From an uncultured Candidatus Saccharibacteria bacterium (GTDB lineage Bacteria; Patescibacteriota; Saccharimonadia; Saccharimonadales; Saccharimonadaceae), in the NCBI GenBank assembly GCA_963456245.1, contig CAUOKV010000002.1, forward strand, positions 55,731 through 119,730: a stretch of DNA of 64,000 nt. The letters run 5' to 3'. Below the pieces are notes generated by a model that was not told where the DNA came from, did not search any database, and was given only the letters and a program-made list of their open reading frames with translations. This document shows positions 1 to 64,000 of the stretch, in pieces; the first letter of the stretch is position 1, and each line of letters opens with the position of its first letter. The translations under genes and the position numbers were made by a program.

Positions 1-906
1 GAAGGCGACCTCGAGACTATTTAGTCCGCCCGGGGCGGTATACTGAACAACCGGAGTAATCTTGTATCTCTCCTGGGTCACGACAAAGATAGAGGCGATC
101 AGCGTGATGACGCTGACGACGATCGGTATGACGAAGACATACTTAGCTAAGAATACTTTCAAAGGATCTTCCTTAAAATAGCCCTGCGGCAACTCCAGCC
201 GGATAGTTAGCGCCTGCTCGGCAGCCAGCGGAGCGGTAGTGTGACCGGTAATCTCCTTACCTTTGACACTATACTCGACGATATCGCTGCCGCTACGCAT
301 GCCATAAGCACCGGTCGAAAAGCCCGGCTTACCGTTGAACTCCTCGGGCATGGTGATATGGAAATCAACCTTAGTGATGCCGGTGTTCCAGCCGGCGCCG
401 ATGATATTAAAGTAGAACTCGTCAGCCCGGCTTAGCTGGTCGGTGCCGAGATCATAGTCGTAGCTGAGACGATAGGTCTCGTTGGTCTTGGCATAGGCGC
501 TAGGGTCACCTATCTTGATGTTGGTGAAGTTGCTGCTCTCGCCGGTGGTGAAACGGTGGCTTAGCACCTTGAGATTGCTGATCTTGGCATTGACGGTCGA
601 CTTAGATCCGTCCATCCTGGCGACGTAGTTGACCTTGGCCAGGCTACGGACGATGCCGTGACGCTGTTGGTGAAAAGTGGCTTTGATCGTTTCCTCGATG
701 TGGAGCTGATTAAACTGATTGACCGTGATATCAACATCGTAGTTATCGATAGTGTACGCCGGAGCAGCGGCTGAAGTCCGGCTGCTGCTCGAGCCACTCG
801 TATCCGGGGTCCCGGTGGCGCCGGCCGGGCTAGCCATGGTCACGATAGACGCTATCGTGAGAACGATGATTAGGCTAAATAACTTTATTCGTCGCAACAA
901 TCTCAT
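1..906 (-). CDS. DUF2207-family membrane protein, paralog A (3' part beyond window start)
   Basis: Not in ORF track; read manually: ATG at 906 with GGAGG RBS, MRLLRRIKLFSLIIVL...YTIDNYDVDITVNQFNQLHIEETI...DEFYFNIIGAGWNT...LTIRLELPQGYF...TPVVQYTAPGGLNSLEVAF, colinear with paralogs B and C. Confidence 0.85.
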   Translation of the reverse strand, partial: MRLLRRIKLFSLIIVLTIASIVTMASPAGATGTPDTSGSSSSRTSAAAPAYTIDNYDVDITVNQFNQLHIEETIKATFHQQRHGIVRSLAKVNYVARMDGSKSTVNAKISNLKVLSHRFTTGESSNFTNIKIGDPSAYAKTNETYRLSYDYDLGTDQLSRADEFYFNIIGAGWNTGITKVDFHITMPEEFNGKPGFSTGAYGMRSGSDIVEYSVKGKEITGHTTAPLAAEQALTIRLELPQGYFKEDPLKVFLAKYVFVIPIVVSVITLIASIFVVTQERYKITPVVQYTAPGGLNSLEVAF

Positions 907-951
907 GCTCTCCTCCTTAAGGTCATTCTACGCTTAGCTGACCGGATCTGC

Positions 952-3066
952 CTACCAGTCGCTGCCTCCGCCACCGCCTGAGCCGCCACCCGAGAAGCCA
1001 CCGCCGCCCGAGCCATCGCTCAAGGAGTCTGTCATCAGATTTATCACGGAGGAGAAGCCGCTGAAGCTGGCCGACATTCCGGCTAACCCCTCAGTGACGA
1101 AGCTTGCCATGATGCCGTAGCTGAAGGCTTCGCTTGAGCTGTACCAATCAGCCGGCTGGAGAGCTATACCTTCAAACTTATCGACCCATTTCTTATGTAC
1201 GTCCAGGACGTAGGCGTAAGGGATGATGTCATAAAAGAGGGTCGGCGTCTCGGCTAGGAGCGCCTCCAGGCGAGGCTTATCGACCGTCTCGATGAACTCC
1301 TTAAAGCCCATGATCTCGCCTTTGACCCGGTAGCCGTCCTCAGTCCTGGTGATGACATCTCGGGTGATATAGGCACCGATCATGATAAAGATTGATGATA
1401 TGCCGGTGACTATAGCTGTCGGATATCGGAAGTATAATGCCTGTAAGACGACAGCAGGGGTGATGGCGACGATGATGCATAATACCTTGGTAAATACCGG
1501 GCTGAACTGCTTAGTAGTTGGCTGCAATACGAAGAACAGGGGGAAGACTGTGAAGGCGATAATAAAAGCCATGCTACCCAGTGCTTCGCTGGGGTTTTGC
1601 TCCAGTAAGGTGGCTAAGCCGGCACAAATCAGCAGGATGGCGATGGTGGCCCATTGGATCACCTTGAGGATAGTCTTGACTCGGTTGTGCTTCTCGAAAT
1701 ACTTGGTTTTCAGCCGACCTCGACTGATGGTCAGAATCGCAGCAGATACGGTCTTATAGAACTCCCCTTCCAGCTCCGCCTTAGCTACCTTGTTAGGGTG
1801 GTCATTATTAAACAATCCATTCATAAAGATCCGCTCCGACTCATTTTTACCATCATAATCTTTCAGCTTAGTCAGAGTGAAGTTTTCACCATCAATATCA
1901 ATCGTCAGATAGCCTTTATTGGCCAAGTAGACTACCATTGAGGCGGCGCTCCTGTGAGGAATGGTATTGTCGTTAGCAAAGACAAGCTCGAGGCTATTCA
2001 GCCCGTCGGGGGCAGTGTATTGGACGACCGGAGTGGACTTGCTCTTTTCCTTCCTCAGAATCATGATCGAAAGCGCTAGGGCAATGATGCCGGCGATCAC
2101 CGGCACGACGAAGACGAGCCTGGCTATCGTCGTCTTGACCGGATCCAGCTTGAAATAGCCCTGCGGCAATTCCAGCCGGATGGTCAGCGCCTCGCCGGCG
2201 AGTAGCCTGCCGGTGGTATAGCCGGTGATTACCCGACCGTTGACATTGTATTTGACGATGTCACTGCCGCTACGTTCGCCGTAAGAGCCGGTCGAGAAGC
2301 CGGGTTCCCCGCTGAACTTTTCGGGCATAGTGATGCGGAAGGTAGTTTTCTTGATATTGGTATTCCAGCCGGTACCGATGATATTAAAGTAAAACTCATC
2401 GCTGCTGCTGAGCGGATCAGTCCCCAGATCGTAGTCGTAGCTGAGGCGATAGGTCTCGTGACGCTTGGCATAGGTAAGAGAACTACCAAGCTTGATGGAG
2501 GTGCTGTCGCCACCTTCCCGAACAGCGGAGCTGTGGCTGGATACTCTGACATTACTAATGATGGCGTAGACGGTTGATTTCGAGCCATCAACTCTGGTTA
2601 CGTGGTTAACCTTGTTGATAGTGCGAATGATGCCATGGCGATACTTATTGAAGGTGGCCTTGATCGTCTCCTCGATATGGAGCTTGTTGTATTTATCTAC
2701 CGTAGCCTTGACGTCGTAAGCATCGATGACGTAAGGATCGACATCGCTTGACTCGTCGTCGGATATCTCGTCATCAGGTGCCTTAGCGTCGCTACGGCTG
2801 GTGGTCGGCTGAGCCGGCTCGACTGACGACTGATCGGAAGTCGGGGTGCCGGGAGTGGTCGTATGGGTCGTATGATCCGCCGGTGAATAGGACGATGAGC
2901 TGGATGAATCAGGCGAACCGGGGCCAGTCTGTTGGTGCTGCCCACTAGCGGGCCGGCTCACTATGCTATTGGCGCTAGCCGGACTGGGCGTGATAACGGT
3001 AGTCGCTATCGCCAGAGCGAGCACCAAGATTAGTGTAGTGATTCGTCGTAGTAGTCTCATCTTCAT
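952..3066 (-). CDS. DUF2207-family membrane protein, paralog B
   Basis: Start at MKMRLLRR; signal peptide, Ser/Thr/Pro linker, EFYFNIIGTGW, TM block, LFYDIIPYAYVL, Gly-rich tail GGGFSGGGSGGGGGSDW. Confidence 0.85.
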   Translation of the reverse strand: MKMRLLRRITTLILVLALAIATTVITPSPASANSIVSRPASGQHQQTGPGSPDSSSSSSYSPADHTTHTTTPGTPTSDQSSVEPAQPTTSRSDAKAPDDEISDDESSDVDPYVIDAYDVKATVDKYNKLHIEETIKATFNKYRHGIIRTINKVNHVTRVDGSKSTVYAIISNVRVSSHSSAVREGGDSTSIKLGSSLTYAKRHETYRLSYDYDLGTDPLSSSDEFYFNIIGTGWNTNIKKTTFRITMPEKFSGEPGFSTGSYGERSGSDIVKYNVNGRVITGYTTGRLLAGEALTIRLELPQGYFKLDPVKTTIARLVFVVPVIAGIIALALSIMILRKEKSKSTPVVQYTAPDGLNSLELVFANDNTIPHRSAASMVVYLANKGYLTIDIDGENFTLTKLKDYDGKNESERIFMNGLFNNDHPNKVAKAELEGEFYKTVSAAILTISRGRLKTKYFEKHNRVKTILKVIQWATIAILLICAGLATLLEQNPSEALGSMAFIIAFTVFPLFFVLQPTTKQFSPVFTKVLCIIVAITPAVVLQALYFRYPTAIVTGISSIFIMIGAYITRDVITRTEDGYRVKGEIMGFKEFIETVDKPRLEALLAETPTLFYDIIPYAYVLDVHKKWVDKFEGIALQPADWYSSSEAFSYGIMASFVTEGLAGMSASFSGFSSVINLMTDSLSDGSGGGGFSGGGSGGGGGSDW

Positions 3067-3109
3067 TCCCTCATGTTTTATTTTAAGCGTTAGATCGGCC
3101 GGAGTGACT

Positions 3110-5170
3110 TTACCAGCTACCACCGCCTCCTCCACCGACGCCACCGCCGGCAAAACCGCCGCCACCGCCGATGGCGGCGCCACCGGAGGGGGTAGCCCCC
3201 ATGCTGGTAGCCAGGGCGGGCATACCATGATCCATAAAGCTGACTATGCTGGCGTAATTGTACGCTCCGGCTACATCGCACCAGTCGGCAGGCTGGACGG
3301 CGATACCCTCGAATTGGCTGACCCAAGCCTTGGAGACACCCAGAGCGTAGGCGTACGGCAGGATGTGGTAGAAGAGCTGTGGATCCTGCTCGACCATTGC
3401 CTCGATGCGTGGCTTGTCGACCGTCTCGATAAACTCCTTAAAGCCCATGATCTCGCCTTTCAGCTTGTAGCCTGCCTCGGTGCGGTGATAGACCGGGCTA
3501 GCGATCGCACTGGCGATGGTGATCAAGCTGGCTGAGATAGCGCAGCAGACCATCAGCGGGACGCTATTGAAATAGTCACGCCACAAGAAGACGGAAGCAT
3601 TGACGAATACGAGCGCCAGTATAGTCACTCCGACAGCCGACCACTTCTTGCCGTTGTTGACCGTTGCGATACTGCTGAAGATGATGGCGGATATGACGAA
3701 GAGGCTTGAATAGAGCATATTCTCCTCGACTACGCCAACCGCAGCGATCACCCCCAGCAGGGCGCCGATGAGAAGGGCGATGAAAGCACAGATCTTAACG
3801 ATCAGCAATTTAGCCCGCAGCGGGTCTTTCTCGCCGAAATAGCGCTTCTTGACTTCGCTATCCTTACTAGCGCTGATAATGGCGTTGACGGTGGTGTAAA
3901 ACTGATTGCTCAGCTGCTTGCTGGTGACACTGTCGGGATGCTTGCTGTTAAACAGCCCCGCCATGAACTCCTTTTCCGCCTCATTTTTACCATCATAATC
4001 CTTGAGCTTGGTCAGCGTGAAGTTACGCTTTGCCTTCTTATCCTTGGTGCTGATCTTGATATAGCCTTTATCGGCCAGGTAAATCAGGAGCGAGACAACA
4101 TCCTGACTGATGTTAACGCCTCGGTCAACTAAGGCCACCTCGAGACTGTTCAGTCCGGCCGGCGGCTCGTACTGCACCACCGGTGTGACCTTGTAGCGCT
4201 CCTGGCGACGCTTAATGATAGCGATGATGAAGTAAGCTGTGCCGACCAGCACCATCAGAATCATGCCGATTACCCCCAGGGCATCTCGGCTATGATCAAT
4301 CTCGAAATAGCCCTCCGGCAAGGTTAGTCGGATGGTCAAAGCTTCTTTCGGATTGAGCGCCTCAGTCGTCTCACCGATAATGCTATCACCCGAGATGGCG
4401 TACCTGCCGATATTGGTGCCCGAACTACCGTAATGTCCTGACGAAAAGCCGGGCTTACTGTCAAAACTCTTGGGCAGGGTGATCTCGAAGGTGACGTGCT
4501 GAATCACGGTCTCCCAGTTAGTGCCGATGATATTAAAGTAGAGCTCGTCGGCATTCTCAAGAGTGTCATGACCGATATCGTAATCGTAGCTAATCCGGTA
4601 GGTCTCGTGCTTGTCGGCGTTGCGGTGACTATCGCCGAGGCGAAGCTTGGTCAGACCGCCTGATCGCTTAGTCTCGAATTGATGTGATGGTACTCGGAGG
4701 TTAGTGACGATGGCGTTGATTCGGGAGACTGAGCCGTCGGATCGCCGTATATAGTTGACATTCTGGATACTGCGAAAGATGCCGTGGCGTGGCTGGTTAA
4801 AAGTGACCTCGATGGTTTCGTCGATATGGTACTTATTATACCTATTGACGCTGACCTTGACGTCGTAGTTATTGATGACGTAGGGGTATCTGAGCAGAGT
4901 CGGGTCGTCTTGGCGGGTGCCGGAGCTGGCGGAGGTGCCACTATCGGAGCTAAGGTTGCCGGAGCGGCTACCGGCGCCGGCAGAGCTGTCGCCTTCTTGT
5001 CCGGCCGAGACGCTGCTTTGGCTGTTTGCCCGCTCAATAGCCCGGTTAATCTGACTGTCCAGATTGTCGGCGGGAGCGGCCTGGGCTATCAGTCCGGTCG
5101 AAGATAAAATGAGTGCTAAGACGACGACTGACCTGACTATCGTTCCTAAGATCTTGCGGACTTTTCTCAT
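3110..5170 (-). CDS. DUF2207-family membrane protein, paralog C
   Basis: Start MRKVRK after GGAGG; same motifs (ELYFNIIGTNW, LFYHILPYAYALG, GGGGGSW tail). Confidence 0.85.
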   Translation of the reverse strand: MRKVRKILGTIVRSVVVLALILSSTGLIAQAAPADNLDSQINRAIERANSQSSVSAGQEGDSSAGAGSRSGNLSSDSGTSASSGTRQDDPTLLRYPYVINNYDVKVSVNRYNKYHIDETIEVTFNQPRHGIFRSIQNVNYIRRSDGSVSRINAIVTNLRVPSHQFETKRSGGLTKLRLGDSHRNADKHETYRISYDYDIGHDTLENADELYFNIIGTNWETVIQHVTFEITLPKSFDSKPGFSSGHYGSSGTNIGRYAISGDSIIGETTEALNPKEALTIRLTLPEGYFEIDHSRDALGVIGMILMVLVGTAYFIIAIIKRRQERYKVTPVVQYEPPAGLNSLEVALVDRGVNISQDVVSLLIYLADKGYIKISTKDKKAKRNFTLTKLKDYDGKNEAEKEFMAGLFNSKHPDSVTSKQLSNQFYTTVNAIISASKDSEVKKRYFGEKDPLRAKLLIVKICAFIALLIGALLGVIAAVGVVEENMLYSSLFVISAIIFSSIATVNNGKKWSAVGVTILALVFVNASVFLWRDYFNSVPLMVCCAISASLITIASAIASPVYHRTEAGYKLKGEIMGFKEFIETVDKPRIEAMVEQDPQLFYHILPYAYALGVSKAWVSQFEGIAVQPADWCDVAGAYNYASIVSFMDHGMPALATSMGATPSGGAAIGGGGGFAGGGVGGGGGGSW

Positions 5171-5180
5171 CTTCCCTCCT

Positions 5181-6581
5181 TCATAGTGTCTTGCGCTTAT
5201 TACCGGACTTCTTATCAATAACCAGTTTACCATTAGCCAGGCGTTCTCGGTTAGCTTTGATCTGCTTCTCATCTCGGAAGCTGAACTTGATGGCGGTGCC
5301 GTTAAAGCCGAAGCTCTCTCGCCAGCAATTCTCCAGATAGCGCTTGTACGACCAGTGAATAAACTTAAGGTTGCTGCCGTAAATGACAAACCAAGGCGGA
5401 TTCACGTCGGTTTGGACGGCGTAGCGCAGGCGGGGATGAGTGTTTTTCAGTCCTGCCGGCTTGTGCTTGGCGATGGCTCGGTGCAGGCAGTCGTTAAGCT
5501 GACCGGTCGGGACGGTGCGCCGACGCTCGGCATCAATAGACAGGATCAGATCATAGATCTTAGCTACATTTTGTCCGGTCGTCGACGAGGTAAAGATGAG
5601 CGGTGCCCATGAGGCAAAATCAAAAGTGCGACTGATGCCGGGGGCTAGAGCATCTCTAGTGTAGGCATCTTTATGGGTGACAGAGTCCCATTTACTGACG
5701 ACTATCACTAGACCCTTGCCGGCGTCGATAATCTGCCCGGCTAACCTGGCGTCAAGCGAGGTGTTAAGCTCATTTACGTCCATCAGCAGCAGGCAAATAT
5801 CTGCCTCTTCAATGGCACTAGCGGTGCGGAGGACACTGAACTGCTCAATCCCCTGCTCTACCTTGCCTTTGCGCCGTACTCCGGCGGTATCAAGCAGCTC
5901 AATGGTTTTACCGTGGTAGTGTACCTCGACCCGGTTGATATCCCTCGTGGTGCCGGCGACATTAGCGACGACCGCCTGCTGTTTGCCGGCTAGAGTGTTA
6001 AAGAGATATGACTTGCCGGCGTTAGGGCGACCGATCAGGGCAACCTTAATTTGCTCATTGACTGCTTTAGTGTGGACATGAGGAATATGGCTGATGATAA
6101 AGCGTTCCAGCCGGTCGATATGCCGGTTATGCTCGGCGCTCACCGGGATAATGTCTTTGATGCCGAGACAGAGATAATTCTCCGGAGGGAAATGCTCGGC
6201 GATGTCGATCTTATTGGGGACCAGCACCACCGGCTTAGTCGAACGCAGGATCTGCTTAGCCAGCTTACGATCATCGGCAGTGGCATCCTCGGTCGAGTCC
6301 TTGATCAGTAGGATTAGGTCAGCCGAGGCGATAGCGTCAGCTACTTGGTCTTGGATACTTGCCTCGAAATCATCAGCGGGGTCATCTTTCAGTCCGGCAG
6401 TATCGACCAAGATGAAAGACCCCTGCGGCCGGTCAACCCGGCGGTAAATTGAGTCACGAGTAGTACCGGCTTCTCGAGCCACTACAGCATCACGTCGACC
6501 AATCAGTCGGTTAAATAGCGACGACTTGCCGGCATTGGTTCGCCCCACCAGGGCGACGATTGGCAACTTACGACCAGACAT
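5181..6581 (-). CDS. der: Ribosome biogenesis GTPase Der (EngA)
   Basis: Two tandem G domains (GRTNAGKS/DTAG/NKID and GRPNAGKS/DTAG/SKWD) plus C-terminal KH-like domain (SYKRYLEN). Confidence 0.97.
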   Translation of the reverse strand: MSGRKLPIVALVGRTNAGKSSLFNRLIGRRDAVVAREAGTTRDSIYRRVDRPQGSFILVDTAGLKDDPADDFEASIQDQVADAIASADLILLIKDSTEDATADDRKLAKQILRSTKPVVLVPNKIDIAEHFPPENYLCLGIKDIIPVSAEHNRHIDRLERFIISHIPHVHTKAVNEQIKVALIGRPNAGKSYLFNTLAGKQQAVVANVAGTTRDINRVEVHYHGKTIELLDTAGVRRKGKVEQGIEQFSVLRTASAIEEADICLLLMDVNELNTSLDARLAGQIIDAGKGLVIVVSKWDSVTHKDAYTRDALAPGISRTFDFASWAPLIFTSSTTGQNVAKIYDLILSIDAERRRTVPTGQLNDCLHRAIAKHKPAGLKNTHPRLRYAVQTDVNPPWFVIYGSNLKFIHWSYKRYLENCWRESFGFNGTAIKFSFRDEKQIKANRERLANGKLVIDKKSGNKRKTL

Positions 6582-6642
6582 ATACTTAATTTTATCACGG
6601 GGTGGCTCTTCAGCTAAGGATCAGGCTTGGGCACTCCTACAG

Positions 6643-8064
6643 CTAGAGACTCTTAACGATACTGCGGAGCTGATTGCTATCCATCAGGTCGCTACCGTCG
6701 ATGGTGTAGCGCATATCGCCGGCCAACCAAGTGGCTTTATTGCCATAGAGCAGGACTGTCTTGCCGTTGACATCCATCTCTTGGTAGCTGCCGCCGTTCT
6801 GACGAGAGACATTGAGGCGCAAGGCGTAATCGGTGGTTGACTTATCACTTTCCTGGGTCACCGAATAGCCGCCATTGCCGCTGGCACTCTTGTAGCTGAT
6901 GGTTACTTTGCCGGGCTGAGCAGCGATGTTGTTATCCAGGCTATAGCCGCTCAGAGCGTAGGGGTTCTTAGCGTTGATGCCGGCTCGACCGGCTGCCAGC
7001 TTGACGGATATGGTCGGCAAGGAGATGTAGACACCCAGCCCGACGATGATTGCCATCGCCCCGGCCGTCGCCATGATGGTCGAGAAGCGGAAACGATGCT
7101 TCTTTGGCTGGCCGAGGCGACGCTTGGCTACAGTCCGATCTTGTTGATCCAGCTCGTTGCTGGCCTGGAGAATCTTAGTTAACTGGTCGATTCGATCATC
7201 CATCAGGTCGTCATAGTCGGTTGGAGCTAACTTGCTGAGATTAAGTGCCGATTGGTCGTCGGTAGCACTCTCGCCTTTAGTATCTTTGGGAGTGGTAGTA
7301 CTCGGAACCGGCTGACTACTATGGCTACTCTTCTTAGTGAGTGCCTTTAGGTTGGTCGCCTGACTCTTGGTCAAGACGGGGGTGAAGTCGCTCTCGGTGG
7401 TAGCGATCACTTCGTCAATAGTCTCGTCGGGGATATCGTTGACCGACCTGGCTGACTCAATGATGGCACTGGCTTTGACCTGCTTGATGTGTCGTACGGC
7501 GATCGACTCGGCGTACTCGCCTGTCTCCCGCAGAGGCTTCCTGACAAAACGACGGTTCAGAGTGCGGGAGGCCTGGATAATTCGTCGGGCGGACTTGAGC
7601 CGGAGCGGCGAATGCACCACGGCGGGGCTGACGGCGGTAACTACCTGCTCCGCCTTCTCCATCTCCACCTGCTCTGCCCTGCTGTCGGCATCCTCATCAT
7701 CAGTCGGCGTGAATAGCTCTACATAATCAGCCAAGCGGTCGCTTACCTGCTCGGCACTGTCCGGCTCAGAAGCTTTAGTGGTGTCGGGCTGAGCCTTAAC
7801 TTGACGGACGGCGATGGCCTCGCCGGCGTCACTCTCTACTTGACTATCTTCGTTGCTACCGTCAATGTAGCTACCAACCCAGACCGGCGGAGTGTCATCT
7901 ACCTTAGGTTTAACCTGACTTACCCGATCTGCTTTATTAGTTCGGTCCGTTCGGTTCAGTCGGTCAGTCTCGGATGAAGCTAGCTCCAGCTCGTCTCTCC
8001 GATCAGATAGCATCAGCCCCGTAACCGAGTCGTAGCGCTTGCCATTAATAATTACTATCCCCAT
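6643..8064 (-). CDS. Membrane-anchored hypothetical protein (long disordered N-terminus, one TM, C-terminal DUF4367-like domain)
   Basis: Start MGIVIINGKRYDSVTG; TM near FSTIMATAGAMAIIVGLGVY; C-terminal YTIDGSDLMDSNQLRSIVKSL. Confidence 0.65.
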   Translation of the reverse strand: MGIVIINGKRYDSVTGLMLSDRRDELELASSETDRLNRTDRTNKADRVSQVKPKVDDTPPVWVGSYIDGSNEDSQVESDAGEAIAVRQVKAQPDTTKASEPDSAEQVSDRLADYVELFTPTDDEDADSRAEQVEMEKAEQVVTAVSPAVVHSPLRLKSARRIIQASRTLNRRFVRKPLRETGEYAESIAVRHIKQVKASAIIESARSVNDIPDETIDEVIATTESDFTPVLTKSQATNLKALTKKSSHSSQPVPSTTTPKDTKGESATDDQSALNLSKLAPTDYDDLMDDRIDQLTKILQASNELDQQDRTVAKRRLGQPKKHRFRFSTIMATAGAMAIIVGLGVYISLPTISVKLAAGRAGINAKNPYALSGYSLDNNIAAQPGKVTISYKSASGNGGYSVTQESDKSTTDYALRLNVSRQNGGSYQEMDVNGKTVLLYGNKATWLAGDMRYTIDGSDLMDSNQLRSIVKSL

Positions 8065-8161
8065 ATCCCTCTCTTTCCTAACATGTATCTTACCGATTAT
8101 GGCTATAAAGTTCAAGTGCCTTGTTGACAGGCGTGAGCATAAAGGGTAACTAGTCAGCTAG

Positions 8162-8851
8162 TTATAATACTTTTAGCTTAAATCCGGCGTATGTACCATC
8201 CTGCTTATATGCTTCCTCACCAAGAAACGCCGGGATGGCTTGTAGGGTATCGTTGTAGACAAAGTTCTTAAGATCGGTAATATTTTTCTCTTCCTCGGGC
8301 ATAATCTTCCCTGCCATTTTGTAGAAAGTTCGTTTGACTTCCGCTGCTTTATTATCCAAGAACCTTGTTATATCGGCACATATTTGTCCATATAGGTCGT
8401 CGTTCAGATGTGAATTCGGTACTTCATAAGCCACAAAATTCGGTGCCACTGTAGTAATGTCGTTGAGCGGCTCAACTACCAGGATGTTCCCCGTGGCGCT
8501 GGCGCTGATGAAACTTTGTGCTACTTTGTTGTCCTTGTCTGCCGTTATCAATATATCCGGCTGCTCGGCGGTAGTTGTGTGAAAATCCAGCACCAGCTCC
8601 GGCTGCAACAGTCGAATGCGCTCCTCAATCATCTTTGCTCGATGTCCTTCGTAGGTATCCAGACCAAGTCCGTAGCTCCTATTCAAGTCTGATTCGGTAT
8701 ACCGTACATCTTTTACGTAGGCACGTGGATTAGCCACAACAAACTCCATATCCTCCAATAACTTAGACCGCTTAGTTAGCATATACACCAGTAAGTTTGG
8801 ACCTAGTAGCTCATTGCCGTGAGTGGAGATGATTGCAAGTATCTTTGTCAT
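8162..8851 (-). CDS. Succinylglutamate desuccinylase/aspartoacylase (M14-like) family protein
   Basis: THGNE, DLNR and LDFHTT zinc-carboxypeptidase motifs. Confidence 0.85.
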   Translation of the reverse strand: MTKILAIISTHGNELLGPNLLVYMLTKRSKLLEDMEFVVANPRAYVKDVRYTESDLNRSYGLGLDTYEGHRAKMIEERIRLLQPELVLDFHTTTAEQPDILITADKDNKVAQSFISASATGNILVVEPLNDITTVAPNFVAYEVPNSHLNDDLYGQICADITRFLDNKAAEVKRTFYKMAGKIMPEEEKNITDLKNFVYNDTLQAIPAFLGEEAYKQDGTYAGFKLKVL

Positions 8852-9029
8852 AACTAATCAACCTTTGCAGCTAGAACCAAAGCACTGCCCGGGTCAGAGA
8901 GTTTAGAGAACCTCCTCTCTCTGCTTAGGCTTATCTTACACCACGTGGCTTTGCCGTGCAATTCCTGTGGCTCGGGGTATCTCGGCTATTCACTTGACCA
9001 GCTATCAGGGCTAGCCTATATTGATAGCA

Positions 9030-10484
9030 GTGTCAAAGCAACCTCATTCTAATACACCCAGCACCATGCAGCGCAAGCAAGTGGCGATACGTTTCTTCAC
9101 CTACGGCGTAATGGCGATAGCTACTGTGGTCGGAGTGATCGTCTGTATCGGCTGGGCGATGGGCTATCGTTTTGACTTGATGTCAGGACAGCTGTCGCAA
9201 GTAGCGCTGCTGCAATTCAACACCTTTCCGACTGGTGCTGTAGTTGACATAAACGGTGCTAGCCTGTCTACCAGGACACCAACCCGCTCAAATATCAAGA
9301 CCGGGCAAACTAAAGTCTCGATGTCGCTGACCGGCTACCGAGGCTGGTCTAAAACGGTCTCGGCGCTACCCAGTAGCGTGCGCTGGCTGGACTATGCTCG
9401 ACTGGTGCCGCAAAATGTCAAGACCGAATCGGTCAAGACCTTTACTAACGTCGTTGATATGCTGCCGACACCTGATCGTAAATGGGCGGTAGTGCTGACC
9501 AACGAGTCGATGGGTGATGCCACTCTGGTCGACCTGGCTGATCCGAAACAGATCAAATTTAGCACTATCGAGCTTAGTAATTTACACTTAGCGACTGACG
9601 GCGAGAGCAAGTTTAAGATCGTTGAGTGGGACAAGGATTCTCGTTATCTGCTGGTCAAGCACCAGCTGGGCGACCGGACGGAGTATCTGGAGTACGACCG
9701 CCAAGATAAGATAACTCGCAATCTGTCGAGCGATTTTGGCTTGGAGCTGACCGAGCTGCATTTCTCTAATGCTGGGGGTGACGTGATCTACACCTTGACC
9801 GGGACGGATCTGCGCAAGATCAACTATGCCGATAAGTCCATCTCGGCACCAATGGCTACCGGTGTGACTGACTATGTCCTACTGGGTGACAGCGGGCGGA
9901 TTGTCTACCTGAGTAAGAAGGTGGATGATAGTAAGACCAGTCAAGTCATTTCGATTTATGACGACGGCAAGATCACCAAGCTCAGGACTTATGATGATGC
10001 TAAGACTACCCTGATTGGTTTCTTCCGCAATAATGATATTGATTACCTGGCGGTTGGTCGGGGTGAGATGGTCTCAGTCTACCCCGACCCGCTCAAGCGT
10101 CAGCGCCAGTCGCACGATTTTAATAAATCGGTAGCTTATCTGAGTAGCCCCGGTGGGATTGATTGGATGAAGGTAAATCCGACGGGACGGTTCGTCCTGG
10201 CCGGTAAAGGCAATAAGGTCGTCTGCTACGATGTCGAGACTACCGAGAACTACTCGTTCGAGCTGGCTCGTCGAGGCGAGCCGGTCTGGCTGGATGGTTA
10301 TCACCTGTTGGATGTTAAAAATGGCGTACTCAATATGGTTGAGTTTGACGGGCAGAATATCCAGCACCTGGTCAGTGGGCGCTTGCCCGCTTTCCTATCG
10401 GCTAATGAGAAATACCTGCTGAGCCTTGATAGCATCTCGGGCGGAGCGGTCTTGCAGCGTTCACAGATGGTTATCGACCAGTAG
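9030..10484 (+). CDS. PEGA-domain membrane-anchored protein with beta-propeller-like C-terminus
   Basis: N-terminal TM, PEGA-like PTGAVVDING...GYRGWSKTV; GTG start 7 nt after TTGACC-N17-TATATT. Confidence 0.7.
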   Translation: MSKQPHSNTPSTMQRKQVAIRFFTYGVMAIATVVGVIVCIGWAMGYRFDLMSGQLSQVALLQFNTFPTGAVVDINGASLSTRTPTRSNIKTGQTKVSMSLTGYRGWSKTVSALPSSVRWLDYARLVPQNVKTESVKTFTNVVDMLPTPDRKWAVVLTNESMGDATLVDLADPKQIKFSTIELSNLHLATDGESKFKIVEWDKDSRYLLVKHQLGDRTEYLEYDRQDKITRNLSSDFGLELTELHFSNAGGDVIYTLTGTDLRKINYADKSISAPMATGVTDYVLLGDSGRIVYLSKKVDDSKTSQVISIYDDGKITKLRTYDDAKTTLIGFFRNNDIDYLAVGRGEMVSVYPDPLKRQRQSHDFNKSVAYLSSPGGIDWMKVNPTGRFVLAGKGNKVVCYDVETTENYSFELARRGEPVWLDGYHLLDVKNGVLNMVEFDGQNIQHLVSGRLPAFLSANEKYLLSLDSISGGAVLQRSQMVIDQ

Positions 10485-10521
10485 TTGTTAAGCCCGAGAA
10501 ATAGTGCGGGTAAGGTGATAC

Positions 10522-11787
10522 TTACTTGCCAAAGATACTCTCCAGCAGAGTCTTGGGTTTGCCGACGATCTGCTTAGCCGGCTTGTTGTCGGTAGTCTCT
10601 TGGCTCTCGCCGGTGCGATTGGGGTCGGGTGAGACCTGCTCGCCGATCACCAGTAGGCGCTTAGCGATTGAGCCGGGTGGATCGCAGGTTATCAGGGTGG
10701 CGTAGGCTTTGGACGAGCCAAGATTGACCTGGTCAATCTGATTCGGGTAGATCGATTTGATATCGACCACCTTGTAGGCGTAGCGAGTTTTACCGTAGTC
10801 AAGGTAGAATAGGTCGCCTTGCGCCAGTCTATTCAGCTGGACGAAGATGAATTTGTAGTCACCCGGAGCGAAGACGTCAGCACTGCTGTGACCCAGGATG
10901 ACGGTATTTCCCTTCTGCCCCGGCGTAGCGGTTGCACCGGCCAGCGGGTAATGGACCGGGCCATTACGTAGGGCGACCTGGACATTATTCTCGCTGAGGT
11001 CGGTCAAGCCGTAAACGACCGGAGCGTTGACGTTGATCTTAGGGATGATCACGTGGGGGCTGGTGCTAATCGGCTGATTACTGCCGCTACCAACGATGAT
11101 CGTCTGAGTCGATGAATCACCGGGGCTGATAAAACTGACCACACCGGCCATCACTACGCTGTTGTACTGCAAGAAGAGGAAAACTAGCGCTACCACCACT
11201 GCGCTGATCGCCGGCCAGAACCACCAGTGTCGCTTCGCCTGCTCGGCGGTCTCTTTAACCTTCTCCAATACCTCCGACTTGAGCTCGTGCTGAACTTCGC
11301 CCTGGTCAAGCACCCCGTCGTTTTGGCGACTATCGGCTACGGCGGCTTGCTGCTTAGCGAAGCGAGCTTGTTGCTCCTGTAGGGCGGCTATGTAGTAATT
11401 CTCATAATACTTCTGATAATAGTTCTGCCACGCCTGATGATAGCGCTGGCGAGCTAAGTCTTGGGCTTGCTTCTCCCTTTGTTTTTCTTGGGCTTGCCGG
11501 CGCTCAGCAGATAAGATCTGATCGGCGGCCAGCTGGGCGTCATGATAGATATGATTCTGAAGACGGGTAGTATTGGTCATTGGCTCGGCGTCGGCGGAAT
11601 AAGTTACTGTCTGATTATCCTTCATTCGCTTGGTCGGCTTGATCGGAGCGGGCTGAACGGGATGTGAAGTTGGCTGATGAGTCCGGTCGTACGGATAGTT
11701 AACCACCGGCGTTGCTTCGGGCGGCTGGATGACCTTCTGACTTGACGATCTAGGAATCAGGTATTCTTCACTATCTTGCTCGTTCAT
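10522..11787 (-). CDS. Sortase family transpeptidase with long N-terminal extension
   Basis: IPKINVNAPV, GNTVILGHS (His), TLITC (Cys), downstream Arg (KRLLV); single TM. Confidence 0.9.
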   Translation of the reverse strand: MNEQDSEEYLIPRSSSQKVIQPPEATPVVNYPYDRTHQPTSHPVQPAPIKPTKRMKDNQTVTYSADAEPMTNTTRLQNHIYHDAQLAADQILSAERRQAQEKQREKQAQDLARQRYHQAWQNYYQKYYENYYIAALQEQQARFAKQQAAVADSRQNDGVLDQGEVQHELKSEVLEKVKETAEQAKRHWWFWPAISAVVVALVFLFLQYNSVVMAGVVSFISPGDSSTQTIIVGSGSNQPISTSPHVIIPKINVNAPVVYGLTDLSENNVQVALRNGPVHYPLAGATATPGQKGNTVILGHSSADVFAPGDYKFIFVQLNRLAQGDLFYLDYGKTRYAYKVVDIKSIYPNQIDQVNLGSSKAYATLITCDPPGSIAKRLLVIGEQVSPDPNRTGESQETTDNKPAKQIVGKPKTLLESIFGK

Positions 11788-11920
11788 CTGATACTATTCT
11801 ATACCAAAACGAGCCCGACCGCTAATATCAGGGGTGTACGTTATGTTTGGTGTGCCGGTCGGGCTAGGCCAATAAATACGGCGTTGCTTAGCGCTATGGT
11901 GTGCTAGAATAGAAGCGTTA

Positions 11921-12007
11921 GGGCGAGTGGCGGAATTGGTAGACGCTGCAGACTTAAAATCTGCTGATAGTAATATCGTGAGGGTTCAAGTCCCTCCCCG
12001 CCCACCA
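11921..12007 (+). tRNA. tRNA-Leu(TAA)
   Basis: GGGCGAGTGGCGGAATTGGTAGACGC, anticodon arm GCAGA-CTTAAAA-TCTGC, long variable arm, GGTTCAAGTCC, encoded CCA. Confidence 0.97.
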
Positions 12008-12051
12008 AAAAGTATTTTTCAGAGAATTCAGGCGCGTCAGCGCCCGTTTTT

Positions 12052-12660
12052 CTAGTGTTTTGCGTAGCAAAACCCAAATTCCAAAGGGAGGGAGAGATTT
12101 CTGGGGTAGCCGTAGGCTGCACCTTTTTGGGTTTTAGAAACAGGTTCAATCCTTCTATCTTCACCAACGCCTCCTTTATGGCACTCGGCTCGGCGGTTTT
12201 TGCGATTGTATTGAGGTCTGATGCTTGATTTGACCATTGGTGCATAGGTTCAACCTACGCATTGGCGGCAAGCGTTGGCTTGCCGATTTGTTCCTCCCCA
12301 GCGACTTCTTTTCACTCATCAGCTCGGCTTGTTTGGTTTTGTAGGTGATTTGATCAATATCTTGATCTAGGTAACTGCCTAAAAGTCGCTGTAACTTGCT
12401 TTGTAAGTTCTTAATCCGCTCTCGTGCTTGTGAAATAAACACGCCAGAGCTTTGCTCGGCTCTTTTTTCGTCCTCGTTCAACATTGTATGCATCTCATCA
12501 GCCCACGACTTCGGCAGAGCGTAGTCTCGCAACACTTTCGCTAGTTGCGAGAGCAGCACAGGTTCGGTTACGGCTGGCTCGGTACATTTAATCGTCTTAT
12601 TCTTGCCGTACAGCGATAATACACATACTCGTGTATATTGCCGTTCTTTTGGTGCTTTAG
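12052..12660 (-). pseudogene. C-terminal remnant of large serine recombinase (zinc-ribbon and coiled-coil region)
   Basis: Across frames: KHQKNGNIHEYVYYRCT/KNKTIKCTEP...KLQRLLGSYLDQDID...SEKKSL/EEQIGK...NA*VEPMHQW; frameshifts near 12607 and 12298, stop at 12255-12257; catalytic domain absent. Confidence 0.75.
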
Positions 12661-12707
12661 CAACTTTGGCGAATTTTTGCGTGTTTATTCTATGAGCATG
12701 CAAGAAA

Positions 12708-12716
12708 TGATATAAT
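12708..12716 (+). promoter_or_regulatory. Extended -10 promoter (TGaTATAAT) for RM operon leader
   Basis: Consensus TGnTATAAT just before the structured leader. Confidence 0.65.
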
Positions 12717-12722
12717 AAAGAA

Positions 12723-12859
12723 GTCCAACCAACAATTAACATCTTAGGGATTTTCCCAGTATTTTGGTATTTGAACCAGAAAAACGGGCACTTGCTCGAA
12801 AAACTTTTGGTTCAAATCCCAATTGTTGGTTGGACGCCTAGAGTAGGTGTCCGTTTTTT
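12723..12859 (+). ncRNA. Candidate structured leader/small RNA ending in terminator-like hairpin
   Basis: 15-bp perfect IR 12723-12737/12821-12835, inner stem 12769-12778/12808-12817, hairpin 12832-12852 followed by T6. Confidence 0.5.
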
Positions 12860-12908
12860 ATGTGCGGACTTTACTCAAGATAAATCAACTTAAAACTCAA
12901 AGGCGTCC

Positions 12909-13976
12909 ATGAGTAAAAAATTACTAGAAACTAACGTCGTATTACAAGGCGACTGTATAGAATTATTAAAAGCACTGCCAGACAAGTCGATTGATCTTGT
13001 TTTTGCCGACCCGCCGTATAACTTGCAGCTCAAAGGCGATTTGTGGCGACCAAATAATACAAAGGTATCTGCGGTTGATGACGACTGGGATAAATATGAT
13101 AGCTTTGTTGCTTATGATGATTTTACGACCAAATGGCTCACCGAGTGTCGCCGAGTTCTCAAAGACAACGGCTCGCTTTGGGTGATTGGTAGTTATCATA
13201 ATATCTTCCGTGTTGGTAAAATTGTGCAAGACCTCAACTACTGGATTCTGAATGATATTCTTTGGATTAAAACAAATCCTATGCCAAATTTTAAGGGCAC
13301 GCGCTTTAACAACTCACACGAAACGCTAATCTGGGCTGGTAAATCTGAAAAATCAAAGCCGACTTTTAATTATAAAACTATGAAAGCCCATAACGAAGAT
13401 AAGCAGATGCGCAGTGATTGGTTAATCCCGATTTGCAGCGGTAAAGAGCGGATTAAAATCAACGGCAAAAAAGCTCACTCAACACAAAAACCGCTCGCAT
13501 TGCTCCGCCGAATTATCAATGCAACCACAAAGCTGGGCGACATTGTACTTGACCCATTTCTCGGCAGCGGCACGACGGCGATTGTCGCAAAAGAACTCGG
13601 ACGTTCTTACATTGGTATTGAACGCGACAGCACCTATGTTAAAGTCGCAAGAAAGCGACTTGCCGACACGACACTACTCGACGAAATGCTTATTACGAGC
13701 AAACTAGAAGCAAAAGCGCCACGCGTTGCGTTTGGCTTACTCGTTGATACTGGACTTATCAAAGCAGGCGCAACGCTCACCAGCAAAGACGGCAAATACT
13801 CCGCAGTTGTTACCGCCAACGGTTCGCTCAAAAGTGGCGACATCGAGGGCTCTATTCACAAAGTTGGCGCAGTTCTGCAAAACCAACCGTCATGCAACGG
13901 CTGGACATTTTGGTATATCGACGGTGTGCTGATTGACGAAATTCGACAGAAGTATCTGGAGAAAAACCATGCTTGA
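12909..13976 (+). CDS. Beta-class N6-adenine DNA methyltransferase, CcrM/M.HinfI-like (probable GANTC), with C-terminal RAMA-like domain
   Basis: FADPPYNLQL, HSTQKP, LDPFLGSGTT, C-terminal GSIHKVGA...CNGWTFW. Confidence 0.92.
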   Translation: MSKKLLETNVVLQGDCIELLKALPDKSIDLVFADPPYNLQLKGDLWRPNNTKVSAVDDDWDKYDSFVAYDDFTTKWLTECRRVLKDNGSLWVIGSYHNIFRVGKIVQDLNYWILNDILWIKTNPMPNFKGTRFNNSHETLIWAGKSEKSKPTFNYKTMKAHNEDKQMRSDWLIPICSGKERIKINGKKAHSTQKPLALLRRIINATTKLGDIVLDPFLGSGTTAIVAKELGRSYIGIERDSTYVKVARKRLADTTLLDEMLITSKLEAKAPRVAFGLLVDTGLIKAGATLTSKDGKYSAVVTANGSLKSGDIEGSIHKVGAVLQNQPSCNGWTFWYIDGVLIDEIRQKYLEKNHA

Positions 13977-14829
13977 TTACGAAGAATTCAAGGAAATTTT
14001 TGATGAGAAAATCTTTGCAAAGTCAAAGCCCGACCTCATAAGAAAAGTTGCCGAATATCCAGACAGATACGTTGGGCTGTTTCGTCCAACTAAACCAGAG
14101 GCTAAGCTACTACAAAATCTTTTACAATCAAATGAAATTCGTTTTGGCGACGCTTTCGAGGTGGCAATTAAGCAGTATTTTATCAATGAGGGCTGGCAGT
14201 CTTTACCGCGAAAAATAATCTCCAAAGAGGGCGACGCACTCGACATTGACCAGCTACTTATGAAAAATGACAAGGTGCTATTTATTGAGCAAAAAGTACG
14301 CGACGACCACGATTCAACCAAAAAGCGCGGACAAATTAGTAATTTTGAGAAAAAGTTAGAGGCACTGGTCGATATTTACGGCGACAAGGTGGCGTGCGGA
14401 TTTTTCTACTTTATTGACCCAAGCCTTGTCAAAAACCGCAATTTTTATCAGCCGGAACTGCAAAAATTGCAAGATTCTTGGGGTGTAAACTTATCAGTAT
14501 CGTACGGACAAGATATGTTTGAACAACTTGGCTATCCAAATATTTGGCGTGATATAATGACTAACTTGGAAAAGTGGCGGCACGACATACCTGACTTGCC
14601 AAACGTAAATTTTGACACCAACCCCGAAGAATCTGCCGAAGAAATAAAAGACTTACCGCTCCGTATATTCCGTAAGTTGTTTGATGATGAGCGGATTGTA
14701 GAGCAGATACTGCCTGTGTTGTTTCCGACGGGCGCAACGCTGGCGATACTTGAGCCGTATTTTCGTGGACAGGGTACTGTAGTGGCTGGGAATATATCAA
14801 ATAAGATCCGAGACTACCTTTATAGTTAG
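13969..14829 (+). CDS. Type II restriction endonuclease, HpyAIV-like PD-(D/E)XK
   Basis: Overlaps MTase end; LQSNEIRFGD, DIDQL...FIEQKVRDDHDSTKKRGQ. Confidence 0.8.
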   Translation: MLDYEEFKEIFDEKIFAKSKPDLIRKVAEYPDRYVGLFRPTKPEAKLLQNLLQSNEIRFGDAFEVAIKQYFINEGWQSLPRKIISKEGDALDIDQLLMKNDKVLFIEQKVRDDHDSTKKRGQISNFEKKLEALVDIYGDKVACGFFYFIDPSLVKNRNFYQPELQKLQDSWGVNLSVSYGQDMFEQLGYPNIWRDIMTNLEKWRHDIPDLPNVNFDTNPEESAEEIKDLPLRIFRKLFDDERIVEQILPVLFPTGATLAILEPYFRGQGTVVAGNISNKIRDYLYS

Positions 14830-14905
14830 CCCTAACTATAAGGCAAAAGCGTAAACATATTATTTAGCATTTCAAACATCTTTCAAAAGAATTATAATAG
14901 GTGTC

Positions 14906-15364
14906 ATGGCAACCGGAGGGACAACAGCAGAAGACAAGCGCAAACACCTTGAGCTTATACAAGGTGTAGTTAATCGTATGGCGTCTAACTCTTTCCTCTT
15001 TAAAGGCTGGTCTATCACTATCATCGCCGGTATTTCAGCATTCGCTGCGCAAGACTCAAATACGGCTCTCATGATTGTACCTATAGTATCAACCTTATTG
15101 TTTTGGAGTGTTGACGCATATTACCTTATGATGGAGCGAGCCTTTAGGAGTATTTATAACAACGTTGCTAAGCTCAAACCAGAGAAGATCGATTATTCTC
15201 TAACTCCCGAAAAGTCCGACATATCATTCAGGTGCTGGTTAAAAATATTTTTTGGGCGCCCTGTATTGCTGCTATTCTATGGCACTGTTCTCGTTATGCT
15301 TGTTCTACTTGTACTGATGTTAAATAATTATGGATTGGAGGTTAGGATAATTCATGGCACGTAA
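14906..15364 (+). CDS. Small 3-TM membrane protein, putative TIR-associated effector
   Basis: HLELIQGVVNRMASNSFLFKGWS, FWSVDAYYLMMERAFR; three hydrophobic segments; overlaps TIR gene by 11 nt. Confidence 0.75.
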   Translation: MATGGTTAEDKRKHLELIQGVVNRMASNSFLFKGWSITIIAGISAFAAQDSNTALMIVPIVSTLLFWSVDAYYLMMERAFRSIYNNVAKLKPEKIDYSLTPEKSDISFRCWLKIFFGRPVLLLFYGTVLVMLVLLVLMLNNYGLEVRIIHGT

Positions 15365-15800
15365 AGTATTTTTTAGTTTCCACTACGAACGTGATGCGTG
15401 GCGTGTCGCGCAAGTACGAAATAGTAACATAATTACAAATCTAGATAAAAACCCGTTCTACGACAAAGCCGAGTGGGAATCTATCAAGCGTAATGGCGAC
15501 CAAGCGATAAAGAATTGGATTGATAGGCAACTCCAGGGCACATCTGTTACAGTGGTACTTATTGGGGCGCAAACTGCCAGTCGCAGATGGGTTCAATACG
15601 AAATACAAAAAAGTATTGAGCTTGGTAAAGGTTTAATAGGTGTGCATATAAGTGGAATAAAAGACCAGTATGGTAATACTGATAAGCTTGGAGTAAACCC
15701 GCTGCCGTCAGGATATCCTGTCTATAAGTGGAATGCGAGTAATGGCGCAGCAAACCTTGGAAGGTGGATTGAAGATGCGGCAATAAGAGCTGGCAGATAA
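15354..15800 (+). CDS. TIR-domain protein, ThsB-like (MTH538/DUF1863)
   Basis: RKVFFSFHYERDAWR, TSVTVVLIG, RRWVQYEI with putative catalytic Glu. Confidence 0.9.
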   Translation: MARKVFFSFHYERDAWRVAQVRNSNIITNLDKNPFYDKAEWESIKRNGDQAIKNWIDRQLQGTSVTVVLIGAQTASRRWVQYEIQKSIELGKGLIGVHISGIKDQYGNTDKLGVNPLPSGYPVYKWNASNGAANLGRWIEDAAIRAGR

Positions 15801-15812
15801 CCCTCAGACTAT

Positions 15813-15991
15813 TGCGCAAAGCGCATCGGCTTTGCCGACAAAAGCCGCGCCACCTCTACCGTTTGCGGTAGGCGCACCCGCCCAGAACACCCTTTACCTT
15901 TTCCTAATAAAATTACGGTTAGGGAAATTACAAAAAATATGCAAAGGGTTTTCTGGGTTGGAGTGCAGCACGGCTTGCCGTACTAGGCGGC
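15813..15991. other. Highly structured non-coding element (nested stem-loops)
   Basis: Hairpins TGCGC/GCGCA, TCGGC/GCCGA, CTACCG/CGGTAG and long nested stem CCCAGAA..CCCTTT..TTTCCTAA / TTAGGGAA..AAAGGG..TTCTGGG. Confidence 0.5.
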
Positions 15992-16139
15992 GCAGCTCAC
16001 AGTTTTTAACATTTTGTACTAAAACAGGCTCTAGTGTGGGCGTAAAATCTCACCAGATATTATATAAATCAAAACAGGTAGACAATGAAAATGAAAAAGA
16101 ACGGCAGTGCGAATGATTTGTCCTCCATTGCTCGTGGAG

Positions 16140-16268
16140 CTACAGCTTCATTATGCTCTCTAGGAAGGCTTGGCTTTTTGCGACGAGCTTTTGAAGTCTA
16201 GCTTTATCAATTCTGCCGTCAAGTCCTTCAATGAAATTAACCAACCTGTAGAGCGAGCTGCCCATCAT
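16140..16268 (-). pseudogene. 42-aa ORF, probable internally deleted restriction endonuclease partner of the second MTase
   Basis: MMGSSLYRLVNFIEGLDGRIDKARLQKLVAKSQAFLESIMKL*, preceded by GAAAGG, overlaps the MTase 3' end where an REase would start. Confidence 0.45.
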
Positions 16269-17253
16269 TACCTTTCGTTAATTCTTCAATCGGTGGTTTC
16301 CCTTTGGTATTCTTTTGCTCACTAAGGGTATTACGTTCCCAAAAAACACCATCTGCGTACCCCTGGATAGAATTGTCGCTATCCGCCATCTCCAATCGTT
16401 TTTCCGCCCAGGCGCAATAGGTTTTGTCGAGTTCAATGCCAATATACCTACGATCGAGCTTCTTGGCAGTTACGGAAGTCGTTCCGCTACCTAGAAAAGG
16501 GTCAAAGATCACATCTCCTATGTTTGAGCTAGCTAAAATCATTTTGGCAATCAGCTTCTCGGGTTTTTGGGTTGGATGGGCGGTATTTTCGGACATTGAC
16601 CAATATGGAATCGTACAATCATCCCAAAAGTTTGATGGACAGGTGTCCCGGAAGTTACCATTTTTGGTTACTTGCCAATCTTTCGGTTCGCCATTTTCTC
16701 TGTATGGAGCGATGACTTTCTTTCGAACCTTCACATCGCCCAGATTAAATGTCCATTGGCTGTTGTTGGTTGCGAACCAGATGTCCTCGAGTCCATTTTT
16801 CCAGTTTTCTTTTGCGCCCCGACCTTTCTCTCGTTGCCATGTTATTCGGTTTCTGACATTGAGATACTTTGGTAGAATCTGACCGATAACAACGCTGGTT
16901 TGCCAGTCGCAACAAACATAGACGCTTGCCTCATCTTTCAGCAGTGGCATGACTAGCTTTAACCACTGTTCTGTGTATTTGGCGTAGCTTTCGTTGTCAG
17001 TTTTCTTAAATTTGTTACCGTGATAGTCTTTTGATAAGTTGTACGGCGGATCAACGATCAGCAGATCGATAAACTTTCTTGGCATATCCTTCATAACTTC
17101 AAAGGCATCGCCGTTAATTGTCTTATTTATGATTTTACCAATAGACAGCTCCGAGCTTCCGTCTACGCAGCGGTTAAAATACTTTTGACCTTCCCCGAGA
17201 GAGAAATCGATGGTTTTATTTCGGTGTGATTTCTTAGCCTTTAGCATATCCAT
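16237..17253 (-). CDS. Beta-class N4/N6 DNA methyltransferase (currently orphan)
   Basis: IVDPPYNL, HPTQKPEKL, FDPFLGSGTT; start may be ATG at 17247. Confidence 0.92.
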   Translation of the reverse strand: MDMLKAKKSHRNKTIDFSLGEGQKYFNRCVDGSSELSIGKIINKTINGDAFEVMKDMPRKFIDLLIVDPPYNLSKDYHGNKFKKTDNESYAKYTEQWLKLVMPLLKDEASVYVCCDWQTSVVIGQILPKYLNVRNRITWQREKGRGAKENWKNGLEDIWFATNNSQWTFNLGDVKVRKKVIAPYRENGEPKDWQVTKNGNFRDTCPSNFWDDCTIPYWSMSENTAHPTQKPEKLIAKMILASSNIGDVIFDPFLGSGTTSVTAKKLDRRYIGIELDKTYCAWAEKRLEMADSDNSIQGYADGVFWERNTLSEQKNTKGKPPIEELTKGNDGQLALQVG

Positions 17254-17277
17254 ATTGTAGCATTTAGGGATAATAGC

Positions 17278-18354
17278 CTAGTCCAGCTGATAGTCCGGGT
17301 CGAAGTCGAAGTCGAGATAGGCGTACCGGCCGGGCTGGTAGGCTAGATAGTCGTCCAGACATTGCTTAGCCTTCGCCGAGAGGTCACCGACTCGTCGTGC
17401 CGTGCCGTCGCCCGATAGGACGAGCGGATTGATGTAGCGTCGTTTGGTGACGATACTCCGGCAGTACTTCCCTGCCACCGGAGTATCACTGCTGTATACC
17501 CGCTTTGCTTTCCGAAATCGTTGGAAGCGACTCACTAAATACTCGTCGCCGCTATCTAGGATCCGGCTAATGATTTCATCCTCACTGTAGCGGTAGAAGT
17601 CACTTGGCTGAAGTAGCCCTTGCTTAACCATCCGCTTGAGGGCATCGGCGATGAACTGCATAGTTAACTTGTGGCGATTCTCAACCCAGCACGGCCACAG
17701 CTGAGAGATGGTGGATATATACTCTTCGGCTACCGGCAGGTGCTGAAAACCCAGTTCATCGACCCCCTCTTCGTTTTGTAGCACGATGACGTCGTCGTAA
17801 GTGTGCTTGATCCGATCTATCTCCCAGACACGGTTAAGCACCAGTCCGGCTGAGTAGGAATATTCGAAACGGTCAGCCGAAAGCTTCGGCGTATCATTAT
17901 CGGCGATGGGATAAAGCTTGTAATCGTCGACCTGGCTCAACTTGATGTGGTCACGCTTAAGCAGGTGCATGATCTCGGGAGAGTCACTAATTATCTGCGA
18001 GGTCTCGACTTCGGTTGCCTCCTGCTTCAGATAATCACCCCGAAAGAAATCGATGCAGTGCTTGAATGTCGGCGTAGCGATATCGTGGAATAGCCCCGCC
18101 AGGGTTTGCTTACGATCCCCGGTATAGTGCCAGACAATCAGCGCCACGCCTATGCTATGGGTAAGGTTGGAGTACCAATACTTATTGTGGTAGAGATCGG
18201 TATGGTCTGACCCCCAGTTCATGCCGGTCCCTTCGAGGCGTCTCATAGCCGGGGTGTCGATATACTCGGTCAACCAATCGGGAAACTCGGGGCTAAGCAC
18301 CCGGTAATACGCCTTAACCTCGTCATTTAACCCCTTGATATAGTCACTTGTCAT
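17278..18354 (-). CDS. HD-domain phosphohydrolase
   Basis: HSIGVALIVW, GLFHDIA, LSADRFEY; start MTSDY after GGAGG. Confidence 0.85.
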   Translation of the reverse strand: MTSDYIKGLNDEVKAYYRVLSPEFPDWLTEYIDTPAMRRLEGTGMNWGSDHTDLYHNKYWYSNLTHSIGVALIVWHYTGDRKQTLAGLFHDIATPTFKHCIDFFRGDYLKQEATEVETSQIISDSPEIMHLLKRDHIKLSQVDDYKLYPIADNDTPKLSADRFEYSYSAGLVLNRVWEIDRIKHTYDDVIVLQNEEGVDELGFQHLPVAEEYISTISQLWPCWVENRHKLTMQFIADALKRMVKQGLLQPSDFYRYSEDEIISRILDSGDEYLVSRFQRFRKAKRVYSSDTPVAGKYCRSIVTKRRYINPLVLSGDGTARRVGDLSAKAKQCLDDYLAYQPGRYAYLDFDFDPDYQLD

Positions 18355-18450
18355 TATCCCCTCCTCCAGTGTGGTTATATTATAGCGCAGCCACAAAGAT
18401 CGGGCTGACTAGCGGAAGCATCATTGAGAAATCTTTATCTATCAAGGGGA

Positions 18451-18927
18451 CTATGCGGTATGCTCAAACTTATCCAAGAAGTCTCGCAAGCGATCCAGGA
18501 TGATATACTCCTTCTTCATCGGTTCGCTTGACTCCAGTAGCTTTCGAGCTTCGTCGAACTCCAGCCATTCGACGCCATCGTGCTCGGTGTCATGCTTGCC
18601 GGTATTCTCCAGCGGGATCATGGCGAAATAGTGAGTGGTCTTATTGAGGTGGATGCCGTCTTTCATGAAATCATCGGTGAAAGCACCCAGGTAACCCTTT
18701 ATCTCAGCTCGTATACCCGACTCTTCCAGTACCTCTCGTCGAGCGTCGTCCTCCAGTGTCTCGTCGTGGTGTAAAGTGCCTTTCGGCAGATGATAGTGCC
18801 GTCCATCCGGCCGATTGCGGTAGAGTACTACCACCTCTAGCCGTCCTTGCTGATGACGGTAGATTACCCCACCCGCCGAGATATGATAAGGCCAAATCTC
18901 GGTGTGACGATATTCTGCTGAGTGCAT
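18451..18927 (-). CDS. NUDIX hydrolase
   Basis: Nudix box LPKGTLHHDETLEDDARREVLEESG. Confidence 0.92.
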   Translation of the reverse strand: MHSAEYRHTEIWPYHISAGGVIYRHQQGRLEVVVLYRNRPDGRHYHLPKGTLHHDETLEDDARREVLEESGIRAEIKGYLGAFTDDFMKDGIHLNKTTHYFAMIPLENTGKHDTEHDGVEWLEFDEARKLLESSEPMKKEYIILDRLRDFLDKFEHTA

Positions 18928-19036
18928 TATATTGACCCTCCTTCGCTTACTACTAATCCAATGCCGCTATGGTGTCCAGTCTATGCTATGCTTACATATT
19001 TCATACTACAGGCATAACACCACGTATGTCCAGAGA

Positions 19037-20032
19037 TTAGGTTTCATGATGTGGCGGTACTTCGGCCAGCACTTGCCTGATTTCGTCGGTGGAAGTACAG
19101 GCGTAGAGGCGGGCTCGCAGGTCGCTAGCCCCGGCGAAGCCATTGACATATATCTTAAAGAAGTGCTTGAGTGAGTCGAAATTGCGGACTAGCTCGGGTC
19201 GCTCGGCAGGCATGATCTGGCGATATTTATCGTATTGGTCTAAGTGATAGCGGAATAGACTAAATAGCTCGGACCGGCTGTGCGGTCTGCCGGAGCGGTC
19301 AAAGCAAAACGGACTAGCGAAGACGCCTCGCCCGATCATGTAGCCATCTACGCCGGGGTACTGATGATGGAGTGCCGTGATCCGGGCATAGTCGGCGATA
19401 TCGCCGTTGATGACCAACCTGGTCAGCGGTGATAGTCGGTCTCGCAGGCTGACCAGCTCGGAGATCAGCTCGTAGTGGGCCGGGACTTTGCTCATCTCCT
19501 TGCGGGTGCGCAGATGGACTGTTAGGCAGGCTAGCTTCTGACTAAGCAAAAAGGTAATCCAATCCCGGTACTCCGCTACTCTCGTTCGCCCCAGCCTGGT
19601 CTTAACTGATACCGGTAGTCCGCCCTCCTTAGTGGCGGCGATAATCCGCTGAGCCAACTGGCAATTACCGATCATACCCGAGCCGGCACCGATCTTAGCT
19701 ACATCCTTAGCGGGGCAACCCATATTAATATCTATCCCGTCGAAGCCCTGCTCTCTGAGGGTGTGACTCATGGTGGCGAAGTGATCGGGCTCGGTTCCCC
19801 AGATCTGAGCCACGATGGGTGCTTCGCCGGCGTCGTGCGTCAGGCGACCGACGGTGGAGAAATTACCTTGCTCGCTACAAAAGCTGGCGGTATTGGTAAA
19901 CTCGGTCACGAAGACGTCGGGGCGAGCCGCCCGAGCGACGACATGACGAAAGACGATGTCGGTCACATCTTCCATTGGGGCAAGTACGCTGAAGGGTGAT
20001 GGCAACTTAGTCCAGAAGTTAATCGTGTTCAA
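19037..20032 (-). CDS. dus: tRNA-dihydrouridine synthase
   Basis: LAPMEDVTD, DINMGCP, SVKTRLG, HLRT, INGDI, MIGRG. Confidence 0.93.
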   Translation of the reverse strand: MNTINFWTKLPSPFSVLAPMEDVTDIVFRHVVARAARPDVFVTEFTNTASFCSEQGNFSTVGRLTHDAGEAPIVAQIWGTEPDHFATMSHTLREQGFDGIDINMGCPAKDVAKIGAGSGMIGNCQLAQRIIAATKEGGLPVSVKTRLGRTRVAEYRDWITFLLSQKLACLTVHLRTRKEMSKVPAHYELISELVSLRDRLSPLTRLVINGDIADYARITALHHQYPGVDGYMIGRGVFASPFCFDRSGRPHSRSELFSLFRYHLDQYDKYRQIMPAERPELVRNFDSLKHFFKIYVNGFAGASDLRARLYACTSTDEIRQVLAEVPPHHET

Positions 20033-23000
20033 TTAGCCACCTTTCGAACTGTTTAGTACCGGTCAGCGACCGGGCGAACTGGCTGACATCCGGGAAGTCA
20101 AGGTTAACGATCCGTCTATAGACTGCTTGAACCAGCTTAGTGAATTCGGCCATGTCGGCTAGCCGGCCGTAGTCAAATACCGGTGCGATCAATTGTCCGG
20201 TCTTAGGGTCCGGTACGACGAATTCGATTACCCCTTCGGTGACTTGCCAGTCATGATACTGATTCGAACTTTCAAAGAGCAATTTGTAAAACATCAGCTG
20301 GTTAGCATAGGCATGGATGCTATCTTTATTGATCGGGCTAAAGCTAGGGAAAAACTTGCCGGTCTTGTAATCGGTGATGATAGCTCGGTGCCGTTGACTA
20401 TCTAATTCGACGGCGTCCAGCTTGCCGTTTAGTCTCACGCCGTCAGAGATAGTCGCCTCCAGTCTGAGCTCGGCTCGCTGATTAGGGCGAAAGCTCTCGG
20501 AGCGTTTTTCATAGTAGGCGTCTATTATCGCCCTACCTTTGGCTGACCATTTTCGGGCAGTGGCTTCATCTAAGCTGGTGGTACGGAAGCTAGTCTGAAA
20601 GACTTGATAGGTCTGCTCGATCGGTGGCAGCTTGCCGGGGTGGTCTTCGCTACCGGCGTAGTTGTGTAGGCTCTGCATGACGGCATGGATGGCAGTACCG
20701 AATAGCTGATTAACGGTCTGAACTCCGGGTAGGCGCAAGAGCCGGTCGAGCAAGAATCGCTCCGGACCGCCATAAGTCAAGTCGGTAAAGGCGTTCAGGT
20801 CGCTGGCTGACAAGGAGTAGCTGCTCAATCGGTCGGCTAGGAGCGACTTCCGGTCGAGACTACTGTCTAAGAGGAAGCTAAAAGCACTAGTGGCTAGCTC
20901 CTTAGTCGCTTCAGGCGTATCCGGCTCATCTAGGCCGGTCGCCGGGATGTAGTCCAGGGCGTATTCCAGCTGATTCAGCTCCTTGCTACCCTGGTTGGAG
21001 TGTGATGATAGATGAAGCTGGCACATGGCTCTGGTGATGGCGACGAAGAATAGACGACGCTTTTCATCGTCGGTAGTGCCGGCATTATCAAGGGGTAAAT
21101 TAGGTGGTAGCTTGATCATGGCATTTTTCTCTCTGCACTTACTCCCCCACTCCTCGCTCTCGGCGTCTATTAGGTAGACGGTGTCGAATTCCAACCCCTT
21201 GGCTTTGTGGGCGGTCATTAGCTGGACACCTTCGGCAGTACCGTAAGTGGTGACCGAGCTGAGGCTCTCGTTAAGCGCCTGGTATCTGTCGGCAAATTTC
21301 AGCAGGTCGTTCAGAGTGTTTTTGCGGTCAGGCCGGTACTGTTCCAGGGCTTGACTCAGGGTGGTATAGTCGCCGAGGAAGTTTAAGTAGGCTAGGCTGT
21401 CTTGCTCCAGCTTGTCTGCTCCGAAATAGTACCGGTAAATCGGCGAGCGATATTTTTTCTCAGCCAAAGATACCGAGTCGTCCGGCCGGCCTGTCTCCCA
21501 ATCGTCTTCGTCGTTCGGCATCCCGGTAATCCCCATCAGCTCGGCACACATTACCTCTAGGGGGCTATCCAATGAGCGTTGCGCCTGCTCTTTGAGCCAG
21601 CCAATTAGGCGGGGTTGGCGCTTGGCGATAGCCTTAAACCAATTGCCCCACTGCGCCTCGGTATCCAGGCTGATCTGGTAAAACTCCTCCCCGCTGATGC
21701 CGAAAGCCGGGCTGGCAATAATATGCGGCAGATAAGCATTAGCATCGGTGATATTATTGTGAGCGATGCAAACTACCGCGCGGGCTAAGTTAAGCAGCAG
21801 CTTGATTAGCTCGGAATCAAAGACATTTTGCTGGTGCTGGTAGGTAAAAGGAATATTGAGAGCGGTCAGAAAGTCAGCCAGCTGAACCAGACTCTTGTGG
21901 CGACGAGCGATGACGGCGATCTGGGCCGGCTTCGCCCCCTGATCAATTGCTTGTTTGATTCTGCTGGCAACATGGCTAAATTCGCTGACTTGGCTGGTAG
22001 CAATCGTCCAATCAATCTGGCACTTGTAGTCGCTATGATGAGCTACTAGCTGTTTGGGAGTGCCGTCGGCATTAGTAAGGCGTTCGGTGATATCGCCGGC
22101 TACTTGCTCTGCCAGCTTGATGATGGCGGTGCCGCTACGATAATTAGTCTGCAGGTTGACCTGGCGCAACTTAGGGTAACGGCGAGTAAAGGTCTGAATA
22201 TTGCCGATATCTGCTCCCTGGAAGCGATAGATGGCCTGGTCGTCGTCGCCCACCACCATCAGATTGGGCTGATCATCATAGTCGGTCAGTAGATGAAGCA
22301 GGCGCATCTGTGCCTCATTGGTATCCTGAAATTCGTCGACCATGACATACTGGTACTGCTCCTGCAGGGTGGCCTTTAGCCCAGGATGCTCAGTGATCGC
22401 TTGAATCACCCGGAGGATCATGTCGTTAAAGTCATATAGTTGGCGCTCGTCCATCTTAATCAAGTATTGACGATAGATGTCCAGGGCAAACTTCAGCTTA
22501 CGACAATGCTCGGTGATTTTGAGTGTCTTAGCGCCGTTGTCATTATTGCCGACCCAGCGATTCTTGAAGGCGGTGATTGGTTTGGTGCTGTCATCTTCAC
22601 TAGCTGTAGTGTAAGCCTCTGCTAAGTCATTAGCCATGATCTGAGCTAGGGTTGGAGTAATGGCCTGGGCTAACGGCGGGGTCTTCTTGCCGAGTCGGCG
22701 CAGTTCGACTAGTAGGTCATCGCACTTAGAAATAGTTTTCTTGCTGATGCTCTTAATAAATACTTCGTTGATGGTGGGCTCTATATCGGTACTAAAGTCC
22801 AGATCTTGCTTAACCAGCTCTTCCAGCTGATCCGGGGTCAGCCCCGAGTTCTTAAAGTCGCCGATGAGCTTCTGTATAGTCTTTAGATAGATTGGCTGAC
22901 CGTTGGGGTTGAGCGTGGCTAGGGGGTTGTCGTAGCTGAGTCCGGCTATGATTTCAGTCAGAATCTCGGCCTGAGTTAGTTGATCGGCTGGCTGATAATT

Positions 23001-23339
23001 GGCGCCGCTGTAAAAATACTCGCCGAAGCGCCCGATAATCGTCGAGCAGAAGCTATGAAAAGTTTGGATCTCTACCTGATAAGCCGTCGAGCCGATGATC
23101 TGGGCCAGGCGTTTCACCATATTAGCCGAGCCGGAGTCGGTGAAGGTCAAGCAGAGGATGTTTGACGGGTCGGCGTCGGTCTGATGTAGGATATTGGCTG
23201 CCCGCATGGCGAGGAGCTCAGTCTTGCCGGTGCCCGGCCCGGCCACCACCATCAAGGGGCCGCTGATGATATCGACAGCTTGCCGCTGCTGGGCATTTAA
23301 TCCTTTAAGACGCCTACTAAACTCAGCTTCATAATCCAT
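20019..23339 (-). CDS. UvrD/PcrA-family helicase fused to C-terminal PD-(D/E)XK nuclease
   Basis: AGPGTGKT, VDEFQDTN, VGDDDQAIYRFQGA, MTAHKAKGLEF, FFVAITRA; GKLDAV...TDYKTG, QLMFY. Confidence 0.93.
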   Translation of the reverse strand: MDYEAEFSRRLKGLNAQQRQAVDIISGPLMVVAGPGTGKTELLAMRAANILHQTDADPSNILCLTFTDSGSANMVKRLAQIIGSTAYQVEIQTFHSFCSTIIGRFGEYFYSGANYQPADQLTQAEILTEIIAGLSYDNPLATLNPNGQPIYLKTIQKLIGDFKNSGLTPDQLEELVKQDLDFSTDIEPTINEVFIKSISKKTISKCDDLLVELRRLGKKTPPLAQAITPTLAQIMANDLAEAYTTASEDDSTKPITAFKNRWVGNNDNGAKTLKITEHCRKLKFALDIYRQYLIKMDERQLYDFNDMILRVIQAITEHPGLKATLQEQYQYVMVDEFQDTNEAQMRLLHLLTDYDDQPNLMVVGDDDQAIYRFQGADIGNIQTFTRRYPKLRQVNLQTNYRSGTAIIKLAEQVAGDITERLTNADGTPKQLVAHHSDYKCQIDWTIATSQVSEFSHVASRIKQAIDQGAKPAQIAVIARRHKSLVQLADFLTALNIPFTYQHQQNVFDSELIKLLLNLARAVVCIAHNNITDANAYLPHIIASPAFGISGEEFYQISLDTEAQWGNWFKAIAKRQPRLIGWLKEQAQRSLDSPLEVMCAELMGITGMPNDEDDWETGRPDDSVSLAEKKYRSPIYRYYFGADKLEQDSLAYLNFLGDYTTLSQALEQYRPDRKNTLNDLLKFADRYQALNESLSSVTTYGTAEGVQLMTAHKAKGLEFDTVYLIDAESEEWGSKCREKNAMIKLPPNLPLDNAGTTDDEKRRLFFVAITRAMCQLHLSSHSNQGSKELNQLEYALDYIPATGLDEPDTPEATKELATSAFSFLLDSSLDRKSLLADRLSSYSLSASDLNAFTDLTYGGPERFLLDRLLRLPGVQTVNQLFGTAIHAVMQSLHNYAGSEDHPGKLPPIEQTYQVFQTSFRTTSLDEATARKWSAKGRAIIDAYYEKRSESFRPNQRAELRLEATISDGVRLNGKLDAVELDSQRHRAIITDYKTGKFFPSFSPINKDSIHAYANQLMFYKLLFESSNQYHDWQVTEGVIEFVVPDPKTGQLIAPVFDYGRLADMAEFTKLVQAVYRRIVNLDFPDVSQFARSLTGTKQFERWLIEHD

Positions 23340-23490
23340 GACTATATTCTACCTCATCTTCATTGAGATGAGCTCTATATCACATGTATAGTATCTTATA
23401 AATGCTGGCCACCAGCCGGCTTGGGCTATCTAAATAAAGATAGCTGTCCTATGGCGCAAGCTGTTGTATGTAAAGAGGGTAAAATGGCGA

Positions 23491-24012
23491 CTACATATGT
23501 AGGCGCTGATAGCCAAATCTAACCAGCTCGGGAGCGATATCCTCATAACTCTTGCCGGCCAGCAAACCGCCGGCGATGAAGTCTTCTTGAGTAACATCTG
23601 CCAAGATAAAGTCAGGCGGAGTGAACGACGCCTTGGCGTCAAGTGAATCAAATTCGAAATCAATTAGCACTAGCCCGGCTAACTTGCCGGTAAAAACGTC
23701 AAGCTCGGCTTTACTACCGTCAATCTGCATCTTATACCGATCCTTAGCAACTCTCTTTTGGCTAGCTATAGCAAGTGCCTCGAATTCATCTTCGCTCAGG
23801 CTAATGGTCTGCTCTACCTGAGCCGAGGCGTCGCCATCCTTGATGGGCGTCTTCTTGGTTATCTCGTAATGGTCATCTTGCCGGCGTAAACGCAAATGAG
23901 CATGACCCGGGGTATCAGGAATGTAGATATCAAGCAGATGGCTGGGTGATACACCGGCAACCTCTTTCGGTATTGATTTAACCAGGTAAGTTAGCTCTAG
24001 TTCAGTTTCCAC
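23491..24012 (-). CDS. CYTH-domain protein
   Basis: GTG start after GGAGG; ELELTYL, LRLRR, KDRY, ELDVF...LVLIDFEF. Confidence 0.8.
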   Translation of the reverse strand: METELELTYLVKSIPKEVAGVSPSHLLDIYIPDTPGHAHLRLRRQDDHYEITKKTPIKDGDASAQVEQTISLSEDEFEALAIASQKRVAKDRYKMQIDGSKAELDVFTGKLAGLVLIDFEFDSLDAKASFTPPDFILADVTQEDFIAGGLLAGKSYEDIAPELVRFGYQRLHM

Positions 24013-24224
24013 GTAATAGTCCTCCGTTATTTTGTTGGATGTAGTTACATACTTTTCTAAATCCAGCGATATATTTATTGGCTTTATCGCATGACCCTGC
24101 CTAATCTCCAAGCAAAACGAGTAGTGCTATGTTTGTAGCATCATGAAAGACCAAACTAACAACACTACTCATAACCATAATAACACCATATGTCAGCGCC
24201 GGATATGTTAAAATTACGGTAGTT

Positions 24225-24713
24225 ATGAATGATCAGCTGTACGATGAAGTTAGCTTAGAGCGCCGCATCTATGAGGAGTTTAAGCTGGATACTAAGATTC
24301 AGTCGATCATCGTCCGACAGATACCGGCCGGTCGTAGTGCCGTGGCGACTGTCTTTCTAAGCGAAAAGCACCAGCTATACTGCTTCATTGATTCGCCGAT
24401 GCGTCTGACTTTGCGAGATGCCCGTAAAATCATTAGTCGGATGGGTCTAAAAGCGCTGAAGTACCTGCCGCCCCATGATGACGAAGCATATTTCGACACC
24501 GTCGCTAGAGACAAGTTCAACGCTATGTTTCCGGGTAGAATGGTGGTGACCAGCGAAGACCTCTTCTACTACAAAACGATGGCACCCTACTGCCCCGCTC
24601 TAGTGCAAATAGGAGAAGTGACCTGCGGCGTGATCAAGCAATACGACCCTACGGCGGTGGGTAGCTGGCGGCCTAGCGTCAAGTTTAGCTATCGGCGCTT
24701 GCAGACCAGCTAG
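24225..24713 (+). CDS. Hypothetical protein
   Basis: 162-aa ORF with extended -10 upstream; no recognised motif. Confidence 0.7.
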   Translation: MNDQLYDEVSLERRIYEEFKLDTKIQSIIVRQIPAGRSAVATVFLSEKHQLYCFIDSPMRLTLRDARKIISRMGLKALKYLPPHDDEAYFDTVARDKFNAMFPGRMVVTSEDLFYYKTMAPYCPALVQIGEVTCGVIKQYDPTAVGSWRPSVKFSYRRLQTS

Positions 24714-25423
24714 GCGCTTTTCTTGTTTGATCTACTGCCGGATTTTGGTGCAGTTTTGGCGGTTTTCTTAGTCTTGCCGATCTTCGGCTTAGTAGCTTCT
24801 ACTCCTACTCGGTCGGCCGGTTTGGCATCGTGTTCCGCTTGGTTGGTGGTATCTGTTTGCGACTTAGGCTCTCCATCTTCACCGTGGCTGGTTGAGATGC
24901 GACTGAGCCAACGCTCTGTATGGCGGTGCTTGGCGATGCGCAGTCCGACCATCCCGATAATGATGGGTACGATGCCGGTTGCGGCAATGCTGCCGGAGGC
25001 AAAGATAGTTTGACGGAGCGTCTTCTTGCCCGAGTTCTGGTGGTCGGGCAGATAAGCGTTATTGGCGGGGTGATTCGGGTCGTATTTGATCTTGACTGGC
25101 TGTCCACTATGGAGGCGACATTTATCGGTGGTCGGTTCACCGCGATAGCCCAGGATGGCGGTATATTCATCGCCTTTGATCCGAAAGCGATAATCTACTT
25201 GGCAGGCCTGATTGTTGCGACCACGTTCGTCGTCGCCGATACCGGTTATCTTATTCACGCTGATTACCCGGGCATTTGTCTCCTTGGTGCGTCTGGTCGA
25301 GGCTTGGTATTGCCAGATGGTGACGACGGACAGCAGTAAAGTAGCCAGCCCGATCAAGATCAAGATCTGGCAAGCGGGGCGAAACATTATCCCGATGAGG
25401 CGACGGCTGGTGCTGTGCGTCAC
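24710..25423 (-). CDS. DUF3592-like 2-TM membrane protein
   Basis: TM, beta domain (VDYRF...VKIKYDPNHPANN), TM, basic tail. Confidence 0.65.
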   Translation of the reverse strand: MTHSTSRRLIGIMFRPACQILILIGLATLLLSVVTIWQYQASTRRTKETNARVISVNKITGIGDDERGRNNQACQVDYRFRIKGDEYTAILGYRGEPTTDKCRLHSGQPVKIKYDPNHPANNAYLPDHQNSGKKTLRQTIFASGSIAATGIVPIIIGMVGLRIAKHRHTERWLSRISTSHGEDGEPKSQTDTTNQAEHDAKPADRVGVEATKPKIGKTKKTAKTAPKSGSRSNKKSA

Positions 25424-25426
25424 GGA

Positions 25427-26053
25427 CTAATCCCTCTCTGACTTCGCTTTCGATTTGCGAGTGGCTCGCTGGTCCTCCTCTAGAGCATCCTCTTCAATCT
25501 CGAGAGCCCGATGGATAGCGACCAGCCCAACGAAGCCGATGCCCAGCGGTAAAGCACTAATGATGGCTGTGGCAACGGCGATGAAGAGTAGCCACTCCTC
25601 ATCTTTTTGATTATCACCATAGGAGTTGTTAGCCGGGCTGAGCTTATCGTAGCGAATGGTGGCTTGCTTGACCTGACTGACTTCACGGTACTTGCCCGGC
25701 TGTGATTGCCCTGCTGTCTCGTCGGCAGTCTTGATGTAGCAGCCGGCGTAATTAATGGTCGGTTGCCAGCCGGTCTTGCTGCTATACTCTTTGTCGCCAA
25801 GCTTGAAGTCATACTTCACCCGACAGCTCTCGTTGCCGTAGCGGTCAGTCGTGCGCCTCACCCCTCGAATGGTTGCCTTGGCGGTGGTGGTACGCTTAGT
25901 GTAGGCGACGTAGTTGTCGGCGATGGTAAGAGCCTGGTACAGCCCAAAGACACCGACGACCACTAGCGTGACGCAGATAATGCGGTAGATGGTTCGGGCG
26001 ACGATGCTCGTGCGAACGTGTTGTTGTAGCTTCTTCTTTCTTCCCCTTGTCAT
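25427..26053 (-). CDS. DUF3592-like 2-TM membrane protein (paralog)
   Basis: Same layout (VKYDF...TIRYDKLSPANN). Confidence 0.65.
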   Translation of the reverse strand: MTRGRKKKLQQHVRTSIVARTIYRIICVTLVVVGVFGLYQALTIADNYVAYTKRTTTAKATIRGVRRTTDRYGNESCRVKYDFKLGDKEYSSKTGWQPTINYAGCYIKTADETAGQSQPGKYREVSQVKQATIRYDKLSPANNSYGDNQKDEEWLLFIAVATAIISALPLGIGFVGLVAIHRALEIEEDALEEDQRATRKSKAKSERD

Positions 26054-26098
26054 AATAGTCTGATTCTACCACGCCGGGCTATTTATGGCTATCGCCTG

Positions 26099-26638
26099 TT
26101 AGTCTTCAAACTTCAGCTCGGCGATCTTTTTGATATCCATGCCTATTTTCCTATATAGCTCTGTGGTATTCTCTGCCACCAGAGTTTGCTCAGAGTAGCC
26201 AAGGCGAGAGGCGGTTGCTATCACCTCGGCCGAGTTGGTCGCTTCTATCTCGACGTATGGTTCTAGCTTTGGCCAGCTGTCAATAGCGACCTGGACACCG
26301 TCTAACTGATATTCTTCACGCTTGTTCTCTTGATAGCCCCGTGGCTTTATGCCAATCTTCTCTAAGATTTTGAGAGTGGTGGCGAGCTCTGACACTGTAA
26401 CTCCCCATTCATTAGTGCCATCTATGGTATTACTATTTATCTCTTTGACTGTTAACGTAGTGGACTTGCCGTCCGATCGGAGGCGCACCCAACGGTCCGG
26501 CGATGCCGGTATGGTATCAAAGACGTAACGTCGAAAGTGATAATCACCAACCTTGGTTGCACCGATTTTCTTGAGTCTGCGCCGAATCATCACCGGATCA
26601 ATATTTGTAATCTTCGCTTCATGCTCTATATCTGACAT
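26099..26638 (-). CDS. CYTH/class IV adenylate cyclase family protein
   Basis: EHEAK (ExExK), WVRLR, QENKREEY, PYVEIE. Confidence 0.88.
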   Translation of the reverse strand: MSDIEHEAKITNIDPVMIRRRLKKIGATKVGDYHFRRYVFDTIPASPDRWVRLRSDGKSTTLTVKEINSNTIDGTNEWGVTVSELATTLKILEKIGIKPRGYQENKREEYQLDGVQVAIDSWPKLEPYVEIEATNSAEVIATASRLGYSEQTLVAENTTELYRKIGMDIKKIAELKFED

Positions 26639-26689
26639 ATGTCTATTATCTCATAGATATGGTCGTCAACTTTATTAGGTGAGCCCGCC

Positions 26690-28708
26690 CTACTCTGCCC
26701 TGAGGTCGCTGGCGGGTGAGCGATGGGTGTTGCTGATGATTGGCTGGATGCTGGCGATTAGCGCCACTACGATGATGCTGAGGTTGACGAGTGCCAGCTG
26801 AGCCAACGTAGATTCGTCGATGACAAATAGCTTGATCTGCGATGACCCGCCGATGATGCTGACTGACGACCGAGCGATGGCGGTAAGCTTCGGAGCGAAG
26901 ACTTGGTCAATGGCGACCGATATGCCTATGCCGATAATCCCGGCGATGATGATGGTCAAGATAGCCAGCATCAGGGCGTACACCAGGTATATCAGGGTGA
27001 TATCTCGGCGCTTGGCACCGATAGCTCGATAGACGGCAGTCTCTTGCCGACTCTCGGAGATGATTCGAGAGATGGTAGTCCAGATGATGATGATAGCCAG
27101 CCCGGCGATGATGGCAGCGACGATGGTGATGGTTTGCCTGAGCTGTCTCGCCAGCTCGTCAAGCACCAGGAAGTTGACACCGTATTGCTCCGCTACATAG
27201 GGCTTGCTGCTGTCGCTAGCCCTTTGCTCAGTCGTGGTTTGTTCGGTCATGAACCGATGAGCCTGTTGAGCAGTAGCAAACTCCAGTAGTCCGTAGGGAA
27301 ATTGCTTGGCAAGCCGGTCGGGTAAGTCCAGAGTGTCAAGTATATCGGGTTTTTCACCGATGATATTGTCAAGCTTCTGCTTGGTCGGCAGGCGGCTATA
27401 GAGATTGACCGGGATGAGCGCCATGTTATTGAAGAATGGACGAGCAGCCAAGATTGACTTGCCGATACCGATAAGGTCTTTGCCGTTGTCGTCCTGTGTA
27501 TTCGACTCGTTAGACACGCCCACAACTTGCATGGTGATGAGCTGGTGGTATGGCAAGATTGGCTCGCCTTGGCGTTGTTTGAGCAGATTTTGCTTGTCTT
27601 GCTCTGCTTTCTGTTCGGCGGTGCGCTTATCGGCAATGATGGTGATATCGCCACAAGGTGTGGTCGGTAGACGATAATATAGCCCCGCCCCATCGGTTGG
27701 CACCCAGGCGGTCTTCGATTTATTGGCATTACTACTATTAGAATCTTTGGAATCAGTACTGGCTAGCTCATTTCTCGCCTGCTGAATCTTAGTCAAGATG
27801 TCCTGCTCGACTTTGTTACGATGGCAGATCTGATAAGTGAAGCCGCTCGCTTTAGTCTTGATCTGTTTGAGCCAGTCTACCCTAGCCTGATCGTCAGCGG
27901 GTGGCTGCGGGCTGACACCAAGCCGGCCGGCAAATTTCTTAGCTAAGTGAGCGGCGGGGATGACTACCGGGACACCCTTGAGCCGACCATGATAAGTGAT
28001 ATATTTGTCTGTCAGCTTACCGGCGGCGCCGATGTAGTGGGCGGAGCTGATCGGGTTGTCGTCATAGATTAGTTTGCTATCTACCCAGTCTTTGAGCTCT
28101 TCCTTGCCGTCCACGACCAGCTTAGTGTCGATGAATTTGTAGAATAAGTCACTATTGGGGCTGGGATAATAGCCGGTGGAGCCATACTTCTTGGCGGTGG
28201 CAATTAGATTGGCTGTCTTATTGGTGGCTGACTTAGCCCATCGTTCGTATTCTCGGTTAAATAGTTGCTTGGTGATACTGGAGCTATGGTCAATGGTGAC
28301 TTGGTACTTAGCCGGCTCACTCTTGTTGCTGAATTCGTCAAACTTAAGCGCCGGCGCATCTTCGCCGGGGTCATACTTTAGCCCTTGCGCCTGATATTGC
28401 TTACTCTTGGCAGCCCGATATTGGGTCTCGAAGTTTCTGACCTCGTCGATGGTCCGGTGAGATGGATTGTTGAATTTGTCGATAATCTTATTGGTCGGGA
28501 TGTTGGCGTTGATGGCGACCTGATAGCGCTTGCCGCCCACCTCTTTAATGAAACGATCCAGGCTGGTGATGACCCCGTTAGCGATGACAATCGTGGCGAT
28601 CAGTACACCGAAGAGCAGTCCTGAGGTGATCAGTGACAGAATAGTCAGTCGGCGCTTGGTGTGGAACTTTGCCTTGGCGAGGCGGATGGCGTTCAGAGTC
28701 TTGATCAT
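26690..28708 (-). CDS. FtsX/MacB-type ABC permease
   Basis: N-terminal TM, large extracellular domain, ESRQETAVYRAIGAKR and three C-terminal TMs. Confidence 0.85.
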   Translation of the reverse strand: MIKTLNAIRLAKAKFHTKRRLTILSLITSGLLFGVLIATIVIANGVITSLDRFIKEVGGKRYQVAINANIPTNKIIDKFNNPSHRTIDEVRNFETQYRAAKSKQYQAQGLKYDPGEDAPALKFDEFSNKSEPAKYQVTIDHSSSITKQLFNREYERWAKSATNKTANLIATAKKYGSTGYYPSPNSDLFYKFIDTKLVVDGKEELKDWVDSKLIYDDNPISSAHYIGAAGKLTDKYITYHGRLKGVPVVIPAAHLAKKFAGRLGVSPQPPADDQARVDWLKQIKTKASGFTYQICHRNKVEQDILTKIQQARNELASTDSKDSNSSNANKSKTAWVPTDGAGLYYRLPTTPCGDITIIADKRTAEQKAEQDKQNLLKQRQGEPILPYHQLITMQVVGVSNESNTQDDNGKDLIGIGKSILAARPFFNNMALIPVNLYSRLPTKQKLDNIIGEKPDILDTLDLPDRLAKQFPYGLLEFATAQQAHRFMTEQTTTEQRASDSSKPYVAEQYGVNFLVLDELARQLRQTITIVAAIIAGLAIIIIWTTISRIISESRQETAVYRAIGAKRRDITLIYLVYALMLAILTIIIAGIIGIGISVAIDQVFAPKLTAIARSSVSIIGGSSQIKLFVIDESTLAQLALVNLSIIVVALIASIQPIISNTHRSPASDLRAE

Positions 28709-29466
28709 AGTCCCCCCGCCTTCGTCTCCGCCGGTCGGTTGGCGGCGGCTGTATCTCTGACGATCGCCCCGTCACGTAGCTCAATGACTCGGTCGGCTTC
28801 TCCGGCAATCTGTTGGTTGTGGGTGACTATCACTACTGTCGTACCGAGCTGACGATTAATCTGATGAAAGATGCCGGTGATAGTCCGACTGTTTGCCGAG
28901 TCCAGGTTGCCGGTCGGTTCATCAGCCAGCAGTATGCTCGGACGATTGATGATGGCTCGGCAGATGGCGACTCGCTGGGCTTGTCCGCCCGATAGTTCGC
29001 TCGGCAAGGCATCAATCTTCTCGTCAAGTCCGACGGCGTAGAGAGTCTGGCGAGCCTTATCTCGGGCTTGGTTGTAGGGCTGTCCGGCGAACATCGTCGG
29101 CACTACGACATTATTGACGACGGAGAGGAATGGCTGGAGGTGAAACGCCTGGAAAACGAAGCCGATGCTGGTGCTGCGTAGCTGACTCAGCTGGTTGTCA
29201 TTGAGCCTGGCGATGTCTTGTCCATTGATGTAGACCTGACCGGCCGAAGGTTTCTCCAGGGCACCGATCAGTCGCAGCATAGTGCTCTTGCCGCTACCGC
29301 TCTCTCCGGTGATGGCGACAAACTCGCCCGGTCGAATGCTTAACGATACATCCCGCAAGGCGGTTACTGTCTGACGCCTGAGCTGATAAGATTGGCTAAC
29401 TTGACTCAGCAATATGGCACTATTGCCGCCGGCTACTTTTTGGTTTACCTCTTTCCCACCTGCCAT
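28705..29466 (-). CDS. LolD/MacB-type ABC ATP-binding protein
   Basis: [28 protein letters not shown]. Confidence 0.95.
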   Translation of the reverse strand: MAGGKEVNQKVAGGNSAILLSQVSQSYQLRRQTVTALRDVSLSIRPGEFVAITGESGSGKSTMLRLIGALEKPSAGQVYINGQDIARLNDNQLSQLRSTSIGFVFQAFHLQPFLSVVNNVVVPTMFAGQPYNQARDKARQTLYAVGLDEKIDALPSELSGGQAQRVAICRAIINRPSILLADEPTGNLDSANSRTITGIFHQINRQLGTTVVIVTHNQQIAGEADRVIELRDGAIVRDTAAANRPAETKAGGL

Positions 29467-29692
29467 TACTGATTATTAGTATAGTCCAGGTTTTCAGTTG
29501 TGGCAAGGCAGAACAACATGCTGTCTGCAAGATCTGTTGCAATAAATCTTGGATGACTAATTTATGACGTGCGTGTTGGGCTTGTATTTTGACTAAACTA
29601 CAACGCTTACTACAATAAGCACATCTTGTATTCGCTTATGGTATGACCTATACTCCCTTTGAGGGGAAGTTAAGTAGGCTAGGCTAGTCAAA

Positions 29693-30394
29693 ATGAAACC
29701 ACTGATTGATCTACGAAGGGTCGAAAAAACATATTTAGCCAAAAGACAGGCTATCATAGCTTTGCGTAGTGTCAGTTTGCAAGTTAAACAGGGTGAGTTT
29801 CTAGCTATAACCGGAGAAAGCGGTAGTGGCAAGAGCACTATGCTACGGATAATTGGCGCACTGGAGAAGCCGACTTCGGGGCAAGTGATTATTGATGGGC
29901 ATGACGTATCAAAGTTTAGTGACCATGAACTGAGTAAGTTACGCAATGAGAAAATCGGTTTCGTCTTTCAGTCATTCAATTTACAGCCGTTCTTATCGGT
30001 ACTTGACAACGTTTCTACGCCGGCAATATTTGCAGGAAGTCCGCTCAAGCTATCACGAGACAGAGCTAAACAACTGTTGGAGTCTGTTGGGCTGGGAGAT
30101 AAGGCAAACTCGCTACCCGGCGAGCTATCTGGCGGTCAGATGCAGCGAGTGGCAATTTGCCGGTCAGTTATTAATCGCCCTAGCATATTGTTGGCTGATG
30201 AGCCGACGGGAAACCTTGATTCTGTCAACAGCCGGGTGATATACGATTTATTTAGGGAAATAAACCGGAGACTGAGTACAACCATAGTAATCGTGACTCA
30301 CAGCCAAAACATGGCTAATCACGCTGATAGAATTATTAGGCTTAGGGATGGAGAGATTATTGGTGATGTGGATCGCTGGGAGGATGGAGAATGA
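29693..30394 (+). CDS. LolD/MacB-type ABC ATP-binding protein (AT-rich paralog)
   Basis: [25 protein letters not shown]. Confidence 0.95.
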   Translation: MKPLIDLRRVEKTYLAKRQAIIALRSVSLQVKQGEFLAITGESGSGKSTMLRIIGALEKPTSGQVIIDGHDVSKFSDHELSKLRNEKIGFVFQSFNLQPFLSVLDNVSTPAIFAGSPLKLSRDRAKQLLESVGLGDKANSLPGELSGGQMQRVAICRSVINRPSILLADEPTGNLDSVNSRVIYDLFREINRRLSTTIVIVTHSQNMANHADRIIRLRDGEIIGDVDRWEDGE

Positions 30395-32379
30395 TAAGGA
30401 CTACTGCGGCTATACTTTTAGCTAAATCTAAATTCCACACTAAACGTAGGCTAACAATCTTATCGTTATCTATTGCTAGCATATTACTAGGTGTCCTGAT
30501 GACATTAACTGTAATATCGCATGGACTAATCACAAACTTAAATAAGTATGTTAAAAAAGCTGGTGGCGAAAAATACCAGGTATCCGTAAGGGCAATTATT
30601 CCATCTGATATAAGCTCCTCCTTTGACAATCTCGATCACACCACCATTGATAATATTCGACTCTTTGAGAAACAGTATCGTACAACGAAAGCTGAACAAT
30701 ACCGCTTGCTGGGACTGAAATACAATGAAAGTGAAGATGCGCCAGCGTTAAGGTTTAGTCAGTTTGCATCGAAAGGTGAACCCGAGAAGTACCGTGTTGA
30801 ATTTGATGACTCTTCTCCCATTGCTAAAAAATTGATTAATCGTAAATACGAGGAATGGGCTAAGACGGCGAAAAATAAGACTCGGGACCTACTGAACACC
30901 GTAAAAAAATATGGTAAACCTTTGTACTACTCAAATTATGGCGCCTATAAGAATTATCTAAATCAGAATAACTCGCAAATCATTATTAATAACCGGGAAA
31001 GACTAAGTAATTGGGTCGATAATAAGAGTATGTATAGTGGCAATAGTCTCAAGAGAAGCTACTTTGCTGGTGTTAATGACAAACTTGTTGAGAAATATAT
31101 TACATATCATGGGAAACTGAAGGGCATCCCTGTTGTTGCCTCTGTTTACGATGTTGCTGATTTGTTTGGCGACCAATTGCATGTTGACAGAAAACCGCCA
31201 AACGGCAATGCAGCCAGAGCAGAATGGTTAAAAGAGGTACAACATAAAGCTAATGGCTTTACTTATCAAGTATGTTATCGCAACGCTGTTGAGCGTACAG
31301 TACTAACCAAGATTCAACAGGCTAGCAATGATACGTCAAATGAAAAGATAGATAACCGTGAAGGTGCTTCGGCTGATGGAGAGGGTCTATATTATCGACT
31401 GCCAACTATACCTTGCGGTGATATAGTTGCCGTGGCTGATAGACGTACTGTCGAACAAAAGAATAACGACCTCTTGCAAAACATTGCGAATAAGAAACTT
31501 GGGATTGCTACCGATCCAAGACATCGACTAATAACTATGCAAATAGTTGGGATATCAAATGAAAAAGAGGATCCGACTGTGATGGTTAATAATAACATTT
31601 TTGATATGGCAAGGTCAGTTTTGAAATCGAGTCCAGGTTTTGGAGGTACTACATTGGTTCCAAATACGTTGTACTTATCGGCCCCAAATGATGCAAGGGT
31701 TGATAATCTAGACAGCGAGGACTTGACTCTTGATGCGGTGGCTGGTCTATCGGACTCTACGTCCAAACAATTTCCTTATGGCATGCTAGAGTTCTCATCA
31801 GCTGAACAAGCTCGTAAATTTCTTGCCAACGAGACGTGCAATATCTCAAATCCAAATTGTGGAAAGGCTTATGAAGCGTCACAGTACGGCGTTAATTTCC
31901 TTGTGCTTGACGACTTAATTAATGGCGTGAATAGAATTATTTCTATCATTTTTGTAGTGGTTGCTAGTCTGGTGGCGATAATCATATGGTTAACAATTTC
32001 TCGAATTATAAGTGAGAGCAGACGTGAGACAGCTGTTTATCGTGCCGTTGGAGCTAAGAGAGCAGACATTGTTCTTGTCTATCTATCTTATACGATCATG
32101 CTAGCTTTGATCATTATTGCTTTCGCATTTATCATTGCAACCATTCTATCTGCCGTCGTCGCATATATGGCAACACCATATTTATTAGTGGCGGCTCAGG
32201 CTTCGTTTGGTATTATAGGTAGCATTTCGACCGTTAGTCTGGTTGAGCTGAATGATTACGTGTTGGTCATGATGTTATGGATGGCTTTATTGATTGTGGC
32301 AATATCAGTTTTGTCTGCTATTCAGCCTATAGTTCGTAATATGAGAAGGGAGCCCGCAAATGACTTAGCTGTTGAGTGA
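30391..32379 (+). CDS. FtsX/MacB-type ABC permease (AT-rich paralog of 26690-28708)
   Basis: Shares KFHTKRRLTILSL, GLYYRLPT.PCGDI, QYGVNFLVLD, ISRIISESR.ETAVYRA. Confidence 0.85.
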   Translation: MIRTTAAILLAKSKFHTKRRLTILSLSIASILLGVLMTLTVISHGLITNLNKYVKKAGGEKYQVSVRAIIPSDISSSFDNLDHTTIDNIRLFEKQYRTTKAEQYRLLGLKYNESEDAPALRFSQFASKGEPEKYRVEFDDSSPIAKKLINRKYEEWAKTAKNKTRDLLNTVKKYGKPLYYSNYGAYKNYLNQNNSQIIINNRERLSNWVDNKSMYSGNSLKRSYFAGVNDKLVEKYITYHGKLKGIPVVASVYDVADLFGDQLHVDRKPPNGNAARAEWLKEVQHKANGFTYQVCYRNAVERTVLTKIQQASNDTSNEKIDNREGASADGEGLYYRLPTIPCGDIVAVADRRTVEQKNNDLLQNIANKKLGIATDPRHRLITMQIVGISNEKEDPTVMVNNNIFDMARSVLKSSPGFGGTTLVPNTLYLSAPNDARVDNLDSEDLTLDAVAGLSDSTSKQFPYGMLEFSSAEQARKFLANETCNISNPNCGKAYEASQYGVNFLVLDDLINGVNRIISIIFVVVASLVAIIIWLTISRIISESRRETAVYRAVGAKRADIVLVYLSYTIMLALIIIAFAFIIATILSAVVAYMATPYLLVAAQASFGIIGSISTVSLVELNDYVLVMMLWMALLIVAISVLSAIQPIVRNMRREPANDLAVE

Positions 32380-32469
32380 AATTGAGTGGCTGTTGGTTTT
32401 AATTTACCTAATATTATTAATTAGTAGCTAACTAATACCTGTTGCATTAGTTTGCAAGGAGGATGTTAT

Positions 32470-32802
32470 ATGTCTAGTATATTATCAACAAAAATTGCTT
32501 CCAAAATAAGTCTTGCGCTTGTAGCGTTTGGCGTGGTGGCGGTTATGTCTGTTGTTGGGGCTAAGCCAGCAATGGCTAAACAGCACGACATAAATATGTG
32601 GGATGCTTGCGAATACCAATACGGCTCCATTATGAGTGTCGTCTCAATCGCTGATAACGTTTACGGTTGGCGATGTCATTGGTGGGGATCTAACGGTCGT
32701 ATGTATGGACAGCTGAATCTCAGAAGTTACTGTGGCCACAGATATGGACAGGGAGCATACTATCGCAATTTCCACGATAAATACAGCTGGTATTGCGGAT
32801 AA
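32470..32802 (+). CDS. Secreted 4-Cys, Trp/Tyr-rich two-repeat miniprotein
   Basis: AGGAGG RBS, signal peptide ending PAMA, 74-aa mature part with two C..Y/WxC repeats, terminator downstream. Confidence 0.8.
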   Translation: MSSILSTKIASKISLALVAFGVVAVMSVVGAKPAMAKQHDINMWDACEYQYGSIMSVVSIADNVYGWRCHWWGSNGRMYGQLNLRSYCGHRYGQGAYYRNFHDKYSWYCG

Positions 32803-32816
32803 ATAACTTGCTGACG

Positions 32817-32855
32817 TTAAAATTAAAGGAGTCTTCAGGACTCCTTTAATTTTAA
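32817..32855. terminator. Bidirectional intrinsic terminator
   Basis: 17-bp perfect stem TTAAAATTAAAGGAGTC/GACTCCTTTAATTTTAA between convergent genes. Confidence 0.85.
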
Positions 32856-32933
32856 AATAGTAGAACGTGCTAGCGATGCTTCGGATGTATGTGATTATGA
32901 TTATGTGCATGCTTTAGGGCAAGCCAGTATAAT

Positions 32934-34112
32934 TTAAGGGACTAAGTCCAGTACCACCAGGTTCTCGATGTGGGGTGTGCGAGGGAAGAAGTTAAACGGT
33001 TGACAAAGGACAGGGCGATAATCTGAGCCAAGACGGGCGATATCCCGAGCCTGGGTGACGGGATTGCAGGAGAGGTAGATGAGACGAGGTGGCTTTACCT
33101 CGGCTAGTTGGGCAACCAACTTGCTATCCAGTCCGGCTCGAGGTGGGTCAACGATGATGGTAGCCTCGGGCGTGATATACTCTAACGCCTCTTCGGAACG
33201 GGCGTGTATAGCGGTGATATTAGGATGATCGCCAGGTAAATTGCGCTTCAGCTCGCTAAAGGCATGGCGATCAGTCTCGATCAAGGCTAACCGGCGGTCA
33301 CGAGCCACCGATAGCCCGATAGTACCGACGCCGGCGTACATATCTACGACTTGATTGGTGGTGATGAATGGCTTGATGGTCTGTAGTGCCAGCTGATAGA
33401 CCGGCAGGTTGATCTGGAAGAAGCCGTTTGGCGAGTAGGTATAGCGATGCCCTAATATAGTATCGCTAAGCTGTTTCATCTGAGGATGAGGCTGGTTCAT
33501 AGCGAAGAGAGCGCTGCTAACCTGCCCCGCCTGATCGCACCTGATCATGATTGATTGATAGTGGCGAGCTTGAGCTCCGGTGCTATTGAGCTGATCGATC
33601 AGGCGATTAGCCTCCTGCCAAATCTCGACCCGTTCTATCGAGCTGCGCTGTACGGCAATCTTGCGGTGGCTACCCCGCCCGTGAAAAGCCGGGTAGATGC
33701 GCTCAGTCTGATGATCCCACCACAGCGAATACTCCATCTTGTTGCGGTAGTGATAATACTGCCCATCGCCGATGATTTCGTTCGGCTCGATCTCTACCCG
33801 GTGCTGACGGAAGGCTTCTTTGACTAGCGCCACCTTATGCCGGCTTTCGGCAGACTCAGTCATGATCTGCCAGGGCGAAGTGGCGAGGAAGCAATCGTCC
33901 CTCGGGGCGATCCGATCGGGCGACGGCTTGATGACCTCGGTGACGATAGCTTCGGCGTGAGTTTTCTTCAGCTTGGTTAGCCGGATTAGAGCGGTCTCAC
34001 CCGGTAAAGCTCCCCAGACGAAGACTTTCCTACCATCAGCTAGGTCGCCGATAGCTTGTCCGCCCGGAACCAGCTGCTCCAGCTTGACCACCTCCTCAAT
34101 GATTCGCTTCAC
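32934..34112 (-). CDS. RNA m5U methyltransferase, RlmD/TrmA family with TRAM domain
   Basis: YRNKMEY, FFQIN, DMYAGVGTIG, VDPPRAGL, YLSCNPVTQARD, FPRTPHIE; start approximate. Confidence 0.9.
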   Translation of the reverse strand: MKRIIEEVVKLEQLVPGGQAIGDLADGRKVFVWGALPGETALIRLTKLKKTHAEAIVTEVIKPSPDRIAPRDDCFLATSPWQIMTESAESRHKVALVKEAFRQHRVEIEPNEIIGDGQYYHYRNKMEYSLWWDHQTERIYPAFHGRGSHRKIAVQRSSIERVEIWQEANRLIDQLNSTGAQARHYQSIMIRCDQAGQVSSALFAMNQPHPQMKQLSDTILGHRYTYSPNGFFQINLPVYQLALQTIKPFITTNQVVDMYAGVGTIGLSVARDRRLALIETDRHAFSELKRNLPGDHPNITAIHARSEEALEYITPEATIIVDPPRAGLDSKLVAQLAEVKPPRLIYLSCNPVTQARDIARLGSDYRPVLCQPFNFFPRTPHIENLVVLDLVP

Positions 34113-36033
34113 GTCTCTGCCCCAGGATGATGAAACTGACCGGCTCAACGCCGATTTCGCTCTCGGCCGATTGAGGATTCTGCCACAGCCGGGTATCATT
34201 GGTGGTAGCTAAAACTTGCCACTTGCCGTTAAGGTTAAGGAGATGGGGTGCTTGATTGCGATTATAGACAACCATCAGCTTAGCCCAGGGCGATGAATGA
34301 TCCTGGTCATCGTTATCCAGCGAGAAGCCGACTACGCCGGAGGTGTGCCAACTATCGTATTGACGCCGGTAAGCGCTAGGCGATTTATCGTAGAGAGCGG
34401 GCAACTGTTGACGAAGAGAGATAAGCCCTCGATAAAACTCGGCTAGCGACCGCTCCTCGCCTACCCTACTCCAGTCGAGCTGGCTAAGCTCAATCGGCGA
34501 GCGGTAGGAGTTGCTCTGGCCGTGCTTGGTCCGACGAAAAGTCGAGCCTGACAGCATGAAGGGTCGTCCCTGGCAGGTCAGATAGATACCGACGGCGAGG
34601 CGGTACTGTTTGCGACGCAGCGACTCGTCGGGCGTGGTACTGGTGAGCTTGTCCCAGAGAGTCTGATTGTCATGAGCGGAGACGTAGTTGATGATCTGCG
34701 CCGGGTCGGCGACGTCTGAGCCTTCGCCACACCAAGCCACGGCACTCCTCAGGAGTGCTTCTTCTTTATCCGCTGCTCCATTGACGAAGCCGGCTTCCGC
34801 TATATTACCGGCCGACCCTTTAATGGCATCTCTGGTCTTGTCACAAAAGATGCCGATGCTGTGACTCAGGAGCCTAAGGTTGTCTCGATTAGCCAGCGGC
34901 TGTCCGTCCATAGCTGCGCTACTGCCGGCCGTCCAAGGCTCACCGTAGATGAGCTTCTCACCTGCTCCGAACTGCCGGTCGAGAAGATCTTGGATTCGGT
35001 TCATCAGCTCTATTGTCAGTACCCCCATCAAGTCAAAGCGAAAACCGTCGAGGTGGTACTCGTTTACCCAGTAGAGGACGCTGTCGGTAATGTATTTGGC
35101 CACCATTGGTCGCTCGCTGGCCAGATCGTTACCACAACCCGAGCCATTGGTAAGCTCACCATCCTTGGTGCGATAGAAGTAATAAGGCATGGTCTGCTCT
35201 AGTGCCGTGTCCAAACTCCAGGTGTGATTGTAGACCACGTCCATAATCACTCGAAAGCCCTGCTGGTGGAGCGACTGGATGGCTCGTTTGAGCTCTCTGA
35301 TGCGCACTTCGCCGTGGCAGGGATCGGTCGAGTACGAGCCCTCCGGCACATTGTAATTAACCGGGTCGTAGCCCCAGTTAAACTCGCTGCCGCTCCGCTC
35401 GTCGACCGAGCCGAAATCATAGATGGGCATGAGCTGCAGGTGAGTGATGCCAATATGCTTGAGATAAGCCAACCCCGTTTTGGTCTGACCGTCACTATTC
35501 AGGCTGGTGTCGGGGATAGCCAGAGCTAAGAACTTGCCTCGCACCGGCTCGGCCCAGCCACCGGCCGGATCAGATGAAAACTCCTTGATGTGTATCTCGT
35601 CAATGATTTGCTCCGGGGTGAGCTCGGGCGGGCGGTCGTTTAGCCAGTCGAGCGGATTGGTCCGGCTGAAGTCTACCAGCATGGCTCGCCTACCATTGAT
35701 ACCGGTGGTGCGAGCGTAAGGGTCACCGGCTTGATGAGTCTCGCCGTCAATGGTGATGGTGAAGTCGTAATAGATGCCATGAAAGCTACGGGGAGCTGAC
35801 CACACCCAGACGCCGTTCGCCTGCTCAGTCATGGTGGCTTGCCAATAAGGCTGACCGGCCGATTTACCGTCGTGGTAGAAGTTAAGCTTGATGGTTTGGG
35901 CGACCGGGCTCCATAGCTTGACCACGGTCTCCCGCTCCGTCACGGTAGCACCGAGATCATTGCCGTCATAATAGTACTGCTGATGAAAGTCAGCTGAGTC
36001 ATATAGATCTGCCCACTGTTTGATTGTTCTCAC
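34096..36033 (-). CDS. pulA: Type I pullulanase (GH13 debranching enzyme), no signal peptide
   Basis: FNWGYDP, MDVVYNH, DGFRFDLMG, YGEPW, NYVSAHDN. Confidence 0.92.
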   Translation of the reverse strand: MRTIKQWADLYDSADFHQQYYYDGNDLGATVTERETVVKLWSPVAQTIKLNFYHDGKSAGQPYWQATMTEQANGVWVWSAPRSFHGIYYDFTITIDGETHQAGDPYARTTGINGRRAMLVDFSRTNPLDWLNDRPPELTPEQIIDEIHIKEFSSDPAGGWAEPVRGKFLALAIPDTSLNSDGQTKTGLAYLKHIGITHLQLMPIYDFGSVDERSGSEFNWGYDPVNYNVPEGSYSTDPCHGEVRIRELKRAIQSLHQQGFRVIMDVVYNHTWSLDTALEQTMPYYFYRTKDGELTNGSGCGNDLASERPMVAKYITDSVLYWVNEYHLDGFRFDLMGVLTIELMNRIQDLLDRQFGAGEKLIYGEPWTAGSSAAMDGQPLANRDNLRLLSHSIGIFCDKTRDAIKGSAGNIAEAGFVNGAADKEEALLRSAVAWCGEGSDVADPAQIINYVSAHDNQTLWDKLTSTTPDESLRRKQYRLAVGIYLTCQGRPFMLSGSTFRRTKHGQSNSYRSPIELSQLDWSRVGEERSLAEFYRGLISLRQQLPALYDKSPSAYRRQYDSWHTSGVVGFSLDNDDQDHSSPWAKLMVVYNRNQAPHLLNLNGKWQVLATTNDTRLWQNPQSAESEIGVEPVSFIILGQRREANH

Positions 36034-36086
36034 TAGCTGAATTATACCACGGCGCAGGCCCGGGATATGATAAACTAAAGCTAGTT

Positions 36087-36796
<710 letters not shown>

Positions 36797-36800
<4 letters not shown>

Positions 36801-38101
36801 GGCTTACGGATATTATCAAGCGGGCGAATCACAACCTATGGCGTAATCGCTCGAGGACTATCTTGACCACCCTGGCGATCACGGTCGGCTCATTAACTAT
36901 CATGTTGACCGTCGGCATCAATGCCGGAGTCAATGGCTATATCGACAAGCAGGTCGAGAGTACCGGTGGCAACGATATCATTGAGGTCATGCCTAAGGGT
37001 ATAGCCGATCGGATGTCGAGCATGATGACGCTGGGAGCAACCGAGGTTCAGGAATACCGAAGTAATCAGGGGCAGAGTCAGCAGGTGTCGCTGACTGATC
37101 GTGACTTAGCCGGGATCAAGCGTCTCAAGGGGGTCAAGCTGGCTAAGCTAAGTGACCTCCTCTACCCGAGCTATATCACTCGTGACCGGGACGAAGCCAA
37201 GAAGTATAAGCTGACGGTCGGACCGCTGGCAGCCAGTAGCATCAAGCTGGATCTGGCAGCCGGTCGTAGTGTCCGGATTGACGGCTCGGAGGCGGAGGCT
37301 ATCTTGCCTGATCGCTATCTGGAGCCGCTTGGCTTTAGTTCCGCCAAGCAGGCGATAGGACAGATGGTCCGAGTGGGCGTACCGCACCGGCTGGGTGGTC
37401 AGATAGATGAAGTGAAGATCAGAATAGTCGGCGTGCAGAACCAGAGTATAGTTGGCTTTGGTAGAGTGTTCCTGAACGATGCTGCAGGCCGACTAGTCAG
37501 GAGTGCTTACCTGACCGGCATGCCTGAAGCCCTACGAAGCCAGCATGGCTTGATCATCATCCAGGTCAAGCCCGGCTACGAGTCGAAAGAAAAACTGGCT
37601 CAGATCAAACAGGGGCTGACCAATATGGGCTACAGCAGCATCTCGGAGGATGATTACATTTCGTCGATCAAGCTTTTCTTTAACGCCATCACGGTGATCC
37701 TGACTATCTTTGGGGTGATCGCTCTGATCACTGCTTCGATCGGCATAGTTAATACCTTGCTGATGTCAGTGCAGGAGCGCACTCGTGAGATCGGCCTGAT
37801 GAAAGCGATGGGGCTAAGCTCGGGGCGGATCTTTGCCTTATTTAGCCTGGAGGCGGTAAGCTTAGGCTTCTGGGGCGGGATGCTGGCGGCCGGTCTGGCG
37901 GTGGTGATCAAGCAGACGGTTAATCCGTGGGCAGGACGCAACTTCCTGTCCGGCTTACCCGGCTTCAATCTGATCGAGCTCAATCCTCTCTATGTCGGGG
38001 CGATCGTGGTGATAGTCATGGTGGTGGCTTTCCTGGCCGGTACGCTGCCGGCTAAACGAGCGACCAAGCAAGACCCCATTCAGGCGTTGCGCTACGAGTA
38101 G
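36797..38101 (+). CDS. MacB/FtsX-family ABC permease
   Basis: RSRTILTTLAI, NTLLMSVQERTREIGLMKAMG, DPIQALRYE. Confidence 0.93.
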
Positions 38102-38221
38102 CAGTGGCCGGGTGGATTGCGTGCCGGCACTTATAGGTGAAAGCCGGCTAGAGCTAAGCCGGCTTGTGTGCCGTTGATATCTCTTTGGCTGAAGCGGTGT
38201 CTTCTCGCCTACCTCGGTTAT

Positions 38222-40009
38222 CTAGTCATCAGAGCGGAAGAGATAGTGGAGATAATCTCGCATCATCCTGGCACCGCAAATAGTGGTAAGGTAACCGGCT
38301 AAGGTAGTGGCGACGGCGTCACTCCAGCGATCATCATGGCGACAGATATTGATGGCTTGGCGCAGGCGACTGTAGAGCGAGCTAACCTCCTCATGATAGT
38401 CGTCACCGCTAACCAATAGAGTGGTCGGTGGAGCAACATCAGCAACGCCACCGTCATTGGTGGTCACCAGCAACGCTAAGTTGGCTAGGTCTTTCATAAA
38501 TGACGTGCCGCAGGCCTCCAAGCCGACTACCGGCACATTGACCGAGATATCTGAGCCGAAGCTCATCGCTCTAGCTAGATTCTCGTCATAGTCGGTGATG
38601 TAGTGAACTCGCCGTCTGAGGACCGGGTCGTCAGCGATACGCTGTAGCATACTTGCCAACTTCCGGTAGGTAGAATCATTAGCTGAGACATTGCCGGCGA
38701 TCATCCCCGCCATAATGTAATGAGCGTTGTAACTAACTAAGATACCCTTGAGCTGCTCGATATCCTCGAAAGGCATCCAGGGGCGCTTGTATTCGACAAA
38801 ACGGCGCTTGTACTCCAGTAGGATGGCGTCCTCAGGGATCTGGACTACAGCCCCGTACTGGTCTTGTCGATGAGCCAGCTCGCTATTGAGCTGAGCTCTA
38901 CCCTGCTGCTTGAGCTGGCGTAGTCGGCTAAGATTGGCCCGAAAGATCTGGCGAATCTGGTCGGCAGTTGCCGCCCCGGGCATGTTGAAACGGTCAATGA
39001 TGCCGCTGTGCTTGTAGAAATCAAGTAGCTCCGGCTTAACCCAGCTCTGCAGGTGGATGCCATTAGTGATAGCGCTGAAGTGGGTTTTTTCGCCCGACAG
39101 GTCGTGATAATCAGCTACCTTGGCGTGGAGCTTAGAGACGCAGTTCTTCGCCTCGGCCAGCTCAATCGTCAGGCTGCTGAGCTGTAGACAACCGTCTCGG
39201 AATAGCCCACCGATGTAGTGGTCAACTGCCGGTGATTTGATATTGGGAAAGACGAAGCGGTCAAACTGCTCGTAGCTGAACTGCGACTCGGCGGCTTGCA
39301 CCAAGGTGTGATTGGTATAGAGAGTGTGCTTACGAACGTAGACAATCGCCTCATACAGATTCATACCGTTACTGCAGAGCTCATCCAGGCGAGCTACAGC
39401 GGCGAAAACGGTGGCAGTTTCGTTGAGCTGGATAACGGCGGGCTTAAGATCAGCCATCTTGAGGGCGGCGTAGCCACCGAAGCCGAGCGATGTCATCTGG
39501 TAGAGACGGTGGTCACTGGAGGGTGTATCGCAGTAGAGCGGCCCGAAGTTGGGCTCGGTCATGCAGAGAAAACGACTGCTGCCCAGCTGCTTCTGGTAGA
39601 TATCAAGCGTAGCGTCAGGCTTGTCTTTGATATGAAGCACCACCTGCCCGATCGCCTGAAAACCTTCTGCCTCGGGGCTACGGCTAACGTAGTCGTCATG
39701 TGGCTCGAGTTTCTCCAGGCGCTGGTGTCGCTCAGTCTGGTAGAAGGGGGTTAAAGTGACAAAGGGTATCTCCAGGTCTTCCGCCACCCGACGAGTGTCG
39801 GCAGCCAGAACGCCCAGCCCTCCTGCTCCACGGATACCATTAGCCTGGTCGTAGACTTCCATGGTGGTGTAGACGTATGGTCGCACGGGGCTGATCTTGT
39901 GGATCAGGTTGCGACGGTCGATCGTCTGGTAAAACTCAGCGACATCTTCAATTTTAGCCTGGGAAGCCCGCTGCTTCCCTTTCGGTACTTGCCCACTCAT
40001 AACTACCAT
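38222..40009 (-). CDS. glgP: Alpha-glucan (glycogen/maltodextrin) phosphorylase, GT35
   Basis: GGLGVLAAD, QLNE, TNGIH, RRFVEYKR, EACGTSFMK (PLP-site motif). Confidence 0.88.
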   Translation of the reverse strand: MVVMSGQVPKGKQRASQAKIEDVAEFYQTIDRRNLIHKISPVRPYVYTTMEVYDQANGIRGAGGLGVLAADTRRVAEDLEIPFVTLTPFYQTERHQRLEKLEPHDDYVSRSPEAEGFQAIGQVVLHIKDKPDATLDIYQKQLGSSRFLCMTEPNFGPLYCDTPSSDHRLYQMTSLGFGGYAALKMADLKPAVIQLNETATVFAAVARLDELCSNGMNLYEAIVYVRKHTLYTNHTLVQAAESQFSYEQFDRFVFPNIKSPAVDHYIGGLFRDGCLQLSSLTIELAEAKNCVSKLHAKVADYHDLSGEKTHFSAITNGIHLQSWVKPELLDFYKHSGIIDRFNMPGAATADQIRQIFRANLSRLRQLKQQGRAQLNSELAHRQDQYGAVVQIPEDAILLEYKRRFVEYKRPWMPFEDIEQLKGILVSYNAHYIMAGMIAGNVSANDSTYRKLASMLQRIADDPVLRRRVHYITDYDENLARAMSFGSDISVNVPVVGLEACGTSFMKDLANLALLVTTNDGGVADVAPPTTLLVSGDDYHEEVSSLYSRLRQAINICRHDDRWSDAVATTLAGYLTTICGARMMRDYLHYLFRSDD

Positions 40010-40265
40010 TCATTGTATCAGACTAACACTGCTTATGCTAATGCCGGTAGTCGCTATGTGCGCTGGGTGGTTCGGCATTGTATTAACGATCTTTGTCAAC
40101 CACACTGTTCTGCTTACATTAAGAACGCTTCACTCTAGTTGATGCTACTTCTTTGATGCAATCTTAGGCTTCGTTGTTTGAATATGCTATTTTACATTTT
40201 TCCACTGATTCATTTTACATATTTCCGGCATTTCAGTTTACAATTTTCTAATGCTTATGCTTAGT

Positions 40266-42314
40266 CTAGTGAGAATGGGCGCCGACTAGCTTGGCCGGAC
40301 TTGATTGGTGTTTGGCTCGGTATGACATGGCGAAGGCCAGTAAAGATAGGCTGATCACCAAGGTGACGGTCATGTAGATGTATGAGGCGGTAACTGACGA
40401 CTCGGTGATGCCGCCGGCTATGGCGGAGCGAATGGTGGTCAGCGAGTATGCCATGGGGACTACTTGGTGGAGGGCTTGATATAGCCCCGGCGAGGTCTCG
40501 ATTGGGAAAGTGCCGCCGGCTGAGCCGAGCGATAGAATCATGATCACCATACCGATGAAGCGTCCGATATTACCCATCGATATGGCGAGGAAGAGATTGA
40601 GAAACATCATGGCATTAGCATAGAGGATAAGGATGGCGTAGAAGCGGACGGGGTTAGCCAAGTGAAAGCCGACTCCCTGCATGATCACTCCCATGATCAG
40701 CGCCATAGCAGTGGCGACGCCGGCACCGATGGTGACCTTGCTAAGATACCAGCCTCGCCAACTACCCTGCCGGTCAGCTTTACGCTCTACCGGGTAGATT
40801 GAACAGAAGACCAAACAACCGACGAAGATAGCGACCGAGAAGAAGTACGGCGCCAGACCGTGGGCGTAGTTAGGAACCTGACTCCGGCGCTGATGCTCCA
40901 GGGTGACCGGCTGACTAATCCGGCGAGCGGTTTTACCGGATAGCGGTGTCTTGGCGATGGTGTCGGCGCCGGATTGTAGCTTAGCCCGGAGCAGTTCGCT
41001 GCCGTCGACTAATTGATTCGCCCCGCTTGCCAGCTGATTTACGCCACTCTTGAGCGTCGGTATGTTGGCATCCAGTCGGGTAATGCCGCTATTTAGCTGG
41101 CTCGCCCCACTCGCCAGCTGGTGAAGTTTTGCCTTGGTCAAGGGGCTATTGAGCTGATCGCTAGTCCGGTGGAGCTGACTTGCCAAGCGGTTGGTGCCAT
41201 CGGCTAGTTGGTTAGCACCTTGGGCTAGCCGGTCAAGTCCATTAGTCAGTTTAGTGAAATTGTTGGTAGTGGTTTGAACATCCGGCAATTGAGCCAGGCT
41301 AGCCTGGAGCTTAGTCAAGTCCAGCTGCGCTAAGGCTTTGGCGGACCGGGTGAACTGAGGGTTGCTACCACTCTGTGCCTTCCTAGCTATGGCTAATTGG
41401 ATGTCGGGGTCGCTTAGGATGGTGCCGATATGACCAAGGCTGCTGCCGGCGGTCGTCTTGAACTGATCCAGTCTGATGAGGCTGCTGCTGAGTCCGTTTA
41501 GTTCTGCCTTGGTCTGCTGATCGGCTAGCTGAAGAGACTTGGCGAGACTACTAACGCCGTTATTCAGCTGATCAAGCTGAGGTAAAGATGCTTTCATGTC
41601 TGTGCCTAGGGCTAAAGTCTGATTAGCCAACTGGTCTACTCCGTTAGCCAGAACAGCCGAACCGCTAGCCAGCTGATGAGAGCCGCTAGCTATGGTGTCG
41701 GTGCCATTAGACAGTCGGACTAGCCCATCCGACAGCTTGTCTGCCCCACTGCTCAGCTCGCCTGCCCCGGCGGAAGCGGTCTGAAGCCCTTGTCCGGATT
41801 GCTTGATAATATCTATCAGAGCATTGGCATAGGTGGTGGTAATCTCGGCGGAGATCTGCGACTTGATCCGGCTGACTGCCGTGCCGGCTACCGTCTCAAT
41901 CGGGTAGTTAAGCGAAGCATTAGTCTGATAGCGGAGCTTTAATTGCTGCGGGTCAAGCTGAGTAACGGTCGTGGCGTTATGGGAAAAGTCGGCCGGGATG
42001 GTCACCGCCAGGTAGTATTTATTATCCTTCATTCCCTGCTTTGCCTCATTCTCGTCAACGAACTGCCAGTCGAAGGTGTGGTTACGGTGCAGGCTATCGA
42101 CCACCCTTTGCCCCAGGTTCATCGTCTTGCCTTGGTACGACACCGGCTGATCTTGGTTGACTACGGCAACCTTGAGCTGATCCAAGTGGCTATATGGATC
42201 CCAGATCCCTTTCAGGAAAACTACGGCATACAGTACCGGGATACAACAAATAGCGATGGTAGTGACCAGCAGCATTTTACTCTGTCGGATATTTTTGAGC
42301 TCCGCCTTAATCAT
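40266..42314 (-). CDS. YhgE/Pip family membrane protein
   Basis: WDPYSHLDQLKVAVVNQD, IPADFS, xxxLxxG heptad repeats, VPNYAHGLAPYF, SAGGTFPIE. Confidence 0.92.
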   Translation of the reverse strand: MIKAELKNIRQSKMLLVTTIAICCIPVLYAVVFLKGIWDPYSHLDQLKVAVVNQDQPVSYQGKTMNLGQRVVDSLHRNHTFDWQFVDENEAKQGMKDNKYYLAVTIPADFSHNATTVTQLDPQQLKLRYQTNASLNYPIETVAGTAVSRIKSQISAEITTTYANALIDIIKQSGQGLQTASAGAGELSSGADKLSDGLVRLSNGTDTIASGSHQLASGSAVLANGVDQLANQTLALGTDMKASLPQLDQLNNGVSSLAKSLQLADQQTKAELNGLSSSLIRLDQFKTTAGSSLGHIGTILSDPDIQLAIARKAQSGSNPQFTRSAKALAQLDLTKLQASLAQLPDVQTTTNNFTKLTNGLDRLAQGANQLADGTNRLASQLHRTSDQLNSPLTKAKLHQLASGASQLNSGITRLDANIPTLKSGVNQLASGANQLVDGSELLRAKLQSGADTIAKTPLSGKTARRISQPVTLEHQRRSQVPNYAHGLAPYFFSVAIFVGCLVFCSIYPVERKADRQGSWRGWYLSKVTIGAGVATAMALIMGVIMQGVGFHLANPVRFYAILILYANAMMFLNLFLAISMGNIGRFIGMVIMILSLGSAGGTFPIETSPGLYQALHQVVPMAYSLTTIRSAIAGGITESSVTASYIYMTVTLVISLSLLAFAMSYRAKHQSSPAKLVGAHSH

Positions 42315-42846
42315 CTACGACCTCCTTTTGGTTAATGGTGAAGATAGCATTGGTCTCGACGCCGGGGTCGTTCCAGTCTAGCTGAGGTAAATAGCGATGT
42401 GACGAAATGACTCGGTCGATGATGTCGCCGATATTTACTTCGCTCAGTACTTGTCGCCAGACGGCGTCGGCGGTCATGAAGATGCGGTGTACTGCCTGGT
42501 CGGCTGTAGTGATGGCTTGGTGGGCGTTAGTGCTAGTTTGGCTAGCAAAGATAGCACTAAAGAGCCCCGTGCTAGGAAAACTGTCCACCCTGCCCTCCAG
42601 TGCTTCGACTACCTCCAGGATGGAGATCTGTCCGACGGGGCGAGCCAGGGTGAACCCACCACTATTCCCCGGCACTGATTTGACGATACCGGCTACGACC
42701 AGCTTGCGCAGCAACTTCTGGCTATAAGTCATAGACGTCGGCAGGCGTCGCTGTAGAGTGCGAGATGAGACGGGAATAGCCTTAGCCTGAGTGGCGAGGA
42801 TTGCCATCAGACAGACTCCCTGCTCAAAGCTCTTAGTTAGCTTCAT
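42307..42846 (-). CDS. Rrf2-family transcriptional regulator (lacks the three Fe-S cysteines)
   Basis: YSQKLLRKLVVAGIVKSVPGNSGGFTLAR, ISILEVVEALEG. Confidence 0.9.
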   Translation of the reverse strand: MKLTKSFEQGVCLMAILATQAKAIPVSSRTLQRRLPTSMTYSQKLLRKLVVAGIVKSVPGNSGGFTLARPVGQISILEVVEALEGRVDSFPSTGLFSAIFASQTSTNAHQAITTADQAVHRIFMTADAVWRQVLSEVNIGDIIDRVISSHRYLPQLDWNDPGVETNAIFTINQKEVVDD

Positions 42847-42860
42847 ACGGTCTCCCTTGG

Positions 42861-42914
42861 CTGATATTTAATATCCATCGTGGATAAAATATATCTATAA
42901 TGAATAATAGTCAA
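42861..42914 (-). promoter_or_regulatory. Promoter with two tandem GATA-N5-TATC operators (putative Rrf2 autoregulation)
   Basis: Sites at 42863-42875 and 42883-42895; TTGACT -35 on minus strand at 42909-42914. Confidence 0.6.
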
Positions 42915-43090
42915 GGCTAATGTGGTATAGCTGAGGATGCCGGGTGAAGAATGGCGGGTCTTGCTACCTCAGTGCAAAGCCGCTCTATCATGCCCAAGCT
43001 TGACAAAAGAGAGATAAAGTGTTAGAGTTAATAATATCAAGTTGCATTCGGTAACAGACCGGATGGCTTGCGTTCCTTAGGAGGGACAAA

Positions 43091-43441
43091 ATGTGCACTA
43101 ATTGTGCGACAAGGGACTCGGCGCAAGTCGAGCCTCAGCCTGAAAAGGTACGCCCCAGCCTCAATGAGGCCGGGGAGGAGCTCGTCAGGGCGCTTGAAAG
43201 CGCCCTGATAGAACAGGCTCTCTCCCGGGCGAAAGCCCGGGAAGACGATCTGGAGCGGCGCATTGCCGCTCTGGAGAAGAAGTCCCAGGAGGTCAAAAGA
43301 TCTCCTGAGACTGCAGACTCCTCCCCCTCAAAAGAGGGGGAGGAGTATATCCTTGTCGCCCCTATTAGGGGCATCGGCAAGGATGGTCACCTAATCTTAG
43401 GTGACCAAAGAATCTTGAGTGCGAAAGCACTCAAGATCTAG
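43091..43441 (+). CDS. Small hypothetical coiled-coil protein
   Basis: TTGACA-N17-TAGAGT promoter near 43000, AGGAGG RBS, terminator downstream. Confidence 0.65.
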   Translation: MCTNCATRDSAQVEPQPEKVRPSLNEAGEELVRALESALIEQALSRAKAREDDLERRIAALEKKSQEVKRSPETADSSPSKEGEEYILVAPIRGIGKDGHLILGDQRILSAKALKI

Positions 43442-43506
43442 CTCTACCCGGCGGGTTAGCGCATGTTTTTATGCGCCGGCTCGCCGGCATCTATATCCAC
43501 CCTCCA

Positions 43507-43541
43507 CCCCCTACTTACGAGTAGGGGGATTTTCCTTTTTT
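43507..43541 (+). terminator. Intrinsic terminator
   Basis: CCCCCTACT-TACG-AGTAGGGGG followed by T-rich tract. Confidence 0.75.
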
Positions 43542-43579
43542 ACCGACCTCGGAATGGTGTATAATCTTATTAGCTTTAC

Positions 43580-43654
43580 TGGGATGTCGCCAAGTGGTAA
43601 GGCATCAGGTTTTGGTCCTGACATTCGGGGGTTCGAATCCCTCCATCCCAACCA
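43580..43654 (+). tRNA. tRNA-Gln(TTG)
   Basis: TGGGATG acceptor, anticodon arm TCAGG-TTTTGGT-CCTGA, GGTTCGAATCC, encoded CCA. Confidence 0.97.
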
Positions 43655-43698
43655 AAGCTTGTTTTGTTGCCCCACTATATAACTTGTAAGGAGAAGAT

Positions 43699-44535
43699 AT
43701 GGCAGATGACTTGGTTTTCGTACTATTTCGATTAACGGTCGATAGAATGCGGGGAGCGGTAAGTGCCGGCTCAGGATATGTCATTAAGCGAAGCCAAGTG
43801 GCTAGCTATCTAGACCAAATTACCGACGAGCTGGAGTCTCGCCGGGTCAGCAAAGAGCTGACGCTGAAGAAGCATAGCGACGATGTCTATGCCTACGAGC
43901 TGAAGAAGCCGACCAAGACTATCTTCGTCCGCATCATGCCGACCGCTGACATATCTTATCGCATCGGCACGATTAATGAGAAAGGACAGCTGATCGATGC
44001 GGCAAAGACGGATAGTTACCCTGCTGCCGTCAAGTGGATGCAGGGGCACGAGGCGTCAGATCCATCTCGCCATTATCAGCTGGTAGCTAGCCTGCCCAAT
44101 GTCGAGATCCCGGTCATAGTTAGCGATGTGCTGGAGCAGGTCAAGTCGGGCGAGAACAATATCTTCGTAGCGAAAGCCGGCCATCTCGGTAAGGTTAACC
44201 GGATTAGCGACCCGAACGGTAAGAAGAAAGCCAACAAGAGTTGGCTGGGTAAAGTCTTGGAGACGAACAAGGCAGGACGGATCATCTTCTACATCGGGCT
44301 GATTCCGTTTATCCTGTGCGGCGTGGACGCCCTGATGTCGATGGTCTTTAGTGATGGCGGGCGTCACCGAGTCAATGTGATCCTCTATCTTGTCTGGGCG
44401 GTGACCAAGCCTGTCGTGACTGATTATGGTCAGTGGCTATTGCCTGTCTCTGTCGTGCTGGTGCTGGGTGGCTTTAGCTCTTGCCTGAATAGTTACCTGT
44501 CTGACAAGAAGAAGACGAAGCAAGCAGACCGCTAG
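43699..44535 (+). CDS. Hypothetical membrane protein (C-terminal TMs)
   Basis: AGGAG RBS, 278-aa ORF, hydrophobic C-terminus. Confidence 0.7.
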   Translation: MADDLVFVLFRLTVDRMRGAVSAGSGYVIKRSQVASYLDQITDELESRRVSKELTLKKHSDDVYAYELKKPTKTIFVRIMPTADISYRIGTINEKGQLIDAAKTDSYPAAVKWMQGHEASDPSRHYQLVASLPNVEIPVIVSDVLEQVKSGENNIFVAKAGHLGKVNRISDPNGKKKANKSWLGKVLETNKAGRIIFYIGLIPFILCGVDALMSMVFSDGGRHRVNVILYLVWAVTKPVVTDYGQWLLPVSVVLVLGGFSSCLNSYLSDKKKTKQADR

Positions 44536-44572
44536 ACGTAGGTATAGTGGAAGCTTACCTTACTTCTAAAAT

Positions 44573-44608
44573 AAGATATGACCGGTGCTGAGACCGGTCA
44601 TATTTTTT
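44573..44608. terminator. Bidirectional intrinsic terminator
   Basis: ATATGACCGGT-gctgag-ACCGGTCATAT plus T-tract between convergent genes. Confidence 0.8.
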
Positions 44609-44624
44609 GTTAGTCCCGATATGC

Positions 44625-45896
44625 CTACTCGTCGTTCCAATTGCGGGGAGTGAAGCGTGGTCGCTTGGCCGGCTTAGTGTCTTTGCCTTTGGCTGCTACT
44701 TTCTTGCCGCTGACCACCGCCTCGGTCTCTTCGGCGATGACCAGCTCTTCGTTGGTGCGGATAGCCATGATCACCGGTGTACCTTTCTCTGATATCACTC
44801 CGTCCAGCCCGTTGCGTCCGCGAATTCGTCTATTTTGATCCTTATCTATCTGATAGTTAAACACCTTGAGGTGATCGACGATCCCCGCTCGTAGCCCCGA
44901 GGCGTTCTCGCCGGCACCGGCGGTGAAAACAAGGGCGTCAACTCTGGGTAGTGCCACCATCATAGCGGCAATATTCTTAGCTATACTATAAGCTAGCGTC
45001 TCCATAGCGATGGCTGACTTCTCGTCGCCCTTAGTAGCAGCGGCGGAGACTTCTCGCTGGTCGCTGCTAAAGCCTGACATGCCGAGTAGCCCCGAACGGT
45101 GGTTCAAGTCGTCGATTATCTCCTCAGCACTCTCGCCCAGTCGATCCATCATATAAGGAATAATGGCCGGGTCAACTGAGCCGGCTCTAGTACACATGAC
45201 GATACCGTCCAGTGGGGTGAAGCCCATGGTGGTATCGACTGATTGACCATTGAGCACCGCCGCCAGCGAGGCGCCACTGCCGATATGAGCGATGACGAAA
45301 GCGCTATCTTCTATCGGAATATTAAGGAGCTGGGCGGCCCGATTGCTGACGTACTTGTAGCTAGTGCCGTGAAAGCCGTAGCGTCGGACACCGTAGTCTT
45401 GGTACCAGTCATCAGGAACGGCATAGCGGAAAGCATACTCGGGCATAGTACTGTGGAAGGCAGTGTCAAAGACGGCTACCTGGGGCAACTCGGGCATAAC
45501 CTTCATAGCGGCTCGCATAGCAGCGGCAGCCGGCGGGTTGTGCAAGGGGGCGTAGGGCTTCAGCGCCTCAATCTCGTCGACTATCTTGTCGGTCAGGCGG
45601 ACCGGATGGGTGAACTTATCGATACCGTTCACCACTCTGTGCCCCACTGCCATGACGGTACGCTTAAGCCCTCGCTCTTCCAGCTCGTCAAATAGGCGCT
45701 GCATCGCTCCCTCGAAAGACGGGTCGTCCAGCTTGTCCGTCTCCTTGGCGTCATTAGCCTTGATGGTGAAGCTAGCTCGGGGCGTCTTCAGCTCCTCAGC
45801 GATGCCCTTGGCGATGACTTGATGGGTGGCGGTGTCCAGCAGCGAGAACTTGAGCGAAGAACTGCCACTATTGATGACGAGAATACTACTTTCCAT
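44625..45896 (-). CDS. ackA: Acetate kinase
   Basis: LVINSGSSSLK, GHRVV, APLHNP, VFDTAFH, RRYGFHGTS, TMGFTPLDG, TNEE. Confidence 0.96.
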   Translation of the reverse strand: MESSILVINSGSSSLKFSLLDTATHQVIAKGIAEELKTPRASFTIKANDAKETDKLDDPSFEGAMQRLFDELEERGLKRTVMAVGHRVVNGIDKFTHPVRLTDKIVDEIEALKPYAPLHNPPAAAAMRAAMKVMPELPQVAVFDTAFHSTMPEYAFRYAVPDDWYQDYGVRRYGFHGTSYKYVSNRAAQLLNIPIEDSAFVIAHIGSGASLAAVLNGQSVDTTMGFTPLDGIVMCTRAGSVDPAIIPYMMDRLGESAEEIIDDLNHRSGLLGMSGFSSDQREVSAAATKGDEKSAIAMETLAYSIAKNIAAMMVALPRVDALVFTAGAGENASGLRAGIVDHLKVFNYQIDKDQNRRIRGRNGLDGVISEKGTPVIMAIRTNEELVIAEETEAVVSGKKVAAKGKDTKPAKRPRFTPRNWNDE

Positions 45897-45940
45897 ATGC
45901 CCATATTCTACCATAGCCCATGGCTGATATAATATCTAGC

Positions 45941-47185
45941 GTGAATCAGTCAAGCTTTGGCTTCCGGATAGTGTCTCAGGGTGATGCCGGCTATCCGTTG
46001 ATGCGAGCCGGCGTCATTCGTACGCCACATGGCGATATCAAGACGCCGAACTTTAACTTGGTCGGGACGATGGGCTCAGTGCGATTCTTGCCGCCGTCAG
46101 ACATGCGGGCAGTCGGGGCGCAGGTCATGTTGAGTAATGGCTACCATCTGTATCGTCGAGCGACTGTCATCTCGGCGAGCGGCGGATTGGCTCGATGGTC
46201 GGGTTGGCAGGGTCCGACCTTCACCGACTCGGGTGGCTTTCAGGTAATGTCGCTGGGGTCAGGTCTAGGTAAGGTGATTTCTATGGCGGGTGACAAAGCT
46301 AATCAAGGCGAGCTACGTGAGCCGGACGAGCGTTTGGCGCTGGTCGATGAAGAGGGGGTGGAGTTTCGTGATCCATTCAGCGGTCGAATCATCAAGTTTA
46401 CCCCCGAGATATCGATCGCTACTCAGCACAAGATCGGAGCAGATGTGATGATGTCTTTTGATGAGCTGACTAATATTAATGATACTTACGAGTATAATGT
46501 CCGCTCACTGGAGCGGACTAGGCGCTGGGCAGAGCGTGGGCTAGCTGAGCATATCAGACAGACGGCTCTGCGTTCGGATCGCCCCTACCAGGCTCTCTAT
46601 GGAGTACTTCAGGGTAGCTATTTTCTCGACTTGAGGCGTCGGGCGGCCCGAGATATCTCAAGGATGAATATCGACGGTCACTATTTCGACGGTTTTGGGC
46701 TGGGCGGCGCACTGGATAAGGCGAATCTAAGCGAGATTTTGGTGGCGATGAATGAAATCTTACCCGCCGACAAGCCCCGCCATCTACTGGGGCTAAGTCA
46801 CCCTGACGATATCTTCGTCGGCGTAGAAGCCGGGGTGGATACTTTTGATTGCGTAGCCCCGACTCGGGAGGCTCGTCACGGGAGAATCTATACCCTAGAC
46901 GGTAATTATAATATCAAGCGATCGATGTATCGGGATGACACACAGGTACTATCCCCGGGTTGCGACTGCCCGACCTGTCGGGCTGGTTATACTAGAGCCG
47001 AGCTACGAGCTCTGCTCAAATCAGCTGAGCATACTGAACGAGCTAGGGCGTTTAATCTGCTGACGGCACACAATACTCGCTTTATCATCCGGTTGTGTGA
47101 GCAGATACGCCGGGCTATCATGGATGGTAGCTACCGGCAATTTCGTGATGACTTTTGTCGTCGATATTACCGGGCTAATGCTTAG
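45941..47185 (+). CDS. tgt: tRNA-guanine transglycosylase
   Basis: TPHG, TDSGGFQ, FDEL, PRHLLG, GVDTFDCV, CDCPTC zinc site; GTG start inferred from extended -10 (ORF track start 45920). Confidence 0.95.
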   Translation: MNQSSFGFRIVSQGDAGYPLMRAGVIRTPHGDIKTPNFNLVGTMGSVRFLPPSDMRAVGAQVMLSNGYHLYRRATVISASGGLARWSGWQGPTFTDSGGFQVMSLGSGLGKVISMAGDKANQGELREPDERLALVDEEGVEFRDPFSGRIIKFTPEISIATQHKIGADVMMSFDELTNINDTYEYNVRSLERTRRWAERGLAEHIRQTALRSDRPYQALYGVLQGSYFLDLRRRAARDISRMNIDGHYFDGFGLGGALDKANLSEILVAMNEILPADKPRHLLGLSHPDDIFVGVEAGVDTFDCVAPTREARHGRIYTLDGNYNIKRSMYRDDTQVLSPGCDCPTCRAGYTRAELRALLKSAEHTERARAFNLLTAHNTRFIIRLCEQIRRAIMDGSYRQFRDDFCRRYYRANA

Positions 47186-48437
47186 AGCGCCTACCTGGTC
47201 GACGACGACGTCTCTGGCCACGGTCATTACCCAGGGGCGGAATGATATCCAGCTCCGGTCCGATGTATTTGCGATCAGCCGGCACGAAGATGACCGGCGC
47301 GCTGGATACACCGGCAAGGTGCGCTTCACTGGAGCCATCTTGACTTACCTCGCCTCGCCCATGTGACTGCAGGAAATCACGCATCAGGATGATGACGCAA
47401 CCGGACAGAGGAATGGCGATCATCGCTCCTAGTAGTCCACCGGCCTGCATACCTAGCGTTATGGCAATTAGAATAATCAAAGCCGAGGTCTCCATGTGCC
47501 TGGACTGAATACGGGGCTGGACGAAATTATTCTCGATCTGCTGCTCAATGGTGAAGACAATGGCGTAGATAATGGCGGCCGGCGGAGAATACACCATTAG
47601 GATCAGGGTAACGATTGTGCCACCGATGACGGCGCCAAACATCGGCACGAAGATCATCATAAAGATAGTGATCCAGGCTGGCCAGACCAGGCTGATATCA
47701 AAACGAAAGACTGTAGCCAAGACGCCTACTACTACGGCGGTAAAAGTACCACTGATCACTCCGACTGTTGCCTGCCCGACCATGTAGCCACTGACCACGT
47801 CATACATCTTTCGAGCCATCCGGCGATGGCGTTGACGGCGTGCCGGATTGGCGTAGGCGAAGCGCCAGAACTTTTCTTCCCATTTCGGTCCTTCTACCAG
47901 CATAAAGAAGGTGGCGAAAAGCACCAGACAGGTATTGCCGAGTACGGCGAAGATGTTTGATAGAGCATTGATAAAGGCCGCCCCCATATTGCCGGTAGTA
48001 TGTCTTAGCTGCAATCCGACATCAATGAGCCACTGATTAAACTGATCTGTCAGGTGGTAATGAGCCAGGAGCCCACCCAGCCAGCCAGATTCTTGCTTTA
48101 ATTGATTGATCGTTCTAGGTAGATTGGCGATAAATGACGATAGTTGACGGGCAAAGATTGGCACTATCGTCAGGAGCAAGACGCTGATCATCGTGGCAAT
48201 GATTAGATAAGCGATGAAGATAGCCGCAGTGCGGGACTTGCCCGGCAGGTAGCGAGCAATAAAGGAGACGGGGCGATTCAGCACTAGCGCCAGGAAGAAA
48301 GAGATAGCCAGTAGCGCCAGGGGCACCCGAGCCGCCCAACCGATCAGGGCTAAGGCAATGAATCCTAGAATCACCAGCCAGAACCGAATGAAAGTCTTAG
48401 TGCTAATGGTCAGTTCGACATCAGGTGATTGCTTCAT
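47175..48437 (-). CDS. AI-2E family transporter
   Basis: FFLALVLNRPV, EQQIENNFVQPRI, GLLGAMIAIP; multiple TMs. Confidence 0.88.
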   Translation of the reverse strand: MKQSPDVELTISTKTFIRFWLVILGFIALALIGWAARVPLALLAISFFLALVLNRPVSFIARYLPGKSRTAAIFIAYLIIATMISVLLLTIVPIFARQLSSFIANLPRTINQLKQESGWLGGLLAHYHLTDQFNQWLIDVGLQLRHTTGNMGAAFINALSNIFAVLGNTCLVLFATFFMLVEGPKWEEKFWRFAYANPARRQRHRRMARKMYDVVSGYMVGQATVGVISGTFTAVVVGVLATVFRFDISLVWPAWITIFMMIFVPMFGAVIGGTIVTLILMVYSPPAAIIYAIVFTIEQQIENNFVQPRIQSRHMETSALIILIAITLGMQAGGLLGAMIAIPLSGCVIILMRDFLQSHGRGEVSQDGSSEAHLAGVSSAPVIFVPADRKYIGPELDIIPPLGNDRGQRRRRRPGRRSKH

Positions 48438-48481
48438 GCTACTAGTCTAACACAAGAGGAGTACCAGGGGTTATTTAAGGT

Positions 48482-48820
48482 CTAGTGATATTTGGCAAGT
48501 ATGTAGACGCTATGTTGGTCGGTGTCGTCTTGGGCGAAGAAAGCTGATAGTGTCCCCTCATTGCCCTTACTTTGCACGCCGGTCTTGGGTGGGATTAGCT
48601 TGACCTCCTCGGCGCTAAATATCTCACTGATTATCCTTGCCGCCTCGGCGTCGTTATAGATATGGTCGGCTTTGATCATGGCATACTTGTCGCCCGGCAT
48701 AGAGGGAACCAGTTCGTATACTTTAATATCCGGCGAATAGTCGATTCGGGTAGTCACGCTGAAATGCTGGTCGGTCGCTAGGTCAAAGTTGTTAGAGATG
48801 GTGCTGATTTGATTAGTCAT
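48482..48820 (-). CDS. Hypothetical protein
   Basis: 112-aa ORF overlapping cysS stop (translational coupling). Confidence 0.6.
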   Translation of the reverse strand: MTNQISTISNNFDLATDQHFSVTTRIDYSPDIKVYELVPSMPGDKYAMIKADHIYNDAEAARIISEIFSAEEVKLIPPKTGVQSKGNEGTLSAFFAQDDTDQHSVYILAKYH

Positions 48821-50225
48821 TATTTCTACTCCAAATAGGCGTAACGCCGTCGTTAATAGTGATGTGACGATCAGCCAGCTGATCTCGCAGTTGGTCAGAC
48901 TTAGCCCAGTCCTTCATTTCCCTTGCCTTTTGACGCTGAGTGATAAGCTCGTAGTCTTCGGGCAGGATATCGGGTGTAGTCTCCCCTACTTTAATACCGA
49001 GAAGCTGATCGCCGGTTTCGATGAGCAGATCTAGGGCGGCTAGGTCAGTCTGATCTGGGATAAATAGATTGTATGCTTGGTCGAGATATCGAAGAGCACC
49101 GGGAGTGTCGAGGTCGTTTTCCAGAGCAGAGGCTAGCTGCTCAACTAGCTGATGAACTTGCTCGGTCTGCTCTTGGCTGGGATTATCCGATACCTGCCAA
49201 CGCAGGACGGCGACCTCTTGCCAGTGATGGCGTCGATTGCGAGCGGCGGTCAGACTCTGCCAGCTGAAGTTAGTGGCACTACGATAATGTGATTGCAAGA
49301 CCAGTACCCGAAAATCAAGCGGGCTGTAGCCTCTGCTAATCAGGTCGGGCAAGGTAAAGAAATTGTGGGCTGATTTCGACATCTTCGCACCGTCAACCAA
49401 TAAATGCTCGTTATGGACGAAGAAGTTGGCGTAAAGCTCGGGCTGATCGCCGGCTGTACTCTGAGCAATCTCGTTCTCATGATGAGGAAAGATAAGATCT
49501 ACCCCGCCGGTGTGGATGTCGAAAGGTTGCCCTAGGTTGTGGCTACTCATGACTGAGCATTCAATATGCCAGCCGGGACGACCCGCCAGGTGGGTACCGT
49601 TAGCCAGAGTAAAATCCCAAGCCGGCTCGCCGGGCTTTTGCTTCTTCCAGAGAGCAAAATCGCTCGGGCTATCCTTGCCGTATTCGTCGTTCATAATCCT
49701 CTCTTGATGGTGGCTGTGGAGGTCAATATGAGACAGCTGGCCATACTGACGCTTCTTGGCGTATGTATCGACTGAGAAATAGATGCCGTCGCTAGCGACA
49801 TAGGCTACCTTCTGCTTCAGTAGCTTCAGGATAAGCTGCTGGATCTCGGCGATGCTGTCGGTGGCTTTTACTAAGGTGATATCGTCGATACTATTGCCCA
49901 CCGCCCTCATCTCATCAAGAAAGATCTGCTGATAATGGTCGGTTAAGCGTTGAAGTGCCTGTCTCGGCGGCTGGTCGGGATATTTAGCTAGTGAGTCTCT
50001 GATGGTCTTGTCATCAACGTCAGTAATATTCATCACATGCTTAGTGGTGCCGAAGCACTGTCTGAGCGTCCGACGCAAGATGTCGGCGTAAATGTACGAG
50101 CTTAGATTGCCGATATGAGCGTGGTTGTAAACCGTCGGTCCGCAAGAATACATCCGGATGGAGTCGGGATGAAGTGGTGTGAACTGCTGGAGCTTATGCC
50201 CTCTGGTATTAAACAGCTGCATCAT
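48813..50225 (-). CDS. cysS: Cysteine--tRNA ligase
   Basis: CGPTVY, HIGN, NITDVDDK, GRPGWHIECS, DLIFPHHENE, KMSKS. Confidence 0.97.
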   Translation of the reverse strand: MMQLFNTRGHKLQQFTPLHPDSIRMYSCGPTVYNHAHIGNLSSYIYADILRRTLRQCFGTTKHVMNITDVDDKTIRDSLAKYPDQPPRQALQRLTDHYQQIFLDEMRAVGNSIDDITLVKATDSIAEIQQLILKLLKQKVAYVASDGIYFSVDTYAKKRQYGQLSHIDLHSHHQERIMNDEYGKDSPSDFALWKKQKPGEPAWDFTLANGTHLAGRPGWHIECSVMSSHNLGQPFDIHTGGVDLIFPHHENEIAQSTAGDQPELYANFFVHNEHLLVDGAKMSKSAHNFFTLPDLISRGYSPLDFRVLVLQSHYRSATNFSWQSLTAARNRRHHWQEVAVLRWQVSDNPSQEQTEQVHQLVEQLASALENDLDTPGALRYLDQAYNLFIPDQTDLAALDLLIETGDQLLGIKVGETTPDILPEDYELITQRQKAREMKDWAKSDQLRDQLADRHITINDGVTPIWSRNND

Positions 50226-51351
50226 CGCTCCTTTGTCTGACTCGGAAGCTCCCCAGCTTTGTCTGATCAAGGCTAGCGTGGCTTCCCTTTTTAGCTGCTT
50301 GCTCCGCCTTGGCTAAGGCGTTGTCAACATTCCGACTTGCCTCGTCCTCACTCGCCTCAGCGTCGTACTCTCGGTAGACCTGGGTCAGCTGATCGGTCAG
50401 GTCCGGCAGGAAGTCATCAAGGCTGGCGTAAGTGCGAAAGCCGGCAGCGTAAGGGTGTCCATCGCCACCGAAGCGCTTAGCCAGCAAGTTTGACACGGGG
50501 ATGTTGGAGCGGATCTTGCCGGTCAGCTTGTCGTCGGGATAAGTCTTGATACCGATGGCGACATCGACACCGGTCACTTGGCGCATCTCGTCAATCACCA
50601 GCATGGTCGGGTTGTATTCGTTGCTATACTCATGAATCTCCTCGAACGGTATATGGATAAAGGCGGTACGACCGTCATTTAGATAGTCGATGCGTTCGAT
50701 CAATTTACCCTTGTAGCTCAAGATGCGGGGCGACTTCTTCATCAGCTCTCGCCTGGCCTCTTCGACCTTAGCTGGACTGGCGCCAAGCCGGACTAGACCG
50801 GCACAAGTCTCGAAACTATCGGCGGTAGTTGACTCGGTTGATAGCCCCAGGGAGTCGGCTTGGATGGAAATGAAAAGGTCGGTAGCAGCTGCCGGGGATA
50901 TCGTCCAGCCTTTTTCTTTAGCTATGGTGTAGATTAGCTCACCGGTGGCAACCGCCCGGTCGCTAAAGATGTACTCCGCCTCGAAAGGCAGATCCGGCTC
51001 GACGCCGACATGGTGATCAAGGACGATGACGGGGTGAGTGGTGAAGAAGTTCATCACCGCCGGGTTGTCAATCGTCTTGCTCATCAGCGTCTTAGATGAA
51101 GTGTCAACGATGACGGCGATATCCGCCCCGGTCGGGAAATCGTTGGTCACCCTACTCCAGCCCTCAATGTAGCGCAGATAGGTCGGTATCTGGACGGGGC
51201 AATGCATGGTTACCGCCTTGCCCTGCTCGGCAAGAATCTCTTCTAGGGCTAAGGCTGAGCCGAGCGAGTCGCCGTCAGGATTCTCAGCTTGACAGACCAC
51301 GACTGACTCTGCATGCTCAATCAGCTGACGAACCCGGTCGGTTAGAATCAT
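50209..51351 (-). CDS. DHH/DHHA1 phosphoesterase (NrnA-like)
   Basis: NPDGDSLGS, VDT, LDHH, C-terminal GGDGHPYAAG. Confidence 0.88.
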   Translation of the reverse strand: MILTDRVRQLIEHAESVVVCQAENPDGDSLGSALALEEILAEQGKAVTMHCPVQIPTYLRYIEGWSRVTNDFPTGADIAVIVDTSSKTLMSKTIDNPAVMNFFTTHPVIVLDHHVGVEPDLPFEAEYIFSDRAVATGELIYTIAKEKGWTISPAAATDLFISIQADSLGLSTESTTADSFETCAGLVRLGASPAKVEEARRELMKKSPRILSYKGKLIERIDYLNDGRTAFIHIPFEEIHEYSNEYNPTMLVIDEMRQVTGVDVAIGIKTYPDDKLTGKIRSNIPVSNLLAKRFGGDGHPYAAGFRTYASLDDFLPDLTDQLTQVYREYDAEASEDEASRNVDNALAKAEQAAKKGSHASLDQTKLGSFRVRQRSDDAAV

Positions 51352-51401
51352 AGGGCTATTATACCATCTTTGGGGTGCCATCAGAGCTCGGAGTGAGCTC
51401 T

Positions 51402-52382
51402 TTAGCGAGATGCTCCGCCGCTAGGTGACTTATCAGTATAGTCATCTTCCCGGCGGGGTTGATAGCTGATCTCGGCAAGCTCCAGCTTAGTCAGCACCTG
51501 CCTGATATTGGCCGCCGTCAAGAGAGAGCTTACTCCGGCCTGCCCGGTCAGTACGTTTAGGTCACTGTAGATGTCAATTAGCGTCCGGTCATCGATCAAC
51601 TCTTTGAGACGAGTAGCTAGTCCGTCCAAGGACGACTGGTTCGGTGTCGGGAGTGAAGCGAGAGCGCTACTTAGTCGCTGTTTGATTCGGCGATGAATTG
51701 GGCGTCGACGCAGGAGGAAGCTCTGTCTGAGAGTGACTTGCTCTTTAGAGCCATCAACGATGGCGCCATTAGGGTACAATCCCAGGTCGGCGACCGTTTG
51801 TCTGGTTATCTGCCACCAGACACCCCGGGCAATTAGTCGAAAAATAATCATCTCCGCTACTGTCGGGTTCGTCACTACTAAGCTAGTAGTCATCTTTTCG
51901 AATAGCTCAGGCCGACGCCTCATCCGAAAGAGACCCCGGTGGCAATTCTCTTCATCCGGCTCCGGTGTATAGATTAGTCGGTCTAGCTGATCCGAGGGGA
52001 TGAATCTCATCCGGGCCAGTTGATCCAGCTCGGCTCGTAACCCTGTCCAATTCATCACTGTGTAGCGAGTGCCCAGCTCAGCTTCGACTTCACCGAGACA
52101 GCTGCGTACTACGGTATCGGGGATAGCTCGACCGGACTGAGTGACGTATTCGTCTATCGCCGGCACCATATCAGTACAGCAGTCAACTGCTAGATAAATG
52201 TAATGAAGAAAGCTTTCGCCGCCGACGTAACTAGCCGGGTATGGCGGCATCGGATAACGCTCGGCCAGGAACCGGTCAAGTTGATGAATGAAGCAGTGCT
52301 CGTAGAGATGAATAACCCGTTCGTCAATATCGCCATCAACATGCAGCCAGTAGTGACGAGTAATCGGTCGAGGACTAATCAT
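51402..52382 (-). CDS. Hypothetical protein with HxxEH (M16 peptidase-like) motif
   Basis: Start MISPRP after GGAGGAG; IHLYEHCF near N-terminus. Confidence 0.6.
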   Translation of the reverse strand: MISPRPITRHYWLHVDGDIDERVIHLYEHCFIHQLDRFLAERYPMPPYPASYVGGESFLHYIYLAVDCCTDMVPAIDEYVTQSGRAIPDTVVRSCLGEVEAELGTRYTVMNWTGLRAELDQLARMRFIPSDQLDRLIYTPEPDEENCHRGLFRMRRRPELFEKMTTSLVVTNPTVAEMIIFRLIARGVWWQITRQTVADLGLYPNGAIVDGSKEQVTLRQSFLLRRRPIHRRIKQRLSSALASLPTPNQSSLDGLATRLKELIDDRTLIDIYSDLNVLTGQAGVSSLLTAANIRQVLTKLELAEISYQPRREDDYTDKSPSGGASR

Positions 52383-53379
52383 TCTCTCCTCCGTTGAGAA
52401 TAAATGGCTGGAAGCTGCCGGCGGGTACTTGGTCATAGCTAATCCACCGGAGGGATGTCTCGGTTATGGCACCAAGAATGCGATGAGGCGAAAGGTAACT
52501 CTCCATCTGACCATCGGGTATGATGATGCCGAGATTACGATAGGTGTCACCCGGCCCCGGTGAACTCCAGCCCTGACAGTGGCGCCGGATAGCCGACCTG
52601 ATATTACGGCGCATTTGCCGGGGCGAGTTGACTGCCAAGCGTTGGGCTTGATTAAGCTGGTCAAGCACGGCTTGCTTGATCCTGCGGCGATGGCGGTGGT
52701 CGTCTCGGATGATGAGGCGATAGTGCAGGACGGCTTTGTCGTCATAGTCGTAGCAAGTATTTTCCCTAAGATGACCGCCATACTGAACTAGACCTTGTTC
52801 GACATAGCTAGCCAGAATGTATAGCAGCACCGGGGCGACAACTCTATTCGACACTTGACCATCCAGCCGGAAAGATACAGTGACAGAAGAAAAGGATCGT
52901 TCGGCTCGCCGTAGCTGCAGCCAGTCCGGCTTAGTGTAGCTGACTAGCGGTGATTGGTCGGTGTCGGTTTCAGCTACACCGCCACTGAGGTCTAGCTTGG
53001 TGAAGGGGCGACGTAATAGCTCGGCTAGTTGTTTGCTCAGTCTATCCCGGCCGTTGACTCGAGCTATCTGCCCTGTCTCGGTCTCGGTCCGGCTGAGGCT
53101 AAGGTGTATCAGCTCCTCAGACAAGGCTACTGAGGGTATCTCGTTGATGATCTGCTCTATCTGCCCTACTGCCTGATCGTCATACAGTCGGACATTAATG
53201 GTGGCTCGCCGGTTATTAAAGTTAACCATCAGGATGCAGATGGCGCTGGGAATGAGGCAATATCTTTCGATCAGCTCTTGCTGGATATGTAGGTAGACAT
53301 AATGACAGAGGATATCTGCCAGGTAGACATTAGTCTGATCAAGCGGTAGATAGTAGAATAGATGCTTTTCGGTCGACAT
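52375..53379 (-). CDS. Hypothetical protein, probable degenerate paralog of the downstream M16-like gene
   Basis: Similar length, ADILCHY at equivalent position, overlapping stop/start. Confidence 0.55.
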   Translation of the reverse strand: MSTEKHLFYYLPLDQTNVYLADILCHYVYLHIQQELIERYCLIPSAICILMVNFNNRRATINVRLYDDQAVGQIEQIINEIPSVALSEELIHLSLSRTETETGQIARVNGRDRLSKQLAELLRRPFTKLDLSGGVAETDTDQSPLVSYTKPDWLQLRRAERSFSSVTVSFRLDGQVSNRVVAPVLLYILASYVEQGLVQYGGHLRENTCYDYDDKAVLHYRLIIRDDHRHRRRIKQAVLDQLNQAQRLAVNSPRQMRRNIRSAIRRHCQGWSSPGPGDTYRNLGIIIPDGQMESYLSPHRILGAITETSLRWISYDQVPAGSFQPFILNGGEND

Positions 53380-53396
53380 AATGCTTTTAGGAAAAT

Positions 53397-53418
53397 GGCA
53401 AGACCCGCAGGTCTTGCC
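53397..53418 (-). terminator. Terminator-like hairpin
   Basis: GGCAAGACC-N4-GGTCTTGCC followed on minus strand by ATTTTCC. Confidence 0.65.
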
Positions 53419-53436
53419 GTAGATAGGGGCTAGTAA

Positions 53437-53580
53437 TTAGTGTTTAAATTGATGACCGCTGTGACTTATCTCGCCTCCGTTATGGACATTGCTTCCATTT
53501 CTGAACTTTTTTGACTTTCCATTATTCGAGCCAGAGTTCTTCTTCGGTCTCTCCTTTGACTTTTTTCTATTGTCTTCCAC
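53437..53580 (-). CDS. 47-aa basic, Lys/Asn/Ser-rich small protein
   Basis: GGAGG RBS, GTG start, VEDNRKKSKERPKKNSGSNNGKSKKFRNGSNVHNGGEISHSGHQFKH*, TATAAT upstream, hairpin downstream. Confidence 0.5.
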   Translation of the reverse strand: MEDNRKKSKERPKKNSGSNNGKSKKFRNGSNVHNGGEISHSGHQFKH

Positions 53581-53722
53581 GACTAGCCTCCAATGTACGA
53601 GGATGCAATGCATCCCTACCCACCGAATTGATTAGTGGGGCTATGTGCTATTATACACGAGAGAGTGCTTAAGTGATAATCTTGTATTAATTGCGTAATC
53701 TTCTCTACGATATAATGTACCC

Positions 53723-55459
53723 ATGCTAAGGCGAGGACAGTCGAAAAGATGGCGGGTGTTTACCCTGGGTGCGCTAATCGGTCTAGCCGTCTTTGGCTTT
53801 CTCTATGGCTTTGAGATAGTCAACCCTACTTACACTGACTGGATCTGGCATAGCGAGACCCATGACACGGCTCAGCATCAGCTGGGCTGGGAGTTTTACC
53901 GAGCTGAGTCGTCCGGCGGGATGATTAAGCGATTGGCGCCACCGACCGGACTGTCGATGATCTTTATGGATGTCATTCCGCTGGTGGCGCTGATGGTCAA
54001 GCCGCTTGCGGGTGTCTTACCGGCGAACTTTCAGTACTTTGGGCTATGGGGGCTTAGTTGCTACGTCCTGATAGGCGGGCTGGGAGCGCTACTGGTTGAT
54101 ACGATTTGGCGTCGGACTAGATTGGCCGAGTCAACTAAGCCGCCTTGGCGTTGGCTGACGATTGGCGCCGGAGCGAGCTTCTTTGTCCTCTCGCCGATAG
54201 TGCTGGCTCGTAGCTTTTATCATCCTGCCCTGGCTGGTCAATGGATAATCCTCTTGGGGATATTACTGGTGATAGAAACGTCGGGGTTTAAGTCGGCAGG
54301 TCACCTAACGGCTATCTGGATGGTTGTACTCACCGGGGCTATCTTGATCCATCCCTACTTCCTGCCAATGATGGGGGCGCTAATGGTGCTGTCCGCCGTT
54401 CGCTTGATTGACCGGCAAGGTTGGAGCGGTCGGTGCCGTTGGCGAGCGCTAACTATAATGACGATCATCCCCGCCGCAGTAGCGGTAGGTATATTTTGTT
54501 TAGTCGGAGGCTTTAGCTTGGGAACGGGGGCGGAGGTGTACGACCTGGCAGACAAGGGCTTTAACCTGCTGAGCTTTGCCAACCCGCTAGGTTATTCCGT
54601 CTTACCCGCCCTCCCTAATCGCTCGACCTCCGGCGAGACGATGATGTGGCTGGGGCTCGGCGTCTGGCTGATGCTTTTGCTTGCTGCTTGGCTATGGCGA
54701 GGGAATTATCGGGTAGCTTGGCTTCGCCTGAGGCAGTATTGGCGGCGACATCGCTGGATGTGCCGAGTCGGCTTGACCGTTTTTATACTGCTACTAATCT
54801 TTGCCGTCGGAGTGCGAATTGATGTCGGCCCTGCGACTTTAGTCCAATATAGCGTGCCTAAGCCAATCTACGAGCTATGGTCGGCTTTTCGGGCTTCAGC
54901 TCGAGAGGCTTGGGTCTTTTACTATGCGACTATCCTGCTGGCCGGCTACCTCTTTGCTAGTGGGCTGACGAAGTGGCGAGAACGCCATCACGGTCGGTCG
55001 GCGGGGGTAATAGTGGCAATAGTACTACTGATCGTGGTCAGCGTACAGGCGGTTGACATCTCGGCTAGCCCTCTAGCTATAGCCAAGCGAAGGGATTTTC
55101 GGCGAATTACTAGAACATCGGCTCAGTTCATGCCTCTTGACCTTGGCTCAATTTATCATGGGCAGAAGCAACTGATCGCACTAGATGAGTCCTTTCGAGG
55201 CGACCAGTCGGGTACTTATATTATTGGTCGGGCAGCACTTCGCTATGGTATGTCGCTTAATGCCGGCTTTTTCGCTCGCCTGCCCGATAGGGTACGCCGT
55301 GAGCAGGCCGGCTGGCGAGCTAAACTGACGGCGGGTCAGCTGACAGCACACCAGCTGGAGAGCGTGGTGCTCTTTACCAGAGACGATCGGATAGTAAAAG
55401 CCCTCCCTCATTGGGTCAAGCATCGTCGGCTTGGTCGGTGGACGTTCCTGTATGTTTAG
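53723..55459 (+). CDS. Polytopic membrane protein, DUF6311-like / GT-C-type
   Basis: D..QH.LGW.FYR, D.IPL.AL..K, FQYFGLW, HPYF, FRASAR motifs; more than 10 TMs. Confidence 0.7.
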   Translation: MLRRGQSKRWRVFTLGALIGLAVFGFLYGFEIVNPTYTDWIWHSETHDTAQHQLGWEFYRAESSGGMIKRLAPPTGLSMIFMDVIPLVALMVKPLAGVLPANFQYFGLWGLSCYVLIGGLGALLVDTIWRRTRLAESTKPPWRWLTIGAGASFFVLSPIVLARSFYHPALAGQWIILLGILLVIETSGFKSAGHLTAIWMVVLTGAILIHPYFLPMMGALMVLSAVRLIDRQGWSGRCRWRALTIMTIIPAAVAVGIFCLVGGFSLGTGAEVYDLADKGFNLLSFANPLGYSVLPALPNRSTSGETMMWLGLGVWLMLLLAAWLWRGNYRVAWLRLRQYWRRHRWMCRVGLTVFILLLIFAVGVRIDVGPATLVQYSVPKPIYELWSAFRASAREAWVFYYATILLAGYLFASGLTKWRERHHGRSAGVIVAIVLLIVVSVQAVDISASPLAIAKRRDFRRITRTSAQFMPLDLGSIYHGQKQLIALDESFRGDQSGTYIIGRAALRYGMSLNAGFFARLPDRVRREQAGWRAKLTAGQLTAHQLESVVLFTRDDRIVKALPHWVKHRRLGRWTFLYV

Positions 55460-55500
55460 CTGCCATGGTGTTCGGAAATAAGCAACCGTCAGTTCCGTGT

Positions 55501-58461
55501 TTAGCCCGGTTCCACGTTATACTTCTTACGGTAGGCCTCATCATCAATCAAGGTGATTGGTACGCCGAAGTAGCGGGCGAATTTCTTGCTGTTCTCATTG
55601 ATGTCATCGGTACTGGAGCCGTGAACGATGATGTGCGATGGTTGCAGGCGGCCATTCCTCGCCCCGGGCTCACTTGATATGCGAGAGAGACCGACTTCGT
55701 TGTAGTGATAGTATTTACTATGTAGGTGCTTGACCTGATCAAATCTATGCATTAGTCCATCACAAGTGTTGAATTCGACGCCACCCATCTCTGTCTTCAG
55801 GCTACCTCGCAGGTAACCATCGTTTGGTGCCATGGCGACGATGCCGCCGGGCTGAATATGATTAAAGCCCAGCAATACCCGAGAGGCTTCGTCGCTGCCG
55901 ACTCGCAGATAGTTGCTATAGTGTTTCTCGTCGATACAGCTAGTCGAGATAGTTGCGGAGCCTTGAGCAGTATTCCAAACGCTAGGGTCTTTCAGCAGGG
56001 CGCGGTAGACGTCAGGGTTAATATATTGTCCGTAGATAGTATGACTGAGCATCTTGAAGGGAGCGCCGGTCAGCTTGACCACTTCAATGGCACCGTCAGA
56101 ACTGCCCTCTTCTATAGTGAGGTGTTCTATCCCCTCGCCCGTTGCCTCCAGATCGATCAACGATTTATTCCAGTCGTCGGTGATGTAATGGCGGAGCTTA
56201 CTGATTAGGTCAGAAGCCGAGCCTTCGATCTTAGTGATCTTCGCTACGCCACTCTCGTCCTCGACCGGCACACAGAGGGGTGAGTCGGCAATTATCCGAA
56301 GCAACTTCTCGGTAGCCTCACCATTAGATATCTCCTTCTTAGGTCTGTCGGGAGGAATATACATGTCTCGCCAATCGTCGTACTTGAGTCCAAAATTGAT
56401 TGGGTTAATTTGGCAAAATAAGTTTATTACTGCTACGTCATCCGGACTCAAGACGTGACGACGACCCAGAGTGTCGAGGTCAAAGCAGCTCAGGTCGTAG
56501 CCATCGAAGTCAGATAGCATGATGAAGGAGATAGCTCGACAGGCATCCCCGACGTAGTTGCTGACCAGGTCGCTGGTGGCTCGCTCAGCGATGACTGCTC
56601 GGTAATTTTTCAGCTCTTCGACTGTCTTGATACCGAATTTGTTGCGTGTCCGCAAGACTAGATTAAGGCTATTACGAGTAGCTTCGTCAAGCTTGTCGAC
56701 CGTAGCCAACTCGTCAAAGAGTGGACCAGCTCTACCGATGTACTCAGTCAGTACGGCGTAATTCACCATCCTAGCCCGATCGCCGTCAAATAAGTTGAAC
56801 CGGCTAAGCGTATCCAGGTGTCGACGCACCACTTCAATCGACTCATCATCCATCGTGCTCAGCATTTGATCGGCGCGACAGTTGTATAGAACCAGATCTC
56901 CGAAATACTCTTCGCCCAAAATAGAATCCTTACCTTGGGCATGAGCATTAATGACCGACTCTCTGTGCGCTAAGTTGGCTAGAGGGTACTTGTTAAGGAA
57001 GCTGTCAGCCTTATGGATCAGATCAATGAGATAATCTATGCCGGTGATACTATGCTGGCTGGCCAACCCAAGGAAGGTGCTGGGGGCTCCCTTTTCGTTC
57101 CATTCTTTATACATATCCAATGCCTTTACCTGAGACTGCCCGAGGATACTATATATCTCCGGCGTAAGAGGCATGTCTCCGAGACAAGAGACAAACTTTC
57201 CGATCTCCTCGTCGTTGGTTAATAGAGGACTGCTTTGCAAACGATCATAATATTGTTGGCTAGGTATGCCGTCTTCAAAAAATTTGCTAAAGTCTTTATT
57301 ACTATATTTCTGGTCGACGCAGTCCAGAAGATCTCGAAAAGAGTGTATATGTAGCTCAGAAGTTATACCGTGATCTGATGGTGAGATAATTCCAATCTGG
57401 CTAGTCATCTGAAACTGCCGCCAGTACCGGGCTGCCTTAGAGTCAGGACAAAGACTGAGGGAGATTCCATTCATACCCCTGCGGGAACCGCACTTTGAGT
57501 ATTCCTTGATTAGTTGATCGTATAGTCGTCCGATGTTGTCATCATTAATCAATCCAGCTCGGTAAAGATTGTCTTGTAGAGGAATTGCATCGGGATGAAA
57601 ATCGTCGATCACGCTATTATCGACACAGTCTTCAATGAAAGTATCATTTGAGGCTATGTCGTAGCCAATATTTTTCAGCCCTTTAGCGAAATCAGCTAGA
57701 TTCCGGGTGTCACGAAGCTCTAATTTGAATTTATCAATGATAATGCTCTGCGAGATAGTGCTCACGTCCAGCTCGGATTTTCTCTTTTTCAGCACCGACT
57801 TGACTTGTTTGCTCATCTTTTCGTCATTTAGGACGCCATTAACGAAATAAGCATAAGATGGCTCGTCTACACTCATCGGAAAATCAGGCAGCTTTTCCAG
57901 GAATAAAACGGTGGTCTCGGCTAATCCGTCGTAGTTTTCTAGAAATAACTGGTGGTCTGTCATAAAGTCGGTGACCCGATTGATAGTCATATCCCCAAAG
58001 TATCCTACTTCAGCATCTAATTCGTCGGGCTCTCGAGCGTATTCGTTCTGGGATAGATCCAGAGCCTGTTTAATGGTGTAGTCTCTGGTTGTTTGCTCCA
58101 TCGCCATTAGCTTATCTGCCAGCTCTTTGCTTGCTAGCTCTTCGTCCTCAATGATGGCTTCGATGAGCTCAGTAGCGACTTCTCTTGTCTCTTGTTGTTG
58201 CTCAGGCGTGAGAGTAGCTGCGATTAGGTCGTCTAAAGAGCTAATGCTACCGCCTTGGTCGTCGGACAGCTCGACTTGCTCAGTTTGGTTCTCCTCTTTA
58301 GGTCTATCGGTGAACGCAGTAGCTAGCCCACCCAGCTTCAACCAGATAGATGACAGATCGGACAAGTCGATTTCCGCCGAAGTGTTGGCGGGTGCCCAAT
58401 CATCGTCTTGCTTGTCGTTGGAGAGGTCATATGAGTTTGATTCTTGCTGAGCTGATTCCAT
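55501..58461 (-). CDS. Large acidic protein, paralog 1, with C-terminal putative ADP-ribosyltransferase-like domain
   Basis: 986 aa; FKMLSHTI...TISTSCID...VLLGF...YNEVGLSR...LQPSHIIV; function inferred. Confidence 0.75.
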   Translation of the reverse strand: MESAQQESNSYDLSNDKQDDDWAPANTSAEIDLSDLSSIWLKLGGLATAFTDRPKEENQTEQVELSDDQGGSISSLDDLIAATLTPEQQQETREVATELIEAIIEDEELASKELADKLMAMEQTTRDYTIKQALDLSQNEYAREPDELDAEVGYFGDMTINRVTDFMTDHQLFLENYDGLAETTVLFLEKLPDFPMSVDEPSYAYFVNGVLNDEKMSKQVKSVLKKRKSELDVSTISQSIIIDKFKLELRDTRNLADFAKGLKNIGYDIASNDTFIEDCVDNSVIDDFHPDAIPLQDNLYRAGLINDDNIGRLYDQLIKEYSKCGSRRGMNGISLSLCPDSKAARYWRQFQMTSQIGIISPSDHGITSELHIHSFRDLLDCVDQKYSNKDFSKFFEDGIPSQQYYDRLQSSPLLTNDEEIGKFVSCLGDMPLTPEIYSILGQSQVKALDMYKEWNEKGAPSTFLGLASQHSITGIDYLIDLIHKADSFLNKYPLANLAHRESVINAHAQGKDSILGEEYFGDLVLYNCRADQMLSTMDDESIEVVRRHLDTLSRFNLFDGDRARMVNYAVLTEYIGRAGPLFDELATVDKLDEATRNSLNLVLRTRNKFGIKTVEELKNYRAVIAERATSDLVSNYVGDACRAISFIMLSDFDGYDLSCFDLDTLGRRHVLSPDDVAVINLFCQINPINFGLKYDDWRDMYIPPDRPKKEISNGEATEKLLRIIADSPLCVPVEDESGVAKITKIEGSASDLISKLRHYITDDWNKSLIDLEATGEGIEHLTIEEGSSDGAIEVVKLTGAPFKMLSHTIYGQYINPDVYRALLKDPSVWNTAQGSATISTSCIDEKHYSNYLRVGSDEASRVLLGFNHIQPGGIVAMAPNDGYLRGSLKTEMGGVEFNTCDGLMHRFDQVKHLHSKYYHYNEVGLSRISSEPGARNGRLQPSHIIVHGSSTDDINENSKKFARYFGVPITLIDDEAYRKKYNVEPG

Positions 58462-58570
58462 TTTCTTCTTTGCGTATACTTGGTCACTGATTATAATAGC
58501 ATGATTATTCCCCGGTTAAGCTGAAAGCATGACCGTCGGCTTGATGTGGATGATTGTCGAGCCGGAGTTT

Positions 58571-61500
58571 CTACTCTACGTTATACTTCTTGTGGTAAGC
58601 TTCGTCGTCGATTAGAGTGATTGGCACACCAAAATACCTAGCAAACTTTTTGCTGTTCTCATTGATGTCATCAGTACTGGAGCCGTGAACGATGATATGT
58701 GATGGTTGCAAGCGGCCATTCCTCGCCCCGGGCTCGCTTGATATGCGAGAGAGACCGACTTCGTTGTAGTTGCAATGTATGCTATGAGCTACCTGATCAT
58801 ACTGATGCATTAGTTCATCGCAGGTGGTGAATCGTACGTCAAACATCTTTAAGTCTAAGCTGCCATGTAGATAGCCGTCATGCGGCGCCATAGCGACGAT
58901 GCCACCGGGCTGAATATGATTGAAGCCCAGTAGTACTCGAGAGTCCTCACGGCTACCCATCCACAGATAGTTACCGCAATGCTTTTCGTCGATACAGCTG
59001 GTCGAGACAGTGGCGGAACCCTGGGCGGTGTTCCAGACGCTAGGGTCGTTGATTAGGGAATGGAAGACATCAGGGCGATTGTAATGTCCGTAAATGGTGT
59101 GGCTGAGCATCTTAAATGGAGCGCCGGTCAGCTTGACCACTTCAATGGCGCCATTAGGATTGCCTTCTTCTATAGTGAGGTGTTCTATTCCTTCACCTGT
59201 CGCCTCTAGGTTAATCAACGATTTATTCCAGTCGTCGATAATGTAATGACGGAGTTTGTTCGCCAGATCAGCTCCCGCTCCTTCAAGCTTAGTGATCTTG
59301 GCTACGCCACTTTCATCCTCGACCGGTACACAGAGGGGTGATTCGGCGATAGCCTGGAGTATCTTCTCGGTGGCCATACCGTTAGTGGCGACACTATCGG
59401 AAGATACATATTCTTTCTGCCTCTCATCGTACTCGAACTCAACAGCGTCCCAGTCGTCGTGATGGACGGGTACATACTCCCTGAGCTCCTCATCATACTC
59501 AAACCCGAAGTTGCGGGGATCAACTTTACGAAATAGGTCTATGACTGCTTCGTCATCCGAGGTCAAGACTTGACGCCGACGGAGCGTCTCTAGATCAAAG
59601 CAAGCTGTGTTACAGCCATCGAAGTCAGATAGCATGATAAACGAGATAGCCTTGTAGGCGTCTCTGACGTCATCACTCACCAGGTCGCCAGTGGCTCGTT
59701 CGGCGATGACGGCTCGATAGCTCCTCAGCTCCTCGACCGTTTTAATGCCATAGGGATTTCTCGTTTGTAGGACGAGGTTGAGGCTGTCTCTGACATCTCC
59801 ATCAAGCTGGTCAACACTAGCCAGCTCGCTGAAAAGCTGCCTGGCTTCTTGATGCTCCTCAGCCAGCACGGCGCAATTAACCATCCTGGGCCGGTCGCCG
59901 TCAAATAGGTTGAAGCGGCTCAGTGTGTCCAGGTGCTGACGTACTTGTTTGATCGACTCTTCATCCATCGCACTTAGTAATTGATCGGCGTGACAGTTGT
60001 ATAGGACTAGATCACCAAAATACTCCTCGCCTAAAACAGCGTCCTTACCCTGGACGTGAGCGTCGATGACTGACTTCCGATCCGTTAAGTCGGCTAGCGG
60101 ATATTTATCAAGGAAGCTACCGACTCGTTGACTCAGCTCTGCAAGCTCATCAGAGGTAGTAATACTGGATGTGTCGATAGACTTAGCGAAAGACATTAAA
60201 GCACCTTTTTGCGCCCATTCATGATATATATCCAGCGCTTTCTTCTGGCCGTCACCCAGCATATCCAGAATCTCCGGCGTCAGGGGCATATTCGGTAGAC
60301 ATTTGATAGCGAATTCGACAGCTTTGTCGTCGTTGCAGAGCAGGGGTGAACCGGCTAATTGGTCATAATAGCTTTGGTCAGGGATACCATTCTTAAAATG
60401 CTTGTAAAGTTCACTTTCCGGTCTTCTCGGGTTGGAGCTTGTGTAAATCCATAGCGATCGAAAGGAGTCAATATCTCGGTGGGTGACGAAATTATTGTCA
60501 GCCGGTGATGTCACTCCGAATGATCTAGTAATCTGAAGCTGTCGCCAGTATTTCGTTACTTCCGACTCAGGACAAAGGTCAAGGGATATAGCATACTCAA
60601 GCTCCGGGCGGTGATCACTTGGAGGCAGGTCTTCTTTGAGTAGCTGGTAATATAGTCGTCCAATGTTGTCATCATTGATCAGCCCGGCTCGGTATAGGTT
60701 GTCTTGTAGGTAAAGTTCTTCGGGGTGATCATCGTCAATGATACTAAAGCTAATGCACTTTCTTAGAAAAGCGTCACTTGATGCTACATCGTAGCCGATA
60801 TTCTTGAGCCCCCTAGCGAACTCAGCTAAGTTTTTAGTGTCTCTTTTGTGCTCAGTGAAGCAGCCGAGGATGATGTCTTGGGCAATGCCATCGATCTTGT
60901 AGTTAAATTTTTTCTTCGCTAGCTCCAGCTTAATCTGTTGACCAACCTGCCGGTCATTGAGTGCGCCATTGACAAAGTAGGCATAAGGCGCCTCATCTAC
61001 GTCTATATAGGAATGCGGAAGGTCCTCTAAGAAGGAGATAGTTGTTTTAGCTAGCCCGTCGTAGTTCTCCAGAAATAGTTGGTGGTCGATTAGAAGCTGG
61101 GTGACTCTGCTGATCGGTCTCGCAAATCTGGCTTTAGCTTCGTCGGTATATTTAAGCTGTGTCCAAAATAGCACCTCCTTAATGGCACAATCTCTGACCG
61201 GCTGTTCCATCGCCGTCAGCTTCTCTACCAGCTCTTCGCTTGCCGGCTGGTCATCCTTGACGATGGCTTTAGTCAATCCTGCGGCGGTCTGCCTGACTTC
61301 CTGTTGCTGCTCGGGCGTGAGGGTTGTCTCGATTAGCTCACTGAGCGAGGTGATGTTGTCTTTGCTTTTCTCAGTGACAGTGGCGTCACTACTATTTCGA
61401 TCGTCGGGCTTACTCCACCTTGCTTCGCTGCTCTGAGCGGCGGCAGTAGTGTCGCTATTGTTCTGATCATCAGGCGGTCTGTCCGACTTGTCCGTACTCT

Positions 61501-61678
61501 CCCCTTTGAGCCATTCGGCAAAGGTCATAGCCATCTCACCTATCTTTGACCTGAGCGATGGTGGTCTTAGTGTATCAGCTTTAGCCGGCTCTTCCTTAGT
61601 AGCCGGTTCCCAACCGTCATCCCATCCACCATTTGGCGTATGACCATGCTGCTCTTGCCCCGCTTTTTCGTGTCTCAT
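58571..61678 (-). CDS. Large acidic protein, paralog 2
   Basis: 1035 aa, colinear with paralog 1, same C-terminal motifs. Confidence 0.75.
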   Translation of the reverse strand: MRHEKAGQEQHGHTPNGGWDDGWEPATKEEPAKADTLRPPSLRSKIGEMAMTFAEWLKGESTDKSDRPPDDQNNSDTTAAAQSSEARWSKPDDRNSSDATVTEKSKDNITSLSELIETTLTPEQQQEVRQTAAGLTKAIVKDDQPASEELVEKLTAMEQPVRDCAIKEVLFWTQLKYTDEAKARFARPISRVTQLLIDHQLFLENYDGLAKTTISFLEDLPHSYIDVDEAPYAYFVNGALNDRQVGQQIKLELAKKKFNYKIDGIAQDIILGCFTEHKRDTKNLAEFARGLKNIGYDVASSDAFLRKCISFSIIDDDHPEELYLQDNLYRAGLINDDNIGRLYYQLLKEDLPPSDHRPELEYAISLDLCPESEVTKYWRQLQITRSFGVTSPADNNFVTHRDIDSFRSLWIYTSSNPRRPESELYKHFKNGIPDQSYYDQLAGSPLLCNDDKAVEFAIKCLPNMPLTPEILDMLGDGQKKALDIYHEWAQKGALMSFAKSIDTSSITTSDELAELSQRVGSFLDKYPLADLTDRKSVIDAHVQGKDAVLGEEYFGDLVLYNCHADQLLSAMDEESIKQVRQHLDTLSRFNLFDGDRPRMVNCAVLAEEHQEARQLFSELASVDQLDGDVRDSLNLVLQTRNPYGIKTVEELRSYRAVIAERATGDLVSDDVRDAYKAISFIMLSDFDGCNTACFDLETLRRRQVLTSDDEAVIDLFRKVDPRNFGFEYDEELREYVPVHHDDWDAVEFEYDERQKEYVSSDSVATNGMATEKILQAIAESPLCVPVEDESGVAKITKLEGAGADLANKLRHYIIDDWNKSLINLEATGEGIEHLTIEEGNPNGAIEVVKLTGAPFKMLSHTIYGHYNRPDVFHSLINDPSVWNTAQGSATVSTSCIDEKHCGNYLWMGSREDSRVLLGFNHIQPGGIVAMAPHDGYLHGSLDLKMFDVRFTTCDELMHQYDQVAHSIHCNYNEVGLSRISSEPGARNGRLQPSHIIVHGSSTDDINENSKKFARYFGVPITLIDDEAYHKKYNVE

Positions 61679-61782
61679 TTATATCGTCCCTATTTTGGTG
61701 CTATCAATATAATAACACAAGCAATTTACCGAGCTAGTTTACGCAGCTTGTTAGACCGGAGTTAGCCGGCAAAGGAAACGTT

Positions 61783-64000
61783 TCAGTCCGGCTCGACATT
61801 ATACTTCTTACGGTAGGCCTCGTCATCGATCAGAGTAATTGGCACATCAAAATACCTAGCAAACTTCTTACTGTTCTCATTGATGTCATTAATGCCGGAG
61901 CCGTGAACGATGATGTGCGATGGCTGTAAGCGGCCATTCCTCGCCCCGGGCTCACTCGACATGCGAGAGAGACCGACTTCGTTGTAGCGTTGGTTCATAT
62001 CAAGATAGAAACTGATTTTGTCGAATTGCTGCATCAATTGGTCACAGGTGGTAAATAGAACGCCGCCCATTTCCAGCTTCAAGCCGCCTCGCAAGTAGCC
62101 GTCACTCGGTGCCATGGCGGCGATACCGCTGGGCTGAATATGATTGAAGCCCAGTAGTACCCGAGTGCTTGGGTCGGCACCCGACTGTAGATAGTTGTCA
62201 TAACACTCCTCGTCGATGCAGCTGGTCGAAATAGTCGAGGAGCCTTGGGCGGTATTCCAGACGCTAGGATCGTCTATGAGAGCATTATAAATATTGGGGC
62301 GATTGTAGTATTCGTAGATGGTGTGGCTGAGCATCTTGAAAGGAGCGCCGGTCAGCTTAATCACTTTAAGAGCTTTGCCAGGATCGTCCTCGTCTATGGT
62401 GAAATGCTCTACCCCCTCGCCTGTCGCCTCTAGGTCGATCAACGATTTATTCCAGTCGTCGGTGATGTAATGGCGGAGCTTACTAATCAGGTCAGAAGCC
62501 GAGCCTTCGATCTTAGTGATCTTGGCTACACCGCTCTCGTCCTCAACCGGTATACAGAGAGGTGAGCCGGCAATGATCTGAAGTAGCCTCTCGGTAGCCT
62601 TGCCATTATATACATCGCTCTCATCAGAGCCTTCCGCTGGTACATATTGATCATGCTGGCTATCGTATTCAAGTCCGAAGTTAGTCGGGTGAACCTGGCG
62701 GAATAGTTCTATCACCGCCTCGTCGTCTGCGGTCAAGACCTGGTGCTGGCGAAGTGCCTCTAGGTCAAAGCAGCTCAGGTCATAACCGTCGAAGTCGGCT
62801 AGCATGATGAAGGATATGGCTCGACAGGCATCCCCGACGTAGTCGCTGGTCAGGTCGCTAGTCGCTCGCTCGGCGATAACCGCTCGATAATTCTTCAGCT
62901 CTTCGACCGACTTGATGTTGTACTGGTTGTGTGTCCGCAAGACTAGATTAAGGCTATTACGAGTAGCTTCATCAAGCTCGTCGACCGTGGCCAGTTCATC
63001 AAAGAGTTGGCTACTATCACCAAGGTTTTCGGTCAGTACAGCGTAGTTCACCATCCTGGCTCGGTCGCCGTCAAATAGATCAAAGCGGCTCAGTGTATCT
63101 AGATGCCGGCGCAGCTGCTTGATAGTTTCGTCGTCCATTGTGCTAATCTCTCGGTCGGCACCGCTATCGTACATGACTAGGTCGCCGAAGTATTCTTCAC
63201 CCAGTATGGCATCCTTGCCCTTAATGTGAGCGTCAATGACTTGACTTCTGTCAACCAAGCACGCCAGAGGGTACTTACCGAGGAAGTCATCTGCCTTGCG
63301 ACTCAAGTCAACGAGACGATTAATGTCGATGTCGCTTGGCTGCGCTAGCTCAAAGAAGGTGTAAGATGCTCCTTTTTGTTCCCACTCTTGATATAGGTCT
63401 AGTGATTTTATTTGAGACGATCCCAGCAAGCTACGCACCTCCGGCACCAATGGCATATCTGCTAGACAGAATATGAAATCAGCAGTTTTATCGTTATCGG
63501 TTAGCGCAGGCTTGCCTTTTAATCGCTTAAAATACCGTCGATCAGGAACACCTTCCTTGAAATACTTATCTATATCATAGTTATCAGTTTGGCGGTCGAC
63601 TTTTTCAAGCAAAGATCGGAAAGAAAGTATATCCCACTCGGAGATTACACCGTCTTCGGACGGTGATACAGTCCCATATAGACTTGTTCTCCGGAACTGC
63701 CGCCAGTACTTCGTCACCTCCGAATCAGGGCAGATGTTAAGAGAAATACCGTGCAGTGCGCTACACTCAGTCATGCCTGCTTGACAGCTTTTGGCCAGTT
63801 TATAGTACAAGTGCTTGATATTGTCGTCATTGATCAGCCCCGCTTGATAGAGATTCTCCTGCAGAGGTGTCGTACCCTGGCGGAAATCGTCAATGAAACT
63901 ATTTTCAATGCAACTATCAATGAAGAAATCATTCGTAGCTATATCGATACCAACATTTTCCAAGCCCTTAACGAAGGCGACCAGGTTCTTCGTGTCACGG
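61783..64000 (-). CDS. Large acidic protein, paralog 3 (5' end beyond window)
   Basis: Frame open to window end (RDTKNLVAFVKGLENVG matches paralogs); same C-terminal motifs. Confidence 0.75.
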   Translation of the reverse strand, partial: RDTKNLVAFVKGLENVGIDIATNDFFIDSCIENSFIDDFRQGTTPLQENLYQAGLINDDNIKHLYYKLAKSCQAGMTECSALHGISLNICPDSEVTKYWRQFRRTSLYGTVSPSEDGVISEWDILSFRSLLEKVDRQTDNYDIDKYFKEGVPDRRYFKRLKGKPALTDNDKTADFIFCLADMPLVPEVRSLLGSSQIKSLDLYQEWEQKGASYTFFELAQPSDIDINRLVDLSRKADDFLGKYPLACLVDRSQVIDAHIKGKDAILGEEYFGDLVMYDSGADREISTMDDETIKQLRRHLDTLSRFDLFDGDRARMVNYAVLTENLGDSSQLFDELATVDELDEATRNSLNLVLRTHNQYNIKSVEELKNYRAVIAERATSDLTSDYVGDACRAISFIMLADFDGYDLSCFDLEALRQHQVLTADDEAVIELFRQVHPTNFGLEYDSQHDQYVPAEGSDESDVYNGKATERLLQIIAGSPLCIPVEDESGVAKITKIEGSASDLISKLRHYITDDWNKSLIDLEATGEGVEHFTIDEDDPGKALKVIKLTGAPFKMLSHTIYEYYNRPNIYNALIDDPSVWNTAQGSSTISTSCIDEECYDNYLQSGADPSTRVLLGFNHIQPSGIAAMAPSDGYLRGGLKLEMGGVLFTTCDQLMQQFDKISFYLDMNQRYNEVGLSRMSSEPGARNGRLQPSHIIVHGSGINDINENSKKFARYFDVPITLIDDEAYRKKYNVEPD

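What the first reader, a model, noticed from the sequence alone, without database searches (positions are those of the whole stretch)
14893..15800. Two-gene Thoeris-like system: ThsB-type TIR paired with a small 3-TM protein instead of ThsA
Seen: overlapping two-gene unit with its own TATAAT, inside a defence island; the TIR keeps WVQYEI. The 152-aa partner has three TMs, a polar N-terminal helix (HLELIQGVVNRMASNSFLFKGW) and a DAYYL..ER.FR motif, with no SIR2, SLOG, Macro or caspase domain. Known: ThsB TIRs make NAD-derived signals that activate a separate effector. Inference: a minimal variant in which a pore-forming membrane protein senses the signal or binds TIR directly. In an epibiont with reduced metabolism the NAD may come from the host. 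I cannot confirm whether this pair is already catalogued.
Basis: partly seen in the sequence, partly recalled or inferred. Interest (0 to 1): 0.82.

Follow-up and report, generated by a model that had tools for sequence, protein, structure and literature searches.

The report
Type V-like Thoeris anti-phage pair
This is an intact two-gene unit, a TIR enzyme plus a small membrane protein, that is already catalogued as a candidate anti-phage system and is most likely a member of the recently validated type V Thoeris family, in which the enzyme would make an alarm molecule that opens a predicted membrane pore; it is an ordinary member of a known kind, here in a tiny bacterium with no recognisable genes for making the enzyme's NAD substrate.

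Summary
In detail: a 152-aa three-helix membrane protein (14906-15364) overlaps a ThsB-type TIR with its catalytic Glu (15354-15800), behind a conserved leaderless promoter, in a mobile restriction-modification cassette of a Saccharibacteria genome. The novelty does not hold. Both genes match PADLOC candidate PDC-M50A/B (E 4e-43, 2e-56). A December 2025 preprint validated 'type V Thoeris': ThsB plus a 3-TM effector annotated DUF2270 (ThsF), signalling by 3'cADPR, predicted ring. I could not see ThsF sequences, so membership is inferred (about 0.75): the family is a remote, sub-threshold DUF2270 relative; canonical DUF2270 was not beside a TIR in 5 of 5 loci; this family sits beside TIRs in 36 of 36 genome loci, 40 of 47 viral loci and 3 of 3 Bacillaceae plasmids (but only 3 of 6 in an unbiased Bacteroidota draw); its TIRs group with SLOG/type I TIRs; SLOG-fused versions exist. 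It pairs with many unrelated TIR subfamilies, which favours a diffusible signal over direct binding. The genome lacks recognisable NAD synthesis or salvage genes, so NAD is likely imported. The scan found the same pair before in another genome (e1-3095868). Interest low.

The parts
14870..14898 (+). Likely leaderless sigma-70 promoter (-35 TTTCAA 14870-14875, -10 TATAAT 14893-14898, 7 nt before the ATG)
   Evidence: hexamers kept in relatives while the spacer diverges; genome-wide peak at this distance
14906..15364 (+). 3-TM effector, PDC-M50A, probable ThsF (152 aa)
   Evidence: E 4e-43
15354..15800 (+). ThsB-type TIR, PF08937 / PDC-M50B, catalytic E83 (codon at 15600) (148 aa)
12909..13976 (+). 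Type II DNA methyltransferase of the same mobile cassette (context)
13969..14829 (+). HpyAIV-family type II restriction enzyme of the same cassette (context)
12650..16058 (.). Mobile cassette (MTase, REase, TM, TIR) found as one block at another chromosomal site in L003-L005
   Evidence: 94% identity; one contig spans 12653-15901 in run X11
11976..12742 (-). Broken remnant of a large serine recombinase (context)
11921..12007 (+). tRNA-Leu(TAA), likely integration site (context)

Best explanation
The two genes form a Thoeris-type anti-phage system, most likely type V, in which the TIR protein would sense infection and turn NAD+ into a cyclic ADP-ribose signal (likely 3'cADPR) that would bind and open a predicted ring of the three-helix membrane protein, stopping the infected cell. 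Shown here: intact co-oriented genes, catalytic Glu, family identity (PDC-M50A/B), tight linkage to TIRs, purifying selection, mobile defence context. Inferred: identity with ThsF, the signal, binding in basic pockets formed by the conserved K11/K13/H14/R24/K33/R78/R81 residues, oligomerisation, and import of NAD+ from outside the cell.
For: Family: PDC-M50A E 4e-43, PDC-M50B E 2e-56, ThsB1 E 3e-60; PF08937 E 7e-29. TIR matches solved ThsB (9b7d, 6lhy; E 4e-30; about 45% identical by my count of the printed alignment) and E83 aligns with the Glu I take to be E85, whose mutation abolishes defence (10.1101/2021.01.06.425286, passages). Linkage: a ThsB-like TIR on the same strand within 600 bp in 36 of 36 genome loci, 40 of 47 viral loci within 700 bp, 3 of 3 Bacillaceae plasmid loci examined. 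Type V fit (preprint 10.64898/2025.12.03.692087): three TM helices; DUF2270 link (28 of 116 members hit PF10028, best E 1.4e-5; hhalign E 4e-4, same helix-Trp-TM-TM-acidic-Arg order); present in Bacillaceae and in 6 of 300 Bacteroidota genomes, whereas canonical DUF2270 was in 1 of 301 and beside no TIR in 5 of 5 loci. Signal: in a 39-row tree 22 of 23 partner TIRs fall in a 96/92 clade with the SIR2-SLOG and SLOG-linked TIRs, apart from Macro, caspase, SLATT and Nmad2 TIRs; five proteins fuse a SLOG domain to this effector. Synonymous changes outnumber replacements 2-3 to 1 in both genes. No other Thoeris effector in the genome.
Against: No ThsF sequence could be seen (figures not held, bioRxiv supplements closed), so membership is indirect. 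The query itself does not hit PF10028; the best member hit (E 1.4e-5) is weak, DUF3278 is hit by more members (44 of 116), hhalign probability is only 37%, and window-shuffled controls reach 10-13 bits against 16-17 for real sequences. In the unbiased Bacteroidota draw only 3 of 6 homologs had a recognised TIR neighbour. The linkage counts contain near-copies (L001-L005, L031/L036, L089/L090). The tree's partner TIRs were mostly picked by likeness to this TIR and it has long branches. The preprint itself found one of two type V systems not activated by added 3'cADPR, and lists further untested TM effectors and a type IX effector that its text does not describe. No experiment exists for this copy.
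Confidence: 0.72

Rival explanations
1. A Thoeris-type signalling pair, but not type V: the effector is one of the other membrane effectors that the preprint predicted without testing (or its type IX effector), possibly answering a different ADPR-derived signal.
For: DUF2270 likeness is remote and below threshold; related small-TM families with DUF2270 or 8xMP likeness exist (L040, L048; atlas lead PF24838 at 0.85); the preprint lists 29 putative types, 11 of them verified.
Against: Among 30 TIR loci from Bacteroidota this family was the only DUF2270-like three-helix neighbour found (3 of 30, one being the centre genome), as common as the Macro and caspase types, which fits the abundance and enrichment reported for type V.
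Confidence: 0.18
2. The TIR is the toxic part (NAD+ depletion) and the membrane protein is the phage sensor or a direct binding partner that activates or restrains it.
For: TIRs act as NADase effectors in other systems and the preprint allows this for unverified types; one locus holds both matches in a single reading frame (L035).
Against: The TM family pairs with at least six TIR subfamilies, upstream or downstream, often two or three per locus, which is hard to square with one binding interface; SLOG fusions point to a small-molecule input; the TIR is of the signalling ThsB type.
Confidence: 0.07
3. The pair is intact cargo without function in this host because imported NAD+ is too scarce for signalling.
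For: No NadD, NAPRTase, PnuC or true NadE match in a 98.7% complete genome; patchy presence (2 of 36 other genomes of the genus); neighbours are decaying (recombinase, second REase).
Against: GAPDH is present, so a NAD pool must exist; both genes and the promoter are conserved under purifying selection across several Saccharibacteria.
Confidence: 0.03

Closest known systems
PADLOC candidate PDC-M50 (PDC-M50A + PDC-M50B), from the PDC set of Payne et al., bioRxiv 10.1101/2024.01.29.577857
   Same: Both genes match the two models (E 4e-43 and 2e-56) and are adjacent.
   Different: Nothing. The PDC set is described as untested; the main text does not name M50, and a full-text search for 'PDC-M50' found 0 papers.
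Type V Thoeris (ThsB + ThsF, 'DUF2270' effector), Yirmiya et al., bioRxiv 10.64898/2025.12.03.692087
   Same: TIR plus three-helix membrane effector, DUF2270-like, type I-like TIR, found in Bacillaceae and Bacteroidota.
   Different: Sequence identity with ThsF not testable here; host is an epibiont without recognisable NAD synthesis; no signal, ring or defence measured for this copy.
Type I Thoeris (ThsB + SIR2-SLOG ThsA)
   Same: Closely related TIR (E 4e-30 to solved ThsB; same clade as a SIR2-SLOG-linked TIR).
   Different: No SIR2 or SLOG domain in the partner or elsewhere in the genome.
Type II (TM-Macro) and type VII (SLATT) Thoeris
   Same: Membrane-targeting effector activated by a TIR signal.
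   Different: No Macro or SLATT match; their TIRs lie outside this TIR's clade.

Membership tests
PADLOC PDC-M50 | PDC-M50A and PDC-M50B model hits on adjacent genes | tested here: met
Thoeris (all types) | Stand-alone ThsB TIR with the catalytic Glu | tested here: met
   role of the Glu from 10.1101/2021.01.06.425286
Thoeris (all types) | Separate effector gene in an operon with the TIR, recurring across genomes | tested here: met
   36 of 36 genome loci, 40 of 47 viral loci, 3 of 3 plasmid loci; 3 of 6 in an unbiased draw
Thoeris (all types) | Phage-induced ADPR-derived signal and anti-phage activity | not testable with these tools
   needs LC-MS and plaque assays
Type V Thoeris | Effector with three predicted TM helices | tested here: met
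   (first helix weakly hydrophobic)
Type V Thoeris | Effector annotated as DUF2270 (PF10028) | tested here: inconclusive
   query no hit; 28 of 116 members weak hits, best E 1.4e-5; hhalign 37%, E 4e-4; modest margin over controls
Type V Thoeris | Sequence match to validated ThsF or its DefenseFinder model | not testable with these tools
   supplements closed; no B. thuringiensis record among the 40 of 142 plasmid rows shown
Type V Thoeris | TIR makes 3'cADPR | not testable with these tools
   indirect only: tree position with SLOG-linked TIRs, SLOG fusions
Type V Thoeris | Effector forms a ring-shaped homo-oligomer (heptamer in AF3) | not tested
   the complex-prediction queue was full; no model obtained
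Type I Thoeris | SIR2-SLOG ThsA effector | tested here: not met
   partner lacks both domains; no match in the genome by family search (control silent) or by phmmer with a SIR2-SLOG protein from L057
Type II / IV / VII Thoeris | Macro, caspase or SLATT effector | tested here: not met

The most novel reading that the evidence does not exclude
PDC-M50A is not ThsF but a separate, very large (about 4,200 clusters at 50% identity), still untested Thoeris effector family that reads a TIR signal directly or through a fused SLOG domain, and it works in NAD-auxotrophic epibionts on NAD+ taken from the host, tying the epibiont's immunity to host metabolism.
Probability: 0.18. Interest if true: 0.55.

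Novelty: new member of a known kind. Interest (0 to 1): 0.2.

Why it matters
As a system it adds little: the architecture is catalogued and very probably validated. Two modest points remain. It links PADLOC's PDC-M50 to type V Thoeris, which the preprint does not do (0 mentions of PADLOC or PDC). And it places NAD-consuming immune signalling in a Saccharibacteria genus where 33 of 36 other genomes and this one lack any NadD-like gene, which makes NAD supply from the host a testable question; two searches for Thoeris with Saccharibacteria or Patescibacteria listed no paper on this (listings only).

Tried and rejected
Fold searches of the monomer model: no Foldseek match at E <= 0.001 and only generic helical-hairpin matches at Z <= 9.4; no solved relative by profile; this shows neither a new nor a known fold. 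ESM Atlas: nearest clusters unnamed, 8xMP at 0.85 is a lead only. Homo-oligomer prediction: never queued, queue full, no result. Cluster-member names: the database was switched off, no result. Looking for the published type V source organism among named plasmids: not among the rows shown. No terminator-like site after the TIR and no att-like repeat at the island ends. The PF02540 hit in the genome covers 71 of 242 positions of a protein I read as MnmA from its SGGVDSS start (recalled motif), so it was rejected as NadE. Family searches for PF18185 and PF20016 had silent controls, so they were backed by phmmer with real effector proteins from fetched loci. Earlier-finding look-ups by sequence and by place were empty.

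Full report
Observation. The window holds two overlapping + strand genes, ORF A 14906-15364 (152 aa) and ORF B 15354-15800 (148 aa), sharing 11 nt. ORF B is a ThsB TIR (PF08937 E 7e-29; PADLOC ThsB1 E 3e-60) with WVQYEI at residues 79-84. It matches solved ThsB chains 9b7d and 6lhy at E 4e-30. E83 aligns with chain residue 86, which is E85 if the first residue is a tag; that these chains are the B. cereus MSX-D12 protein is recalled. E85Q abolishes defence (10.1101/2021.01.06.425286, passages read). ORF A has three hydrophobic stretches and folds confidently as a long helical hairpin plus a third helix (pLDDT 93). TATAAT lies 7 nt before its ATG. The site count is at chance level, but the -10 position is kept in 8 of 8 Saccharibacteria loci inspected and 67 of 449 long ORFs of the genome have such a hexamer 6-7 nt before the start, so a leaderless promoter is likely.

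Context. Close homologs lie in Saccharibacteria records. Upstream are a type II methyltransferase and an HpyAIV-family restriction enzyme, a broken serine recombinase and tRNA-Leu. The block 12650-16058 occurs at another site beside a full-length recombinase in L003, and the same block is in L004 and L005; one public contig spans 12653-15901. GC is 0.42 against 0.506. The family is in 2 of 36 other genomes of the genus and 1 of 24 from other families; in G318 a different version, in the opposite gene order, sits near the same HD-domain gene. Against L006 and L007, synonymous codon changes outnumber replacements 62:27 and 58:19 (TM), 64:27 and 58:18 (TIR).

Already catalogued. ORF A matches PDC-M50A (E 4e-43) and ORF B PDC-M50B (E 2e-56). 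The PDC set comes from Payne et al. (10.1101/2024.01.29.577857; outline, passages and section 10 read), who call the 145 candidates untested; the main text does not name M50 and its supplements were closed. The family is large: 4,201 clusters at 50% identity, and 141 plasmid records.

Linkage to TIRs. Of 36 genome loci, 31 had a TIR by phmmer, 34 by a TIR profile and all 36 after PADLOC scans of the remaining neighbours; in L034 the TIR ends a 1171-aa protein, in L016 it is 589 bp away, in L035 both matches share one frame. Of 47 viral loci 40 have a same-strand TIR within 700 bp, one has it on the other strand and six have none. Three of three Bacillaceae plasmid loci examined have annotated TIR neighbours. 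These sets contain near-copies. In an even draw of 300 Bacteroidota genomes, 6 held the family and only 3 of the 6 had a recognised TIR neighbour. Partners belong to at least six TIR subfamilies, in either order, often several per locus. This argues for a diffusible signal and against one cognate interface.

Type V Thoeris. Yirmiya et al. (10.64898/2025.12.03.692087; parts 1-6 of 8, section 30 and passages read; figures and supplements not seen) validated TIR plus a three-helix effector annotated DUF2270 (ThsF) from Bacillus: 3'cADPR made on infection, toxic to one of two systems when added, defence reduced by Tad1, heptameric ring in AF3, about 1.2% of genomes, enriched in Bacteroidota. It is the only paper holding 'DUF2270' or 'type V Thoeris' in the library. 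ORF A does not hit PF10028 itself, but 28 of 116 family members do weakly (best E 1.4e-5; DUF3278 is hit by 44). Profile comparison with 83 canonical DUF2270 proteins gives probability 37%, E 4e-4, aligning KGW-TM1-TM2-D with TNW-TM1-TM2-E; cross-searches reach 16-17 bits against 2-7 for reversed and 10-13 for window-shuffled controls. The link is therefore remote. The indirect case is stronger. Canonical DUF2270 was in 1 of 301 Bacteroidota, 0 of 201 Actinomycetota and 4 of 101 Verrucomicrobiota genomes, had no TIR within 1.5 kb in 5 of 5 loci, and its plasmid matches shown are haloarchaea and proteobacteria (40 of 94 rows). So the preprint's ThsF is unlikely to be canonical DUF2270. Among 30 fetched TIR loci of 36 TIR-bearing Bacteroidota genomes, recognised neighbours were this family 3 (one the centre genome), Macro 3, caspase 3, SLOG 3, SLATT 2, Nmad2 2, SIR2-SLOG 1, and none in 13. 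I put membership at about 0.75.

Signal. In a 39-row tree, 22 of 23 partner TIRs, this one included, share a 96/92 clade with the SIR2-SLOG and SLOG-linked TIRs, apart from Macro, caspase, SLATT and Nmad2 TIRs (rows partly chosen by likeness to this TIR, divergent partner subfamilies mostly left out, long branches, midpoint root). Four of 7 longer homologs, and P0175, carry an N-terminal SLOG domain fused to the effector; SLOG binds 3'cADPR in type I. Conserved residues K11, K13, H14, Q19, R24, N28, K33, W35, W67, D70, E77, R78, R81 are candidates for the basic pocket described for ThsF; this is inference. No oligomer model could be obtained.

Host. The genome (98.7% complete) has one TIR and no other Thoeris effector. 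It has GAPDH but no NadD-like, NAPRTase or PnuC match and no true NadE; 3 of 36 other genomes of the genus have a PF01467 protein against 22 of 24 from other families. Import of NAD+ is thus likely, not shown. That Saccharibacteria lack NAD biosynthesis is in print (PMC7786006, two passages read).

Verdict. Real, intact and probably functional, but catalogued as PDC-M50 and most likely type V Thoeris. New member of a known kind, interest 0.2.

Noticed in passing
window 16176-16265 (-) and 16237-17253 (-): The second methyltransferase has lost its partner: only about 30 codons remain of a 385-aa type II restriction enzyme that is whole in L001 (about 1 kb deleted here).
   Followed up: partly
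P0390, P0391, P0392, P0393, P0175 (and probably P0140): SLOG domain fused in front of the PDC-M50A effector; a Met with a purine-rich run before it remains at the junction, as if two neighbouring genes had fused. Gene context unknown.
   Followed up: partly
window 15872-16058; L003:3547-3731: A 185-bp non-coding element at the cassette end is present in inverted copies on both sides of the cassette in L003-L005 and has higher contig depth in public runs; single copy in this genome. Possibly a recombination or cassette-end element.
   Followed up: partly
L051 (G318:C16:5080-8472): A genome of the same genus carries a different TIR-TM pair, in the reverse order, near the same HD-domain gene: the hotspot appears to have gained this system twice.
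   Followed up: partly
genome G000 and genus g1: The genus almost entirely lacks PF01467 nucleotidyltransferases (3 of 36 others) that most other families of the order keep (22 of 24), suggesting uptake of intact NAD+ and perhaps other cofactors.
   Followed up: partly
genome G000: Strong peak of -10-like hexamers 6-7 nt before start codons (67 of 449 long ORFs), suggesting many leaderless mRNAs.
   Followed up: no
L063:612-1280, L078:2003-2665: Two Bacteroidota TIRs are followed by similar 220-aa proteins with one N-terminal TM helix and no clear Pfam family: another candidate Thoeris effector.
   Followed up: no
window 29000-33500 and 56000-64000: Further low-GC stretches (down to 0.41 near 30-33 kb) that may be other islands.
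   Followed up: no
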